In this document: piece after piece, positions 1-38,222 of the stretch
Layout: every line of letters begins with the position of its first letter
How positions within the stretch are numbered: position 1 is the stretch's first letter
NCBI GenBank assembly: GCA_903881215.1
Contig: CAIRSO010000128.1
Span: forward strand, 1-38,222
Direction of reading: 5' to 3'
Length of the DNA: 38,222 bases
DNA from: an uncultured Bacteroidia bacterium
GTDB lineage: Bacteria > Bacteroidota > Bacteroidia > Bacteroidales > Prolixibacteraceae
Position numbers and translations under genes: made by a program
The notes under the pieces: model-generated
Databases searched by the model: none
Told to the model about the DNA's origin: nothing
What the model saw: the letters and a program-made list of their open reading frames with translations, nothing else

Positions 1-179
1 AGGGTTCATTTATTGAATCAGCGGATTTTGCCAATAAAAGGAATTATCATCATGTTGGTATTGGTTTAATTGATTCAATTCTCTCCAAAGCTGCTACAGA
101 TAATAAGCATCCCATTTGGACTTTAGATAAAAAAATACTCAATAATCTGGATGATAAATTTTTATATAGATCTCATTAA
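1..179 (+). CDS. 3' end of an unidentified CDS entering from upstream of the window (stop TAA 177-179)
   Basis: The frame beginning at nt 3 is open for 58 codons (GSFIESADFANKRNYHHVGIGLIDSIL...FLYRSH*). No family recognised. Confidence 0.3.
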   Translation, partial: GSFIESADFANKRNYHHVGIGLIDSILSKAATDNKHPIWTLDKKILNNLDDKFLYRSH

Positions 180-209
180 TCGCAACGGCTATACATTAGA
201 AAGAATTTA

Positions 210-1217
210 ATGAGAAATTTGAAATGGATTTTCGAACCTATCATTACCTTTATGTTCATGAAGTTGATATCCCAAATTTCTCTTTTTAGCTGGAAGTTAA
301 CATTCCTACTCTTTCTCTGTTTTGCCACAGCATCTTGCCGAATGCCGGAAAAGAAAAATCCGGCAGTCTCGGTAGTGCCTGTGCAAACAAAAGCCTATCA
401 GCCTCCGGCAATTCCGCTGATGCTAACCACGTCTGAGCAGAAAACTGCTTTTATTGTAGAGCACTTTTGGAACAACTACAACTTCAAGGATACTTCGCAA
501 CTCGCAGCTTCCAAACCGCCGGAACAAGCCTTCGCCAATTTTATTACATATGCCGGACAGGTATCTCCCGAGCATGCTGCCGGTGGCATCAAAATCTTGA
601 TGGCCCAGGCGGAAATAAATAGGAAAAACACACTGCTTTTTCTGGGCCTTGCAGAAAAGTACCTCTATCATCCCAACTCTCCCATGCGGAATGACCTGTT
701 GTATGAGATATTTCTTGAACTAGCCTGCGCTTCGAAGGTGTTGGACGACACCTACAAATATCGTTATCGGAAGCACTATGAATTGGCCTTGAAGAACAAA
801 CCCGGGCACAAAGCCTCCGATTTCATTTATACCCTGAAGAATGGTTCTTCAGCCACCCTCCTCAGAACCAAGTCAAAATTTCTGATACTTCATTTCTTTA
901 ACCCCGAATGCAATGAATGCAAAGTTGCAAGAGGTAAAATGATTCAATCAGCCGTGATCAGTAAATTGGAAAAAGATGGAGTGCTACGAATCCTGTCTGT
1001 CTATCCGGATCAGGAGCTATCGGCATGGACCAGAAATTATGCAGAATTGCCTGTCTCCTGGATAAATGGCTTCGACAAGGGATCGGTGGTACAAAAAAAG
1101 GCAGTCTATGATCTCAAAGACATCCCAACCCTCTATCTGCTAGATGAAAACAAGACCGTCCTGCTAAGAGATGCAACGGTCGAAAATATCGAAAAATACC
1201 TGATTCAGCTTCTCTGA
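210..1217 (+). CDS. Thioredoxin-like (TlpA/AhpC-TSA-like) lipoprotein with a DUF5106-like N-terminal region
   Basis: Hydrophobic signal ending in a lipobox-like FATASC. C-terminal thioredoxin-fold pattern FLILHFFNPECNECK...IPTLYLLDENKTVLL. The true start is probably the internal MKLIS at nt 258. Confidence 0.6.
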   Translation: MRNLKWIFEPIITFMFMKLISQISLFSWKLTFLLFLCFATASCRMPEKKNPAVSVVPVQTKAYQPPAIPLMLTTSEQKTAFIVEHFWNNYNFKDTSQLAASKPPEQAFANFITYAGQVSPEHAAGGIKILMAQAEINRKNTLLFLGLAEKYLYHPNSPMRNDLLYEIFLELACASKVLDDTYKYRYRKHYELALKNKPGHKASDFIYTLKNGSSATLLRTKSKFLILHFFNPECNECKVARGKMIQSAVISKLEKDGVLRILSVYPDQELSAWTRNYAELPVSWINGFDKGSVVQKKAVYDLKDIPTLYLLDENKTVLLRDATVENIEKYLIQLL

Positions 1218-1253
1218 CGCCTTAGGAAGCGGCCAAAATAAAGAGCCAAAAAT

Positions 1254-1362
1254 AATATTACACAGAGGAAGAAGGAGAAGCACAGAGTTACACAGAGACT
1301 AAAAACGTTTTTTCTAACTCTGTGGATCTCTGTGACTCCTCTGTGTCTCTCTGTGTAATATT
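1254..1362. repeat. CACAGAG-word foldback element (copy A), MITE/REP-like; possible terminator after the upstream gene
   Basis: 14-bp perfect terminal inverted repeats: aatattacacagag at 1254-1267 and ctctgtgtaatatt at 1349-1362. Multiple cacagag words on the left arm and ctctgtg words on the right arm. Central palindrome aaaacgtttt at 1302-1311. Stem 1281-1289 pairs with 1316-1324. Confidence 0.85.
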
Positions 1363-1393
1363 TTATAATAATTACATAAATATATCTGGATAT

Positions 1394-1423
1394 CTTGTTT
1401 TTTCGATATTTAATGTATATTTA
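1394..1423 (+). promoter_or_regulatory. Candidate Bacteroidota-type promoter for the hydrogenase operon (TTG-like -33, TATATTTA -7-like box)
   Basis: cttg at 1394-1397 and tatattta at 1416-1423 resemble the TTTG / TAnnTTTG consensus with about 18-nt spacing, roughly 30 nt upstream of the hyaA ATG. Sequence match only. Confidence 0.25.
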
Positions 1424-1453
1424 ACATTTAATTAACATTAAACTCACCGCCTT

Positions 1454-2548
1454 ATGGAGAAACGACCTTCTTACTATCAGGAAGTCAAAGGGAAAGGCAT
1501 TGCCCGGAGAGATTTCTTAAAATTCTGTACAACCATGGCTGCATTTCTGGGCCTGGAAGCAAATGGTGCAGGTCAGATTGCCAACGCACTGCAAACCAAG
1601 CCTCGTCTGCCTGTCATCTGGTTTCACTTTCAGGAATGTACCTGCTGCAGCGAATCTTTTATCAGGTCCTCCCATCCCCTGGTGGCCGACATTGTCCTGA
1701 ATAAAATTTCGCTCGATTACCAGGAAACTTTAATGGCAGCTTCCGGATTTCAAGCCGAAGAAGCCTATCAAGCGGTTATGAAAAAGTATCCGGGCCAGTA
1801 CATCGTGATGGTTGAAGGCTCTATCCCAACCGAGAATGAAGCATACTGCTGCATCGGCGGACGAAGTGCCCTTCAGATACTTGAAGAAGCTGTCGCCAAT
1901 TGCATGGCCGTGGTCGCCTGGGGCAATTGTGCCTCTTCAGGATGTGTTCAGGCTGCCAGTCCCAATCCAACAGGGGCAAAACCCGTTCACGAGGTGATCA
2001 GTGGCAAACCTGTCGTCAATGTACAAGGTTGTCCGCCGATTGCTGATGTCATGGCCGGTGTTGTGGTCCATCTGCTTACCTTCGGACGCATTCCTCAGCT
2101 TGATAGTCTTGGAAGGCCAAAAGCCTTCTATTCCCGCAGGGTTCATGATACCTGCTACCGTCGTGCCAGTTTCGATGCCGGCTTGTTCGTTGAGTCTTTC
2201 GATGATGAAGGCGCCAAACGCGGATATTGTCTCTACAAAATGGGATGCAAAGGTCCGGTTACCTATAATTCGTGCGGAATCATCAAATGGAACGATGGCG
2301 TGAGTTATCCCATCCAGTCGGGTCATCCATGCATCGGATGCTCAGAAAAAGGATTCTGGGACAACGGTCCATTCTACCAACATCTGCCTTCTGTGGCCGG
2401 TTTTGGTATCGAAACTACCGCGGATAAAATCGGCCTTGGACTTGGTGTGCTGACAGCAGCCGGAATGGCCGCTCATGCCATTACCACCAACATCCGGAAG
2501 CACAAAGAGATCACCAACGAACCAGAAACTAATCTGAAAGAATCATAG
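1454..2548 (+). CDS. hyaA: [NiFe]-hydrogenase small subunit, group 1 (membrane-bound uptake type)
   Basis: Twin-arginine signal ARRDFLKF. Fe-S cluster cysteine motifs ECTCCSES, GNCASSGCVQAA, GCPP and HPCIGCSE. C-terminal hydrophobic anchor GLGLGVLTAAGMAAHAI. Lies directly upstream of the large subunit. Confidence 0.95.
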   Translation: MEKRPSYYQEVKGKGIARRDFLKFCTTMAAFLGLEANGAGQIANALQTKPRLPVIWFHFQECTCCSESFIRSSHPLVADIVLNKISLDYQETLMAASGFQAEEAYQAVMKKYPGQYIVMVEGSIPTENEAYCCIGGRSALQILEEAVANCMAVVAWGNCASSGCVQAASPNPTGAKPVHEVISGKPVVNVQGCPPIADVMAGVVVHLLTFGRIPQLDSLGRPKAFYSRRVHDTCYRRASFDAGLFVESFDDEGAKRGYCLYKMGCKGPVTYNSCGIIKWNDGVSYPIQSGHPCIGCSEKGFWDNGPFYQHLPSVAGFGIETTADKIGLGLGVLTAAGMAAHAITTNIRKHKEITNEPETNLKES

Positions 2549-2550
2549 CC

Positions 2551-4272
2551 ATGGCAGAAAGAATAGTTATCGATCCAATTACCCGTATCGAAGGTCATTT
2601 ACGGGTTGAAATAGAAGTTAAAGATGGCTTCGTGACCGATGCCTTCAGTGCTGGTACCATGGTGCGGGGCATCGAGACAATATTAAAAGGACGCGATCCG
2701 CGCGATGCGTGGGCTTTCGTAGGACGTGTATGCGGCGTCTGTACTTCCACACACTCACTTACTTCGGTGCGGACTGTCGAAAATGCGCTGGGAATTTCTG
2801 TCCCTCCAAATGCCGAACTGATCCGTAACCTGATGGCCAATGCCCTCTACATCCAGGATCACGTGGTCCATTTTTATGCGCTGCACGCACTCGATTGGGT
2901 GGACGTGGTATCCGCCTTGAGCGCCAATCCTGCTGAATCATCCAGAATTGCACAAAGTATCTCCGCCTGGCCAAAAAGCTCTGTCGGCTATTTCACGGAT
3001 GTGCAAAACCAAGTCAAAAAATTTGTGGAAAGCGGTCAGCTGGGCATCTTCGCCAATGGCTACTGGGGACACAAAGCTTACAAGTTACCTCCTGAAGTTA
3101 ACCTCATCGCAGTAGCCCATTACCTCGAAGCCCTCGAATGGCAAAAGGAACTGGTCAAGGTTCATACCATCTTTGGCGGAAAGAATCCGCATCCAAATTA
3201 TGTGGTGGGTGGTGTTCCTTGTTCCATCAACATCGACGAAGCCAATGCAATTAATGCCGAGCGACTGGCTTTTGTGGGTCAGCTGTTTCAGGATGCCAAG
3301 GTGTTCGTCGATCAGGTGTATATTCCAGATTTGCTTGCAGTAGCGACCTATTACAAAAGTGACTGGGGTGCCATCGGCGGAGGCCTGACGAACTACATGT
3401 CATTCGGCGATTTCCCGACCAACGGATACAACCATCCCGAAAGTTTTAAAATGCCAAGAGGAGTGATCCTGAACCGTGATCTGAGCAAAATCCATGAAAT
3501 AAAAGCCGAAGATCAGGATGAAATTCAAGAGTTCATCAACAATTCGTGGTATGAATATTCCAAAGGTGACAAAGTCGGACTTCATCCCTGGGAGGGCGAG
3601 ACCAAGTTCAATTATACAGGGCCGAAACCTCCTTACAAGAACCTCGATTTCAGCCAGAAATACAGCTGGGTAAAAACACCAAGATGGAAAGGTCTGCCGA
3701 TGGAAGTCGGACCACTTTCCAGAATGCTGGTGGGTTATGCATCAGGTCTGCCCGAATATAAAGAGGTGATCGAAAGTACCCTGAAAGCGCTCGATGTTCC
3801 GGTAACAGCCCTGTTCTCAACATTGGGAAGGACCGCAGCCCGCGGACTGGAAACCAAACTCGTCTGCGGATGGGCGTTGGAGTTCTATCAGCAGCTTCTA
3901 GACAATATCAAGAACGGCGACTCCCGCACCATGAACAATGAAAAATGGGAACCCGAATCCTGGCCAAAAATGGCCAAAGGAATCGGATTGGTGGAAGCTC
4001 CACGCGGTGCCCTCTCCCATTTTATCGTCATCGAAGACAAGAAGATTGCCAACTACCAGATGGTGGTGCCGACAACATGGAATGCTTCGCCAAGGGATCT
4101 GAATGGTCAGCGGTCTGCCTACGAAGCAGCACTGATCGGGACACCGATTGCCGATCCCAAAAATCCGCTTGAGGTGTTGCGTACCATCCACTCTTTCGAC
4201 CCTTGTCTGGCTTGCGCTGTGCATCTCTACGACGAAAACGGAAGCTATATTCATGAACTGAAAACATATTAG
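2551..4272 (+). CDS. hyaB: [NiFe]-hydrogenase large subunit
   Basis: N-terminal RIEGHLRVE and RVCGVCTSTH (RxCGxCxxxH). C-terminal DPCLACAVH followed by a 15-aa tail of the kind removed by the maturation protease. PRGALSHF motif. Confidence 0.95.
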   Translation: MAERIVIDPITRIEGHLRVEIEVKDGFVTDAFSAGTMVRGIETILKGRDPRDAWAFVGRVCGVCTSTHSLTSVRTVENALGISVPPNAELIRNLMANALYIQDHVVHFYALHALDWVDVVSALSANPAESSRIAQSISAWPKSSVGYFTDVQNQVKKFVESGQLGIFANGYWGHKAYKLPPEVNLIAVAHYLEALEWQKELVKVHTIFGGKNPHPNYVVGGVPCSINIDEANAINAERLAFVGQLFQDAKVFVDQVYIPDLLAVATYYKSDWGAIGGGLTNYMSFGDFPTNGYNHPESFKMPRGVILNRDLSKIHEIKAEDQDEIQEFINNSWYEYSKGDKVGLHPWEGETKFNYTGPKPPYKNLDFSQKYSWVKTPRWKGLPMEVGPLSRMLVGYASGLPEYKEVIESTLKALDVPVTALFSTLGRTAARGLETKLVCGWALEFYQQLLDNIKNGDSRTMNNEKWEPESWPKMAKGIGLVEAPRGALSHFIVIEDKKIANYQMVVPTTWNASPRDLNGQRSAYEAALIGTPIADPKNPLEVLRTIHSFDPCLACAVHLYDENGSYIHELKTY

Positions 4273-4274
4273 CC

Positions 4275-5006
4275 ATGAAAAGCAGATCTGTCCCTTTGCG
4301 TGAGGTATACGTATGGGAATTGCCTGTTCGTATTTATCACTGGATCAATGCGCTTTGCATCCTGGCACTCTGTATCACCGGATACATCATTGGTAATCCA
4401 ATCGCTGTCATGAAGGGTACCGAGGCCTATCAGAATTTTTGGTTTGGAAATGTGAGGTTCATCCATTTTGTGGCAGCCTTTCTTTTCTTCTTCAATTTTG
4501 TCTTCCGCACCTATTGGGGATTTGTAGGAAATGAATATTCCAGATGGTACAACTTTATTCCGTTGAAAAAAAGTCAATGGATCGAAATTTTGGAAGTCAT
4601 CAAAGTGGACGTTCTTCAGGTTAAGCACAAACAAATTGATTCAATCGGTCACAATTCGCTGGCCAGTTTTATCTATTTCATCACTTTCCTGATGTTCCTC
4701 CTTCAGTGCCTGACAGGTTTTGGCATGTATGCAGCGATGAGTACATCCTATCTGCCACAACTGTTCGCCTGGTTTGTGCCTTTCCTGGGTGGGGATATTG
4801 CAGTCCGCCAAATCCATCATATTCTGATGTGGGCTTTTATCCTCTTTGCAATCGTTCATGTTTACCTGGTTTTCTACCACGATTACATTGAACGGAGAGG
4901 CATTACCTCCTCCATGATCGGTGGTTGGAAATTTATCGAAGAGGATGTGGCTTTAAGAAATGATGACAGCGCAACAAGCACCAGCCCTAAAAAAGGAAAA
5001 AAATAG
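4275..5006 (+). CDS. hyaC: Ni/Fe-hydrogenase b-type cytochrome subunit
   Basis: About 4 TM helices with conserved His residues (YHWINALCI..., VRFIHFVAA, IHHILMW, IVHVYLVFYHD). Position is 3 nt after hyaB. Confidence 0.9.
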   Translation: MKSRSVPLREVYVWELPVRIYHWINALCILALCITGYIIGNPIAVMKGTEAYQNFWFGNVRFIHFVAAFLFFFNFVFRTYWGFVGNEYSRWYNFIPLKKSQWIEILEVIKVDVLQVKHKQIDSIGHNSLASFIYFITFLMFLLQCLTGFGMYAAMSTSYLPQLFAWFVPFLGGDIAVRQIHHILMWAFILFAIVHVYLVFYHDYIERRGITSSMIGGWKFIEEDVALRNDDSATSTSPKKGKK

Positions 5007-5482
5007 TGGAACAATCCAAGATTTTAGTTCTGGGCGTTGGAAATTTGTTGATGAATGACGAAGGCGTTGGGATACACGTTCTTCAGGAGTTGGAAAAAGA
5101 AGGGGTCAAGGGTGCCGATCTGATGGATGGCGGAACGGGTGGTTTTCATCTGCTGGGATTTATTTCTTCCTACCGCTACATTGTTTTCATCGACGCTGCC
5201 CTTGACTCTTTTCCGGCGGGAACGGTTCGGGTGCTTCACCCAAAATTTGCAAAGGATTTTCCGAAACAACTGAGTGCGCATGAGATCGGGCTCAAAGATT
5301 TGATCGATACCACATGCCTGTTGGGTGTTCCACCTGAATTTCATCTCGTCGCCATCTCCGTAAAAGATTTTCAGGACATGGGACTTGATCTCTCGCCCGA
5401 AGTGGCAGCAGCAGTCCCGCTTGCGATGGCGAAGGTGAAAGAATTAGTCGCAGAACTAACAACAAAAAATCACACAGAGTAA
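5006..5482 (+). CDS. hyaD: Hydrogenase maturation endopeptidase (HyaD/HybD family)
   Basis: ILVLGVGNLLMNDEGVGIHV and DGGTGG..FIDA...H motifs typical of the family. The GTG start overlaps the hyaC stop. The last codons and the stop lie inside CACAGAG repeat copy B. Confidence 0.9.
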   Translation: MEQSKILVLGVGNLLMNDEGVGIHVLQELEKEGVKGADLMDGGTGGFHLLGFISSYRYIVFIDAALDSFPAGTVRVLHPKFAKDFPKQLSAHEIGLKDLIDTTCLLGVPPEFHLVAISVKDFQDMGLDLSPEVAAAVPLAMAKVKELVAELTTKNHTE

Positions 5483-5576
5483 CACAGAGGGTTCACAGAG
5501 TTCCACAGAGTCAGGAAAATATTCTTAATCTCAGTGTAACTCTGTGCTTCTCCTTCTTCCTCTGTGTAATATTATT
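5471..5576. repeat. CACAGAG-word foldback element (copy B) between convergent hyaD and hypB; likely bidirectional terminator
   Basis: cacagag words at 5471-5510 and ctctgtg words at 5541-5567. Positions 5536-5576 are the perfect reverse complement of 1251-1291 (41 bp). Confidence 0.85.
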
Positions 5577-5594
5577 TTTGCCTCAACAGTAATT

Positions 5595-6458
5595 CTACTC
5601 GTTTTTTTGTTTGCTAATCCAGTCGAACCACTCTTGCATCCCTTCGCCGGATCTGGCTGAGAGCAGAATGATCTCTAAGTTTGGATTGAGCTGTCTGGCA
5701 TTCGCGGAAGCTTTCTCCACATCAAAATCAACATAGGGAAGCAGATCTGTTTTGTTGATGAGGCATAATTGTGACGACTGAAACATGTATGGATATTTCA
5801 GCGGTTTGTCATCCCCTTCCGTGACGCTGATGACCACTACCCTTTTCTGCTCACCAAGGTCAAACATTGCCGGACAGACAAGATTCCCAACATTCTCGAT
5901 AAACAAAACCGAACCGGCAGGAACCTCCATTTTCTTCAGGGCCGACTGGATCATGTTGGCATCGAGGTGGCAACCGGTTCCGGTGTTGATCTGGATGGCA
6001 GGTGCACCGGACTGTTCAATTCGCTCTGCATCGCGCGCTGTTTGCTGATCACCTTCGATCACATAAATTTTCTCCTTTGGCAAAAGTGCCTGAATGGTTT
6101 TTTCGAGGATCGTTGTTTTACCGCTTCCGGGCGAACTAACCAGGTTGAGACAAAGCACATTCCGCCCTTCAAAATACCCACGGTTTCTTTCTGCCAGCAA
6201 GTTGTTCTGGGTCATGATGCCAATGTTGAGGTCAATCACCTTGGCAGCGCCGTGATCTTCGTGATGATCATGGTCATGATCGTGCGAATGACCGTGCTCG
6301 TGGGAGTGGTCGTGATCATGTTTATGTCCATGGTGGTGTTCGTGCCCGTGGGGGTGTTCATGATCATGCGAGTGTTCATGCTCGTGATCGTGGTGGTGTT
6401 CTGAAGGCCTGAAAATTTTGTATTCTTCAGGGTTGTTGCATCCGCAAGTATCGCACAT
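5595..6458 (-). CDS. hypB: Hydrogenase nickel-incorporation GTPase HypB with a long His-rich tract
   Basis: N-terminal CDTCGC (CxxCGC high-affinity Ni site). About 50-aa H/D/E tract (EHHHDHEHEHSHDHEHPHGHEHHHGHKHDHDHSHEHGHSHDHDHDHHEDH). P-loop GSGKTT. NKTD motif. Confidence 0.95.
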   Translation of the reverse strand: MCDTCGCNNPEEYKIFRPSEHHHDHEHEHSHDHEHPHGHEHHHGHKHDHDHSHEHGHSHDHDHDHHEDHGAAKVIDLNIGIMTQNNLLAERNRGYFEGRNVLCLNLVSSPGSGKTTILEKTIQALLPKEKIYVIEGDQQTARDAERIEQSGAPAIQINTGTGCHLDANMIQSALKKMEVPAGSVLFIENVGNLVCPAMFDLGEQKRVVVISVTEGDDKPLKYPYMFQSSQLCLINKTDLLPYVDFDVEKASANARQLNPNLEIILLSARSGEGMQEWFDWISKQKNE

Positions 6459-6474
6459 ATTTTTTTTTTAGTAT

Positions 6475-6816
6475 TTATTCCGCCAAAATAGAGACCACCC
6501 TAAATTGATCGCCCCCAATTATTTTTGAAGGATAACTCCGGCAATCCGGACAGGTTGCCATTCGCTCCTTCATGTTAAAATCTTTCTGACAATCACTGCA
6601 AGTTCCAACGGCAAATGTCTGATTGATGATAATCTTTGAATCCTCCAGCAAAGTTCCTTTAACAACCATCTCCAGTGCCGACTGGAAAGTCTCTGCCTCA
6701 ACACCGCTGAGCGTTCCCACTTCAATCTCCATTTCAAAGACCCGAGACAAGCTCTTCTTTTGGGTCTCCTTCGATACCAGGTCTATTACTTCGAGGGCCA
6801 GTGACAGTTCGTGCAT
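6475..6816 (-). CDS. hypA: Hydrogenase nickel insertion protein HypA
   Basis: N-terminal MHE, CSDC...CPDC zinc site, 113 aa, located between hypE and hypB. Confidence 0.9.
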   Translation of the reverse strand: MHELSLALEVIDLVSKETQKKSLSRVFEMEIEVGTLSGVEAETFQSALEMVVKGTLLEDSKIIINQTFAVGTCSDCQKDFNMKERMATCPDCRSYPSKIIGGDQFRVVSILAE

Positions 6817-6827
6817 CGCTCAGTTAA

Positions 6828-7850
6828 TTAACAGATTCGTGGTAACTGGTCGCCGGTAAGGGAGTCGATGATCCTTTTCCCACCGGTCACGCTTTTCAAA
6901 ACCACCCGACCGGAGTGTTCTGCAACGATTTTCCCGATAACGGAAGCTTCCTTGCCCAATTCGTTTTTCCGCATGATTTTAAGGATCAGCTCACTCTCCT
7001 CTTCGGAAGCGACAATCACAACCTTGCCTTCGTTGGCGATGTACAACGGATCGAAACCCAGCAACTCGCACATGGCCTGAACACCCTTGTTGACAGGCAG
7101 TGCAGATTCTTCAATCTCAATTCCCTTAGAAATTTTAGATGCCAGCTCATTCAGCACCGTAGCCACCCCACCCCTGGTTGGATCACGCATAAAAGTCACT
7201 GAAGTTGTCTGTTCGAGAATCTCTTTGATCAACCCGTTCAGGCAGGCGCAATCGGAAAGCACTTGTGTCTTAAAGTTAAAGGACTCCCGGGCATTCATCA
7301 CTGCCATCCCATGATCCCCGATGGGTCCGTTGATGATGATCACATCGCCGGGTTTGGTGTTTTTGGTTTTGGCAGCCAGATTATTTTCAGTTTTGATCCT
7401 TCCGATGCCAGCTGTATTGATGAAGATCTTGTCACATTTTCCTTTGTTCACCACTTTGGTATCGCCGGTTACGATCGAAACTCCGGCTTTTTTAGCTTCC
7501 TCCGCCAGGGATTGAACGATCAGCTCGAGCTCATTCATGGGAAATCCCTCCTCGATGATAAACGACACGCTGAGGTAAAGTGGTTCGGCTCCTGAGACCG
7601 CCAGATCGTTGACAGTTCCGCAGACAGCGAGTTTCCCGATGTTGCCTCCCGGGAAAAAGATTGGATCGATGACGAATGAATCCGTGGTAAAAGCTATCTC
7701 TTCCGTATTCACCGGAAGGATGGCCGAATCGGATTGTTCGCTCAGTAATTTGTTCTCAAAATGGCGCAGGAACAGGTTTTCAATCAGGTCGTGCATCATC
7801 CGGCCCCCGTTCCCATGGCTCAGCAATATTTTCTCTTCCCTTTTTGTCAT
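6828..7850 (-). CDS. hypE: Hydrogenase maturation protein HypE (AIR-synthase-like carbamoyl dehydratase)
   Basis: LSHGNGG motif, PurM-like body, C-terminal PRIC. I place the start at ATG 7850, giving an ATGA overlap with the hypD stop. The 33 extra codons of the tracked ORF (to 7949) lie inside hypD. Confidence 0.9.
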   Translation of the reverse strand: MTKREEKILLSHGNGGRMMHDLIENLFLRHFENKLLSEQSDSAILPVNTEEIAFTTDSFVIDPIFFPGGNIGKLAVCGTVNDLAVSGAEPLYLSVSFIIEEGFPMNELELIVQSLAEEAKKAGVSIVTGDTKVVNKGKCDKIFINTAGIGRIKTENNLAAKTKNTKPGDVIIINGPIGDHGMAVMNARESFNFKTQVLSDCACLNGLIKEILEQTTSVTFMRDPTRGGVATVLNELASKISKGIEIEESALPVNKGVQAMCELLGFDPLYIANEGKVVIVASEEESELILKIMRKNELGKEASVIGKIVAEHSGRVVLKSVTGGKRIIDSLTGDQLPRIC

Positions 7851-8926
7851 TCTCTGTATTTGTAATAGGTGGCACAGGTGCCCTCGCCCGAAACCATGCA
7901 TGCTCCGACAGGATCGGAAGGGGTACATGCCTTGCCAAAGAGTTTGCAATCTTTCGGCGTTTTCATGCCCCGAAGGATCAATCCGCAGATGCAGCCTTTC
8001 GGTTCACTGGAGGCAGGAATCTCAACGGGAATCTGAACTTCCGCATCGAAAGAGGAGTATTCCGCATTTATTTTTAGTCCGCTTTTGGGGATCATCCCCA
8101 ATCCACGCCACGACTCATCTTTCAGTTCGAAAACCTGCTCCAGCAATTTTTGGGCGATCAGGTTTCCCTGGATGTTGACGACCCGCTGGTATTGAATCTC
8201 CACCTTTGGCACACCTGATTCGATCTGCCGCACCAGCATCAGAATGGCCTGCATCAGGTCGGCGGGTTCAAATCCGGCGACGGCCACACCAAGTCCATAT
8301 TGGTTGGGAAGCATATCATAAATGGCAGTGCCGGTGATGGCAGTCACATGTCCGGGGGCGATGAATCCGTCGATTTTGACACCCTCTTCCACCAGAGCCT
8401 GCATCACAGGAGGCATCACTTTGTGGGCGCTCAAAACAAAGAAATTGGCGATCTTCGCTTTCTTCGCCTCTACAATGGCAGCTGCCGTTGCAGGGGCAGT
8501 AGTCTCGAAACCAATCCCAAGAAAAACCACCTTCTTATCGGGATTTTGTCTCGCAATTTCGAGGGCATCCAGCGTGGAATAGACGATGCGGATGTCGCGT
8601 CCGTTGGCTTTCTCTTTTTCCAGAGAAGTATTTGATCCTGGAACGCGAATCAAATCGCCGTAAGTCGTGATGATCATCCCAGGCATTTTGCTGTAGGCAA
8701 GGGCCGTGTCAATAAAATGCTGACCCGAAACACACACCGGGCAGCCCGGTCCGGAAAGCAGATGGATGGTTGGTGGGAGCAGCCCTTTTAAACCGAAACG
8801 GTGAATGGACATCGTATGCCCTCCGCAGACTTCCATCAGAGCAATCTCCTTCGTGGAAACTTTTCTCAATTCTGCCGCGATAGACAGAATCAGCTCTTTC
8901 CCCCTATATTCGTCGATGTACTTCAT
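7847..8926 (-). CDS. hypD: Hydrogenase maturation protein HypD
   Basis: MEVCGGHT, GPGCPVCV and GFETT motifs plus the C-terminal cysteine cluster. 359 aa. Confidence 0.95.
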   Translation of the reverse strand: MKYIDEYRGKELILSIAAELRKVSTKEIALMEVCGGHTMSIHRFGLKGLLPPTIHLLSGPGCPVCVSGQHFIDTALAYSKMPGMIITTYGDLIRVPGSNTSLEKEKANGRDIRIVYSTLDALEIARQNPDKKVVFLGIGFETTAPATAAAIVEAKKAKIANFFVLSAHKVMPPVMQALVEEGVKIDGFIAPGHVTAITGTAIYDMLPNQYGLGVAVAGFEPADLMQAILMLVRQIESGVPKVEIQYQRVVNIQGNLIAQKLLEQVFELKDESWRGLGMIPKSGLKINAEYSSFDAEVQIPVEIPASSEPKGCICGLILRGMKTPKDCKLFGKACTPSDPVGACMVSGEGTCATYYKYRE

Positions 8927-8928
8927 AG

Positions 8929-9156
8929 CTAATCCTTTGGACTGTTTCTCTCTATTTCATTGAGGAGCCGCAAGGTCTCTTCTGCCTCTTCAGCATCGAC
9001 CTTCTGAATGGCGAATCCGGCATGAAGCATCACATAATCGCCGACATGAACGTCGTCCAGCATCAGCAGGCTTGCTTGATATTCAACATCTTCAATGGAA
9101 ACCAGGGCACTTGGTCCGTTTACACTGAGCACTTTTGCAGGTATGGCTAAACACAT
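8929..9156 (-). CDS. hypC: Hydrogenase assembly chaperone HypC
   Basis: N-terminal MCLAIP with the essential Cys2. 75 aa. 10-nt overlap with the hypF stop. Confidence 0.9.
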   Translation of the reverse strand: MCLAIPAKVLSVNGPSALVSIEDVEYQASLLMLDDVHVGDYVMLHAGFAIQKVDAEEAEETLRLLNEIERNSPKD

Positions 9157-11420
9157 TTTAATTCCCTCCTTTTTGCCGCGATGGCCATTTGTCCCAGAGC
9201 AATTCCCCCGTCGTTGGTGGGGATTGAAGCATGGGAGAATACTTCAAAATTATTTTCCCTTAGTTTGGTTTCAGCTCCTTCCAGCAGGATTTTGTTTTGG
9301 AAAACACCTCCGGAAAGCACCACTTTTCGAATGCCTGTGTTATTACTTATTGTTTCGACTGTCTCAAATATAACTGAAATAATGGTCTGATGGAACTTTG
9401 CCGCAATTCTTCCGGGTTCAACCCCATTGTTTACATCGTTGACTATTCCGCGAATGGTATCGTCGAAATTAATTGATTCCCCGAGGCGGAAAGCATACTT
9501 CTCATTGCCAGAAAAATCTGCTTGCGACAAGGCCTCCAGCAGCATCGGTCCCTGGGCGGAGAAGGCTGCCACCTGACAAATTCCCAGGATGGAAGCAACC
9601 GCATCGAACAACCTTCCGGCACTGGAGGTAAGCGGACAGTTAACATTCTGGTCGATCATCCGCACAAGCATCTCTACTTTTTCTTCTTCAACCTGCCTCA
9701 ACGGCGGAAGGTCCATCTTTATAAATTCCCTGCCATACACCTTTTTCAAATAGGAGACGGCCATCCGCCAGGGTTCTTCATTGGCCATATCCCCACCGGG
9801 CAAGGGTACATATTCAAAATGGGAACGGCGGGAAAAATCGCTTAAGTCGCAGACGAAGAATTCTGCACCCCAGATATTTCCGTCGGTACCATATCCTGTA
9901 CCATCAAAAGAGACACCAATAACGGGCTCATCCAAATGGTGTTCTGACATGCAGGAAGCGATATGGGCGTGATGGTGCTGAACGGCCACAACCGGCAGGG
10001 GTGCAAATTGTTCGGCGGTGCGGGTGGAGATATAATCCGGATGCAAATCCACAACCAACAAGGTAGGTTCAATGCGAAACAAGCGGATAAATTGCGCGAT
10101 GGTCTGCTCATAAAAGGTGGTCGTTTCCAGCCCCTTCAAATCGCCAATGTGCTGGCTCAAAAAGGCCTTTTCTCCCTTTCCGACACAGAAACAATTGGTC
10201 AGTTCGGCACCGAAAGCCACTATCCCTTCAACATTCAGCTTCAAATTTACGGGAGTGGGCACATAGCCTCGTGAGCGACGGAAGACCCTCTCCTTTTCGT
10301 GCATAATCCTGACAACAGAGTCGTCAGTTCTATTGTAAATGTCACGATTGTGCAAAACGATGGCATCGGTGCAGGATGAAAACTGCTCCAGCGTCTCTTC
10401 GTTTCCGATCAGAATCGGTTCGCTGCTGAAATTTCCGCTGGTCAGGACGATGGCATCCGTATTCAACCTTTCAAAAAGCTGGTAGTGGAAAGGCAAATAA
10501 GGCAGCATGACTCCCAATAGGTTCAATCCGGAATTGATCTGTTCCGACATTTTTCCTTTGGTTTGAAGCAGCACAATCGGCCTGCGCCACGAACAGAGTG
10601 ACTGCTCCTCCACCTCACTCACAACTGCATATTTTTTTACAGAGTCCAGATCGCGGAATAATACTGCAAATGGTTTGGCTTCGCGGTGCTTCAGCTTTCT
10701 TAATTTTTGGAGTGCCGTTTCGTTGAATGCATCACAGGCCAGGTGCATCCCGCCCAATCCTTTGATGGCAACAACCCCACCTTCGTGCAACAAATGAGCC
10801 AGCTGATCCAGGATAAAAGTAGTATCCGTGCCAACGCTTTTCCCGTTAACAAACAATTCATAGTGTGGACCGCAGACGTTGCAGGCAACAGGTTGTGCAT
10901 GAAATCTGCGGTCGGTAATCTCTTCGTACTCTCTGTTGCAATCAGGACACATTTGAAATGGTGCCATCGTGGTTTTGGCACGATCATAAGGCAGGTCGCG
11001 GATGATGGTGAAACGCGGTCCGCAGTTGGTGCAATTCACAAAGGGATAATCCAGCCGGTTTCCTGGCTTTCGAATATCCTCCATGCATTCTTCGCAGACA
11101 GCGATATCCGGACAAATTTCGGTGATCTCTTCAGAAACATTATGACTTCCCAGGATCCGGAAGTCCGGAAATTCTTCCAAAGCTATTTCCTTTGACTGCA
11201 CCTCTTCGATGATGGCAGCTGCAGGAGCTTCGACCCTTAGCGCATGTTGAAAAACTGCAATCTGCTCAAGCTTTCCGGTAACCCGGATGACCACACTTTC
11301 GTTGGTGTTTTGCACCCAGCCATTGAGGGCAAATTTCTGTGTCTGCCGATAGACAAAGGGTCGAAATCCGACTCCCTGAACCAAGCCTCTTACGGTGATT
11401 TGAATCGTGTGGTTGTTCAA
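9147..11420 (-). CDS. hypF: Carbamoyltransferase HypF
   Basis: Acylphosphatase-like N-terminus (VRGLVQGVGFRPFVY). Two CxxC...CxxCGPR zinc fingers (CEEC..CTNCGPRF; CPDC..CNVCGP). YrdC-like and Kae1-like regions. 757 aa. Confidence 0.95.
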   Translation of the reverse strand: MNNHTIQITVRGLVQGVGFRPFVYRQTQKFALNGWVQNTNESVVIRVTGKLEQIAVFQHALRVEAPAAAIIEEVQSKEIALEEFPDFRILGSHNVSEEITEICPDIAVCEECMEDIRKPGNRLDYPFVNCTNCGPRFTIIRDLPYDRAKTTMAPFQMCPDCNREYEEITDRRFHAQPVACNVCGPHYELFVNGKSVGTDTTFILDQLAHLLHEGGVVAIKGLGGMHLACDAFNETALQKLRKLKHREAKPFAVLFRDLDSVKKYAVVSEVEEQSLCSWRRPIVLLQTKGKMSEQINSGLNLLGVMLPYLPFHYQLFERLNTDAIVLTSGNFSSEPILIGNEETLEQFSSCTDAIVLHNRDIYNRTDDSVVRIMHEKERVFRRSRGYVPTPVNLKLNVEGIVAFGAELTNCFCVGKGEKAFLSQHIGDLKGLETTTFYEQTIAQFIRLFRIEPTLLVVDLHPDYISTRTAEQFAPLPVVAVQHHHAHIASCMSEHHLDEPVIGVSFDGTGYGTDGNIWGAEFFVCDLSDFSRRSHFEYVPLPGGDMANEEPWRMAVSYLKKVYGREFIKMDLPPLRQVEEEKVEMLVRMIDQNVNCPLTSSAGRLFDAVASILGICQVAAFSAQGPMLLEALSQADFSGNEKYAFRLGESINFDDTIRGIVNDVNNGVEPGRIAAKFHQTIISVIFETVETISNNTGIRKVVLSGGVFQNKILLEGAETKLRENNFEVFSHASIPTNDGGIALGQMAIAAKRRELKCV

Positions 11421-11490
11421 CAGGTTTGTTCTTTGAATTTATGTAAAGATATAGATATTTATACCTACATTAGCTAGCAAATTACACTCC

Positions 11491-12207
11491 ATGCTAACCT
11501 TTCTCATCGGATTTATTGCCAGTATTGCCCATGTTGTGACAGGACCCGACCATTTGGCGGCAGTGACGCCATTGGCCATCGACAGCCGGAAAAAATCCTG
11601 GATGATTGGATTGGGTTGGGGTATCGGGCACACCTCCGGAATGCTGCTGATCGGGTTGTTGTTTGTCTTGTTTAAACAAGTTCTGCCCATTGAAGCCTTG
11701 TCCAAACACAGTGAGTTCATCATCGGCTTTTTGCTGATCGGAATTGGTACCTGGGCCCTTTTCAGGATGTACCGCAGGCATGTTCATGGCAACAAACCTC
11801 ACACCCATTTTCATGAGGAACCGCACCTTTACGCCCATGTTCACCACCACACCCACCAGATCAGCCCTTCGCACGAACATGTACATGAGCATGTACATAG
11901 CGGCACCGTCAGGAAAAATGCCTTAACTGCTCTTGCTGTTGGAGTGGTACATGGCTTTGCGGGTTTCAGTCACCTGTTTGCGTTACTGCCCTCACTGGCT
12001 TTGCCGACAGTCATGGATTCGATCATCTATGTCACGGGCTTTGCCATTGGAACCCTATCAACCATGGTTCTCTTCGCTTTTATTCTGGGCATTGTGGCTT
12101 TCCAGTCGGCCGTCAAAAACAAACTTATTTTCCTAAAATGGTTCACTATCGGCGGAGGTGTTTTGGCTATCCTGATCGGGATTTACTGGATCTGGAGTGG
12201 GGTCTAG
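11491..12207 (+). CDS. Putative nickel transporter, HupE/UreJ-like, with a His-rich cytoplasmic loop
   Basis: About 6 TM segments. N-terminal HVVTGPDH fits the HupE/UreJ HPxxGxDH signature pattern. The loop HVHGNKPHTHFHEEPHLYAHVHHHTHQISPSHEHVHEHVH is encoded at nt 11779-11898. The gene is divergent from the hyp operon. Confidence 0.6.
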   Translation: MLTFLIGFIASIAHVVTGPDHLAAVTPLAIDSRKKSWMIGLGWGIGHTSGMLLIGLLFVLFKQVLPIEALSKHSEFIIGFLLIGIGTWALFRMYRRHVHGNKPHTHFHEEPHLYAHVHHHTHQISPSHEHVHEHVHSGTVRKNALTALAVGVVHGFAGFSHLFALLPSLALPTVMDSIIYVTGFAIGTLSTMVLFAFILGIVAFQSAVKNKLIFLKWFTIGGGVLAILIGIYWIWSGV

Positions 12208-12221
12208 TATAAAAATCCCTC

Positions 12222-15200
12222 TTACGATGCCATCAATATCCGTTTCAACGTATCCTGCATAGCTGATTTGAATGCATCGTCCTTGGCGACCAGCCGGTAC
12301 AAATCGAGTTCGCTTTTGCGTTGTTTGGCCATCACTTCATCAAATATCTTTTTGAAGGCAATTTCGCGGTTCTGGCTATCCGCATTATCCGCGTATTTCT
12401 CCTTAAAATCCGGATGCGTCCTCATGCTTTGTGCCAGGTGAACGAACTTGACCCGCTGTTCTTCCGGAGTTGCTTCCCAGCCCTGGAACCAACGTTCATT
12501 AAAAGACCGGATGATTAAATCGAGGGGATCTTCAATAAGCTCACCTCCATGTGAACTACGGGGATTCGGATTTTGTGGTTCAAGTTCGGTTTCCGAAGCA
12601 TCCAGACCAATATTTGCACTTAACTTTACCCGCTCCAGTCCGTAGGTGGAAAGATCTACTGAATTCAACAATTCATCCAGGGCATCCTTCGTTGGGTCAA
12701 CGATAAGTAGTTTAGGAATCAGGAATTTCAAGAACCAGAAGAGTTTTTCCCATTTGACCACCTCATAAGGCAGGATGGAAGCCATCTGTCCGTAAATCTT
12801 CACGAATTGCTTCGCTTTGATTTTGAAGTCGGCTTTGGCATTGTCATCCAGTTCCAAACCGGAATTAAACCGGTCGGCAGCAAAGTCAATGATCGGGCTC
12901 AACTCCTGTGCATTCACACCCTTGAAATATTTCTCCACAAAATCCTCCACCTCCAACCATTCATACACACCAACATCGTCAAGGTTTGCTTTCAGTTCGT
13001 GCAAAACATTGACATCGGTTGCCCGGCTTAAGCTTGTTGCGGTATAGAAGGGATCAAACGATTCTTTGATATCATCGACCGAATTAAAGAAATCGAGCAC
13101 AAACAGATCTTCCGTCTTCTTGCCCAGTTTGTCTGCTGAGCGGTTTAGCCGAGATAAGGCCTGAACTGCCATGACATACTGAAGCTTCTTGTCCACATAC
13201 ATGGCGGTCAATTTGGGCTGATCGAAACCGGTCAGATACTTATTAGCAACCACCAACATCCTGTAATCATCGGTATCAAATTGATCCCTGGTATCTTTCT
13301 CTCCAAAACCATTGATGCTCTCTTCTGAGTATTCAATTCCATCCACCGTTTTCTTGCCTGAAAATGCGATCAGGACTTTAAATGGATCTCCTTTTGCCTT
13401 CAACAAATTGTGAATGGCAAAATAATAGCGGATGGCCGCTTCAATACTTTGAGTAGCTACCATTGCTTTGGCCTGTCCTTTCAGCTTCTTGGTGTTGACT
13501 ATCCGTGAGATAAAATGATCGAGCATGATCTCCGCTTTTGTAGCAATGGTCTGCTCGTGCCGCTCTACATAGGCTCTCAGCTTTTTTTGCGCCTTGATAG
13601 TGTCGAACAAAGGATTATCCTCTATTGACTTTTCGATCTCGTAATAACTCCTATAAGTAGTGTAATTGGCCAATACATCCAAGATAAACCCCTCTTCGAT
13701 GGCTTGTTTCATGGAGTAGAGATGAAACGGCTTGTATTTCCCGTCCTCCTGACATACGCCGAATTTTTCCAGCGTATTGTTTTTGGGGGTGGCAGTAAAT
13801 GCCAGGTAGGAGGCGTTGTTTCTCATTTTGCGCGAACGCATGGCTTCCAATATCTTGTCCTGTGGATCCGGATCCTCTTCTTCATTCCCGCTGTTTCCCA
13901 TGGCACGATTTAGATTGTCTGCTGCCGATCCGCTCTGACTGCTGTGGGCTTCGTCGATAATCACTGCGAATCGTTTGTCGCTCAGATCGGCAATTCCATC
14001 CACGATGAAAGGAAATTTCTGAATGGTGGTGATATTGATCTTTTTCCCACTCTCCAGATTCTCTTTCAGTTCTTTGGAGGAATAGGCCGCCGCAACAATA
14101 TTTTTGACTTCCGAGAAATCGCGGATGTTCTCACGTAACTGCTTATCCAACAATCGCCGGTCTGTTACCACAATCACAGAATCGAACAAAGGATTTGAAA
14201 TGCCCTTGTTCCCTGGTACCGCATCATTTTCCGGATAGGTTTCTATCAGTTGAAAAGCAGCCCAGGTTATAGAATTGGATTTGCCTGATCCGGCGGAATG
14301 CTGAATCAGGTAGGTTTGTCCGACCCCTTTGTGCGAGGCATCCGCAATGAGTTTGCGTACCACATCCATCTGGTGATATCGTGGAAAATAGAGGGTCTTC
14401 TTACTGAGCGAATCGGAATCTTTCCCGTCAAAACGGACAAAGTGCTGGATGATATTGGCCAAGCTCTGGCGGGTGAGCACTTCATCCCACAGATATGCTG
14501 TTTTATGCCCGAACGGGTTGGGTGGATTTCCCTTTCCGAAGTTATGGCCCAGATTGAAGGGCAAAAAGAAAGTTCCGGCACCATTCAATTTGGTGGTCAT
14601 GTACACTTCATCGGTATCTACTGCGAAATGGACGAGGCAACGGCCGAAATTCAACAGCGGCTGGGTGGTGTCTCTCTTGTATTTGTATTGATTTTGTCCG
14701 TGTACTTTGGCATTTTGTCCGGTCCAGTGATTTTTTAGTTCGAGCGTTGAGAAGGGCAAACCGTTCACAAACAAAACCATGTCGATCTCCTCTCCAGGGT
14801 TGTCCAGCGAATAGCGCAGCTGGCGGGTCACGCTGAACCGGTTGTTTTCGAAATTGGCTTTTACTGCATCGCTGCTGCTTGCCAACGGCAATACATAAAA
14901 CAAGGTGAAGCTTGCATCATCCACCTCCAGACCTTTGCGCAACAAACGGATGATGCCATACTTTTTGATCATCCGATCGAGCCGGTCCAGAATCTTCAGC
15001 TTCCAGTCGCTTTGCTTTTGCAGTTTGGCTAGTTCTTCTTTCTGGGTAGTTTCCAGGAAGCTCCAGAATAGCTTCTCATCGATGGCATATTTGGCATTGA
15101 AGTCGAAGGGTGATCCCATGAAATAACCTTTGCCGGTCCGGTACAATTCTGCCCTTTCAGTACCTGAGTCGACAGTTAGACCAAGCTCCCTCAGTTCCTC

Positions 15201-15269
15201 GAGGCATGAGCCGGTCAGGCGTTTTTCGATGGCCGATTCAAGGGCTTGTTCGTTGGTTAGGCTTGTCAT
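12222..15269 (-). CDS. hsdR: Type I restriction enzyme R subunit
   Basis: 1015 aa. Walker A QHSAGSGKS and DEAH box IIDEAHSS. N-terminal nuclease-like region. Typical type I HsdR C-terminal helical region. Co-oriented with hsdM and hsdS. Confidence 0.95.
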   Translation of the reverse strand: MTSLTNEQALESAIEKRLTGSCLEELRELGLTVDSGTERAELYRTGKGYFMGSPFDFNAKYAIDEKLFWSFLETTQKEELAKLQKQSDWKLKILDRLDRMIKKYGIIRLLRKGLEVDDASFTLFYVLPLASSSDAVKANFENNRFSVTRQLRYSLDNPGEEIDMVLFVNGLPFSTLELKNHWTGQNAKVHGQNQYKYKRDTTQPLLNFGRCLVHFAVDTDEVYMTTKLNGAGTFFLPFNLGHNFGKGNPPNPFGHKTAYLWDEVLTRQSLANIIQHFVRFDGKDSDSLSKKTLYFPRYHQMDVVRKLIADASHKGVGQTYLIQHSAGSGKSNSITWAAFQLIETYPENDAVPGNKGISNPLFDSVIVVTDRRLLDKQLRENIRDFSEVKNIVAAAYSSKELKENLESGKKINITTIQKFPFIVDGIADLSDKRFAVIIDEAHSSQSGSAADNLNRAMGNSGNEEEDPDPQDKILEAMRSRKMRNNASYLAFTATPKNNTLEKFGVCQEDGKYKPFHLYSMKQAIEEGFILDVLANYTTYRSYYEIEKSIEDNPLFDTIKAQKKLRAYVERHEQTIATKAEIMLDHFISRIVNTKKLKGQAKAMVATQSIEAAIRYYFAIHNLLKAKGDPFKVLIAFSGKKTVDGIEYSEESINGFGEKDTRDQFDTDDYRMLVVANKYLTGFDQPKLTAMYVDKKLQYVMAVQALSRLNRSADKLGKKTEDLFVLDFFNSVDDIKESFDPFYTATSLSRATDVNVLHELKANLDDVGVYEWLEVEDFVEKYFKGVNAQELSPIIDFAADRFNSGLELDDNAKADFKIKAKQFVKIYGQMASILPYEVVKWEKLFWFLKFLIPKLLIVDPTKDALDELLNSVDLSTYGLERVKLSANIGLDASETELEPQNPNPRSSHGGELIEDPLDLIIRSFNERWFQGWEATPEEQRVKFVHLAQSMRTHPDFKEKYADNADSQNREIAFKKIFDEVMAKQRKSELDLYRLVAKDDAFKSAMQDTLKRILMAS

Positions 15270-17110
15270 CTTCGCAATTTATTTTCCAGTTGTTTTTTTA
15301 AGGCTATTCCTTTGGCAGTTAGTCGGTATTTCTGATTTGGATGATTTGGTTTATCAGGATGCGTCAAAGCAATATACCCCAAATCGAGCGACGGCAAAAT
15401 GTATTGCTTTCTGAAAAAATCATCATGTTTAAGATCGAGTTTTTGCATAATTTCTGACCGTTTCATCTCGCCCTCCAATGCAACTAACACCCGCTGGATC
15501 TCCTCCTTGATCAATTGGGTAACTTCCCCAGTAGCTTCCCCACTAGCTTCCCCACTAACAGGTTCAGAAATTTCTTCGGGCAAACGTTTTACGGCGGCCA
15601 ACAGGGGCAACATTAACTGCTCTTTCAGTGCGATTCCTTTGGTTGTTAAACGGTATTTTTGGTGCTTGCTTTTCGATTTGCCGGCCAGTACCATCTCTAT
15701 TAAATACTCTGACAATGAGGGGTCAAGATAATTTTTTACAAAGTGGGATCTGTTTTTTAGTTCAAGAATTTCCATAAGCTGGATCCTGCTCATTTCATCT
15801 TGAATTATCATCACCAGTCGATGCGGAAGTTCTGCAATTGCTGCATAAGTTCCGGTTTTATCATGTACGGTATCATGTATGGTATCATGTACGGTACCTG
15901 CCGAAGGTCTCTGAACAGTCAATTTAAATCCTTCCTCCAAGGAAATGGAAAGTGGCTCTAAACCTCTTTCTTTCAATAGTTTGTACATTTCTACAGTACC
16001 CGTGCCGTATCTTTCAATATCTCCTGTCAAAAACAGACAACCTGCAAGCAATGGATTGTGCGGATAAGAACTATGGGGATCTTTTAAATCACTAATATCC
16101 AATTCCGGCGGTAAACTGCCCGGATTGCATATTTCAATCCGGTCTTTAAAAACAGCAACCTGAATACTGCCTTTGCTGTTGTAATCGCGGTGAGCAACGG
16201 CATTGATAATGGCCTCAGCGATAACAGCCCTGGGAATTTCATAAATGGTCTCCACTTGGTTGCTGTGTTCTCTCGTACCCGTTGATAAGCTTAATTTGGA
16301 GAGGATAAAATTAACGGCTTCATCTGCCACTTCGAAGGCCGTACCTCCATATTCTTTGAAGTCTGGTATGGGCTTTTGAACCTGTAACCCATGAAAATGA
16401 GCACATTTGATGGTTGAAGATGGAAAGTACAACTGAGGATCGGGGGCAAAAGCCAACAGCGCACTGTTTACAAGTTTGCCTTCCCGGGTCATTTTCAAAT
16501 GTTTCAATACCCGTTCGACCGAAGCGGTCTCTTTAAGCGGGAAGTTGCGTTTTTTTCGGGCAATGGCTATAAACTCCCTGATTTTACTCTCATCCAGCGA
16601 GTTGAAACTTGCATTAGGATGCAAACTCTCGTCAAAATCGCTGCTCTCTATTTTGCCCGTTTGCTTTAAAAACAGTACACAAGAACCGTAAACTTCCTGT
16701 TTGAGGGTTTCAATATCGGTAAATTTCTTGCGAGAAACATCCTGCTCAATTTTCCGGATGAAGGCCATTTCTTTTAGTTGGCGTTCAATCCCGTTCAGAT
16801 TTTTAATGAAAATCCATCGGGGCAAATGCTCACTTTTGGCTTGATCGTATTCTCTTTCGGTAGGAGAAATACCTTCCGAATCTTCGTACCCGTACGTTTC
16901 ACCAATCAGGCCAATATAGATATCTGATTCTGCGACCTCACTGAGGTACACTTTCCCGGGCGAATGTGTCGTGGCCGGAACCTCTTCAAACAAAAAGGGC
17001 TCAAAGAAAGTGCCCAACAAAGGATCATGCCTCAGGTAATGGGCTAATTCTTTCCGTTCCAGGGCAAATTCGCTTTGGACACTCGATATGAAAACTTTGA
17101 ACCTTTTCAC
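15266..17110 (-). CDS. Uncharacterised R-M-embedded protein: DUF4062-like N-terminus + HATPase_c_4 (RecG-C-terminal-like) core + two tandem winged-helix repeats
   Basis: N-terminus KVFISSVQSEFALERKEL...SDIYIGLIGETYGY...SPTEREYDQA resembles DUF4062. The core AIAEAIINAVAHRDY...DRIEICNPGSLP...NPLLAG...ERYGTGT resembles the HATPase_c_4 module of AlbA_2/RecG-like regulators. Two roughly 90-aa repeats each end in QKYRLT(T/A)KGIALK. The stop overlaps the hsdR ATG (ATGA at 15266-15269). Confidence 0.6.
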   Translation of the reverse strand: MKRFKVFISSVQSEFALERKELAHYLRHDPLLGTFFEPFLFEEVPATTHSPGKVYLSEVAESDIYIGLIGETYGYEDSEGISPTEREYDQAKSEHLPRWIFIKNLNGIERQLKEMAFIRKIEQDVSRKKFTDIETLKQEVYGSCVLFLKQTGKIESSDFDESLHPNASFNSLDESKIREFIAIARKKRNFPLKETASVERVLKHLKMTREGKLVNSALLAFAPDPQLYFPSSTIKCAHFHGLQVQKPIPDFKEYGGTAFEVADEAVNFILSKLSLSTGTREHSNQVETIYEIPRAVIAEAIINAVAHRDYNSKGSIQVAVFKDRIEICNPGSLPPELDISDLKDPHSSYPHNPLLAGCLFLTGDIERYGTGTVEMYKLLKERGLEPLSISLEEGFKLTVQRPSAGTVHDTIHDTVHDKTGTYAAIAELPHRLVMIIQDEMSRIQLMEILELKNRSHFVKNYLDPSLSEYLIEMVLAGKSKSKHQKYRLTTKGIALKEQLMLPLLAAVKRLPEEISEPVSGEASGEATGEVTQLIKEEIQRVLVALEGEMKRSEIMQKLDLKHDDFFRKQYILPSLDLGYIALTHPDKPNHPNQKYRLTAKGIALKKQLENKLRR

Positions 17111-17204
17111 AATCCGGATGGTTTATGTTTTAAAGATAGCAATTTTTTTGTATCTTCTTTTCAATCAATTCATTTCGACCAATTCATCGTGATCAAACAA
17201 CAGT

Positions 17205-17227
17205 GACAAGGCATGCCTTGTCTCTAC
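17205..17227. repeat. Palindromic repeat GACAAGGCATGCCTTGTC(TCTAC) abutting the hsdS stop
   Basis: 18-bp perfect palindrome at 17205-17222. Same family as the two copies at 19974-20031. Overlaps the hsdS TAG stop (17224-17226). Confidence 0.85.
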
Positions 17228-18489
17228 GTGCATTTAACCACCATTATTTTCCCCGTTACCGCAGCATCAATCAAACTCGCCTTGTACTCCTTCAACTTCT
17301 CAATTTCCTGCTCTTTGAGGGAAATGGCGGTGGCGATTTTAACGTCAGTATGTTTTAGATATGAGACAATTTCATCTTGTTCTTCAATTGGAGGAAATCC
17401 GATTGCCATTTCGAAAAACATAGTTGAATAGAATCTTAGTCTTGAGGAGTGCAGCCCTGTTGAAACCCGATTGTAATGTGCAATGTAATTTATACTTCCC
17501 AAGAGACTCTCAATATACCAGGAGTTGAATATTCTCTTTTTTTGTCTAAAGATTGCGTATGATGGGCTTACAATTCCAGTACGATCAGATACCCCTAAGG
17601 CACCCATCCATGCCCACATAATATTAAATATCAAATCATCTTTCTGGCATAATTTTGAATTCGAATAATCTTCAGCCAGAAACATGGATACGTTCTTTTC
17701 AGAACGAGGTGTAACTCCCGTTAAATGAGATACTGATAGTAGTTCCTCCTCCCCGTTTACTGAACGGTCATTTATTTCATCGAAAAGATATTTGGCTCTT
17801 TTTACATCCCAATGCTCCGGAATCTCCCCAATCCATTCCACTCCGCTCTCTTTTAGTATGACATTGGGGTTTAGCCCACGGGTAACGGCGCGGTGAATCA
17901 ATATTTGTCTGCGTTCCTTGAGCAGTTCGATTTGTTTTTCCTTGATGCCAATGGCCTGGTCGATTTGGGCAGTTTTGCGGTCGAGAAAGGTGGCGATGGC
18001 GGTTTGCTCTGAGAGAGGAGGAATCAATGTAAGTAAGTTATTAAGGATATTTCCACTGACATGAGGGATACCCATGCCAATGGTTTTTTGTTTTAATTCA
18101 GTTTCTAAAAATTTTGAATAATACCACGCAAAATATTTTTCAATATTTTTAAAACTTATCTGAGCAACAGTTGATGAAATAACTCCGTTTCTACTTTTAA
18201 TGAATTCACCAGCATTAGATCCATCCCACAGTAACAAAATTTCTTCTTTTTCAATGATTTTTGCATTTTTATCCAACACCCATTGATTTTCTTCACCTCC
18301 TCTTAAGTATTCCATACTCATATAAGGAGGTAAATTTGAATCGTTTAGCGTTACAATTTTTTGTGGTAATTTACCTTTTTGAGTATCAGCAATAAATTTA
18401 AATCGTTTCACTTCCCAATGTTCCGGAATATCACCCAGCCATTCCACTTCGGAGGGTTTATAGGCGGGGTATTTTGGAAGCTTGTTCAT
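17224..18489 (-). CDS. hsdS: Type I restriction-modification specificity subunit
   Basis: Two target-recognition halves, each introduced by the duplicated motif IPEHWEVKRFKF / IPEHWDVKRAKYLF. Conserved coiled-coil spacers PPLSEQTAIATFLD and PPIEEQDEIVSYL. AT-rich. Confidence 0.9.
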   Translation of the reverse strand: MNKLPKYPAYKPSEVEWLGDIPEHWEVKRFKFIADTQKGKLPQKIVTLNDSNLPPYMSMEYLRGGEENQWVLDKNAKIIEKEEILLLWDGSNAGEFIKSRNGVISSTVAQISFKNIEKYFAWYYSKFLETELKQKTIGMGIPHVSGNILNNLLTLIPPLSEQTAIATFLDRKTAQIDQAIGIKEKQIELLKERRQILIHRAVTRGLNPNVILKESGVEWIGEIPEHWDVKRAKYLFDEINDRSVNGEEELLSVSHLTGVTPRSEKNVSMFLAEDYSNSKLCQKDDLIFNIMWAWMGALGVSDRTGIVSPSYAIFRQKKRIFNSWYIESLLGSINYIAHYNRVSTGLHSSRLRFYSTMFFEMAIGFPPIEEQDEIVSYLKHTDVKIATAISLKEQEIEKLKEYKASLIDAAVTGKIMVVKCT

Positions 18490-18519
18490 GCGTTGTCTGG
18501 TTGGGTAATAAAATCGGTC

Positions 18520-18558
18520 TCTTTCAATGGTGCAACCACCGGTTGCGTAATTGAAAGA
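18520..18558. promoter_or_regulatory. Nested stem-loop in the ORF6N-hsdS intergenic spacer
   Basis: tctttcaat (18520-18528) pairs perfectly with attgaaaga (18550-18558). Inner stem gcaacc (18532-18537) pairs with ggttgc (18541-18546) around loop acc. A second palindrome, atgaaatatttcat, lies at the ORF6N stop around 18580-18593. Confidence 0.5.
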
Positions 18559-18589
18559 CTGAAATTTTGGCTCTCCTGAATGAAATATT

Positions 18590-19510
18590 TCATGGTTTTA
18601 TTAAATTTAAAATTACTGAAGCGAAGTCATCCATTCTTGAAAAGGCGAACCATTTTTTGCCCAGGTCTTTAAGCGAGGCACCAATATGGTACAATTCCTT
18701 GTTGTCGAGCAATAAAAATCGGTCGTGCGTATGGGCTATGGTTTTTATTTCAATGGTTGGATATTGGAGATTGTGTTTTTTTAGATCCAACTGCAATTGT
18801 GGATTAATTTGCCTGGTGTAAACGGAGGCCGAAACATCCTTGTTGCGCTTGGCCAATAAAACCAGCACAGATTCGTCGATGTAATTGTCAATGAGTATGA
18901 TGCTTGTTTTTGCCTCCTTAATCAGTTCGGCCACAAATACATAAGCATCAAATATATGTCCTTCAAAGAATATTCCTTTATCGGGTACTTTTTCATGTCG
19001 TTCCAATGCATTGAAAACCTGTTCGAATTTTTGATCAGTCTCCAATTGCTTCATTTCAATTTTATCCAATCGCTGAAATAATCCTGCATTTGCCAATACC
19101 AATTTACGCATTTCAACAAATGCATTCATAATCTGGATACTCACCTTTATTGCTGTTTCGCTGCGTAATACTGCCGATAACATAGCCACTCCCTGCTCGG
19201 TAAACGCAAAAGGCCTCGAAGAAGAATGTTTTAATGATTTGATCCGGTCACAATTTGTGACCAGTTCATTTTTCTCATTTTCAGTTAATTGAAACCTAAA
19301 GATGTCAGGGAACCGTTCAATATTTCGCTTTACCGCTTGATTCAAAACTTTTGTATCCACCGAATATACCTCGGATAAATCCTTATCGATCATCACCTGG
19401 ACTCCTCTAATGGTGAAAATCCTGTTTTCAATTTCCTTTTGGTTGATTGCTATTTCCATACCATGCAGTTTTTTATCAATGTCGCCACACGTAGCGACAA
19501 TTTGAAACAT
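18590..19510 (-). CDS. ORF6N (KilA-N-like) DNA-binding domain protein with an uncharacterised C-terminal domain
   Basis: ENRIFTIRGVQVMIDKDLSEVYSVDTKVLNQAVKRNIERFPDIFRFQLT matches the ORF6N domain pattern. The C-terminal approximately 150 aa carry IILIDNYIDESVL...HTHDRFLLLD...IGASLKDLGKKWFAF. The start may be the internal ATG at 19459 (MEIAINQ). Confidence 0.7.
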   Translation of the reverse strand: MFQIVATCGDIDKKLHGMEIAINQKEIENRIFTIRGVQVMIDKDLSEVYSVDTKVLNQAVKRNIERFPDIFRFQLTENEKNELVTNCDRIKSLKHSSSRPFAFTEQGVAMLSAVLRSETAIKVSIQIMNAFVEMRKLVLANAGLFQRLDKIEMKQLETDQKFEQVFNALERHEKVPDKGIFFEGHIFDAYVFVAELIKEAKTSIILIDNYIDESVLVLLAKRNKDVSASVYTRQINPQLQLDLKKHNLQYPTIEIKTIAHTHDRFLLLDNKELYHIGASLKDLGKKWFAFSRMDDFASVILNLIKP

Positions 19511-19513
19511 CGA

Positions 19514-22006
19514 CTATCCCAATTTTAATATTTCACGGATTAAACCATCGCTTTCGCTTTCCAGTTTAAGGATATCGGCACTAACTTCCTCAATACTCCG
19601 AAGCGGTTTGTGCTGATAGAAATACTTGTTGAAGCTGATTTCGTACCCGATTTTGGTGGCATCCAGATTGATCCAGGCTTCCGGAACATGAGGCTTGACT
19701 TCGCGCAAAAAGTAATCGTAGATATTTTCTTTCAGCGGCACATTCTCGGTATCACGCAAATCACTTTCGGTTTCATATTCGAGGTATTCACCTTTTTTTG
19801 CAGTTGGGAAATAACCGTAGTCGGGCAACTGGCTTTCTTTGCAGCCCAAATGATCGAGCAGTCGCTCCAGCTTTTCGCCGGTCAGTTTGGTGGGGCCTTT
19901 GATTACCTTTTCGGCAGAGGCGTCGTACCAGGAGACCGCGTTCAGGATGGCATTTTTTTCGGAGGATGACACCGTAGAGACAAGGCATGACTTGTCTCCG
20001 CGAACAGAAACAGGGCATGCCTTGTCTCTACAGCATGCATCAACCTTATCCCTGAAAACATTGAAATCGTTGTATTCGGCAGTGCCAACGACCTTCATCA
20101 ACTGTTTGGCTGTTTTCAGCAAGTCGAGTTGCTTTTGCCAGGTTTCTTTGCTGACCAGGGCACGGCTTTGTTTGGCGTTGAGATTGAGTTCCTGTTTTTC
20201 AGCCCATTCCAGTATTGCCTTTTCATGTTTTGAAAGGTCGGAATAAACCTCTTCCCCAAACTGTTCAAATGCCCACTCCATCGGTTCCCGCAGGGTTTTG
20301 TCGAAACGCAGTCCGGCAATCCGCTCTTCCGTGAACTGAGCCTTCAGCCTCTTGGGACGTTCCACAGTCACTTTATAGTAGCCAAAATCGACGTTATCGA
20401 AAACCTTGGAGGAGATTGTACCTGAACTGTTTTCGATGCTGATCTCTCTGGAGGCAACCGACTTCATTTCGGCATACACATTCACTATTTCCCTGATATG
20501 TTCGGGGGAAAATTCGCAGTTCTTGTTTCCCAGGTTTTTCCGGAGTTTGCGGTAAAGCTGTCCGGCATCGATCAGCTGGACCTTCCCCTTTCGGTGAGGA
20601 GCCTTGTTATTGCTCAGTATCCAGACGTAAGTAGTGATCCCGGTATTGTAGAACAGATTGTTGGGCATTTGAACGATTGCTTCGAGCCAGTCGTTTTCGA
20701 TGATGTAGCGGCGGATATTGCTTTCCCCACCTCCGGCATCGCCGGTAAACAGGCTGGATCCGTTGTGTACCGAGGCAATCCGGGATCCCGGCTGACTTTG
20801 CGTCAGCGGTTTCATCTGATTATTATTTTGCTTTTCATTTGCCAGATGGAACTCCCAATAATCATCCGCTTGTGTGTGCAGAACTTTCTCTGGTCGTTTC
20901 ATCTTGTTGACCATCTCCATCAAAAACAGCAACTGTCCGTCTGATGAGCGGGGAGTGGCATCGGCATCTTCCAGGATACCCCAATAATTTTTGAGCTGGA
21001 TCTGGAAGCGTGAATCGATAATGTCTTTCCCGTCCTTGATGTATTTCAACTCGCTGGCCCATGATTTGCCATACGGTGGATTGGAAAGCATAAAATCGAA
21101 AGTGGTGCCTGCAAATTCATCGGTCGATAAGGTAGAGCCTACGCGGATATTCTCCGGATTGTTGCCCTTGATCATCATATCTGATTTGCAGATGGCGTAG
21201 GTTTCGTCGTTGATCTCCTTCCCGTAGAGATAGACATCACCCTTTGCCCGGATTTCACCCTCCTCGTCTTTCACGAAGTTTTGCGATTCGGTCAACATGC
21301 CTCCGCTCCCACAGGCCGGATCGTATATTGTCATCACAGGAGGAAGCATATTTTTCACCGGTTCAAAAATGATATGGGTCATCAGGTCAATCACCTCCCT
21401 GGGGGTGAAGTGTTCACCGGCCTCTTCGTTGTTCTCCTCGTTGAATTTTCGGATCAGCTCTTCAAAGACATATCCCATTCCCAGGTTGGTCAGGGGGGGT
21501 AGTTTCCTGCCATCCGGATCAACCTTTTCGGCAGAGGTCAGGTTGATATATGGAGAGGTAAACTTCTCCAGCACATTCAGCAATACATCTTTTGAGGCCA
21601 TGTGCCGCACCTGGCTGCGAAGCTTAAATTTATCAATAATCTCTTTTACATTGCTGCTGAAGCCATTCAAATAGTCTTCGAAATTGGCCTGAAGAATCTG
21701 TTGGCTATTGGTGGCAGTATCGTGCAGGCGTTGCAGGGTCCATGAACTTGTGTTGTAAAAAACATAACCCGACACATCAATCAAACCGTTTTCATCCCAT
21801 TCTGTAAATCCTGCCTCATCACGCTGAAAGGCCACCTCCTCCAGAACGGCATCCTTGGAAGGCTCGAGCAGGGCATCAAGGCGCCGCAGAACCACCATCG
21901 GAAGAATGACATCGCGGTATTTTCCGCGGACATAAATATCTCGCAGACAATCATCCGCTATGGACCAGATAAAGGAAACCAGTTTGTTGTGGGAGGCAGT
22001 ATTCAT
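19514..22006 (-). CDS. hsdM: Type I restriction-modification DNA methyltransferase subunit (long form)
   Basis: N-terminus LVSFIWSIADDCLRD, AdoMet site DPACGSGGML, catalytic NPPYG, C-terminal IGYEISFNKYFY. I prefer ATG 22006 over the tracked TTG at 22039. Confidence 0.9.
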   Translation of the reverse strand: MNTASHNKLVSFIWSIADDCLRDIYVRGKYRDVILPMVVLRRLDALLEPSKDAVLEEVAFQRDEAGFTEWDENGLIDVSGYVFYNTSSWTLQRLHDTATNSQQILQANFEDYLNGFSSNVKEIIDKFKLRSQVRHMASKDVLLNVLEKFTSPYINLTSAEKVDPDGRKLPPLTNLGMGYVFEELIRKFNEENNEEAGEHFTPREVIDLMTHIIFEPVKNMLPPVMTIYDPACGSGGMLTESQNFVKDEEGEIRAKGDVYLYGKEINDETYAICKSDMMIKGNNPENIRVGSTLSTDEFAGTTFDFMLSNPPYGKSWASELKYIKDGKDIIDSRFQIQLKNYWGILEDADATPRSSDGQLLFLMEMVNKMKRPEKVLHTQADDYWEFHLANEKQNNNQMKPLTQSQPGSRIASVHNGSSLFTGDAGGGESNIRRYIIENDWLEAIVQMPNNLFYNTGITTYVWILSNNKAPHRKGKVQLIDAGQLYRKLRKNLGNKNCEFSPEHIREIVNVYAEMKSVASREISIENSSGTISSKVFDNVDFGYYKVTVERPKRLKAQFTEERIAGLRFDKTLREPMEWAFEQFGEEVYSDLSKHEKAILEWAEKQELNLNAKQSRALVSKETWQKQLDLLKTAKQLMKVVGTAEYNDFNVFRDKVDACCRDKACPVSVRGDKSCLVSTVSSSEKNAILNAVSWYDASAEKVIKGPTKLTGEKLERLLDHLGCKESQLPDYGYFPTAKKGEYLEYETESDLRDTENVPLKENIYDYFLREVKPHVPEAWINLDATKIGYEISFNKYFYQHKPLRSIEEVSADILKLESESDGLIREILKLG
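19974..20031. repeat. Two tandem copies of the GAGACAAGGCATGCCTTGTCTC palindromic repeat, in frame inside hsdM
   Basis: gtagagacaaggcatgacttgtctc at 19974-19998 and agaaacagggcatgccttgtctctac at 20006-20031. On the - strand they are translated as ...CPVSVRGDKSCLVSTV... without breaking the hsdM frame. Confidence 0.85.
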
Positions 22007-22245
22007 GGAAATTGGAGCTTTAAAGAAGTCGGATCGCAAATGTGGTTACTTTAATTCCATTCTCATTGTGCGAAGCAATTCAATCAGGTTAGAGAATTCA
22101 ATATTAGTCAATAAAAGTAAAGAATATTCCTAAATTTCCGGGGATCGGCACCAAAATAATATCCCCTGTAATCCTTATGCAAGAAACTATTCCTACCTTT
22201 ACCTGAGCTAATCCGGAAGTTATCATCATTAAGTCAAATCCTGTT

Positions 22246-24981
22246 TTGAAAAAGATTCAAATTTCACCATTTTACAGGATTGTCGTTCTCCTAATTTTAA
22301 TCATCCTTTCGACTAAAACATCGCAATCACAGGAGATTCCGGAGATAAAAATCACCAGGACATTTAATCAGACCCCACTTTCTGAGTTTTTCAGTTACCT
22401 GGAAGAAGCGTTTGGCATCAATTTTTTTTACAAGGAGGAGTGGATAAAAACTTCTGTGGTTAGCGGTGCATTCAAGAACAGTCCGGTTACCCAGGTGCTG
22501 AACCAGGTATTGACCGACAAAGACCTAAATTTCCGATTCTTCGATCTGGATATGGTGTTCGTCTATCCTAAAAGCCCGGACGGAAATGTAGTGCTGAGCC
22601 GCAACGAATCGCAACTGATTGTCATTGGCGATCCGCTGAATCAGGTGCAAAACAAAAGGGCCAAACTACAGGGGAAAGTGCTCGATGGCAAAACCGGTGA
22701 TCCGCTACCGGGGGCAGTTGTCTACAATCCGGAAACGAAAACCGGAGTGGTTTCGGATGCGAAAGGAAAATACATGATCGAGCTGCCTACCGGTGAACTG
22801 AACCTCAGAATCTCCTTCATGAATTTTGAAAACAAAAATCTCAGGATTCAGCTTATTCAGGATGGGAACGCCGATCTGGAGATTTTTGAAAAGACCCAGC
22901 AGATTGAAGAAGTCACGATCATGGGCGACAATAAACGTGCCTCAAAAGCCCAGATGAGCATGATCAAGATGAGTGCCGTTTCCATCAAGGAGCTGCCGGT
23001 CCTGATGGGCGAAGCCGATCTGATCAAAGGCATGGTGATGATGCCGGGCGTTCAAAGTGTTGGCGAGATGTCGTCAGGGTTTAATGTTCGCGGTGGAAAT
23101 ACGGATCAAAACCTCGTCCTGGTGAATGGTGCCCCACTATTTAATACCACCCATCTTTTTGGTTTCTTTTCGATGGTTAACCAGGATGCCGTCTCGGATG
23201 TGACGCTTTTCAAAGGCGGGATGCCGGCCTCATTCGGCGAACGGACTTCCTCCGTTATGGAGATTCAACTCAAGGATGGCTCCAACAAATATCTGAGCAT
23301 CAATGGCGGCATCGGACTTATCAACAGCCGGCTTTCCATCGAAGGACCGTTCGCCAAAAAGAAGAAAAGTTCTTTCATGGTAGGCGGAAGAAGCACTTAT
23401 TCGGACTGGTTGCTCCAGAAAACCAAGAACCCAACTTTCATGAACAGCGTGGCGCATTTTTATGATTTGAATGGCACGGCAACGATTGAAATAAGTCCGA
23501 AAGATCACCTGAAGTTGACTGGATACCTTAGCTCCGATGTTTTCAATCTCAACACCAGCACACTCTACCAATATGCAAATTACCTGGGTTCGCTCAACTG
23601 GAAGCTGAACCTGACCGACAAAATCATCTCGCAATTGTCGCTGGCCTACTCAAAATATGATCTGAAGGTGGACCAGAAAGACCCTTATCTACCGCTGGAT
23701 GACTATACCCTGAAATCAGGCATCCAATATGGGAGCCTAAAGTACAACTTGCTTTACTATCCCAACGAGAAACATCACATCAGTGCCGGATTACAAGCCA
23801 TAAGCTACCGCATCAATCCGGGTGAAATCGCTCCAACACTATCCAATTCGAACGTATTCAAATCCTCGATGCAGAAGGAGCAGTCGGCCGAGGTGGCACT
23901 GTTTGCGGACGATAACTTTGACTTGTCGGAGAAGGTCTCCGTTAGCATCGGATTTCGGTACACCGGCTTTTTCAATTTCGGACCCGGAGTGGTGTACAAT
24001 TATGCCGATGGAGTTTCCAAAAGCACCCACTCCATTATCGACTCAACCCTTTTCAATTCGGGACAGATCATTAAGTCTTACCAGGCACCGGAGCCCCGGC
24101 TGGCCCTCAAATTATTGCTGCCTAACGGCGGATCGCTGCGTTTAAATTATCAGCAGACCCACCAATTTATCAGTCAGATTTCCAACACAGCAGTTATTTC
24201 GCCGGCCGATTACTGGAAATCTGCCGGAACTTATCTCGCTCCGCTGATCAATGACCAGATCGCTTTTGGCTTTTTCAAGACACCAACCAAAGGGAATTTT
24301 GAGTTTTCGGCGGAGGCCTACTACAAAAAACTTCAGAATTTGCCGGAATACAAAAACGGCGCACTGCTCCTGATGAACACCCACCTCGAAACCGACTACA
24401 TCCCGGCAAGCGGCTATTCCTACGGACTGGAACTGATGGCCAAAAAGAGTTCCGGAAAGTTGAATGGCTGGATCAGCTATACCTTTTCACGCACTTTCCA
24501 GAAAGCCAATGGGCCGTTCCCGGAAGAGAAAATCAACAGAGGGGCCTTCTACCCTTCCATCTATGACAAGCCGCATGATCTTTCAGTGGTAACAAATTAC
24601 AATATCAGCAGGCGATGGCGCTTTTCGGGCAATTTTGTCTATTCATCGGGAAGGCCGATTACACTGCCGGAGCAAAAATACCTGCTGGGAGGAAATCAAA
24701 TCGTGTACTTTTCGGATAGAAACAGCTACCGGATGCCTTCTTACCACCGGATGGATGTCGCGATAACATTGGACGAAAACCTCAAGAGAAAACGGTCGTG
24801 GAAAGGAAGCTGGACCTTCTCGGTTTACAACCTTTATGGACGTAAAAATCCCTATTCGGTCTTTTACCGCAAGGACGCCTCCCTCCAAACCATGGATAAG
24901 GACAAGACACAATATGCCATCTATAAATTATCGATTATTGGCGTTCCCGTTCCTTCTATTACCTACAATTTTAAATTCTGA
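22246..24981 (+). CDS. TonB-dependent outer-membrane receptor with N-terminal STN-like and CarboxypepD_reg domains
   Basis: Signal peptide. STN-like region (PLSEFFSYLEEAFGINFFY). CarboxypepD_reg region (LQGKVLDGKTGDPLPGAVVYN...DAKGKYMIELP). Plug region. Long beta-barrel ending in the aromatic terminus YNFKF. TTG start as tracked. Confidence 0.85.
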   Translation: MKKIQISPFYRIVVLLILIILSTKTSQSQEIPEIKITRTFNQTPLSEFFSYLEEAFGINFFYKEEWIKTSVVSGAFKNSPVTQVLNQVLTDKDLNFRFFDLDMVFVYPKSPDGNVVLSRNESQLIVIGDPLNQVQNKRAKLQGKVLDGKTGDPLPGAVVYNPETKTGVVSDAKGKYMIELPTGELNLRISFMNFENKNLRIQLIQDGNADLEIFEKTQQIEEVTIMGDNKRASKAQMSMIKMSAVSIKELPVLMGEADLIKGMVMMPGVQSVGEMSSGFNVRGGNTDQNLVLVNGAPLFNTTHLFGFFSMVNQDAVSDVTLFKGGMPASFGERTSSVMEIQLKDGSNKYLSINGGIGLINSRLSIEGPFAKKKKSSFMVGGRSTYSDWLLQKTKNPTFMNSVAHFYDLNGTATIEISPKDHLKLTGYLSSDVFNLNTSTLYQYANYLGSLNWKLNLTDKIISQLSLAYSKYDLKVDQKDPYLPLDDYTLKSGIQYGSLKYNLLYYPNEKHHISAGLQAISYRINPGEIAPTLSNSNVFKSSMQKEQSAEVALFADDNFDLSEKVSVSIGFRYTGFFNFGPGVVYNYADGVSKSTHSIIDSTLFNSGQIIKSYQAPEPRLALKLLLPNGGSLRLNYQQTHQFISQISNTAVISPADYWKSAGTYLAPLINDQIAFGFFKTPTKGNFEFSAEAYYKKLQNLPEYKNGALLLMNTHLETDYIPASGYSYGLELMAKKSSGKLNGWISYTFSRTFQKANGPFPEEKINRGAFYPSIYDKPHDLSVVTNYNISRRWRFSGNFVYSSGRPITLPEQKYLLGGNQIVYFSDRNSYRMPSYHRMDVAITLDENLKRKRSWKGSWTFSVYNLYGRKNPYSVFYRKDASLQTMDKDKTQYAIYKLSIIGVPVPSITYNFKF

Positions 24982-26030
24982 TGCTAAGAAAGACGATCTA
25001 TATTCTATTGATGATTTACAGCCTCATATCCTGTGAGGAGGTCTATTATCCATCGATGAAAGATGCCGGTGGACAGCTTATGGTGGATGCATTGGTGACA
25101 AATGACCTGACTCAAAGCTATGTTCGCCTTTCGAGGTCGACAAGTTTTTACGATTTGGGCGAACCGGCATCAGTGACCGGCGCATCCGTAAAACTGATGG
25201 ATACCAAAGGCAACAGCTTTCAGGGTACTGAAATCAGTGCGGGAAAATTCACTTTTTCAAATAGTCCGGTAGTTGGAAAGAGCTATAAACTGCAAATTCT
25301 CCTTGGCAGCGATACCTACGAATCTGAGATTCTTGCAATGCCTCCCATTGCGGCGCTCAGCAATTTTTATTCGGAGCGTGCAGAGAAAAAGGAGTATCAA
25401 TCCAACAGTAGTGGTGTGCCTGTGGCTGTTACCGTGACTGGTCAGGAGCTTTACGCCGACGCCCCGGTCACTGCGGCGCTCGCCAATTACAGATTTGTCG
25501 CAAGAACCGTGATGGAATGGGTGTATGTGATCCCAAATACCCCCATGGCACCAACGATGTACGGATGGCAATCGCTTTACGACAAGAGTACGTACAACAT
25601 TGCGGGACCGAAGAAATTCAGTCAGATCAGCAAGATCGAGAAGCAGCCGCTGATGTTGCTGCCATTCAACACCACCAATCTTATTCGAACCGGTGCCAGT
25701 GTGGCAGGATGGATTTTTATCCTCGATCAATATGGCACTTCGCAAAGTTCTTACGATTACCATGAAAAGCTGAACAACCAGTTTTCTGCCAATGGAAGCC
25801 TTTTCGATCCGGTTCAGACCCAGGTGTATGGAAACATCATCTGCAAAACGGATCCTGCCAAGATCGTCTTTGGGTTCTTCGATCTGGCCTCCTATCAGCA
25901 GCATCGGTATTTCATCCAGTTTAATGGTTCAGACCCTGCAGGAAGCGCGTTAATTAGGAAGATAAACGGCTATCCTGCGATACCGGAAAATGGTCAGACG
26001 ATCAATGTGAAGCCGGGATGGTGGGAGTGA
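24981..26030 (+). CDS. DUF4249-like lipoprotein (usual partner of this TBDR class)
   Basis: Lipobox LISC. N-terminal LMVDALVTNDLTQSYVRLSRSTSF pattern typical of DUF4249. The start overlaps the TBDR stop. Confidence 0.7.
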   Translation: MLRKTIYILLMIYSLISCEEVYYPSMKDAGGQLMVDALVTNDLTQSYVRLSRSTSFYDLGEPASVTGASVKLMDTKGNSFQGTEISAGKFTFSNSPVVGKSYKLQILLGSDTYESEILAMPPIAALSNFYSERAEKKEYQSNSSGVPVAVTVTGQELYADAPVTAALANYRFVARTVMEWVYVIPNTPMAPTMYGWQSLYDKSTYNIAGPKKFSQISKIEKQPLMLLPFNTTNLIRTGASVAGWIFILDQYGTSQSSYDYHEKLNNQFSANGSLFDPVQTQVYGNIICKTDPAKIVFGFFDLASYQQHRYFIQFNGSDPAGSALIRKINGYPAIPENGQTINVKPGWWE

Positions 26031-26339
26031 GGAAGGCGGGGAGACGAGGGGACTGGGGGACTTGGGGACTTGGCGAGGGGGAGAGAGGACGAGTGGACGA
26101 GTGGACGAGTGGGCGACTTGGCGAGGGGGAGAGGGGGCGAGTGGTTGAAGAAACGAAACGAGAAACGGTCCCCGAGCGTAGCCGAGGGGTGGCTGCACTT
26201 CAAGACTAAAGGAAGATGAAACGGAGAAACGGAGAAGATGAAACGGAGAAACGGAGAAACGGGGAAGATGAGAGGGTGGGAAGATGGGAGGGTGGGAAGA
26301 TGAGAAGATGGGAAGATGGGAAGATGGGAAAATGGGAAA

Positions 26340-26340
<1 letters not shown>
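26031..26340. repeat. About 310-bp strand-asymmetric purine-rich mosaic of short tandem words
   Basis: + strand words: gacgagtg x3 (about 26088-26111); gacttggcgagggggagag x2 (about 26068-26087 and 26113-26133); gaaacg/ggagaaacg runs (26148-26262); gggaagatg-type 9-mers (26262-26335). Very few pyrimidines on the + strand. Confidence 0.85.
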
Positions 26341-28097
<1,757 letters not shown>

Positions 28098-28098
28098 C

Positions 28099-28809
28099 AT
28101 GGAAAGAAGGATTTTTTTATTATGTATACTAATTAATTCGTTGTCAGTCTGCCTACTAACAGCACAGGAAGAGCTTCCAAAAAATTGGAACAGCGAAAAA
28201 GTCAAAGGGGCCAGATTTATCCCGTATGCTACCTATCAGGGAAACCCCTTTTTAACTGACGGCTTTGTGCCGGGTTCCATCGAAATGGCCGATGGGACGA
28301 CAATCAGCCAACTACAATTGCGTTACAGCACCTACCAGGATGAGCTAATTTACTACAATTCAACTATTTCGACTCAGATAATCGTAGATAAAGCTAGCAT
28401 AAAGGGATTTTCCATTACAGATGAAAAAGGGGTAATACGCACTTTTCGACAGCAATCCTACGACGGACCAATGTCCGGTAGCCGATTCTTTGAGGTATTG
28501 AGTGAAGGTGATGTCACACTTTTGGTCCATCGAAAAGTGCTCTTGCTGACCTGCCCCATCTATGGTGAAGTAGGAAAAGAGAAGAACATCTCTTACCAGG
28601 AAGCCTATAATTACTTCTTGTACAACAAACTGAAAGGGTTCAAGCTGATCAAAATCTCGAAAAATTCACTCTTGTCACTCTTCGATTTATCCAATCAAAA
28701 ATTGGCAAAAAAGATTCTGCGCAAAAACAATATTTCTATCAGGAATGAAAACAGTTTCATCAAGGCATGGAACCTTTTGAGAGAAAATAATCTGGCGATT
28801 AATTTTTAA
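28099..28809 (+). CDS. Secreted hypothetical protein (236 aa)
   Basis: Signal peptide ILINSLSVCLLTAQE. The ATG is 1 nt after the preceding stop, suggesting co-transcription. No family recognised. Confidence 0.5.
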   Translation: MERRIFLLCILINSLSVCLLTAQEELPKNWNSEKVKGARFIPYATYQGNPFLTDGFVPGSIEMADGTTISQLQLRYSTYQDELIYYNSTISTQIIVDKASIKGFSITDEKGVIRTFRQQSYDGPMSGSRFFEVLSEGDVTLLVHRKVLLLTCPIYGEVGKEKNISYQEAYNYFLYNKLKGFKLIKISKNSLLSLFDLSNQKLAKKILRKNNISIRNENSFIKAWNLLRENNLAINF

Positions 28810-28819
28810 TTTTAGAGCC

Positions 28820-29824
28820 ATGGAAGAGATAAAATGGGGAATAATTGGGTGTGGAAATGTGACTGAACTCAAAAGTGGTCCGGCCTTCAACAAAGTCGGC
28901 CATTCTAAACTCGTAGCCGTGATGCGGCGCGATGAAGCGAAAGCAGCAGATTATGCCAAAAGACATGGCGTCCCAAAATGGTATTCTGATGCCTCGCAGT
29001 TGATCAATGATCCGGAAGTTAATGCTGTATACATAGCAACTCCACCAAATACACATGCCAGTTACGCCATTGCAGCCATGAATGCAGGTAAACCTGTATA
29101 TGTCGAGAAGCCAATGGCTCGAAATTATGCAGATTGCATGGAGATGATTCGTGTTTCAGAGAAAACCGGGATGCCTCTTCTCGTGGCCTATTACCGAAGA
29201 TCATTGCCTGCATTTCTAAAAGTAAAAGAGATGATAGAAGCCGGGAAAATTGGCAAACCTTTGACTGTCAATATTCGACTTCACCTGGCCTATGGAGAAA
29301 AGGATCAGTTTCCTGATAAGCAATCATGGCATATTGATCCGGAGATTTCGGGAGGAGGCCATTTATATGACATGGCTTCTCATCAGTTCGATTACCTCGA
29401 TTTTCTCTTCGGGCCCATTGCGGATGTTCATGGAATAGCTAAAAATCTTGCCGGATTCTACCCTTCCGAAGATACTGTTTCTGCTGTTTACACTTTCGAA
29501 AACGGAGTAACCGGAGCCGGAAGCTGGTGTTTTGTAGGAAGTAAAGAGACTGAAGAAGATCTCATAGAAATCACAGGAACTGAGGGCAAACTCACGCTCT
29601 CCTGCTTTCAGCACCGGGATGTTCAATGGGTAAGTTCGAGTGGATCAGAAAGTCTCAGCTTTCAGAATCCTGAAAATATCTCTCATTATCTGATTGCACA
29701 AGTCGTTGATGAGCTTCGCGGCAAAGGGAAATGCGTCAGTACCGGCATTTCAGCGGCCAGGACAAATTGGGTACTTGAAGAGATAACAAAGGAGTACTAT
29801 AAAAAACCAAAACATACCAGATGA
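28820..29824 (+). CDS. Gfo/Idh/MocA-family NAD(P)-dependent oxidoreductase
   Basis: Rossmann start KWGIIGCGNV, VYVEKPMA motif, 334 aa. Confidence 0.85.
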   Translation: MEEIKWGIIGCGNVTELKSGPAFNKVGHSKLVAVMRRDEAKAADYAKRHGVPKWYSDASQLINDPEVNAVYIATPPNTHASYAIAAMNAGKPVYVEKPMARNYADCMEMIRVSEKTGMPLLVAYYRRSLPAFLKVKEMIEAGKIGKPLTVNIRLHLAYGEKDQFPDKQSWHIDPEISGGGHLYDMASHQFDYLDFLFGPIADVHGIAKNLAGFYPSEDTVSAVYTFENGVTGAGSWCFVGSKETEEDLIEITGTEGKLTLSCFQHRDVQWVSSSGSESLSFQNPENISHYLIAQVVDELRGKGKCVSTGISAARTNWVLEEITKEYYKKPKHTR

Positions 29825-32649
29825 GATTGAACAAATTGTTAATTCTAATGGCTTTTGTAAGCCATTCACTGATCCTAAATGCTCAGAAGAGTGACAAAAA
29901 CCCACTGACAACCAAGGATTTTGCCTCATGGAAATCGATCAACAATCAGGCTATTTCCAACGATGGAAAAATAATTTCTTTCGAAATAAATCCACAAAAA
30001 GGGGATGGGATTCTAATTTTAAAATCCATCCTTCCTGAGAAATCTGACACTTTTGCCCGGGGTTTTGATGCCCGGATTTCTGCCGGATCGGATTTTATCG
30101 TTTACAAAATCAAACAGCCTGAAGACTCCATCCGAAGTGCTAAAAAGAAAAAGCTGAAGAAGGAACAGATGCCAAAAGATAGTCTGGGGATTTTGGTTTT
30201 TAATCCGATGAAAATGTTCAAATTTCCAAATCTGAAACAGTTTTCTTTGCCTAAAGAGGCCGATGGTTGGGTTGCTTTTCTGACAGACATGAAAAAATCT
30301 GAAAAAAAAAGTGAAAAACAGGGTGAGAAAAAAGCGAATGACCCCAAAGCCAAACCGGCTGTAGCTGCAGATCCTGCTGCTGATCAAAAATTCCAGCTGT
30401 CTCTGTTGCATGCTGCATCAGGAGATACTATTAATTTTCAGAATGTAACTGAGTTTTTCTATGCCCCATCGGGTCATAAAATTGCTTTTGTTTGTCAGAC
30501 AAAAGATTCGCTTGACCGTTGTGAAGTCAGCATTTTTGATACGGATTCGAGAAAGAATGAACTGCTGTTTAAGAATACCGGAACAGCCAAAAAGATCAGT
30601 CTGAACAAGCAAGGGAATCACTATGGCTTCCTCTTTTCTGCCGATACCATCAAAGAGAAATGTTATGGCCTTTATGCAGGAGAACTCCGGTTGGGCGCGC
30701 CAAAAGTGCTTCCGACATCTGAGGGATCCGGAACCCCAAAAAATTGGTCTCCCAGCGATTTATCCGACCTTTCATTTTCGGACAATGGGGATTTGCTCTT
30801 CTATGGTGACAATCTTAAACCCTCCCCGGAACCAAAAGATTCACTTTTGGACGAGGAAAAGCCTGCCCTCGATATCTGGTCGTGGAAAGACAAAGAGCTG
30901 CAACCCGAACAAAAAATCAATCTGGAGAAGGAAAAGAAAAGAACCTTTAAAGCAGTGTACTTTTTTGAAACCGGAAAGTGCATTCAGTTGGGCGATTCAG
31001 TGTCAAAAGAGGTCCGGACCATTCAGAAAGGCAATGGCATTGTGGCACTCGGGATCGATCAATCGCCCTATAAACTACAATCATCCTGGACCGGAGATTC
31101 CAATGGCGATTATTATCTGATTCAGGTGCAAACGGGTGAAAGGAAGAAGATTCTGCAAGATAAATCGATGGTTTCACTGTCTCCCGGAGGCAAATATATT
31201 GTTTGGTACAATGCTGCTGATTCAGCCTTTTACGCCCAATCTACGGAAAGCGGTTCCGGTGGAGTTTTAAATTTGAGTTCAGCTATCCCGGTTACACTTT
31301 GCGACGAAAGATGGGATTCTCCAAGTGATCCAAATCCATACGGGATAGCCGGCTGGGCCGAAAATGACAAGTATATTTTCATTTACGACCGGTTTGACAT
31401 TTGGCGGATTGATCCACAAAATCCCAAAACTCCCATCAATATTACCAATCAATATGGCAGAAAGAATTACACAAAACTGCGTTACCTGAAACTTGATCCG
31501 GAGGAAGAATTTATTGACATCAGCAAACCCGTTCTGGTTCAGGCATTCAATGAAAAAACCAAGTCGGAAGGGTTTCTGACCGTGAATTTAGAAAATGCCG
31601 GTGACCCAATTCTTCTGACATTGCTGGATAAAAAAATCGACAAAGTCATCAAGGCTAAGCAAGCTCCGGTGGTCATCTGGACCCGGGAGACAGTCAACGA
31701 ATTTCCGAACCTCTGGTCCAGCGATACTTCCTTTGAAAAGTGTGACCGGCTTTCGGATGCCAACCCGCAGCAAAAGTCGTTCGTTTGGCCAAAGGTTCAG
31801 CTGGTTCACTGGACTTCCTTTTCAGGGAATAAACTCGAGGGTTTGTTGTACCTGCCAGAAACGATGGATACAACCCGCAAATACCCGATGATCGTCTATT
31901 TTTATGAAAGAAATGCAGACAATCTGAATGCTTTTACCGCGCCCTCTCCTACCCGTTCGACCGTCAACCGAACCCATTATACAAGCAATGATTACCTCGT
32001 TTTTATTCCTGATATCACGTATGAAACAGGTAATCCGGGGAAATCCGCATTTGATGCCGTTATTAGTGGAACACAATATCTATGCAACAGGTTTCAATTC
32101 GTCGACCGGGACAAAATCGGAGTTCAGGGACAAAGCTGGGGTGGTTACCAGACAGCCTGGCTTATCACGCAGACCAATCTTTTTAACGCGGCCATGGCCG
32201 GTGCACCCGTGAGTAACATGACGAGCGCTTACGGTGGAATCCGTTGGCAAACGGGCATGTCACGCATGTTTCAGTACGAAAAGGATCAAAGCCGTATCGG
32301 AGGTTCTTTGTGGGAAAAGCCGTTGTCGTACATCGAAAACTCTCCCCTCTTTTATGCACCAAAAATTGAGACTCCGTTGTTGATTATGCACAACGACAAC
32401 GACGGGGCCGTTCCGTGGTACCAGGGGATCGAGTTGTTTACAGCCATGCGGCGGCTGAATAAACCGGCCTGGATGCTTACCTACAACAACGAAGAGCACA
32501 ATCTGAAAGCCGAAAGCTGGGCCAACCGCATGGATCTTACCATCCGGATGAAGCAATTTTTCGATCATTATCTCAAAGGCGAGCCAATGCCCGACTGGAT
32601 GAAAAATGGTCTGCCGGCTACCAGAAAAGGAAAAGAATTAAGGTATTAA
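29821..32649 (+). CDS. S9-family serine peptidase (prolyl oligopeptidase/DPP-like) with N-terminal propeller
   Basis: Catalytic triad context GVQGQSWGGY (Ser), MHNDNDGAVP (Asp), NNEEHNL (His). Signal peptide. Lys-rich low-complexity insert. ATGA overlap with the preceding gene. Confidence 0.85.
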   Translation: MRLNKLLILMAFVSHSLILNAQKSDKNPLTTKDFASWKSINNQAISNDGKIISFEINPQKGDGILILKSILPEKSDTFARGFDARISAGSDFIVYKIKQPEDSIRSAKKKKLKKEQMPKDSLGILVFNPMKMFKFPNLKQFSLPKEADGWVAFLTDMKKSEKKSEKQGEKKANDPKAKPAVAADPAADQKFQLSLLHAASGDTINFQNVTEFFYAPSGHKIAFVCQTKDSLDRCEVSIFDTDSRKNELLFKNTGTAKKISLNKQGNHYGFLFSADTIKEKCYGLYAGELRLGAPKVLPTSEGSGTPKNWSPSDLSDLSFSDNGDLLFYGDNLKPSPEPKDSLLDEEKPALDIWSWKDKELQPEQKINLEKEKKRTFKAVYFFETGKCIQLGDSVSKEVRTIQKGNGIVALGIDQSPYKLQSSWTGDSNGDYYLIQVQTGERKKILQDKSMVSLSPGGKYIVWYNAADSAFYAQSTESGSGGVLNLSSAIPVTLCDERWDSPSDPNPYGIAGWAENDKYIFIYDRFDIWRIDPQNPKTPINITNQYGRKNYTKLRYLKLDPEEEFIDISKPVLVQAFNEKTKSEGFLTVNLENAGDPILLTLLDKKIDKVIKAKQAPVVIWTRETVNEFPNLWSSDTSFEKCDRLSDANPQQKSFVWPKVQLVHWTSFSGNKLEGLLYLPETMDTTRKYPMIVYFYERNADNLNAFTAPSPTRSTVNRTHYTSNDYLVFIPDITYETGNPGKSAFDAVISGTQYLCNRFQFVDRDKIGVQGQSWGGYQTAWLITQTNLFNAAMAGAPVSNMTSAYGGIRWQTGMSRMFQYEKDQSRIGGSLWEKPLSYIENSPLFYAPKIETPLLIMHNDNDGAVPWYQGIELFTAMRRLNKPAWMLTYNNEEHNLKAESWANRMDLTIRMKQFFDHYLKGEPMPDWMKNGLPATRKGKELRY

Positions 32650-32668
32650 CCACGAAATATTAAGAGCA

Positions 32669-33241
32669 ATGATAAAGGAACTCATACTCAAAAACCGAAG
32701 CTACAGACGGTTCTATCAATCCGAACGAATCTCATTAAATATGTTGAAAGATTGGGTTGACCTGGCCAGAAACTCAGCCTCGGCCCGAAATGCTCAATCA
32801 CTGAAATATGTTCTGAGCACCGATGAGTCTTTCAATGCAAAGATTTTTGAGCAGTTGGCATGGGCCGGATATCTGACCGAATGGAGCGGACCGGAAGAGG
32901 GAGAAAGACCATCAGCCTATATCGTTATGCTGCACGACACACAGATCTCCGGAAATTATTTCTGCGACGATGGCATTGCCACACAAAGTATTTTACTCGG
33001 TGCTGTGGATGCCGGATTCGGCGGCTGCATCATTCATGCAGTCAACCGCAAGAATCTTGCACAAATATTGAATCTGCCTGAACATTTCGAGATTGTCCAG
33101 GTGCTTGCGCTTGGCAAACCAAAAGAGGTGGTTGTTTTGGACGAAATGAAAAACGGAGAGATAAAATACTGGCGTGACGAAAATCAGGTTCATCACGTCC
33201 CAAAACGAAGACTGGACGAAATAATCTTTAAAGTGATATAA
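32669..33241 (+). CDS. Nitroreductase-family protein
   Basis: N-terminal NRSYRRF motif, 190 aa, pattern typical of FMN nitroreductases. Confidence 0.8.
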   Translation: MIKELILKNRSYRRFYQSERISLNMLKDWVDLARNSASARNAQSLKYVLSTDESFNAKIFEQLAWAGYLTEWSGPEEGERPSAYIVMLHDTQISGNYFCDDGIATQSILLGAVDAGFGGCIIHAVNRKNLAQILNLPEHFEIVQVLALGKPKEVVVLDEMKNGEIKYWRDENQVHHVPKRRLDEIIFKVI

Positions 33242-33289
33242 TTGCAGTCAAGTAGCATTTATATACCCAAAATGAGCTCCCTGCACTTT

Positions 33290-34930
33290 TCAGGTATATA
33301 AATATCGCTTGATGTTCTTTTTAGGCGTTTTCTCAAATTCTTTGTCGACCAGAATGATCGAACTGAGCTGCGCAAACTTTGGAAGTTCCTTGTTCACATG
33401 CCTCAAATTATCGGCCATAATCTCCTTCAGTTTGGATTCGTCGGCCTTCTCCGCCTCAACCAATTCAGGATCAGCATAGACAAAAGCAACCATTTTTTTA
33501 TCCCGTTCGGTGATCACACATTCCATCACAAATGGGTAGTTGTTGAGTTTTGCCTCCATCTCTTCGGGATATATATTTTGGCCGGAGGCTCCCAAAAGCA
33601 TGTTCTTGCACCTTCCACGGATGTAAATAAAATTGTCCTTGTCGATCACGCCAAGATCGCCGGTGTGCAGCCAACCATCGCTATCAATGGCGTCTGACGT
33701 TGCTTTTTCATTTTTGAAGTAGCCCATCATCACATTGTCGCCTTTCACCAGAATCTCACCTACCTGGTTAAAAGGATCTTTGGAGTCGATGCGAACCTCC
33801 ATCCTGTCGACAAGTTTTCCGGCCGAGGAGGATCGGAAACTATTCCAGGGCTCGTACGAAATCAGCGGACCACATTCGGTCATCCCATAACCAATCGTAA
33901 ACGGAAATTTGATTTTCCTGAAGAAGGCTTCGACCTCATGGTTAAGCGGTGCCCCACCGATGACGATTTCGTGGAAATTGCCGCCGAAAGTTTCAACCAG
34001 ACTCTTTCTCACCTTTTTATGCAACAGTAGCTGTATCCCGGGTACTTTGAGCAGAAATTTCACCATCGGTTTTTCGAGCGCAGGAAGAATGCGCTTCCTG
34101 TATATTTTTTCAATAACCAGCGGAACAGACAGGATCAATCTGGGTTTAACTTCCTGGAATGCTTTGATTATCAGTTGCGGGGTAGGTGGCTTCGTCAAAA
34201 ATGTGACATGGCATCCCACAGAAGCGGGAAATAGAAATTCGAACAACAACCCGAATACATGCGCCATGGGAAGGAAGGAGACGATCTTGTCACCGGATTG
34301 AAGTGGCATGTGTTCCTGGGCGTAAACTATGTTTGAAAGCAGACTTCTGGCAGGGATCATGACGCCCTTGGAAAATCCTGAAGTACCGCTGGTGTAGGAA
34401 AGGATGCTTAAATCGTCATTCCCATATTCAGTCAGCTCAAAATTATCAGGAGCAGATTTCCCGGCATGCTTTTCAGTAAAACATTTTTCCCAAAGCTCTT
34501 TATCATCAGACGACTGAAATTTGATTGCTGAAAAATCGGTTAGGCTGACGACCCCTTTGATGCCGGGTATTTTTTTGGGATCGAGCTTCTCAAACAATGT
34601 CTCAGCAGCAAAGAGGAAACATGATTCAGAATGAAGAAGGATGTGCTGAATATCATCGGGATTAAAATCCGGCAAAATAGGAACAGTAACGCCTCCGTAC
34701 CCGGAAACCGCCAGAAATGAGATCGCCCAGTTCGATGAATTACGTCCCAGAATCGCAATCTTATCGCCCTTCTTGACACCACTTTCGCGCAGATAGCAAT
34801 GAATCTGACGGATAATCTGAGCTGATTCTCCATAGGTTACTGTGGATCCCTGAAAATCGGAAAAAGCAGGCTTCAACCAATTGTCCCGGAAAGATTGTAC
34901 ATAAATTCCAATAAGATGATTGTGCTTCAT
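33290..34930 (-). CDS. AMP-dependent synthetase/ligase (long-chain fatty-acid-CoA ligase-like)
   Basis: AMP-binding motif YTSGTSGFSKGV, GYGMTE, GWLHTGDLG, and C-terminal K(K)NIKR. Confidence 0.85.
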   Translation of the reverse strand: MKHNHLIGIYVQSFRDNWLKPAFSDFQGSTVTYGESAQIIRQIHCYLRESGVKKGDKIAILGRNSSNWAISFLAVSGYGGVTVPILPDFNPDDIQHILLHSESCFLFAAETLFEKLDPKKIPGIKGVVSLTDFSAIKFQSSDDKELWEKCFTEKHAGKSAPDNFELTEYGNDDLSILSYTSGTSGFSKGVMIPARSLLSNIVYAQEHMPLQSGDKIVSFLPMAHVFGLLFEFLFPASVGCHVTFLTKPPTPQLIIKAFQEVKPRLILSVPLVIEKIYRKRILPALEKPMVKFLLKVPGIQLLLHKKVRKSLVETFGGNFHEIVIGGAPLNHEVEAFFRKIKFPFTIGYGMTECGPLISYEPWNSFRSSSAGKLVDRMEVRIDSKDPFNQVGEILVKGDNVMMGYFKNEKATSDAIDSDGWLHTGDLGVIDKDNFIYIRGRCKNMLLGASGQNIYPEEMEAKLNNYPFVMECVITERDKKMVAFVYADPELVEAEKADESKLKEIMADNLRHVNKELPKFAQLSSIILVDKEFEKTPKKNIKRYLYT

Positions 34931-35127
34931 AAGTTCTGAATATTAGGTGTTCAACGATGCCACTGCAGATTTTAAAAATACTAAAACATCTTCAATTTTT
35001 TGCATGCTAAGATCTGTCAAAACATCGCCTGCTCTTTTAACAATAAAAAAACAAATCGCATGAAGATGAATTCAAACAAGTTGACTATTTTTAAACTGTT
35101 CTTCCTAAAATCTAATAATAAATTGCA

Positions 35128-36558
35128 ATGATTCAAAAAAATAGACATTGGAAAATTTGGCTGGTTTCACTATTAGCCTGCTCAGGTTTTGTCTCAACCG
35201 GACAGAATATTTGGCCTCAATTTCGGGGACCGGAAAACAACATGGTCGCAAAAAGCGCCCATCTTCCTGAGACCTGGGGGACCAATCTGAATGTCAAATG
35301 GACTTTTGATATGCCGGGAGAAAGTTATTCTTCCCCTATTGTATCTGGAGATAAAATATTTATTACTTCCGTCTTCGCCGAAAAAAGGAAAGAACCGGTG
35401 GCACCACCGCCGCCTCCTCCGCCGCCGCCACCACCTCCAACACAACAAAATGGTACAACTCCAACAAATCCGGCAGCTGCCACAAAACCAACACCTCCTC
35501 CTCCTCCTCCGCCTGTGGACAATAGTTATCTGGAAGAAATTTACCGTTGGGAGGTAACCTGTCTTGATCTGAAAACCGGGAAAGAACTCTGGAAACAGGT
35601 GGCCCGAAAAGGCAGTCCGAAAGCCAGGAAGCATGCGGCGAGTAATTATGCCTGCGAAACTCCTGTGACCGATGGCAAAAGGGTGTATGCTTATTTTGGA
35701 ATGAATGGCCTCTTCTGTTATGACCTGAATGGCAAGCTACTCTGGCAAAAGGAGATCGAAGCAAAAGAGACGCAAAAAAACTGGGGTACAGGTTCCTCCC
35801 CGGTTATCTACAACGATGTCCTTTATATTTTAAACGACAACGAAGAGGACTCCTGGATCATGGCCCTCGATGCTGCATCAGGAAACGAAAAATGGAAAGT
35901 AAAACGGCAGGAACTAACGACCTACGGCACTCCGGTGATATGGAAAAACAACACCCGGACAGAACTTGTCACCATGGGCAAAACGGCCCGTTCATACGAT
36001 CCGGCTACGGGAAATCTTTTGTGGGAACTCAAGATTGGCGGAGAACAGGCCATCGCTGGTCCGGTTTATGACAAAGAGAACATTTACCTGGGAAACTCAG
36101 GAGGCCGGGAGATCATCACCGATCTGTTTTGCGTGAAGGCGGGAGCAGCTGGGGATATTACTCCGGCCGACAGCGGACTGGTAAGCAATGGCGTAAAATG
36201 GACGGTTCGGAAAGCAAATGTAAATAATCCCAGTCCTTTGTTGTACGAAGGACTAATATACCTTGTTGCTGGCCGGGGAGGCGATCTTTCTTGTTTTGAA
36301 GCAGCAACAGGGAGTCTTGTTTACAAAACAAAAATTCCAAAAGTTGCCGCGTGCTGGGCTACCCCCTGGATACAAAACGGCAAACTCTATTTCTTCGACG
36401 AAAAAGGAATTACTCAGGTTGTCAAAACGGGCAAAACCTTTGAGTCGATTGCCTCCAATACTTTGGACGACAAGTTCTGGGCATCCGTTGCCATTACCGA
36501 CAAAGCCTATATTTTCAAAGGGGTGAAAAAGATCTGGTGCATTAGTGGGACTGAATAA
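35128..36558 (+). CDS. PQQ-like (BamB-like) beta-propeller repeat protein with a poly-proline insert
   Basis: Signal peptide. Recurrent propeller blade pattern (SPIVSGDKIFI; TPVTDGKRVYAYFG; LWQK / LWEL). Pro-rich insert at residues about 92-129. Confidence 0.7.
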   Translation: MIQKNRHWKIWLVSLLACSGFVSTGQNIWPQFRGPENNMVAKSAHLPETWGTNLNVKWTFDMPGESYSSPIVSGDKIFITSVFAEKRKEPVAPPPPPPPPPPPPTQQNGTTPTNPAAATKPTPPPPPPPVDNSYLEEIYRWEVTCLDLKTGKELWKQVARKGSPKARKHAASNYACETPVTDGKRVYAYFGMNGLFCYDLNGKLLWQKEIEAKETQKNWGTGSSPVIYNDVLYILNDNEEDSWIMALDAASGNEKWKVKRQELTTYGTPVIWKNNTRTELVTMGKTARSYDPATGNLLWELKIGGEQAIAGPVYDKENIYLGNSGGREIITDLFCVKAGAAGDITPADSGLVSNGVKWTVRKANVNNPSPLLYEGLIYLVAGRGGDLSCFEAATGSLVYKTKIPKVAACWATPWIQNGKLYFFDEKGITQVVKTGKTFESIASNTLDDKFWASVAITDKAYIFKGVKKIWCISGTE

Positions 36559-36630
36559 ACTCTTGTTAGAATTACTAATTAAAAGACAGAATCTCCGGGA
36601 CTTCATTTAATATATTATTGAGAATCATTC

Positions 36631-38178
36631 ATGAAAAACAATAAAGGACTAATCGCTGGTGAATTGATTCTCATTTTGCTGACTACGTTAATTCAGCTTT
36701 GTTTTGTTTCCGATGCCAGGACGCAAGGACACGATTCCCCACAGTGGGGGGAAAAGGATTCCCGGAATATGGTTTCATCTGAAAAAGGACTTCCGGAATC
36801 ATTCAATTTAGAAACCGGCAAAAATGTCAAATGGGCAGTTTCCACCGGTAGTTATGGTTATGCAACCCCCGTGATAGCAAATGGGAAAATATTTCTCGGA
36901 GCCAACAATGCCGATCAGCGTGACCCACGCCATGTCGGAGACCGTGGGGTGCTGCTATGTTTGAATGAATCGGACGGTAGTTTATCCTGGCAATTGGTTG
37001 TTCCCCGCATTGAGGGAGACAGGCACAACGACTGGCCGATGATCGGAATTTGTTCACCACCTACCGTGGAAGGAAAGAGGGTATATATTCTTACCAACCG
37101 ATCGGAGATTCTCTGCCTCGATCTGAATGGTCAGGCCGATGGAAACGATGGAACCTTTCAGGGCGAGGGATGGTACATGACGCTTTCCGGACAATTCCCC
37201 TATGAAGTAACGACTAAAGATGCAGATATCATTTGGATGTACGATTTGAAGCAGGAATTAGGTCTGTGCCCGCACGATTCACCACATGCTTCAATCTTGA
37301 TAGACGGAGACTTCCTGTATCTGAATACCTGCAATGGTGTTAATTACAAGCATCTTGAAACGACTGGCATAAATGCTCCGGCGTTGATTGCCCTGGATAA
37401 AAAAACCGGTAGACTGGTGGCAAAAGACAATGAGCATTTTGGTCCCAGAATCTTTCATTCCTCCTGGTCATCACCTTCCCTGGGTGAGGTAAACGGTCAA
37501 AGGCTGATTTTCTTCGCCGGACCGGATGGAATCCTTTATGCTTTCGAAGCACTTTCGCAGGCAACTCAGCGAGATCAGGTTCAATCTTTTAGGAAAATTT
37601 GGCAATTCGATTGTGATCCTTCAGCACCCAAAAAGAATATTCATAATTATCTGAATAACCGGACTGAAGGCCCCAGCCTTTCAAATGGGATGCCTGTATT
37701 TTACAAAAACCGCATCTATTTGGCTGGCGGAGGAGATATTTGGTGGGGGAAAAGAAAGGGCTGGCTTAAATGCATAGATGCCACAAAGAAAGGTGATATC
37801 ACCACTACCGGTGAAGTTTGGTCCTTCCCGCTTGACCAACCCTCGGTTTCTACACCGGCCATATCCAGTGGATTGGTGTATATCACTGATTGCGCTAAAA
37901 ACGTCCATTGCATTGATGCAGAAAATGGGAAATCTTATTGGAAGCACAAGCTCACAATGGATTCCTGGAGTTCCGCCCTGGTTGCCGATTCAAAGATTTA
38001 TGTTGGTTCGCGCGGAAACGATTTTTGGATACTCAAAGAGGGTAAATCTTTAAGCGTATTGGATACTCAGAATTTCGACAGCCCCATTCACTCCACTCCT
38101 GTGGCAGCGAACGGGACTTTGTACATCTCTACGATGAACAAGCTTTACGCTATAAGAAAGTTGAGAGTTGAGAACTGA
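36631..38178 (+). CDS. PQQ-like beta-propeller repeat protein (paralogue-like neighbour)
   Basis: Signal/TM segment. Blade patterns ATPVIANGKIFLG, SPPTVEGKRVYIL, TPAISSGLVYIT, STPVAANGTLYIST and SYWKHKL. The last codons (LRVEN*) lie in the heptamer-family repeat. Confidence 0.7.
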   Translation: MKNNKGLIAGELILILLTTLIQLCFVSDARTQGHDSPQWGEKDSRNMVSSEKGLPESFNLETGKNVKWAVSTGSYGYATPVIANGKIFLGANNADQRDPRHVGDRGVLLCLNESDGSLSWQLVVPRIEGDRHNDWPMIGICSPPTVEGKRVYILTNRSEILCLDLNGQADGNDGTFQGEGWYMTLSGQFPYEVTTKDADIIWMYDLKQELGLCPHDSPHASILIDGDFLYLNTCNGVNYKHLETTGINAPALIALDKKTGRLVAKDNEHFGPRIFHSSWSSPSLGEVNGQRLIFFAGPDGILYAFEALSQATQRDQVQSFRKIWQFDCDPSAPKKNIHNYLNNRTEGPSLSNGMPVFYKNRIYLAGGGDIWWGKRKGWLKCIDATKKGDITTTGEVWSFPLDQPSVSTPAISSGLVYITDCAKNVHCIDAENGKSYWKHKLTMDSWSSALVADSKIYVGSRGNDFWILKEGKSLSVLDTQNFDSPIHSTPVAANGTLYISTMNKLYAIRKLRVEN

Positions 38179-38222
38179 GAGTTGAGAACTGAGAGTTGAG
38201 AACTGAGAGTTGAGAACTGAGA
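38156..38222. repeat. 14-bp tandem array GAGAGTTGAGAACT (reverse complement of the CTCAACT/CTCAGTT family), running off the window end
   Basis: Units at 38163-38176, 38177-38190, 38191-38204 and 38205-38218, plus a partial unit. The reverse complement agttctcaactctc matches the array at 26814-26907. Confidence 0.85.

What the first reader, a model, noticed from the sequence alone, without database searches (positions are those of the whole stretch)
12222..22039. Type I R-M operon interleaved with two non-canonical genes: candidate R-M-coupled accessory defence module
Five co-oriented minus-strand genes form one compact unit. After hsdM there is a 3-nt gap to the ORF6N-domain gene. A 100-nt spacer with hairpins leads to hsdS. 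A 113-nt spacer with a palindromic repeat leads to the 614-aa multidomain gene, whose stop overlaps the hsdR ATG (ATGA, 15266-15269). That overlap suggests translational coupling. The 614-aa gene occupies the slot between hsdS and hsdR. In the E. coli prr locus (hsdM-hsdS-prrC-hsdR) the same slot holds the latent anticodon nuclease PrrC, which the R-M complex silences and a phage anti-restriction factor unleashes. Neither inserted protein resembles PrrC/RloC or any characterised defence effector I recognise. Both combine nucleic-acid-binding modules with uncharacterised domains. The hypothesis is a back-up or sensor module functionally wired to the R-M complex.
Basis: partly seen in the sequence, partly recalled or inferred. 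Interest (0 to 1): 0.8.

Follow-up and report, generated by a model that had tools for sequence, protein, structure and literature searches.

The report
Restriction operon carrying two defence genes
A bacterial type I restriction-modification operon carries two extra anti-phage genes, one from an already tested candidate family and one a predicted NAD-destroying enzyme in a new domain combination; such nesting is a documented pattern, so this is interesting but not a new kind of system.

Summary
The five minus-strand genes, the spacers, the hairpins and the ATGA stop/start overlap are all present. hsdM, hsdS and hsdR make an ordinary type I R-M system.

The ORF6N gene matches PADLOC candidate PDC-S05 over its full length (E=1.9e-121). 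A PDC-S05 representative already protects E. coli as a single gene. Its C-terminal half is predicted to have a phospholipase-D-like fold with an invariant HxR(x)4D motif.

The 614-aa gene has four parts:
- a DUF4062/NIR TIR-like NADase domain, with an invariant Glu87 at the catalytic position;
- a GHKL ATPase (HATPase_c_4);
- two winged-helix domains.
This is the COG2865/'Schlatpase' chassis with the Schlafen effector replaced.

Both families are strongly enriched next to hsd genes: 35% of the 614-aa family and 22% of the ORF6N family are adjacent. At least half of the copies have no hsd gene within 10 kb. In a close relative, the same locus keeps HsdR at 98% identity but has only a truncated remnant of the 614-aa type gene, without the NADase domain.

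The best reading is two self-sufficient defence genes nested in an R-M operon, as in published 'guilt-by-embedding' work. A PrrC-like wired back-up is not excluded but is not favoured.

The parts
19514..22006 (-). hsdM, the type I R-M methyltransferase subunit. It is 830 aa from the ATG at 22006; the longest ORF starts at a TTG at 22039.
   Evidence: Pfam N6_Mtase 2.2e-58 and HsdM_N 2.7e-23. PADLOC MTase_I PDLC03029 5.7e-258. Start position.
18590..19459 (-). PDC-S05-type single-gene defence candidate. It is 289 aa from Met18; the longest ORF runs to 19510. Architecture: ORF6N DNA-binding domain, coiled coil, PLD-like domain.
   Evidence: PADLOC PDC-S05 PDLC04869 E=1.9e-121 over residues 19-298. 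Pfam ORF6N 2.1e-29. Homologues start at MEI....
19169..19426 (-). ORF6N (KilA-N/Rha-like) DNA-binding domain, residues 29-114 of the 306-aa ORF.
   Evidence: Pfam PF10543, 102 bits against a cutoff of 27.8.
18593..18988 (-). Predicted phospholipase-D-like domain, residues ~175-306. H262-x-R264-x4-D269, H275, G277, S279 and K281 are invariant or nearly so.
   Evidence: AlphaFold2 block pLDDT is about 90 over most of this region. Foldseek hits FAM83/DUF1669, F13, PLD2, NucT, Zucchini and PLD3/4 at E 2e-5 to 1e-3; full-length top hits are TrmBL2/TrmB. Conservation is 74-78 of 78 homologues per residue.
18520..18558 (.). Imperfect hairpin (18-nt arms, 3-nt loop) in the ORF6N-hsdS spacer.
   Evidence: the repeat finder I1, 83% complementary. 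Function not tested.
17224..18489 (-). hsdS, the specificity subunit (421 aa, two target-recognition domains).
   Evidence: Pfam Methylase_S 2.8e-20. PADLOC Specificity_I PDLC03191 1.3e-122 over residues 2-418.
17202..17225 (.). Palindrome and terminator-like hairpin (GACAAGGCATGCCTTGTC plus a T-rich tail) directly after the hsdS stop. It lies at the left breakpoint of homology to the sister locus L292.
   Evidence: DNA homology to L292 ends at window position 17234.
15266..17110 (-). 614-aa gene ('X614'): DUF4062/NIR NADase, middle domain, GHKL ATPase and two Fic-like_C winged-helix domains.
   Evidence: Pfam DUF4062 3.4e-20, HATPase_c_4 4.2e-16, Fic-like_C 5.5e-40 in two stretches. AlphaFold2 mean pLDDT 84.7. 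Foldseek top hit is 3lmm DIP2311.
16661..17098 (-). DUF4062/NIR TIR-like NADase domain, residues ~5-150. The predicted catalytic Glu87 is the codon at 16850-16852.
   Evidence: The profile matches the solved KpSwz TIR/DUF4062 structure 10wc at E=2.4e-10. E87 is invariant in 75 of 75 homologues and is followed by Y or F. Foldseek hits TIR-STING, nucleoside 2-deoxyribosyltransferase, BcmB and TIR domains.
15911..16618 (-). Middle domain plus GHKL (HATPase_c_4) ATPase, residues ~165-400. The N-box (E299, N303), G1 (N329-P-G331) and G2 (G369-T-G371) motifs are present.
   Evidence: Pfam PF13749 over residues 315-396. The motifs are invariant in 74-76 of 77 homologues. 32% identity, collinear, with a canonical SLFN_AlbA_2-HATPase_c_4-HTH protein. 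PADLOC pAgo model hit over residues 164-333.
15275..15829 (-). Two tandem Fic-like_C winged-helix domains (residues ~428-500 and 536-612) joined by a disordered acidic linker.
   Evidence: Pfam PF21247, two stretches. The profile hits the C-terminal wHTH of Fic protein 4rgl at 1.9e-18. Most homologues have only one copy.
15266..15269 (-). ATGA: the X614 stop overlaps the hsdR start, consistent with translational coupling.
   Evidence: The same kind of overlap (-4 to -14 nt) joins X614 to hsdR in L001, L004, L021, L066, L073 and L292.
12222..15269 (-). hsdR, the restriction/translocase subunit (1015 aa).
   Evidence: Pfam HSDR_N, SWI2_SNF2, ResIII and T1R_D3-like. PADLOC REase_I 8.6e-39. TIGR00348 scores 213 bits, below its cutoff of 284.55.

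Best explanation
The locus is an ordinary type I R-M system (HsdM, HsdS, HsdR) whose two internal junctions have each been occupied by a self-sufficient single-gene anti-phage module. This is the documented pattern of defence genes embedded in defence operons.

Module 1 (hsdM|hsdS junction) is a PDC-S05-family protein. An ORF6N DNA-binding domain and a coiled coil, which probably dimerises, position a PLD-like domain. Its invariant HxR(x)4D...H.G.S.K pocket most likely acts on or binds nucleic-acid phosphate. The likely activity is that of a Nuc/BfiI/Zucchini-type metal-independent nuclease acting on phage DNA.

Module 2 (hsdS|hsdR junction) is a DUF4062/NIR NADase fused to the GHKL-ATPase plus winged-helix chassis of COG2865/'Schlatpase' proteins. 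The proposed sequence is:
1. The middle domain and winged helices sense an infection cue.
2. [quoted passage not shown]
3. This brings the TIR-like NADase domains together and switches them on.
4. NAD+ is hydrolysed and the infected cell arrests (abortive infection).

Embedding gives co-transcription, co-transfer and layered defence: restriction first, NAD+ depletion or a second nuclease behind it. X614 is translated just ahead of, and coupled to, hsdR.

Shown here: the domain content, conservation of the catalytic and ATP-binding residues, effector swapping on the chassis, and enriched but non-obligate hsd linkage. Taken from the literature on other family members: NADase activity of DUF4062, GHKL-driven oligomerisation, and phage protection by PDC-S05. 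Inferred: the trigger, nuclease activity of the PLD-like domain, and independence from HsdMSR for these particular genes.
For: - PDC-S05 match over the full length, E=1.9e-121. A PDC-S05 representative alone lowers plating efficiency of T7 and T5 about 1000-fold and T4 about 10-fold in E. coli B (PMC12881386).
- PLD-like fold, with H262, R264, D269, H275, G277, S279 and K281 conserved in 74-78 of 78 homologues (four of them in every homologue that has the position), whether hsd-linked or not.
- Full-length PDC-S05 homologues stand alone on plasmids, next to integrases or a Septu-like pair.
- X614: DUF4062 is above the Pfam cutoff. Its profile matches the solved KpSwz TIR/DUF4062 structure. E87 is invariant in 75 of 75 homologues and the GHKL motifs are invariant or nearly so in both linked and unlinked copies.
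- DUF4062 is a proven NADase effector in single-gene systems.
- The same chassis carries SLFN_AlbA_2, a cytidine deaminase or DUF4062 at its N-terminus. ATP-bound GHKL drives oligomerisation and effector activation in a Schlatpase protein.
- Linkage among loci with at least 3 kb on both sides: 18 of 52 X614 copies and 6 of 27 ORF6N copies are adjacent to hsd genes, while 26 of 52 and 18 of 27 have no hsd gene anywhere within 10 kb.
- Non-hsd neighbours are largely other defence genes.
- hsd linkage is scattered across both family trees.
- The sister locus L292 keeps HsdR at 98% and HsdM at 93% identity but has only a truncated, 44%-identical X614-type remnant with no NADase domain.
- Of the four closest X614 relatives examined (72-77% identity), three are outside R-M loci.
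Against: - No experiment exists on these two genes or on the DUF4062-GHKL-wHTH architecture.
- The validated PDC-S05 member had a RhuM-type rather than an ORF6N-type N-terminus.
- The PLD-like domain has Arg where the HKD motif has Lys, and it gives no sequence-level PLD match. It could be a ligand-binding rather than a catalytic domain, as in TrmB.
- hsd linkage is far above chance. X614 is joined to hsd genes by 4-nt overlaps at both junctions in distant phyla. This is stronger operon integration than a recently dropped-in cassette would show, and it leaves room for functional coupling.
- The X-then-hsdR order is conserved in the whole window-like R-M clade (L001, L004, L073, L292).
Confidence: 0.65

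Rival explanations
1. PrrC-like guard. X614, and possibly the PDC-S05 protein, is held inactive by physical association with the HsdMSR complex. It fires, by NAD+ depletion or nuclease activity, when a phage anti-restriction factor disables the R-M enzyme.
For: - hsd adjacency is 35% for X614 and 22% for ORF6N, against a few percent expected for any defence gene. The background figure of 3.9% comes from Le Mouellic et al..
- 4-nt ATGA/GTGA overlaps join X614 to hsdS, hsdM or hsdR in more than 10 loci from different phyla.
- The X-then-hsdR order is conserved in the window's R-M clade.
- The ORF6N gene always takes the hsdM-to-hsdS slot when it is embedded.
- PrrC shows such wiring can exist.
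Against: - Half or more of the homologues have no hsd gene within 10 kb, yet keep every catalytic residue.
- The X614 slot varies: S-X-R, M-X-S and R-X-M all occur.
- Linkage is gained and lost repeatedly across the tree.
- The sister locus keeps a 98%-identical HsdR with a decayed X614-type gene.
- PDC-S05 and DUF4062 systems work as single genes in hosts lacking the partner R-M.
- PrrC itself is almost exclusively R-M-embedded, unlike these families.
- Neither protein matches a PADLOC PrrC or RloC model.
Confidence: 0.13
2. The inserted genes are regulators, not effectors. X614 (COG2865, eggNOG category K) and the TrmB-like ORF6N protein would be DNA-binding transcription factors that control expression of the R-M operon, like C-proteins.
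For: - Both have DNA-binding domains (ORF6N; two wHTH).
- The best full-length structural matches of the ORF6N protein are the TrmB/TrmBL2 regulators.
- Databases name the X614 family 'predicted HTH transcriptional regulator'. Payne et al. set the family aside for that reason.
- There are palindromes in the spacers upstream of hsdS and X614.
Against: - Invariant NADase Glu and GHKL ATP-binding motifs are unnecessary for a plain regulator.
- The N-terminal position is exchanged among known toxic effector domains: Schlafen RNase, deaminase and NADase.
- A PDC-S05 member protects E. coli with no cognate R-M to regulate.
- Many homologues have no hsd genes nearby.
- The spacer palindrome is not conserved in the sister locus.
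Confidence: 0.07
3. The inserted genes are selfish or decaying cargo. They would be passengers that landed in a recombination-prone R-M locus (the 'genomic sink' idea) and contribute nothing to defence in this host.
For: - The hsdS-hsdR slot is a recombination hotspot. The window and L292 share about 90% DNA identity on both sides but have unrelated or replaced content between 15377 and 17234, with a transposase-like ORF and a truncated X614-type gene in L292.
- GC content dips to 0.36 at 18-19 kb.
Against: - Both window genes are full-length, with all conserved motifs intact.
- X614 is translationally coupled to hsdR.
- Both families are conserved across phyla at 40-99% identity, which implies purifying selection.
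Confidence: 0.05

Closest known systems
PADLOC PDC-S05, a phage defence candidate from 'guilt-by-embedding' (Payne et al. 2024, bioRxiv 10.1101/2024.01.29.577857); a representative was tested in PMC12881386
   Same: The ORF6N gene matches model PDLC04869 over its full length (E=1.9e-121). It is a single gene embedded in a type I R-M system, as in the set from which the family was defined.
   Different: The tested member was described as carrying a Virulence_RhuM domain. This one has an ORF6N N-terminus and shares only the coiled coil and C-terminal domain with RhuM-annotated relatives. No mechanism is published. The PLD-like fold and the HxR(x)4D motif are inferred here.
DUF4062/NIR TIR-like NADase effectors: Swarozyc (KpSwz, PDB 10wc), Evangelion, Vulcan, Vesta, NIR-Avs2 (three 2026 bioRxiv preprints)
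   Same: The N-terminal domain is above the Pfam DUF4062 cutoff and aligns to KpSwz residues 4-180. It has the conserved catalytic Glu followed by an aromatic residue and a TIR/NDT-like predicted fold. It is associated with defence islands.
   Different: The C-terminal part is not the Swarozyc or Evangelion auxiliary region, HEAT repeats or a STAND module. It is a GHKL ATPase plus winged helices. The main texts of the three papers do not mention this fusion or R-M embedding. NADase activity of this protein is untested.
COG2865 / 'Schlatpase' proteins (SLFN_AlbA_2 + GHKL HATPase_c_4 + HTH; structure 3lmm DIP2311; Kuzmenko et al. 2026; Taboada et al. 2025)
   Same: Collinear middle domain, HATPase_c_4 and C-terminal wHTH, with 32% identity over residues 229-371. 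3lmm is the best structural match. Both are frequently embedded in type I R-M and BREX systems (Payne FAM_00002).
   Different: The defining Schlafen/AlbA_2 nuclease domain is absent and is replaced by DUF4062. The wHTH is of the Fic-like_C type and is duplicated here.
PrrC / EcoprrI (hsdM-hsdS-prrC-hsdR)
   Same: A non-R-M gene sits inside a type I R-M operon next to hsdR, with a potentially suicidal effector.
   Different: There is no ABC-ATPase or anticodon-nuclease domain. Linkage to R-M is partial (35-50%), whereas PrrC is almost exclusively embedded. No evidence exists for masking by HsdMSR.
TrmB/TrmBL2 regulators and single-HKD PLD nucleases (Nuc/NucT, Zucchini, BfiI)
   Same: The ORF6N protein has a DNA-binding domain, a coiled coil and a PLD-like domain, like TrmBL2. 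The C-terminal fold superposes on NucT, Zucchini and PLD3/4, and an H-x-(K/R)-x4-D motif is present.
   Different: There is no detectable sequence similarity. Arg replaces the HKD Lys. The catalytic or ligand-binding status is unknown.

Membership tests
Type I restriction-modification system | HsdM with an N6-adenine methyltransferase domain and the HsdM N-terminal domain | tested here: met
   Pfam N6_Mtase 198.5 bits and HsdM_N 83.5 bits, both above cutoff. PADLOC MTase_I 5.7e-258. TIGR00497 is below its equivalog cutoff, 98.9 against 242.75.
Type I restriction-modification system | HsdS specificity subunit with two target-recognition domains | tested here: met
   Pfam Methylase_S above cutoff. 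PADLOC Specificity_I PDLC03191 covers residues 2-418 at 1.3e-122.
Type I restriction-modification system | HsdR with an N-terminal nuclease domain and an SF2 helicase/translocase | tested here: met
   Pfam HSDR_N, SWI2_SNF2, ResIII and T1R_D3-like, all above cutoff. PADLOC REase_I 8.6e-39. TIGR00348 scores 213 bits, below its cutoff of 284.55.
Type I restriction-modification system | Sequence-specific methylation and ATP-dependent restriction | not testable with these tools
   Requires methylome sequencing and restriction assays.
PADLOC PDC-S05 | Full-length match to a PDC-S05 HMM | tested here: met
   PDLC04869 E=1.9e-121, residues 19-298 against profile positions 9-292 of 306. Three further PDC-S05 models also hit.
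PADLOC PDC-S05 | Anti-phage activity as a single gene | not testable with these tools
   Shown for one other representative in E. coli B (PMC12881386), not for this gene.
DUF4062 / NIR TIR-like NADases | Pfam PF13271 match above the gathering score | tested here: met
   72.5 bits against a cutoff of 24.7, residues 5-91.
DUF4062 / NIR TIR-like NADases | Conserved catalytic glutamate (KpSwz E97, PsAvs2 E108, Vulcan E98) | tested here: met
   E87 is invariant in 75 of 75 homologues and is followed by Y or F. It aligns with A84 of PDB chain 10wc_A. I read A84 as the E97A substitution of a Met+15-C construct; that offset is my inference. The neighbouring E85 is also Glu in this protein.
DUF4062 / NIR TIR-like NADases | TIR/NDT-like flavodoxin-type fold | tested here: met
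   Foldseek hits include TIR-STING 9lmq (1.7e-4), nucleoside 2-deoxyribosyltransferase 8pqt, CMP N-glycosidase BcmB 4jen (target-normalised TM 0.72) and the IL-18Rbeta TIR domain.
DUF4062 / NIR TIR-like NADases | NAD+ hydrolysis to ADP-ribose and nicotinamide | not testable with these tools
   Biochemical assay needed.
Swarozyc (KpSwz) proper | Swarozyc-type C-terminal auxiliary domain that binds the phage portal | tested here: not met
   The alignment to KpSwz covers only query positions 2-174. The C-terminal segment scores -0.4 bits.
Schlatpase / COG2865 | GHKL ATPase domain PF13749 with ATP-binding motifs | tested here: met
   HATPase_c_4 59.1 bits against a cutoff of 26. E299, N303, N329-P-G331 and G369-T-G371 are invariant or nearly so.
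Schlatpase / COG2865 | N-terminal Schlafen AlbA_2 domain (PF04326) | tested here: not met
   No SLFN_AlbA_2 hit. DUF4062 occupies that position. Canonical relatives L137, L130 and L059 do have SLFN_AlbA_2.
PrrC/RloC anticodon nuclease | ABC-ATPase N-domain plus a C-terminal anticodon nuclease domain | tested here: not met
   PADLOC lists only three pAgo-associated models for X614 and only four PDC-S05 models for the ORF6N protein. Pfam shows no ABC ATPase in either.
PrrC/RloC anticodon nuclease | Near-exclusive embedding in type I R-M | tested here: not met
   18 of 52 X614 copies and 6 of 27 ORF6N copies are adjacent to hsd genes. 26 of 52 and 18 of 27 have no hsd gene within 10 kb.
PLD (HKD) superfamily nuclease | PLD fold | tested here: met
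   Foldseek E 2e-5 to 1e-3 against FAM83, F13, PLD2, NucT, Zucchini and PLD3/4, with target-normalised TM 0.5-0.56 for the single-domain targets. This is a predicted structure only.
PLD (HKD) superfamily nuclease | HxK(x)4D(x)6GSxN catalytic motif | tested here: inconclusive
   The motif here is H262-D-R264-FLLL-D269-x7-G277-A-S279-L-K281, invariant or nearly so. Arg replaces Lys and the spacing is shifted by one. There is no sequence-level PLD hit.

The most novel reading that the evidence does not exclude
The DUF4062-GHKL-wHTH protein is a guard of the type I R-M enzyme. It is made in step with HsdR through translational coupling and kept silent by HsdMSR or by normally methylated or translocating DNA. 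It is switched on to deplete NAD+ when a phage anti-restriction protein (a DNA mimic such as Ocr or ArdA) or DNA-end signals from restriction appear. That would be an NADase counterpart of PrrC and would link R-M failure to abortive infection across many phyla.
Probability: 0.12. Interest if true: 0.7.

Novelty: new variant of a known kind. Interest (0 to 1): 0.36.

Why it matters
The locus is a clean natural example of layered immunity: a restriction system carrying a second nuclease-like defence and a predicted NAD+-depleting suicide module in its two internal junctions.

The useful new points are specific rather than conceptual:
1. The COG2865/'Schlatpase' chassis is one of the most common gene families embedded in R-M and BREX systems, and has been set aside as a 'transcriptional regulator'. 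It exchanges its N-terminal effector among a Schlafen RNase, a cytidine deaminase and the newly recognised DUF4062 NADase. This argues that the whole chassis family is a sensor/switch for defence effectors.
2. PDC-S05 has published protection data but no mechanism. It now has a testable active-site hypothesis: a PLD-like HxR(x)4D pocket.
3. The hsdS-hsdR junction behaves as a hypervariable cargo slot in near-identical R-M loci.

If the minority 'guard' reading were right, it would generalise the PrrC principle to NAD+ depletion.

Tried and rejected
- Sequence search of the ORF6N family profile against all PDB sequences found nothing even at E<=10. The PLD assignment therefore rests on predicted structure only.
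- A Pfam scan at E<=1 found no PLDc or Virulence_RhuM hit in the window's ORF6N protein.
- I first assigned the catalytic Glu to E85 from the HMMER alignment to KpSwz. The wider homologue set shows E85 varies while E87 is invariant. I re-read the PDB chain as the E97A mutant and moved the assignment to E87.
- The sigma-70 promoter scan is uninformative: 12 sites against 18.5 expected, and the nearest homologues come from Bacteroidota, which the scan's consensus may not suit. Terminator-like sites are not enriched overall (15 against 12.3), so only the position of the hairpin after hsdS is used.
- I searched for missed divergent hsd genes among the unlabelled immediate neighbours. No hsd family appears among the listed Pfam families, which cover every family matched by two or more neighbours; singleton families beyond the 25 listed were not shown.
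- I tested whether hsd-linked copies form one clade. They do not: Fitch 16 changes against a null of 17.4±1.9 for X614, and 9 against 10.9±1.4 for ORF6N. The NJ trees are crude.
- Literature searches for 'COG2865', 'HATPase_c_4' and 'AlbA_2' returned nothing directly useful. The supplementary tables of Payne et al. are truncated in the held copy and do not show the PDC-S05 rows.
- No tRNA or integrase lies in the window, so I dropped the idea that the locus sits on an obvious integrative element.
- X614 is nearly absent from viral contigs, with one full-length hit, so a phage-borne origin was not pursued.

Full report
**1. Observation.** The window contains five co-oriented minus-strand ORFs exactly where stated. 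They are hsdR 12222-15269, a 614-aa gene 15266-17110 (called X614 here), hsdS 17224-18489, an ORF6N-domain gene 18590-19510 and hsdM 19514-22039. The X614 stop and the hsdR start share ATGA at 15266-15269. The 113-nt hsdS/X614 spacer holds a 12-nt-arm palindrome (17202-17225), which also scores as a terminator-like hairpin with a T-rich tail directly after the hsdS stop. The 100-nt ORF6N/hsdS spacer holds an 18-nt-arm hairpin.

Two details need softening. Homologues and independent gene calls begin the ORF6N protein at Met18 (nt 19459), so its gap to hsdM is probably 54 nt rather than 3. hsdM probably starts at the ATG at 22006. The hairpin after hsdS hints at two transcription units (hsdM-ORF6N-hsdS and X614-hsdR), as in classical type I systems. 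That is inference, because terminator-like sites are no more frequent here than in shuffled sequence.

**2. The R-M genes.** HsdM, HsdS and HsdR carry the expected Pfam domains above cutoff and hit the PADLOC type I models. The NCBIfam equivalog models score below their cutoffs, so these are divergent but ordinary family members. The locus lies between a [NiFe]-hydrogenase/hypBEDF cluster and a TonB-dependent receptor. There is no tRNA in the window and no integrase among the flanking ORFs scanned.

**3. The ORF6N gene is PDC-S05.**
- It matches PADLOC model PDLC04869 (PDC-S05) over its full length at E=1.9e-121.
- The PDC families were defined by Payne et al. (bioRxiv 10.1101/2024.01.29.577857) as genes embedded in BREX, DISARM and type I R-M systems.
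- A PDC-S05 representative expressed alone in E. coli B lowered plating efficiency of T7 and T5 about 1000-fold and T4 about 10-fold (PMC12881386).
- The family is very large (more than 8000 hits) and 66-99% identical across Bacteroidota, Planctomycetota and others.
- AlphaFold2 gives an N-terminal ORF6N domain, a long helical segment and a confident C-terminal domain. That domain matches PLD-fold proteins: FAM83/DUF1669, vaccinia F13, PLD2, NucT, Zucchini and PLD3/4. The whole protein resembles TrmB/TrmBL2, which has a DNA-binding domain, a coiled coil and a PLD-like domain.
- H262-x-R264-x4-D269, H275, G277, S279 and K281 are conserved in 74-78 of 78 homologues.
- There is no sequence-level PLD or PDB match. 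Arg also replaces the HKD Lys, so catalysis is plausible but unproven.
- The coiled coil and PLD-like part are shared with Bacteroides plasmid proteins annotated RhuM.

**4. X614 is a NADase on a GHKL chassis.**
- Pfam finds DUF4062 (residues 5-91), HATPase_c_4 (315-396) and two Fic-like_C winged helices. The model is confident, with mean pLDDT 84.7.
- The family profile hits the solved 'KpSwz TIR/DUF4062' structure 10wc at E=2.4e-10, and the COG2865 structure 3lmm.
- Three 2026 preprints show DUF4062 (renamed NIR) is a TIR-like NADase. It is the catalytic-Glu-dependent effector of Swarozyc, Evangelion, Vulcan, Vesta and an Avs2 protein.
- In X614 the equivalent Glu is E87. It is invariant in 75 of 75 homologues, is followed by Y or F, and aligns with A84 of the deposited chain. 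I read A84 as the E97A mutation. My first assignment to E85 was wrong.
- The GHKL N-box, G1 and G2 motifs are invariant or nearly so.
- The region 229-371 is collinear with, and 32% identical to, a canonical SLFN_AlbA_2-HATPase_c_4-HTH protein.
- On this same chassis the N-terminal domain can be Schlafen/AlbA_2 (L137, L130, L059), a cytidine deaminase (L085, beside BREX BrxL) or DUF4062. This is the effector-swap signature of defence proteins.
- Kuzmenko et al. show that ATP binding by this GHKL domain drives tetramerisation and effector activation in a 'Schlatpase' protein. Taboada et al. show bacterial Schlafens are anti-phage effectors most often fused to this 'HisKinase(-HTH)' module.
- The main texts of the DUF4062 papers do not mention the GHKL fusion or R-M embedding.
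- Payne's supplementary tables list the architecture (FAM_00002/CLU_00184) among embedded genes, with an eggNOG 'transcription' label.
- The family has about 425 clusters at 50% identity with E<=1e-30.

**5. How tightly are the genes tied to R-M?** I gene-called 80 species-level genome loci for X614 and 80 metagenome loci for the ORF6N family, then labelled hsd genes with iterated profiles.
- With at least 3 kb on both sides, 18 of 52 X614 copies are adjacent to an hsd gene and 26 of 52 have one within 10 kb. For ORF6N the figures are 6 of 27 and 9 of 27.
- This is far above the 3.9% background reported for any defence gene. Even so, half or more of the copies are unlinked.
- Among the unlabelled immediate neighbours, no hsd family appears in the listed Pfam families, which cover every family matched by two or more of them. 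They comprise SNF2/ResIII helicases, AAA_15/21 ATPases, UvrD-PDDEXK, caspase, PLDc_2, WYL, BrxL, YhcG, GmrSD, integrases and some housekeeping genes. L002 and L003 place X614 beside Wadjet JetABC.
- The X614 slot varies (S-X-R, M-X-S, R-X-M). ORF6N, when embedded, always sits between hsdM and hsdS.
- Catalytic residues are equally conserved in linked and unlinked copies. Linkage is scattered over both trees.
- Plasmid copies of the ORF6N family stand alone.
- In favour of real operon integration, X614 is joined to hsdS, hsdM or hsdR by 4-nt overlaps in more than 10 loci from distant phyla. The X-then-hsdR order is kept throughout the window's own R-M clade (L001, L004, L073).

**6. A natural experiment.** L292 is the same chromosomal locus in a close relative. 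The flanks are identical, HsdR is 98% identical, HsdM 93% and the ORF6N protein 97%.
- DNA homology breaks at window position 17234 and resumes at 15377.
- In between, L292 has a 251-aa ORF with no Pfam hit. It has an HUH-like motif and three REP-like palindromes.
- L292 also has a 297-aa X614-type remnant. It retains the tail of the GHKL domain and two wHTH domains, has no NADase domain, and is only 44% identical to the window's X614.
- The hsdS recognition domains are also replaced (40% identity).
- So the R-M scaffold persists while the X slot turns over and decays.
- Of the four closest intact relatives (72-77% identity), one is R-M-embedded. Three sit elsewhere: in a Gabija-like island, in a reverse-transcriptase/SbcCD-like island, and in a DUF4011/Trypsin/MComp1 island.

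**7. Mechanism and verdict.** The best-supported reading (confidence about 0.65) is a type I R-M operon with two nested, self-sufficient defence genes. One is a PDC-S05 DNA-binding/PLD-like protein, probably a nuclease. The other is a sensor-switch-effector protein in which wHTH and middle-domain sensing, together with GHKL-ATP-driven oligomerisation, activate a DUF4062 NADase for abortive infection.

Embedding provides co-expression, co-transfer and layered defence. The PrrC-like guard model remains possible (about 0.13) because of the strong enrichment and the translational coupling, but non-obligate linkage, slot turnover and single-gene activity in both families count against it. Regulator-only and junk-cargo readings are less likely.

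The phenomenon and one of the two genes are already in the literature. The DUF4062-GHKL-wHTH architecture, the effector-swap evidence for the chassis and the PLD-like active-site hypothesis for PDC-S05 are modest new points. I classify the finding as a new variant of a known kind, with interest about 0.36.

Noticed in passing
L292 11340-13026 (sister locus of window 15266-17233): The same chromosomal R-M locus in a close relative has two different genes in place of X614. One is a 251-aa ORF with no Pfam hit and an HUH-like 'HVHGIL' motif; by eye it looks like an IS200/RAYT-type transposase. It contains three copies of the palindrome GAGACGCAAGATTTTGCGTCTC, at about 11478-11499, 11580-11601 and 11814-11853. 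The other is a truncated X614-type remnant lacking the NADase domain.
   Followed up: partly
L085 2044-3540: A protein with an N-terminal cytidine/dCMP deaminase domain on the same HATPase_c_4(+HTH) chassis, two genes upstream of a BREX BrxL gene. It is an effector-swap variant that may be an uncharacterised deaminase-based defence.
   Followed up: partly
window 19514-22006 (HsdM): HsdM is unusually long at 830 aa. The N6_Mtase match is split into two stretches, and the C-terminal part beyond about residue 572 has no Pfam match. Relatives in L001, L292 and L295 share this length class.
   Followed up: no
window 17202-17225 and 15377: The palindrome after hsdS lies at the left edge of the segment that is non-homologous to the sister locus. 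Homology resumes inside the last ~110 nt of X614. The X slot therefore behaves as a replaceable cassette, bounded by the hsdS 3' end and the hsdR translation-initiation region.
   Followed up: partly
L019 (6.8-kb Bacteroidales contig), around 3283-4770: A YhcG-like gene, a PDC-S05-type ORF6N gene and an X614 homologue are adjacent, with no hsd gene on the contig. The two cargo genes can travel together without R-M. L073 has the full M-ORF6N-S-X-R order.
   Followed up: no
L229-L291 (IMG/VR viral contigs): Dozens of viral contigs in IMG/VR encode short proteins matching only residues ~25-154 of the window's ORF6N protein (the ORF6N domain and the start of the helical segment). This suggests the defence protein's DNA-binding head is shared with phage regulators. 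Only one full-length X614 homologue (L164) occurs among the viral contigs.
   Followed up: no
window 1-12207 and 22246-26030: The flanks are ordinary chromosomal genes: the [NiFe]-hydrogenase large subunit (2551-4272), HypB/E/D/F (5595-11420), a His-rich 238-aa membrane protein (11491-12207; its counterpart in L292 has a weak DsbD_2 hit, and I take it for a metal transporter), a TonB-dependent receptor (22246-24981) and DUF4249. GC content dips to 0.36 at 18-19 kb, over ORF6N and hsdS.
   Followed up: partly
L294 4819-8860: Next to the 77%-identical X614 homologue P0005 is a Gabija-like pair in which the AAA_15/OLD-TOPRIM gene is split into several short ORFs. It looks fragmented or pseudogenised. 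An intact UvrD-like helicase follows.
   Followed up: no

Follow-up and report, generated by a model that had tools for sequence, protein, structure and literature searches.

A reverse-strand gene in a 38,222-nucleotide stretch of DNA from an uncultured Bacteroidia bacterium (contig CAIRSO010000128.1; the whole stretch is referred to as the window) was found to encode a 614-amino-acid protein, set within a type I restriction-modification (R-M) operon, in which a DUF4062 (NIR) domain, a GHKL ATPase and two winged helix-turn-helix (wHTH) domains are joined. On balance, and with modest confidence, the gene is read as a single-protein abortive-infection module built on the Schlatpase type of chassis, in which the Schlafen/AlbA_2 nuclease has been exchanged for a TIR-like NADase of the DUF4062/NIR kind. 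The variant combining DUF4062/NIR, GHKL and wHTH is new and uncharacterised, while its component modules are already known; both modules were characterised in 2026 preprints, and the protein can now be read as a predictable recombination of known defence parts.

Operon setting and domain content

The features of the locus are listed in Table 1; Pfam E-values for the protein and for its operon neighbours were far beyond chance. The gene has a GTG start at 17110 and a stop codon at 15266-15268. The N-termini of homologues read M/V-x-K-x-K-V-F-I-S-S and no ATG precedes the conserved first strand, which is consistent with the GTG start and a protein of 614 amino acids. An ATGA overlap with hsdR had been claimed in the preliminary description of this DNA; homologues keep the HsdR N-terminus from residue 3-4 (TNEQALESAIEK) onwards, which excludes an hsdR start further downstream, and the overlap is real. 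Location between hsdS and hsdR together with translational coupling indicates that the protein is made together with the restriction subunit. In the 113-nt spacer upstream of the gene a terminator-like hairpin was found and no promoter; the Bacteroidota TAnnTTTG motif was absent from this spacer, and the search for a separate promoter for the gene and hsdR gave one sigma-70-like match, inside hsdS and at chance level. The 18-nt palindrome past hsdS is terminator-like and may mark the boundary between an hsdM-ORF6N-hsdS unit and a unit comprising the gene and hsdR.

Table 1. Features of the hsd operon and of the gene for the 614-residue protein (positions in the window).
Feature	Position	Strand	Basis
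hsdR, type I restriction subunit, 1015 aa	12222..15269	(-)	Pfam HSDR_N, SWI2_SNF2, ResIII, T1R_D3-like; PADLOC REase_I
ATGA stop/start overlap with hsdR	15266..15269	(-)	
Whole gene, 614-aa DUF4062(NIR)-GHKL-wHTH-wHTH protein	15266..17110	(-)	ORF list, Pfam, AlphaFold2
Winged helix 2, Fic-like_C type, residues 532-614, C-terminal QKYRLTAKG	15269..15517	(-)	Pfam, AlphaFold2
12-nt in-frame tandem repeat, 3 copies, encoding SGEA/TGEV linker ahead of wHTH2	15519..15557	(-)	
Winged helix 1, Fic-like_C type, residues 426-508, C-terminal QKYRLTTKG	15587..15835	(-)	Pfam, AlphaFold2, 4RGL match
12-nt in-frame tandem repeat, 3.2 copies, encoding HDTx tetrapeptide-repeat linker ahead of wHTH1	15859..15896	(-)	
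Alpha/beta subdomain (~160-290), then Bergerat-fold GHKL ATPase (~291-402)	15905..16633	(-)	Pfam, PADLOC, BLASTP, Foldseek
Long helix after TIR-like domain, residues 133-150	16661..16714	(-)	Model secondary structure; aligns with KpSwz helical stalk
N-terminal DUF4062/NIR TIR-like domain, residues 1-131	16718..17110	(-)	Pfam PF13271, KpSwz profile match, Foldseek
Codon of predicted catalytic Glu E85	16856-16858	(-)	Aligned with KpSwz active-site Glu
Perfect 18-nt palindrome GACAAGGCATGCCTTGTC with T-rich tail, directly past hsdS stop	17205..17222	(-)	Consensus match only
hsdS, specificity subunit, 421 aa	17224..18489	(-)	Pfam, PADLOC
ORF6N-domain protein, second embedded gene	18590..19510	(-)	Pfam; PADLOC candidate PDC-S05
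hsdM, methyltransferase subunit, 841 aa	19514..22039	(-)	Pfam, PADLOC

It had further been proposed that a DUF4062-like domain with a TIR- or nucleoside deoxyribosyltransferase (NDT)-like fold replaces AlbA_2 at the N-terminus, that the centre and C-terminus consist of HATPase_c_4 and a QKYRLTxKG winged helix, and that this winged helix is duplicated, and all of these points were borne out. DUF4062 (PF13271) was matched at residues 5-91 (E 3.4e-20; 72.5 bits against a gathering cutoff of 24.7), residues 1-135 alone scored 75.8 bits, and a family profile matched the solved KpSwz (PDB 10wc/11cq/11cv) over residues 2-171 (E 1.2e-7). Foldseek with the N-terminal domain returned NDT (8pqt), DNPH1 (8rpt), BcmB (4jen), TIR-STING (9lmq/7un8) and the IL-18Rbeta TIR (7fch); the domain is a DUF4062 domain with, in the model, a flavodoxin-like TIR/NDT fold.

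In the profile alignment the T-E of 'sfTEkaf' in KpSwz fell on T84-E85, KpSwz chain residue 82 being equated with E97 from the construct start at residue 15/16. E85 and E87 were invariant in 87 homologues, and the motif S82-P-T-E85-R-E87-Y88 was invariant or nearly so across the family. The conserved catalytic glutamate of the DUF4062/NIR family is E97 in KpSwz, E87 in Eva01, E98 in Vulcan and E1008 in TEP1. NAD+ depletion and aborted infection have been reported for the Swarozyc DUF4062 protein (bioRxiv 10.64898/2026.05.01.722283), for the Evangelion DUF4062 proteins (bioRxiv 10.64898/2026.06.25.731849) and, via DUF4062/NIR, for Avs2-NIR, Vulcan and Vesta (bioRxiv 10.64898/2026.09.04.749371), each of which depends on the conserved Glu as well as on an auxiliary sensor region. 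By analogy with these systems, the 614-residue protein is predicted to be an NADase. DUF4062 proteins are not uniformly NADases, activity being absent in vitro from human NWD1, NWD2 and NPHP3, and this counts against the abortive-infection reading.

HATPase_c_4 (PF13749) was identified by Pfam at residues 315-396 (E 4.2e-16), and the GHKL N-box (E299-x3-N303, EAIINAVAHRD), G1 (N329-P-G331) and G2 (G369-T-G371) motifs were intact and invariant or nearly so among homologues. The PADLOC pAgo and Aga_SIR2-PNTD profiles matched residues 164-380, while BLASTP aligned residues 182-402 to residues 174-382 of a plasmid protein bearing AlbA_2 and HATPase_c_4 (E 3e-22). The AlbA_2-GHKL plasmid paralogue sits inside a type I R-M operon, and in the Schlafen paralogue L083:6482-7645 AlbA_2 was found at residues 14-127; in the 614-residue protein no AlbA_2 (PF04326) was detected by Pfam even at E <= 1, and DUF4062 occupies its place. 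A model of the subdomain and GHKL domain (pTM 0.84) gave 3LMM as its top Foldseek match (TMq 0.72), followed only by PDK and histidine-kinase GHKL domains. In its central and C-terminal parts the protein has the HATPase_c_4 and wHTH chassis of proteins annotated as 'RecG-like ATP-binding / putative regulator'.

Pfam placed Fic-like_C on two stretches of the protein (E 5.5e-40), corresponding in the AlphaFold2 model (mean pLDDT 88.8) to two equivalent H-H-H-E-E-H units (428-508 and 536-613); the copies share 43% identity across 75 residues (E 4e-17). wHTH1 resembles the C-terminal domain of 4RGL (E 9e-5), the likeness being confined to 4RGL residues 252-336, and the HDTx linker ahead of it was modelled with pLDDT < 50.

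No NCBIfam family was assigned to the protein. Its homologues carry the database names 'DUF4062 domain-containing protein', 'Fic family protein', 'ATP-dependent DNA helicase RecG' and 'ATP-binding protein', and the JGI label 'predicted HTH transcriptional regulator'. Pfam detected no Fic/DOC catalytic domain (PF02661), the Fic-like_C winged helix alone being matched, and a Pfam scan found the superfamily 2 helicase core to be absent; the RecG name used by JGI stems from the Pfam title of HATPase_c_4. The names 'Fic family protein', 'ATP-dependent DNA helicase RecG' and 'ATP-binding protein' are misleading for this family.

Comparison with described systems and distribution of the family

KpSwz (Swarozyc, Klebsiella pneumoniae) likewise begins with a DUF4062 TIR-like domain that leads into a helical stalk, with the catalytic Glu aligned, and further likenesses of Swarozyc are a one-gene make-up with a winged-helix-type sensor at the C-terminus, a location in defence islands and horizontal spread. 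However, KpSwz has 326 amino acids and no GHKL ATPase, whereas the protein described here carries an inserted module of ~240 residues (subdomain and GHKL); the KpSwz AUX domain binds the phage portal, and the Fic-like_C wHTHs show no significant similarity to it; and embedding in R-M operons has not been reported for Swarozyc. Homology of AUX with the Fic-like_C wHTH was not supported, as a faint QKYRLTxKG-like stretch scored -2.6 and KpSwz did not appear at E <= 10 with wHTH1 as query. This absence of detectable likeness to AUX counts against the abortive-infection reading. The inserted module and wHTHs unlike AUX also set the protein outside Swarozyc as defined (~330 aa; DUF4062, stalk and portal-binding AUX).

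Evangelion (Eva01-04), Vulcan, Vesta and Avs2-NIR, which were compared by description, combine a DUF4062/NIR effector with a variable sensor module, which may be a short AUX region or HEAT repeats, a small domain partnered by a phosphatase, or STAND-TPR. Evangelion motifs are F11, acidic-SYT/E87-Y88 and Q/W/E. By eye, the protein has F7 for the aromatic N-terminal motif and E87-Y88 for the E-Y motif, while Q/W/E was not evident, K53-V-Y55-L-S-E58 standing in that position; that Q/W/E is not obviously kept also counts against the abortive-infection reading. The Evangelion AUX region is short, whereas the corresponding region here comprises ~480 residues with recognisable domains. A GHKL, HATPase or restriction-embedded form goes unmentioned in the texts of the DUF4062 preprints, whose tree figures may still show it.

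The chassis is homologous to that of Schlatpase proteins (AlbA_2/SLFN with PF13749 GHKL, with or without HTH), including the SLFN-pAgo RzAgo and DIP2311 (PDB 3LMM). Common to both are an alpha/beta subdomain, the GHKL ATPase, a C-terminal HTH and an E-x3-N ATP/Mg motif, and Schlatpase proteins also occur in type I R-M operons. PF13749 has been described as a switch that controls Schlafen nucleases by ATP-driven oligomerisation ('Schlatpase'), and in RzAgo it binds ATP through E314/N318 and drives effector tetramerisation (bioRxiv 10.64898/2026.05.29.728809). The spacing of E314 and N318 is E-x3-N, as in E299/N303. The protein has the PF13749 GHKL with E-x3-N and glycine boxes, but no N-terminal AlbA_2; the Schlatpase effector is a Schlafen tRNA nuclease, in whose place DUF4062 is found. 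Schlatpase offers a mechanistic precedent in which ATP-driven oligomerisation assembles the N-terminal effector, and by this analogy the 614-residue protein may also assemble in an ATP-driven manner.

The preliminary description could not assign the architecture to any described system. That part stood insofar as no exact match was found, but the architecture is common, being carried by most of the 120 best database matches and by all 80 genome loci compared, which were the best-scoring 80 of 576 confirmed stretches and over-represent the query's close relatives. The homologues at these 80 of 576 loci were full-length and came from many phyla, mostly Bacteroidota, with others in Legionella, Geobacter, Planctomycetota and Verrucomicrobiota. 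The usual number of wHTHs in the family is one, three are found in some members, and the double form is a minority (roughly one-sixth of the best matches). In the phage collection, homologues of the GHKL part alone were found and the full-length DUF4062 form was not.

R-M genes lay on the same strand within four genes in at least 39 of the 80 loci (best 80 of 576), a lower bound given that the calls came from purpose-built profiles with Pfam spot checks which divergent genes may escape, and directly adjoined the gene in 36 of them. The same 4-bp hsdR overlap was seen at 8 homologous loci, spanning two unrelated HsdR families, and in other clades the gene lies between hsdR and hsdM or between hsdM and hsdS. 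Partners included type I families A and B, the EcoEI type and type III. At other loci the neighbours were Wadjet, RT and SMC, GmrSD or STAND-TPR genes or an integrase, the Legionella plasmid copies stood alone, and some homologues lay amid housekeeping genes, the last being a further observation that counts against the abortive-infection reading. In the tree, members with and without R-M linkage are intermingled, and the nearest relatives listed (73% identity) lie outside R-M operons, beside Wadjet or RT-SMC genes, which argues for autonomy.

Proposed function and alternative readings

In the proposed mechanism, the NADase domains of the resting protein would be auto-inhibited or kept apart, and an infection cue (a phage protein or nucleic acid) would be sensed by the tethered wHTH domain(s). 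Binding of ATP at the GHKL site (E299/N303) would then lead to oligomerisation, by which the TIR-like domains would be united. Both the trigger and the abortive outcome are proposed by analogy with the systems above. Co-made with HsdR, the protein would accompany the R-M system as a second layer of defence, and is probably mechanistically independent of the R-M enzyme.

Dependence on the R-M enzyme has a precedent in PrrC-EcoprrI. PrrC is an abortive-infection anticodon nuclease with an ABC-ATPase-like domain, encoded inside the EcoprrI type I R-M operon as a second line to restriction; it is latent in the R-M complex and is released by the phage peptide Stp. It has no homology to the protein described here, with which it has embedding within an hsd operon in common. 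A guard of this sort, kept inactive through physical association with the type I R-M complex or with just HsdR, would fire its NADase only once a DNA mimic of the Ocr/ArdA type, a Stp-like peptide or the like had stopped restriction, with the R-M enzyme acting as sensor and the wHTHs as docking modules. Such a role is considered unlikely, even though the gene lies inside the operon, between hsdS and hsdR, and has an overlap that recurs with two unrelated HsdR families, R-M genes adjoin nearly half of the loci (best 80 of 576) with other clades placed elsewhere inside hsd operons, the Schlafen paralogue also occurs in type I R-M operons and an HsdS-fused Schlatpase has been reported. The distribution of the family argues against PrrC-like dependence: about half of the homologues (best 80 of 576) have no R-M neighbour, as is true of the closest relatives listed and the stand-alone Legionella copies, and the partners are so varied that one specific interface is hard to envisage. 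Moreover, characterised DUF4062 systems sense phage proteins directly. The specific version in which a TIR-like PrrC counterpart, co-translated with HsdR, guards type I (and type III) restriction and converts its failure or inhibition into ATP-dependent NADase assembly, its wHTH tethers docking on the R-M machinery or on translocated DNA, is rated quite unlikely; if true, the GHKL-wHTH chassis would be an effector-agnostic 'restriction-failure' switch common to Schlafen, SIR2 and NIR versions. Nonetheless, that the 4-bp coupling is kept with two unrelated families of HsdR could point to a closer functional tie with restriction than is assumed here.

The chemistry of the effector may also be questioned. 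It is improbable, on the evidence assembled, that the domain is a nucleoside/nucleotide N-glycosidase or transferase (of the NDT, DNPH1 or BcmB type) or a maker of signalling nucleotides, so that nucleotides or phage-modified bases would be depleted or modified instead of NAD+. The best target-normalised structural matches were indeed DNPH1 (TMt 0.71), the CMP N-glycosidase BcmB (0.69) and NDT (0.57), with TIR at ~0.52; DUF4062 has been placed between the TIR and NDT clans, and its activities may exceed NADase in complexity (Osinski et al.). However, all DUF4062 domains assayed with a positive result to date are NAD(P)+ hydrolases, and the nearest solved relative by sequence is KpSwz rather than NDT or DNPH1. 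Least credible, and very improbable, is a transcriptional regulator of the restriction subunit, with the wHTH pair on an operator, GHKL as a ligand/ATP switch and DUF4062 as a silent sensor, which would time hsdR expression after transfer in the fashion of a C-protein. The two wHTHs, the JGI regulator label, the perfect palindrome just upstream and the position immediately ahead of hsdR would suit such a role, but a mere sensor would not be expected to keep its catalytic Glu invariant and its ATPase motifs intact, many homologues have no R-M gene to control, the palindrome with its T-rich tail directly past the hsdS stop is terminator-like, and the number of wHTHs varies.

If the abortive-infection reading is right, two discoveries of 2026, the DUF4062/NIR NADases and the GHKL 'Schlatpase' switch, would be joined in one protein, and a single ATP-driven oligomerisation chassis would serve interchangeable suicide effectors (a tRNA nuclease or an NADase). 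It would also define a large defence family, about half of which (best 80 of 576) is built into R-M operons, often coupled to HsdR, and which is a tractable case for asking if abortive-infection modules are connected to restriction and by what means.

Domain architecture of the 614-residue protein

The protein encoded between hsdS and hsdR was searched against Pfam (see Table). Homologue N-termini begin M/V-x-K-x-K-VFISS, and no upstream extension of the frame is possible. The preliminary description had proposed a DUF4062-like N-terminus in place of the usual AlbA_2/Schlafen module, a central HATPase_c_4 domain and a duplicated C-terminal winged helix (wHTH). It was confirmed in full: both named domains were found, no Schlafen/AlbA_2 match was obtained even at E <= 1, and the two wHTH copies were 43% identical (E 4e-17).

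Table. Features of the protein, its gene and the surrounding operon
Feature	Position	Strand	Details
Gene of the protein	15266-17110	-	614 aa, GTG start
DUF4062	residues 5-91		Pfam, E 3.4e-20
HATPase_c_4	residues 315-396		Pfam, E 4.2e-16
Fic-like_C winged helices (two)			Pfam, E 5.5e-40
HTH_45	across second winged helix		Pfam
12-nt in-frame tandem repeat, 3 copies	15859-15896	-	encodes HDTx tetrapeptide-repeat linker before wHTH1
12-nt in-frame tandem repeat, 3 copies	15519-15557	-	encodes SGEA/TGEV linker before wHTH2
Perfect 18-nt palindrome GACAAGGCATGCCTTGTC with T-rich tail	17205-17222	-	directly 3' of hsdS stop
ORF6N gene	18590-19510	-	306 aa, between hsdM and hsdS; PADLOC candidate defence family PDC-S05, E 1.9e-121
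hypF (hydrogenase maturation)	9147-11420		operon flank
TonB-dependent receptor	22246-24981		operon flank

A family profile matched KpSwz, the Swarozyc protein (PDB 10wc/11cq/11cv), over residues 2-171 (E 1.2e-7), aligning its active-site T-E with T84-E85; S82, E85 and E87 were invariant in 87 homologues, and P83 and T84 nearly so. Foldseek searches with the N-terminal domain of an AlphaFold2 model (mean pLDDT 88.8) returned nucleoside 2'-deoxyribosyltransferase, DNPH1, the CMP N-glycosidase BcmB, TIR-STING and a TIR domain, in keeping with the fold anticipated earlier. DUF4062 (renamed NIR in one of three 2026 preprints) is a TIR-like NADase effector of abortive-infection defence, whose activity requires the conserved Glu and a variable auxiliary sensor (10.64898/2026.05.01.722283; 10.64898/2026.06.25.731849; 10.64898/2026.09.04.749371). 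Swarozyc is triggered by phage portal (10.64898/2026.05.01.722283), Evangelion is linked to phage replication (10.64898/2026.06.25.731849), and Avs2-NIR, Vulcan and Vesta are further such defences (10.64898/2026.09.04.749371). Vesta pairs its NIR protein with a phosphatase; reminiscent of this, a 543-aa metallophosphoesterase/5'-nucleotidase directly follows the homologue at three loci (L017:1794-3425, L067:4908-6539 and L073:4454-6085).

Residues 164-380 matched the PADLOC models for pAgo and SIR2-associated pAgo partners, since PF13749, a Bergerat-fold GHKL ATPase, is one half of the widespread 'Schlatpase' supradomain, the other half being Schlafen/AlbA_2 (10.64898/2026.05.29.728809). In RzAgo, ATP bound via E314/N318 leads to tetramerisation that assembles the nuclease effector (10.64898/2026.05.29.728809); the same E-x3-N motif is present here (E299, N303), along with NPG (329-331) and GTG (369-371), all invariant or nearly invariant. 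When residues 150-410 were modelled on their own (pTM 0.84), the best match was DIP2311 (3LMM, Schlafen-GHKL-wHTH; TMq 0.72, rmsd 3.6 A, 252 columns), and all lower-ranking matches were pyruvate dehydrogenase kinases or catalytic domains of histidine kinases. Residues 182-402 also matched residues 174-382 of an AlbA_2 (residues 14-127) plus HATPase_c_4 protein on IncC plasmid pNDM10505 (E 3e-22). The suggested domain swap is supported, because the GHKL chassis is the same while the N-terminal effector is Schlafen/AlbA_2 in Schlatpase proteins and DUF4062 here. The pNDM10505 gene lies inside a type I restriction-modification (R-M) operon (hsdR, TrlF, AlbA_2-GHKL, hsdS, hsdM). Resistance plasmids of the IncC and IncFIA types (this one, L083, NC_019069.1 135349-146112, and L081) each have a type I R-M operon in which two genes, for a TrlF-family AAA-like ATPase and a Schlatpase protein, are embedded between hsdR and hsdS.

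The linkers preceding both wHTHs had pLDDT below 50, and in homologues the same position is filled by HDTx or TGQV repeats that differ widely in copy number and length. Together with the 12-nt repeats, this fits tethers of variable reach and suggests that their length is slippage-prone.

The restriction-modification operon and the wider family

The type I R-M operon is complete and lies on the minus strand (hsdM, ORF6N gene, hsdS, the GHKL protein gene, hsdR). The ATGA overlap of the stop codon with the hsdR start (15266-15269) is real: conservation among HsdR homologues already begins at residue 3-4 (TNEQALESAIEK), which rules out a more downstream start. The palindrome after hsdS resembles a terminator and may divide the operon in two, an hsdM-ORF6N-hsdS unit and a unit of the GHKL protein gene plus hsdR; no Bacteroidota -7 motif (TAnnTTTG) was found in the 113-nt spacer following hsdS. 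The ORF6N gene is a second embedded gene, and locus L032 has it in the corresponding position. Housekeeping genes flank the operon: NiFe hydrogenase and hyp genes at one end, and the TonB-dependent receptor gene at the other. The region of the GHKL protein, hsdS and ORF6N genes (16001-20000) had a GC content of 0.39-0.42, versus 0.45-0.49 in the flanks; this dip, and the position between hyp genes and receptor, are consistent with horizontal acquisition.

The protein belongs to a large family: 1580 matches were obtained at E <= 1e-5 among approximately 5.8 billion protein clusters, variously named 'DUF4062 domain-containing protein', 'Fic family protein', 'ATP-dependent DNA helicase RecG' or 'predicted HTH transcriptional regulator'. 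PF13271, PF13749 and PF21247 occurred together in most of the 120 best matches, those lacking one or another being mostly short. Most of these were of about 500-515 aa with a single wHTH; roughly one-sixth of the best had two and covered the whole query, and a few had three. When one genome per species was scanned, 576 stretches were confirmed and the best 80 taken, most matching nearly end to end and several broken off by contig ends. These were mostly from Bacteroidota, with others in Legionella, Geobacter, Planctomycetota, Verrucomicrobiota, Nitrospirota and elsewhere, and the nearest relatives were in Prolixibacteraceae-type genomes (Mariniphaga, Mangrovibacterium, Draconibacterium, Gaoshiqia). 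Copies also occur on conjugative Legionella plasmids. Homologues at L055 (409 + 108 aa), L041 and L062 are apparently in two ORFs and may be frameshifted or decaying.

Genes were called in these best 80 of 576 loci, and neighbours were labelled by profiles seeded with Pfam-verified examples. At 39 of the 80, R-M genes lay no more than four genes away on the same strand (38 of the 70 with enough neighbours; type I 34, type III 5), and at 36 an R-M gene was directly adjacent. The arrangement varied with clade: HsdR immediately downstream (17 loci), EcoEI-type HsdR upstream and HsdM downstream (7), a position between hsdM and hsdS (2), or a UvrD-PDDEXK helicase-nuclease upstream and type III mod, sometimes res, downstream (3-4). 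This last, distinct recurrent arrangement belongs to one clade (L034, L049, L063, L046), the fusion being of about 945 aa. A 4-bp stop/start overlap with hsdR was present at 8 loci, over two unrelated HsdR N-terminal families. Other neighbours included Wadjet JetABC, reverse transcriptase with SMC-like ATPase, GmrSD, a STAND-TPR protein, a sacsin/NOV_C ATPase and an integrase, and some were plainly housekeeping. R-M-embedded and free-standing members were interleaved in a neighbour-joining ordering, and the closest relatives (73% identity) lay outside R-M operons, adjoining a Wadjet-like JetABC set (DUF3584) or reverse transcriptase and SMC-like ATPase (L003:1934-7375, L005:5065-10506, L004:2007-7913). 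L001 and L002 share an additional 434-aa gene (L001:6658-7962), located between hsdS and the homologue. Nothing beyond a weak HEPN_Apea match (E 0.017) was obtained for it, and it could be another embedded effector.

Proposed function and alternatives

TIR-like NADases require oligomerisation for activity, and GHKL drives oligomerisation in the Schlafen relatives, making the combination mechanistically coherent. The most economical reading, held with moderate confidence, is a single-protein abortive-infection module co-expressed with R-M but not needing the R-M enzyme, in which a putative NADase effector (DUF4062/NIR, E85) would be controlled by an ATP-driven GHKL oligomerisation switch, with one to three flexibly tethered wHTHs as sensors or docking domains. 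For this architecture, we infer NADase activity, trigger and oligomerisation alike from homology.

R-M embedding and translational coupling to HsdR indicate that selection has favoured expression and transfer together with restriction, and would also suit a PrrC-like obligate guard of the R-M enzyme; the large number of free-standing homologues speaks for the enzyme being dispensable, and a guard is considered unlikely. Somewhat less likely still is an N-glycosidase with non-NAD chemistry, for which BcmB stands among the structural matches and the KpSwz alignment at E85 on the other side. A transcriptional regulator of hsdR, as the wHTHs might suggest, is very improbable.

In the literature text searched, as distinct from the preprint figures, no description of a DUF4062-GHKL-wHTH protein or of its R-M embedding was found, in agreement with the earlier view that the architecture could not be assigned to a described system. 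Both modules and the R-M association of the Schlafen version are already published, so the combination, judged from its sequence, is a recombination of known kinds and not categorically new. If the R-M coupling is functional, the protein would be substantially more noteworthy.
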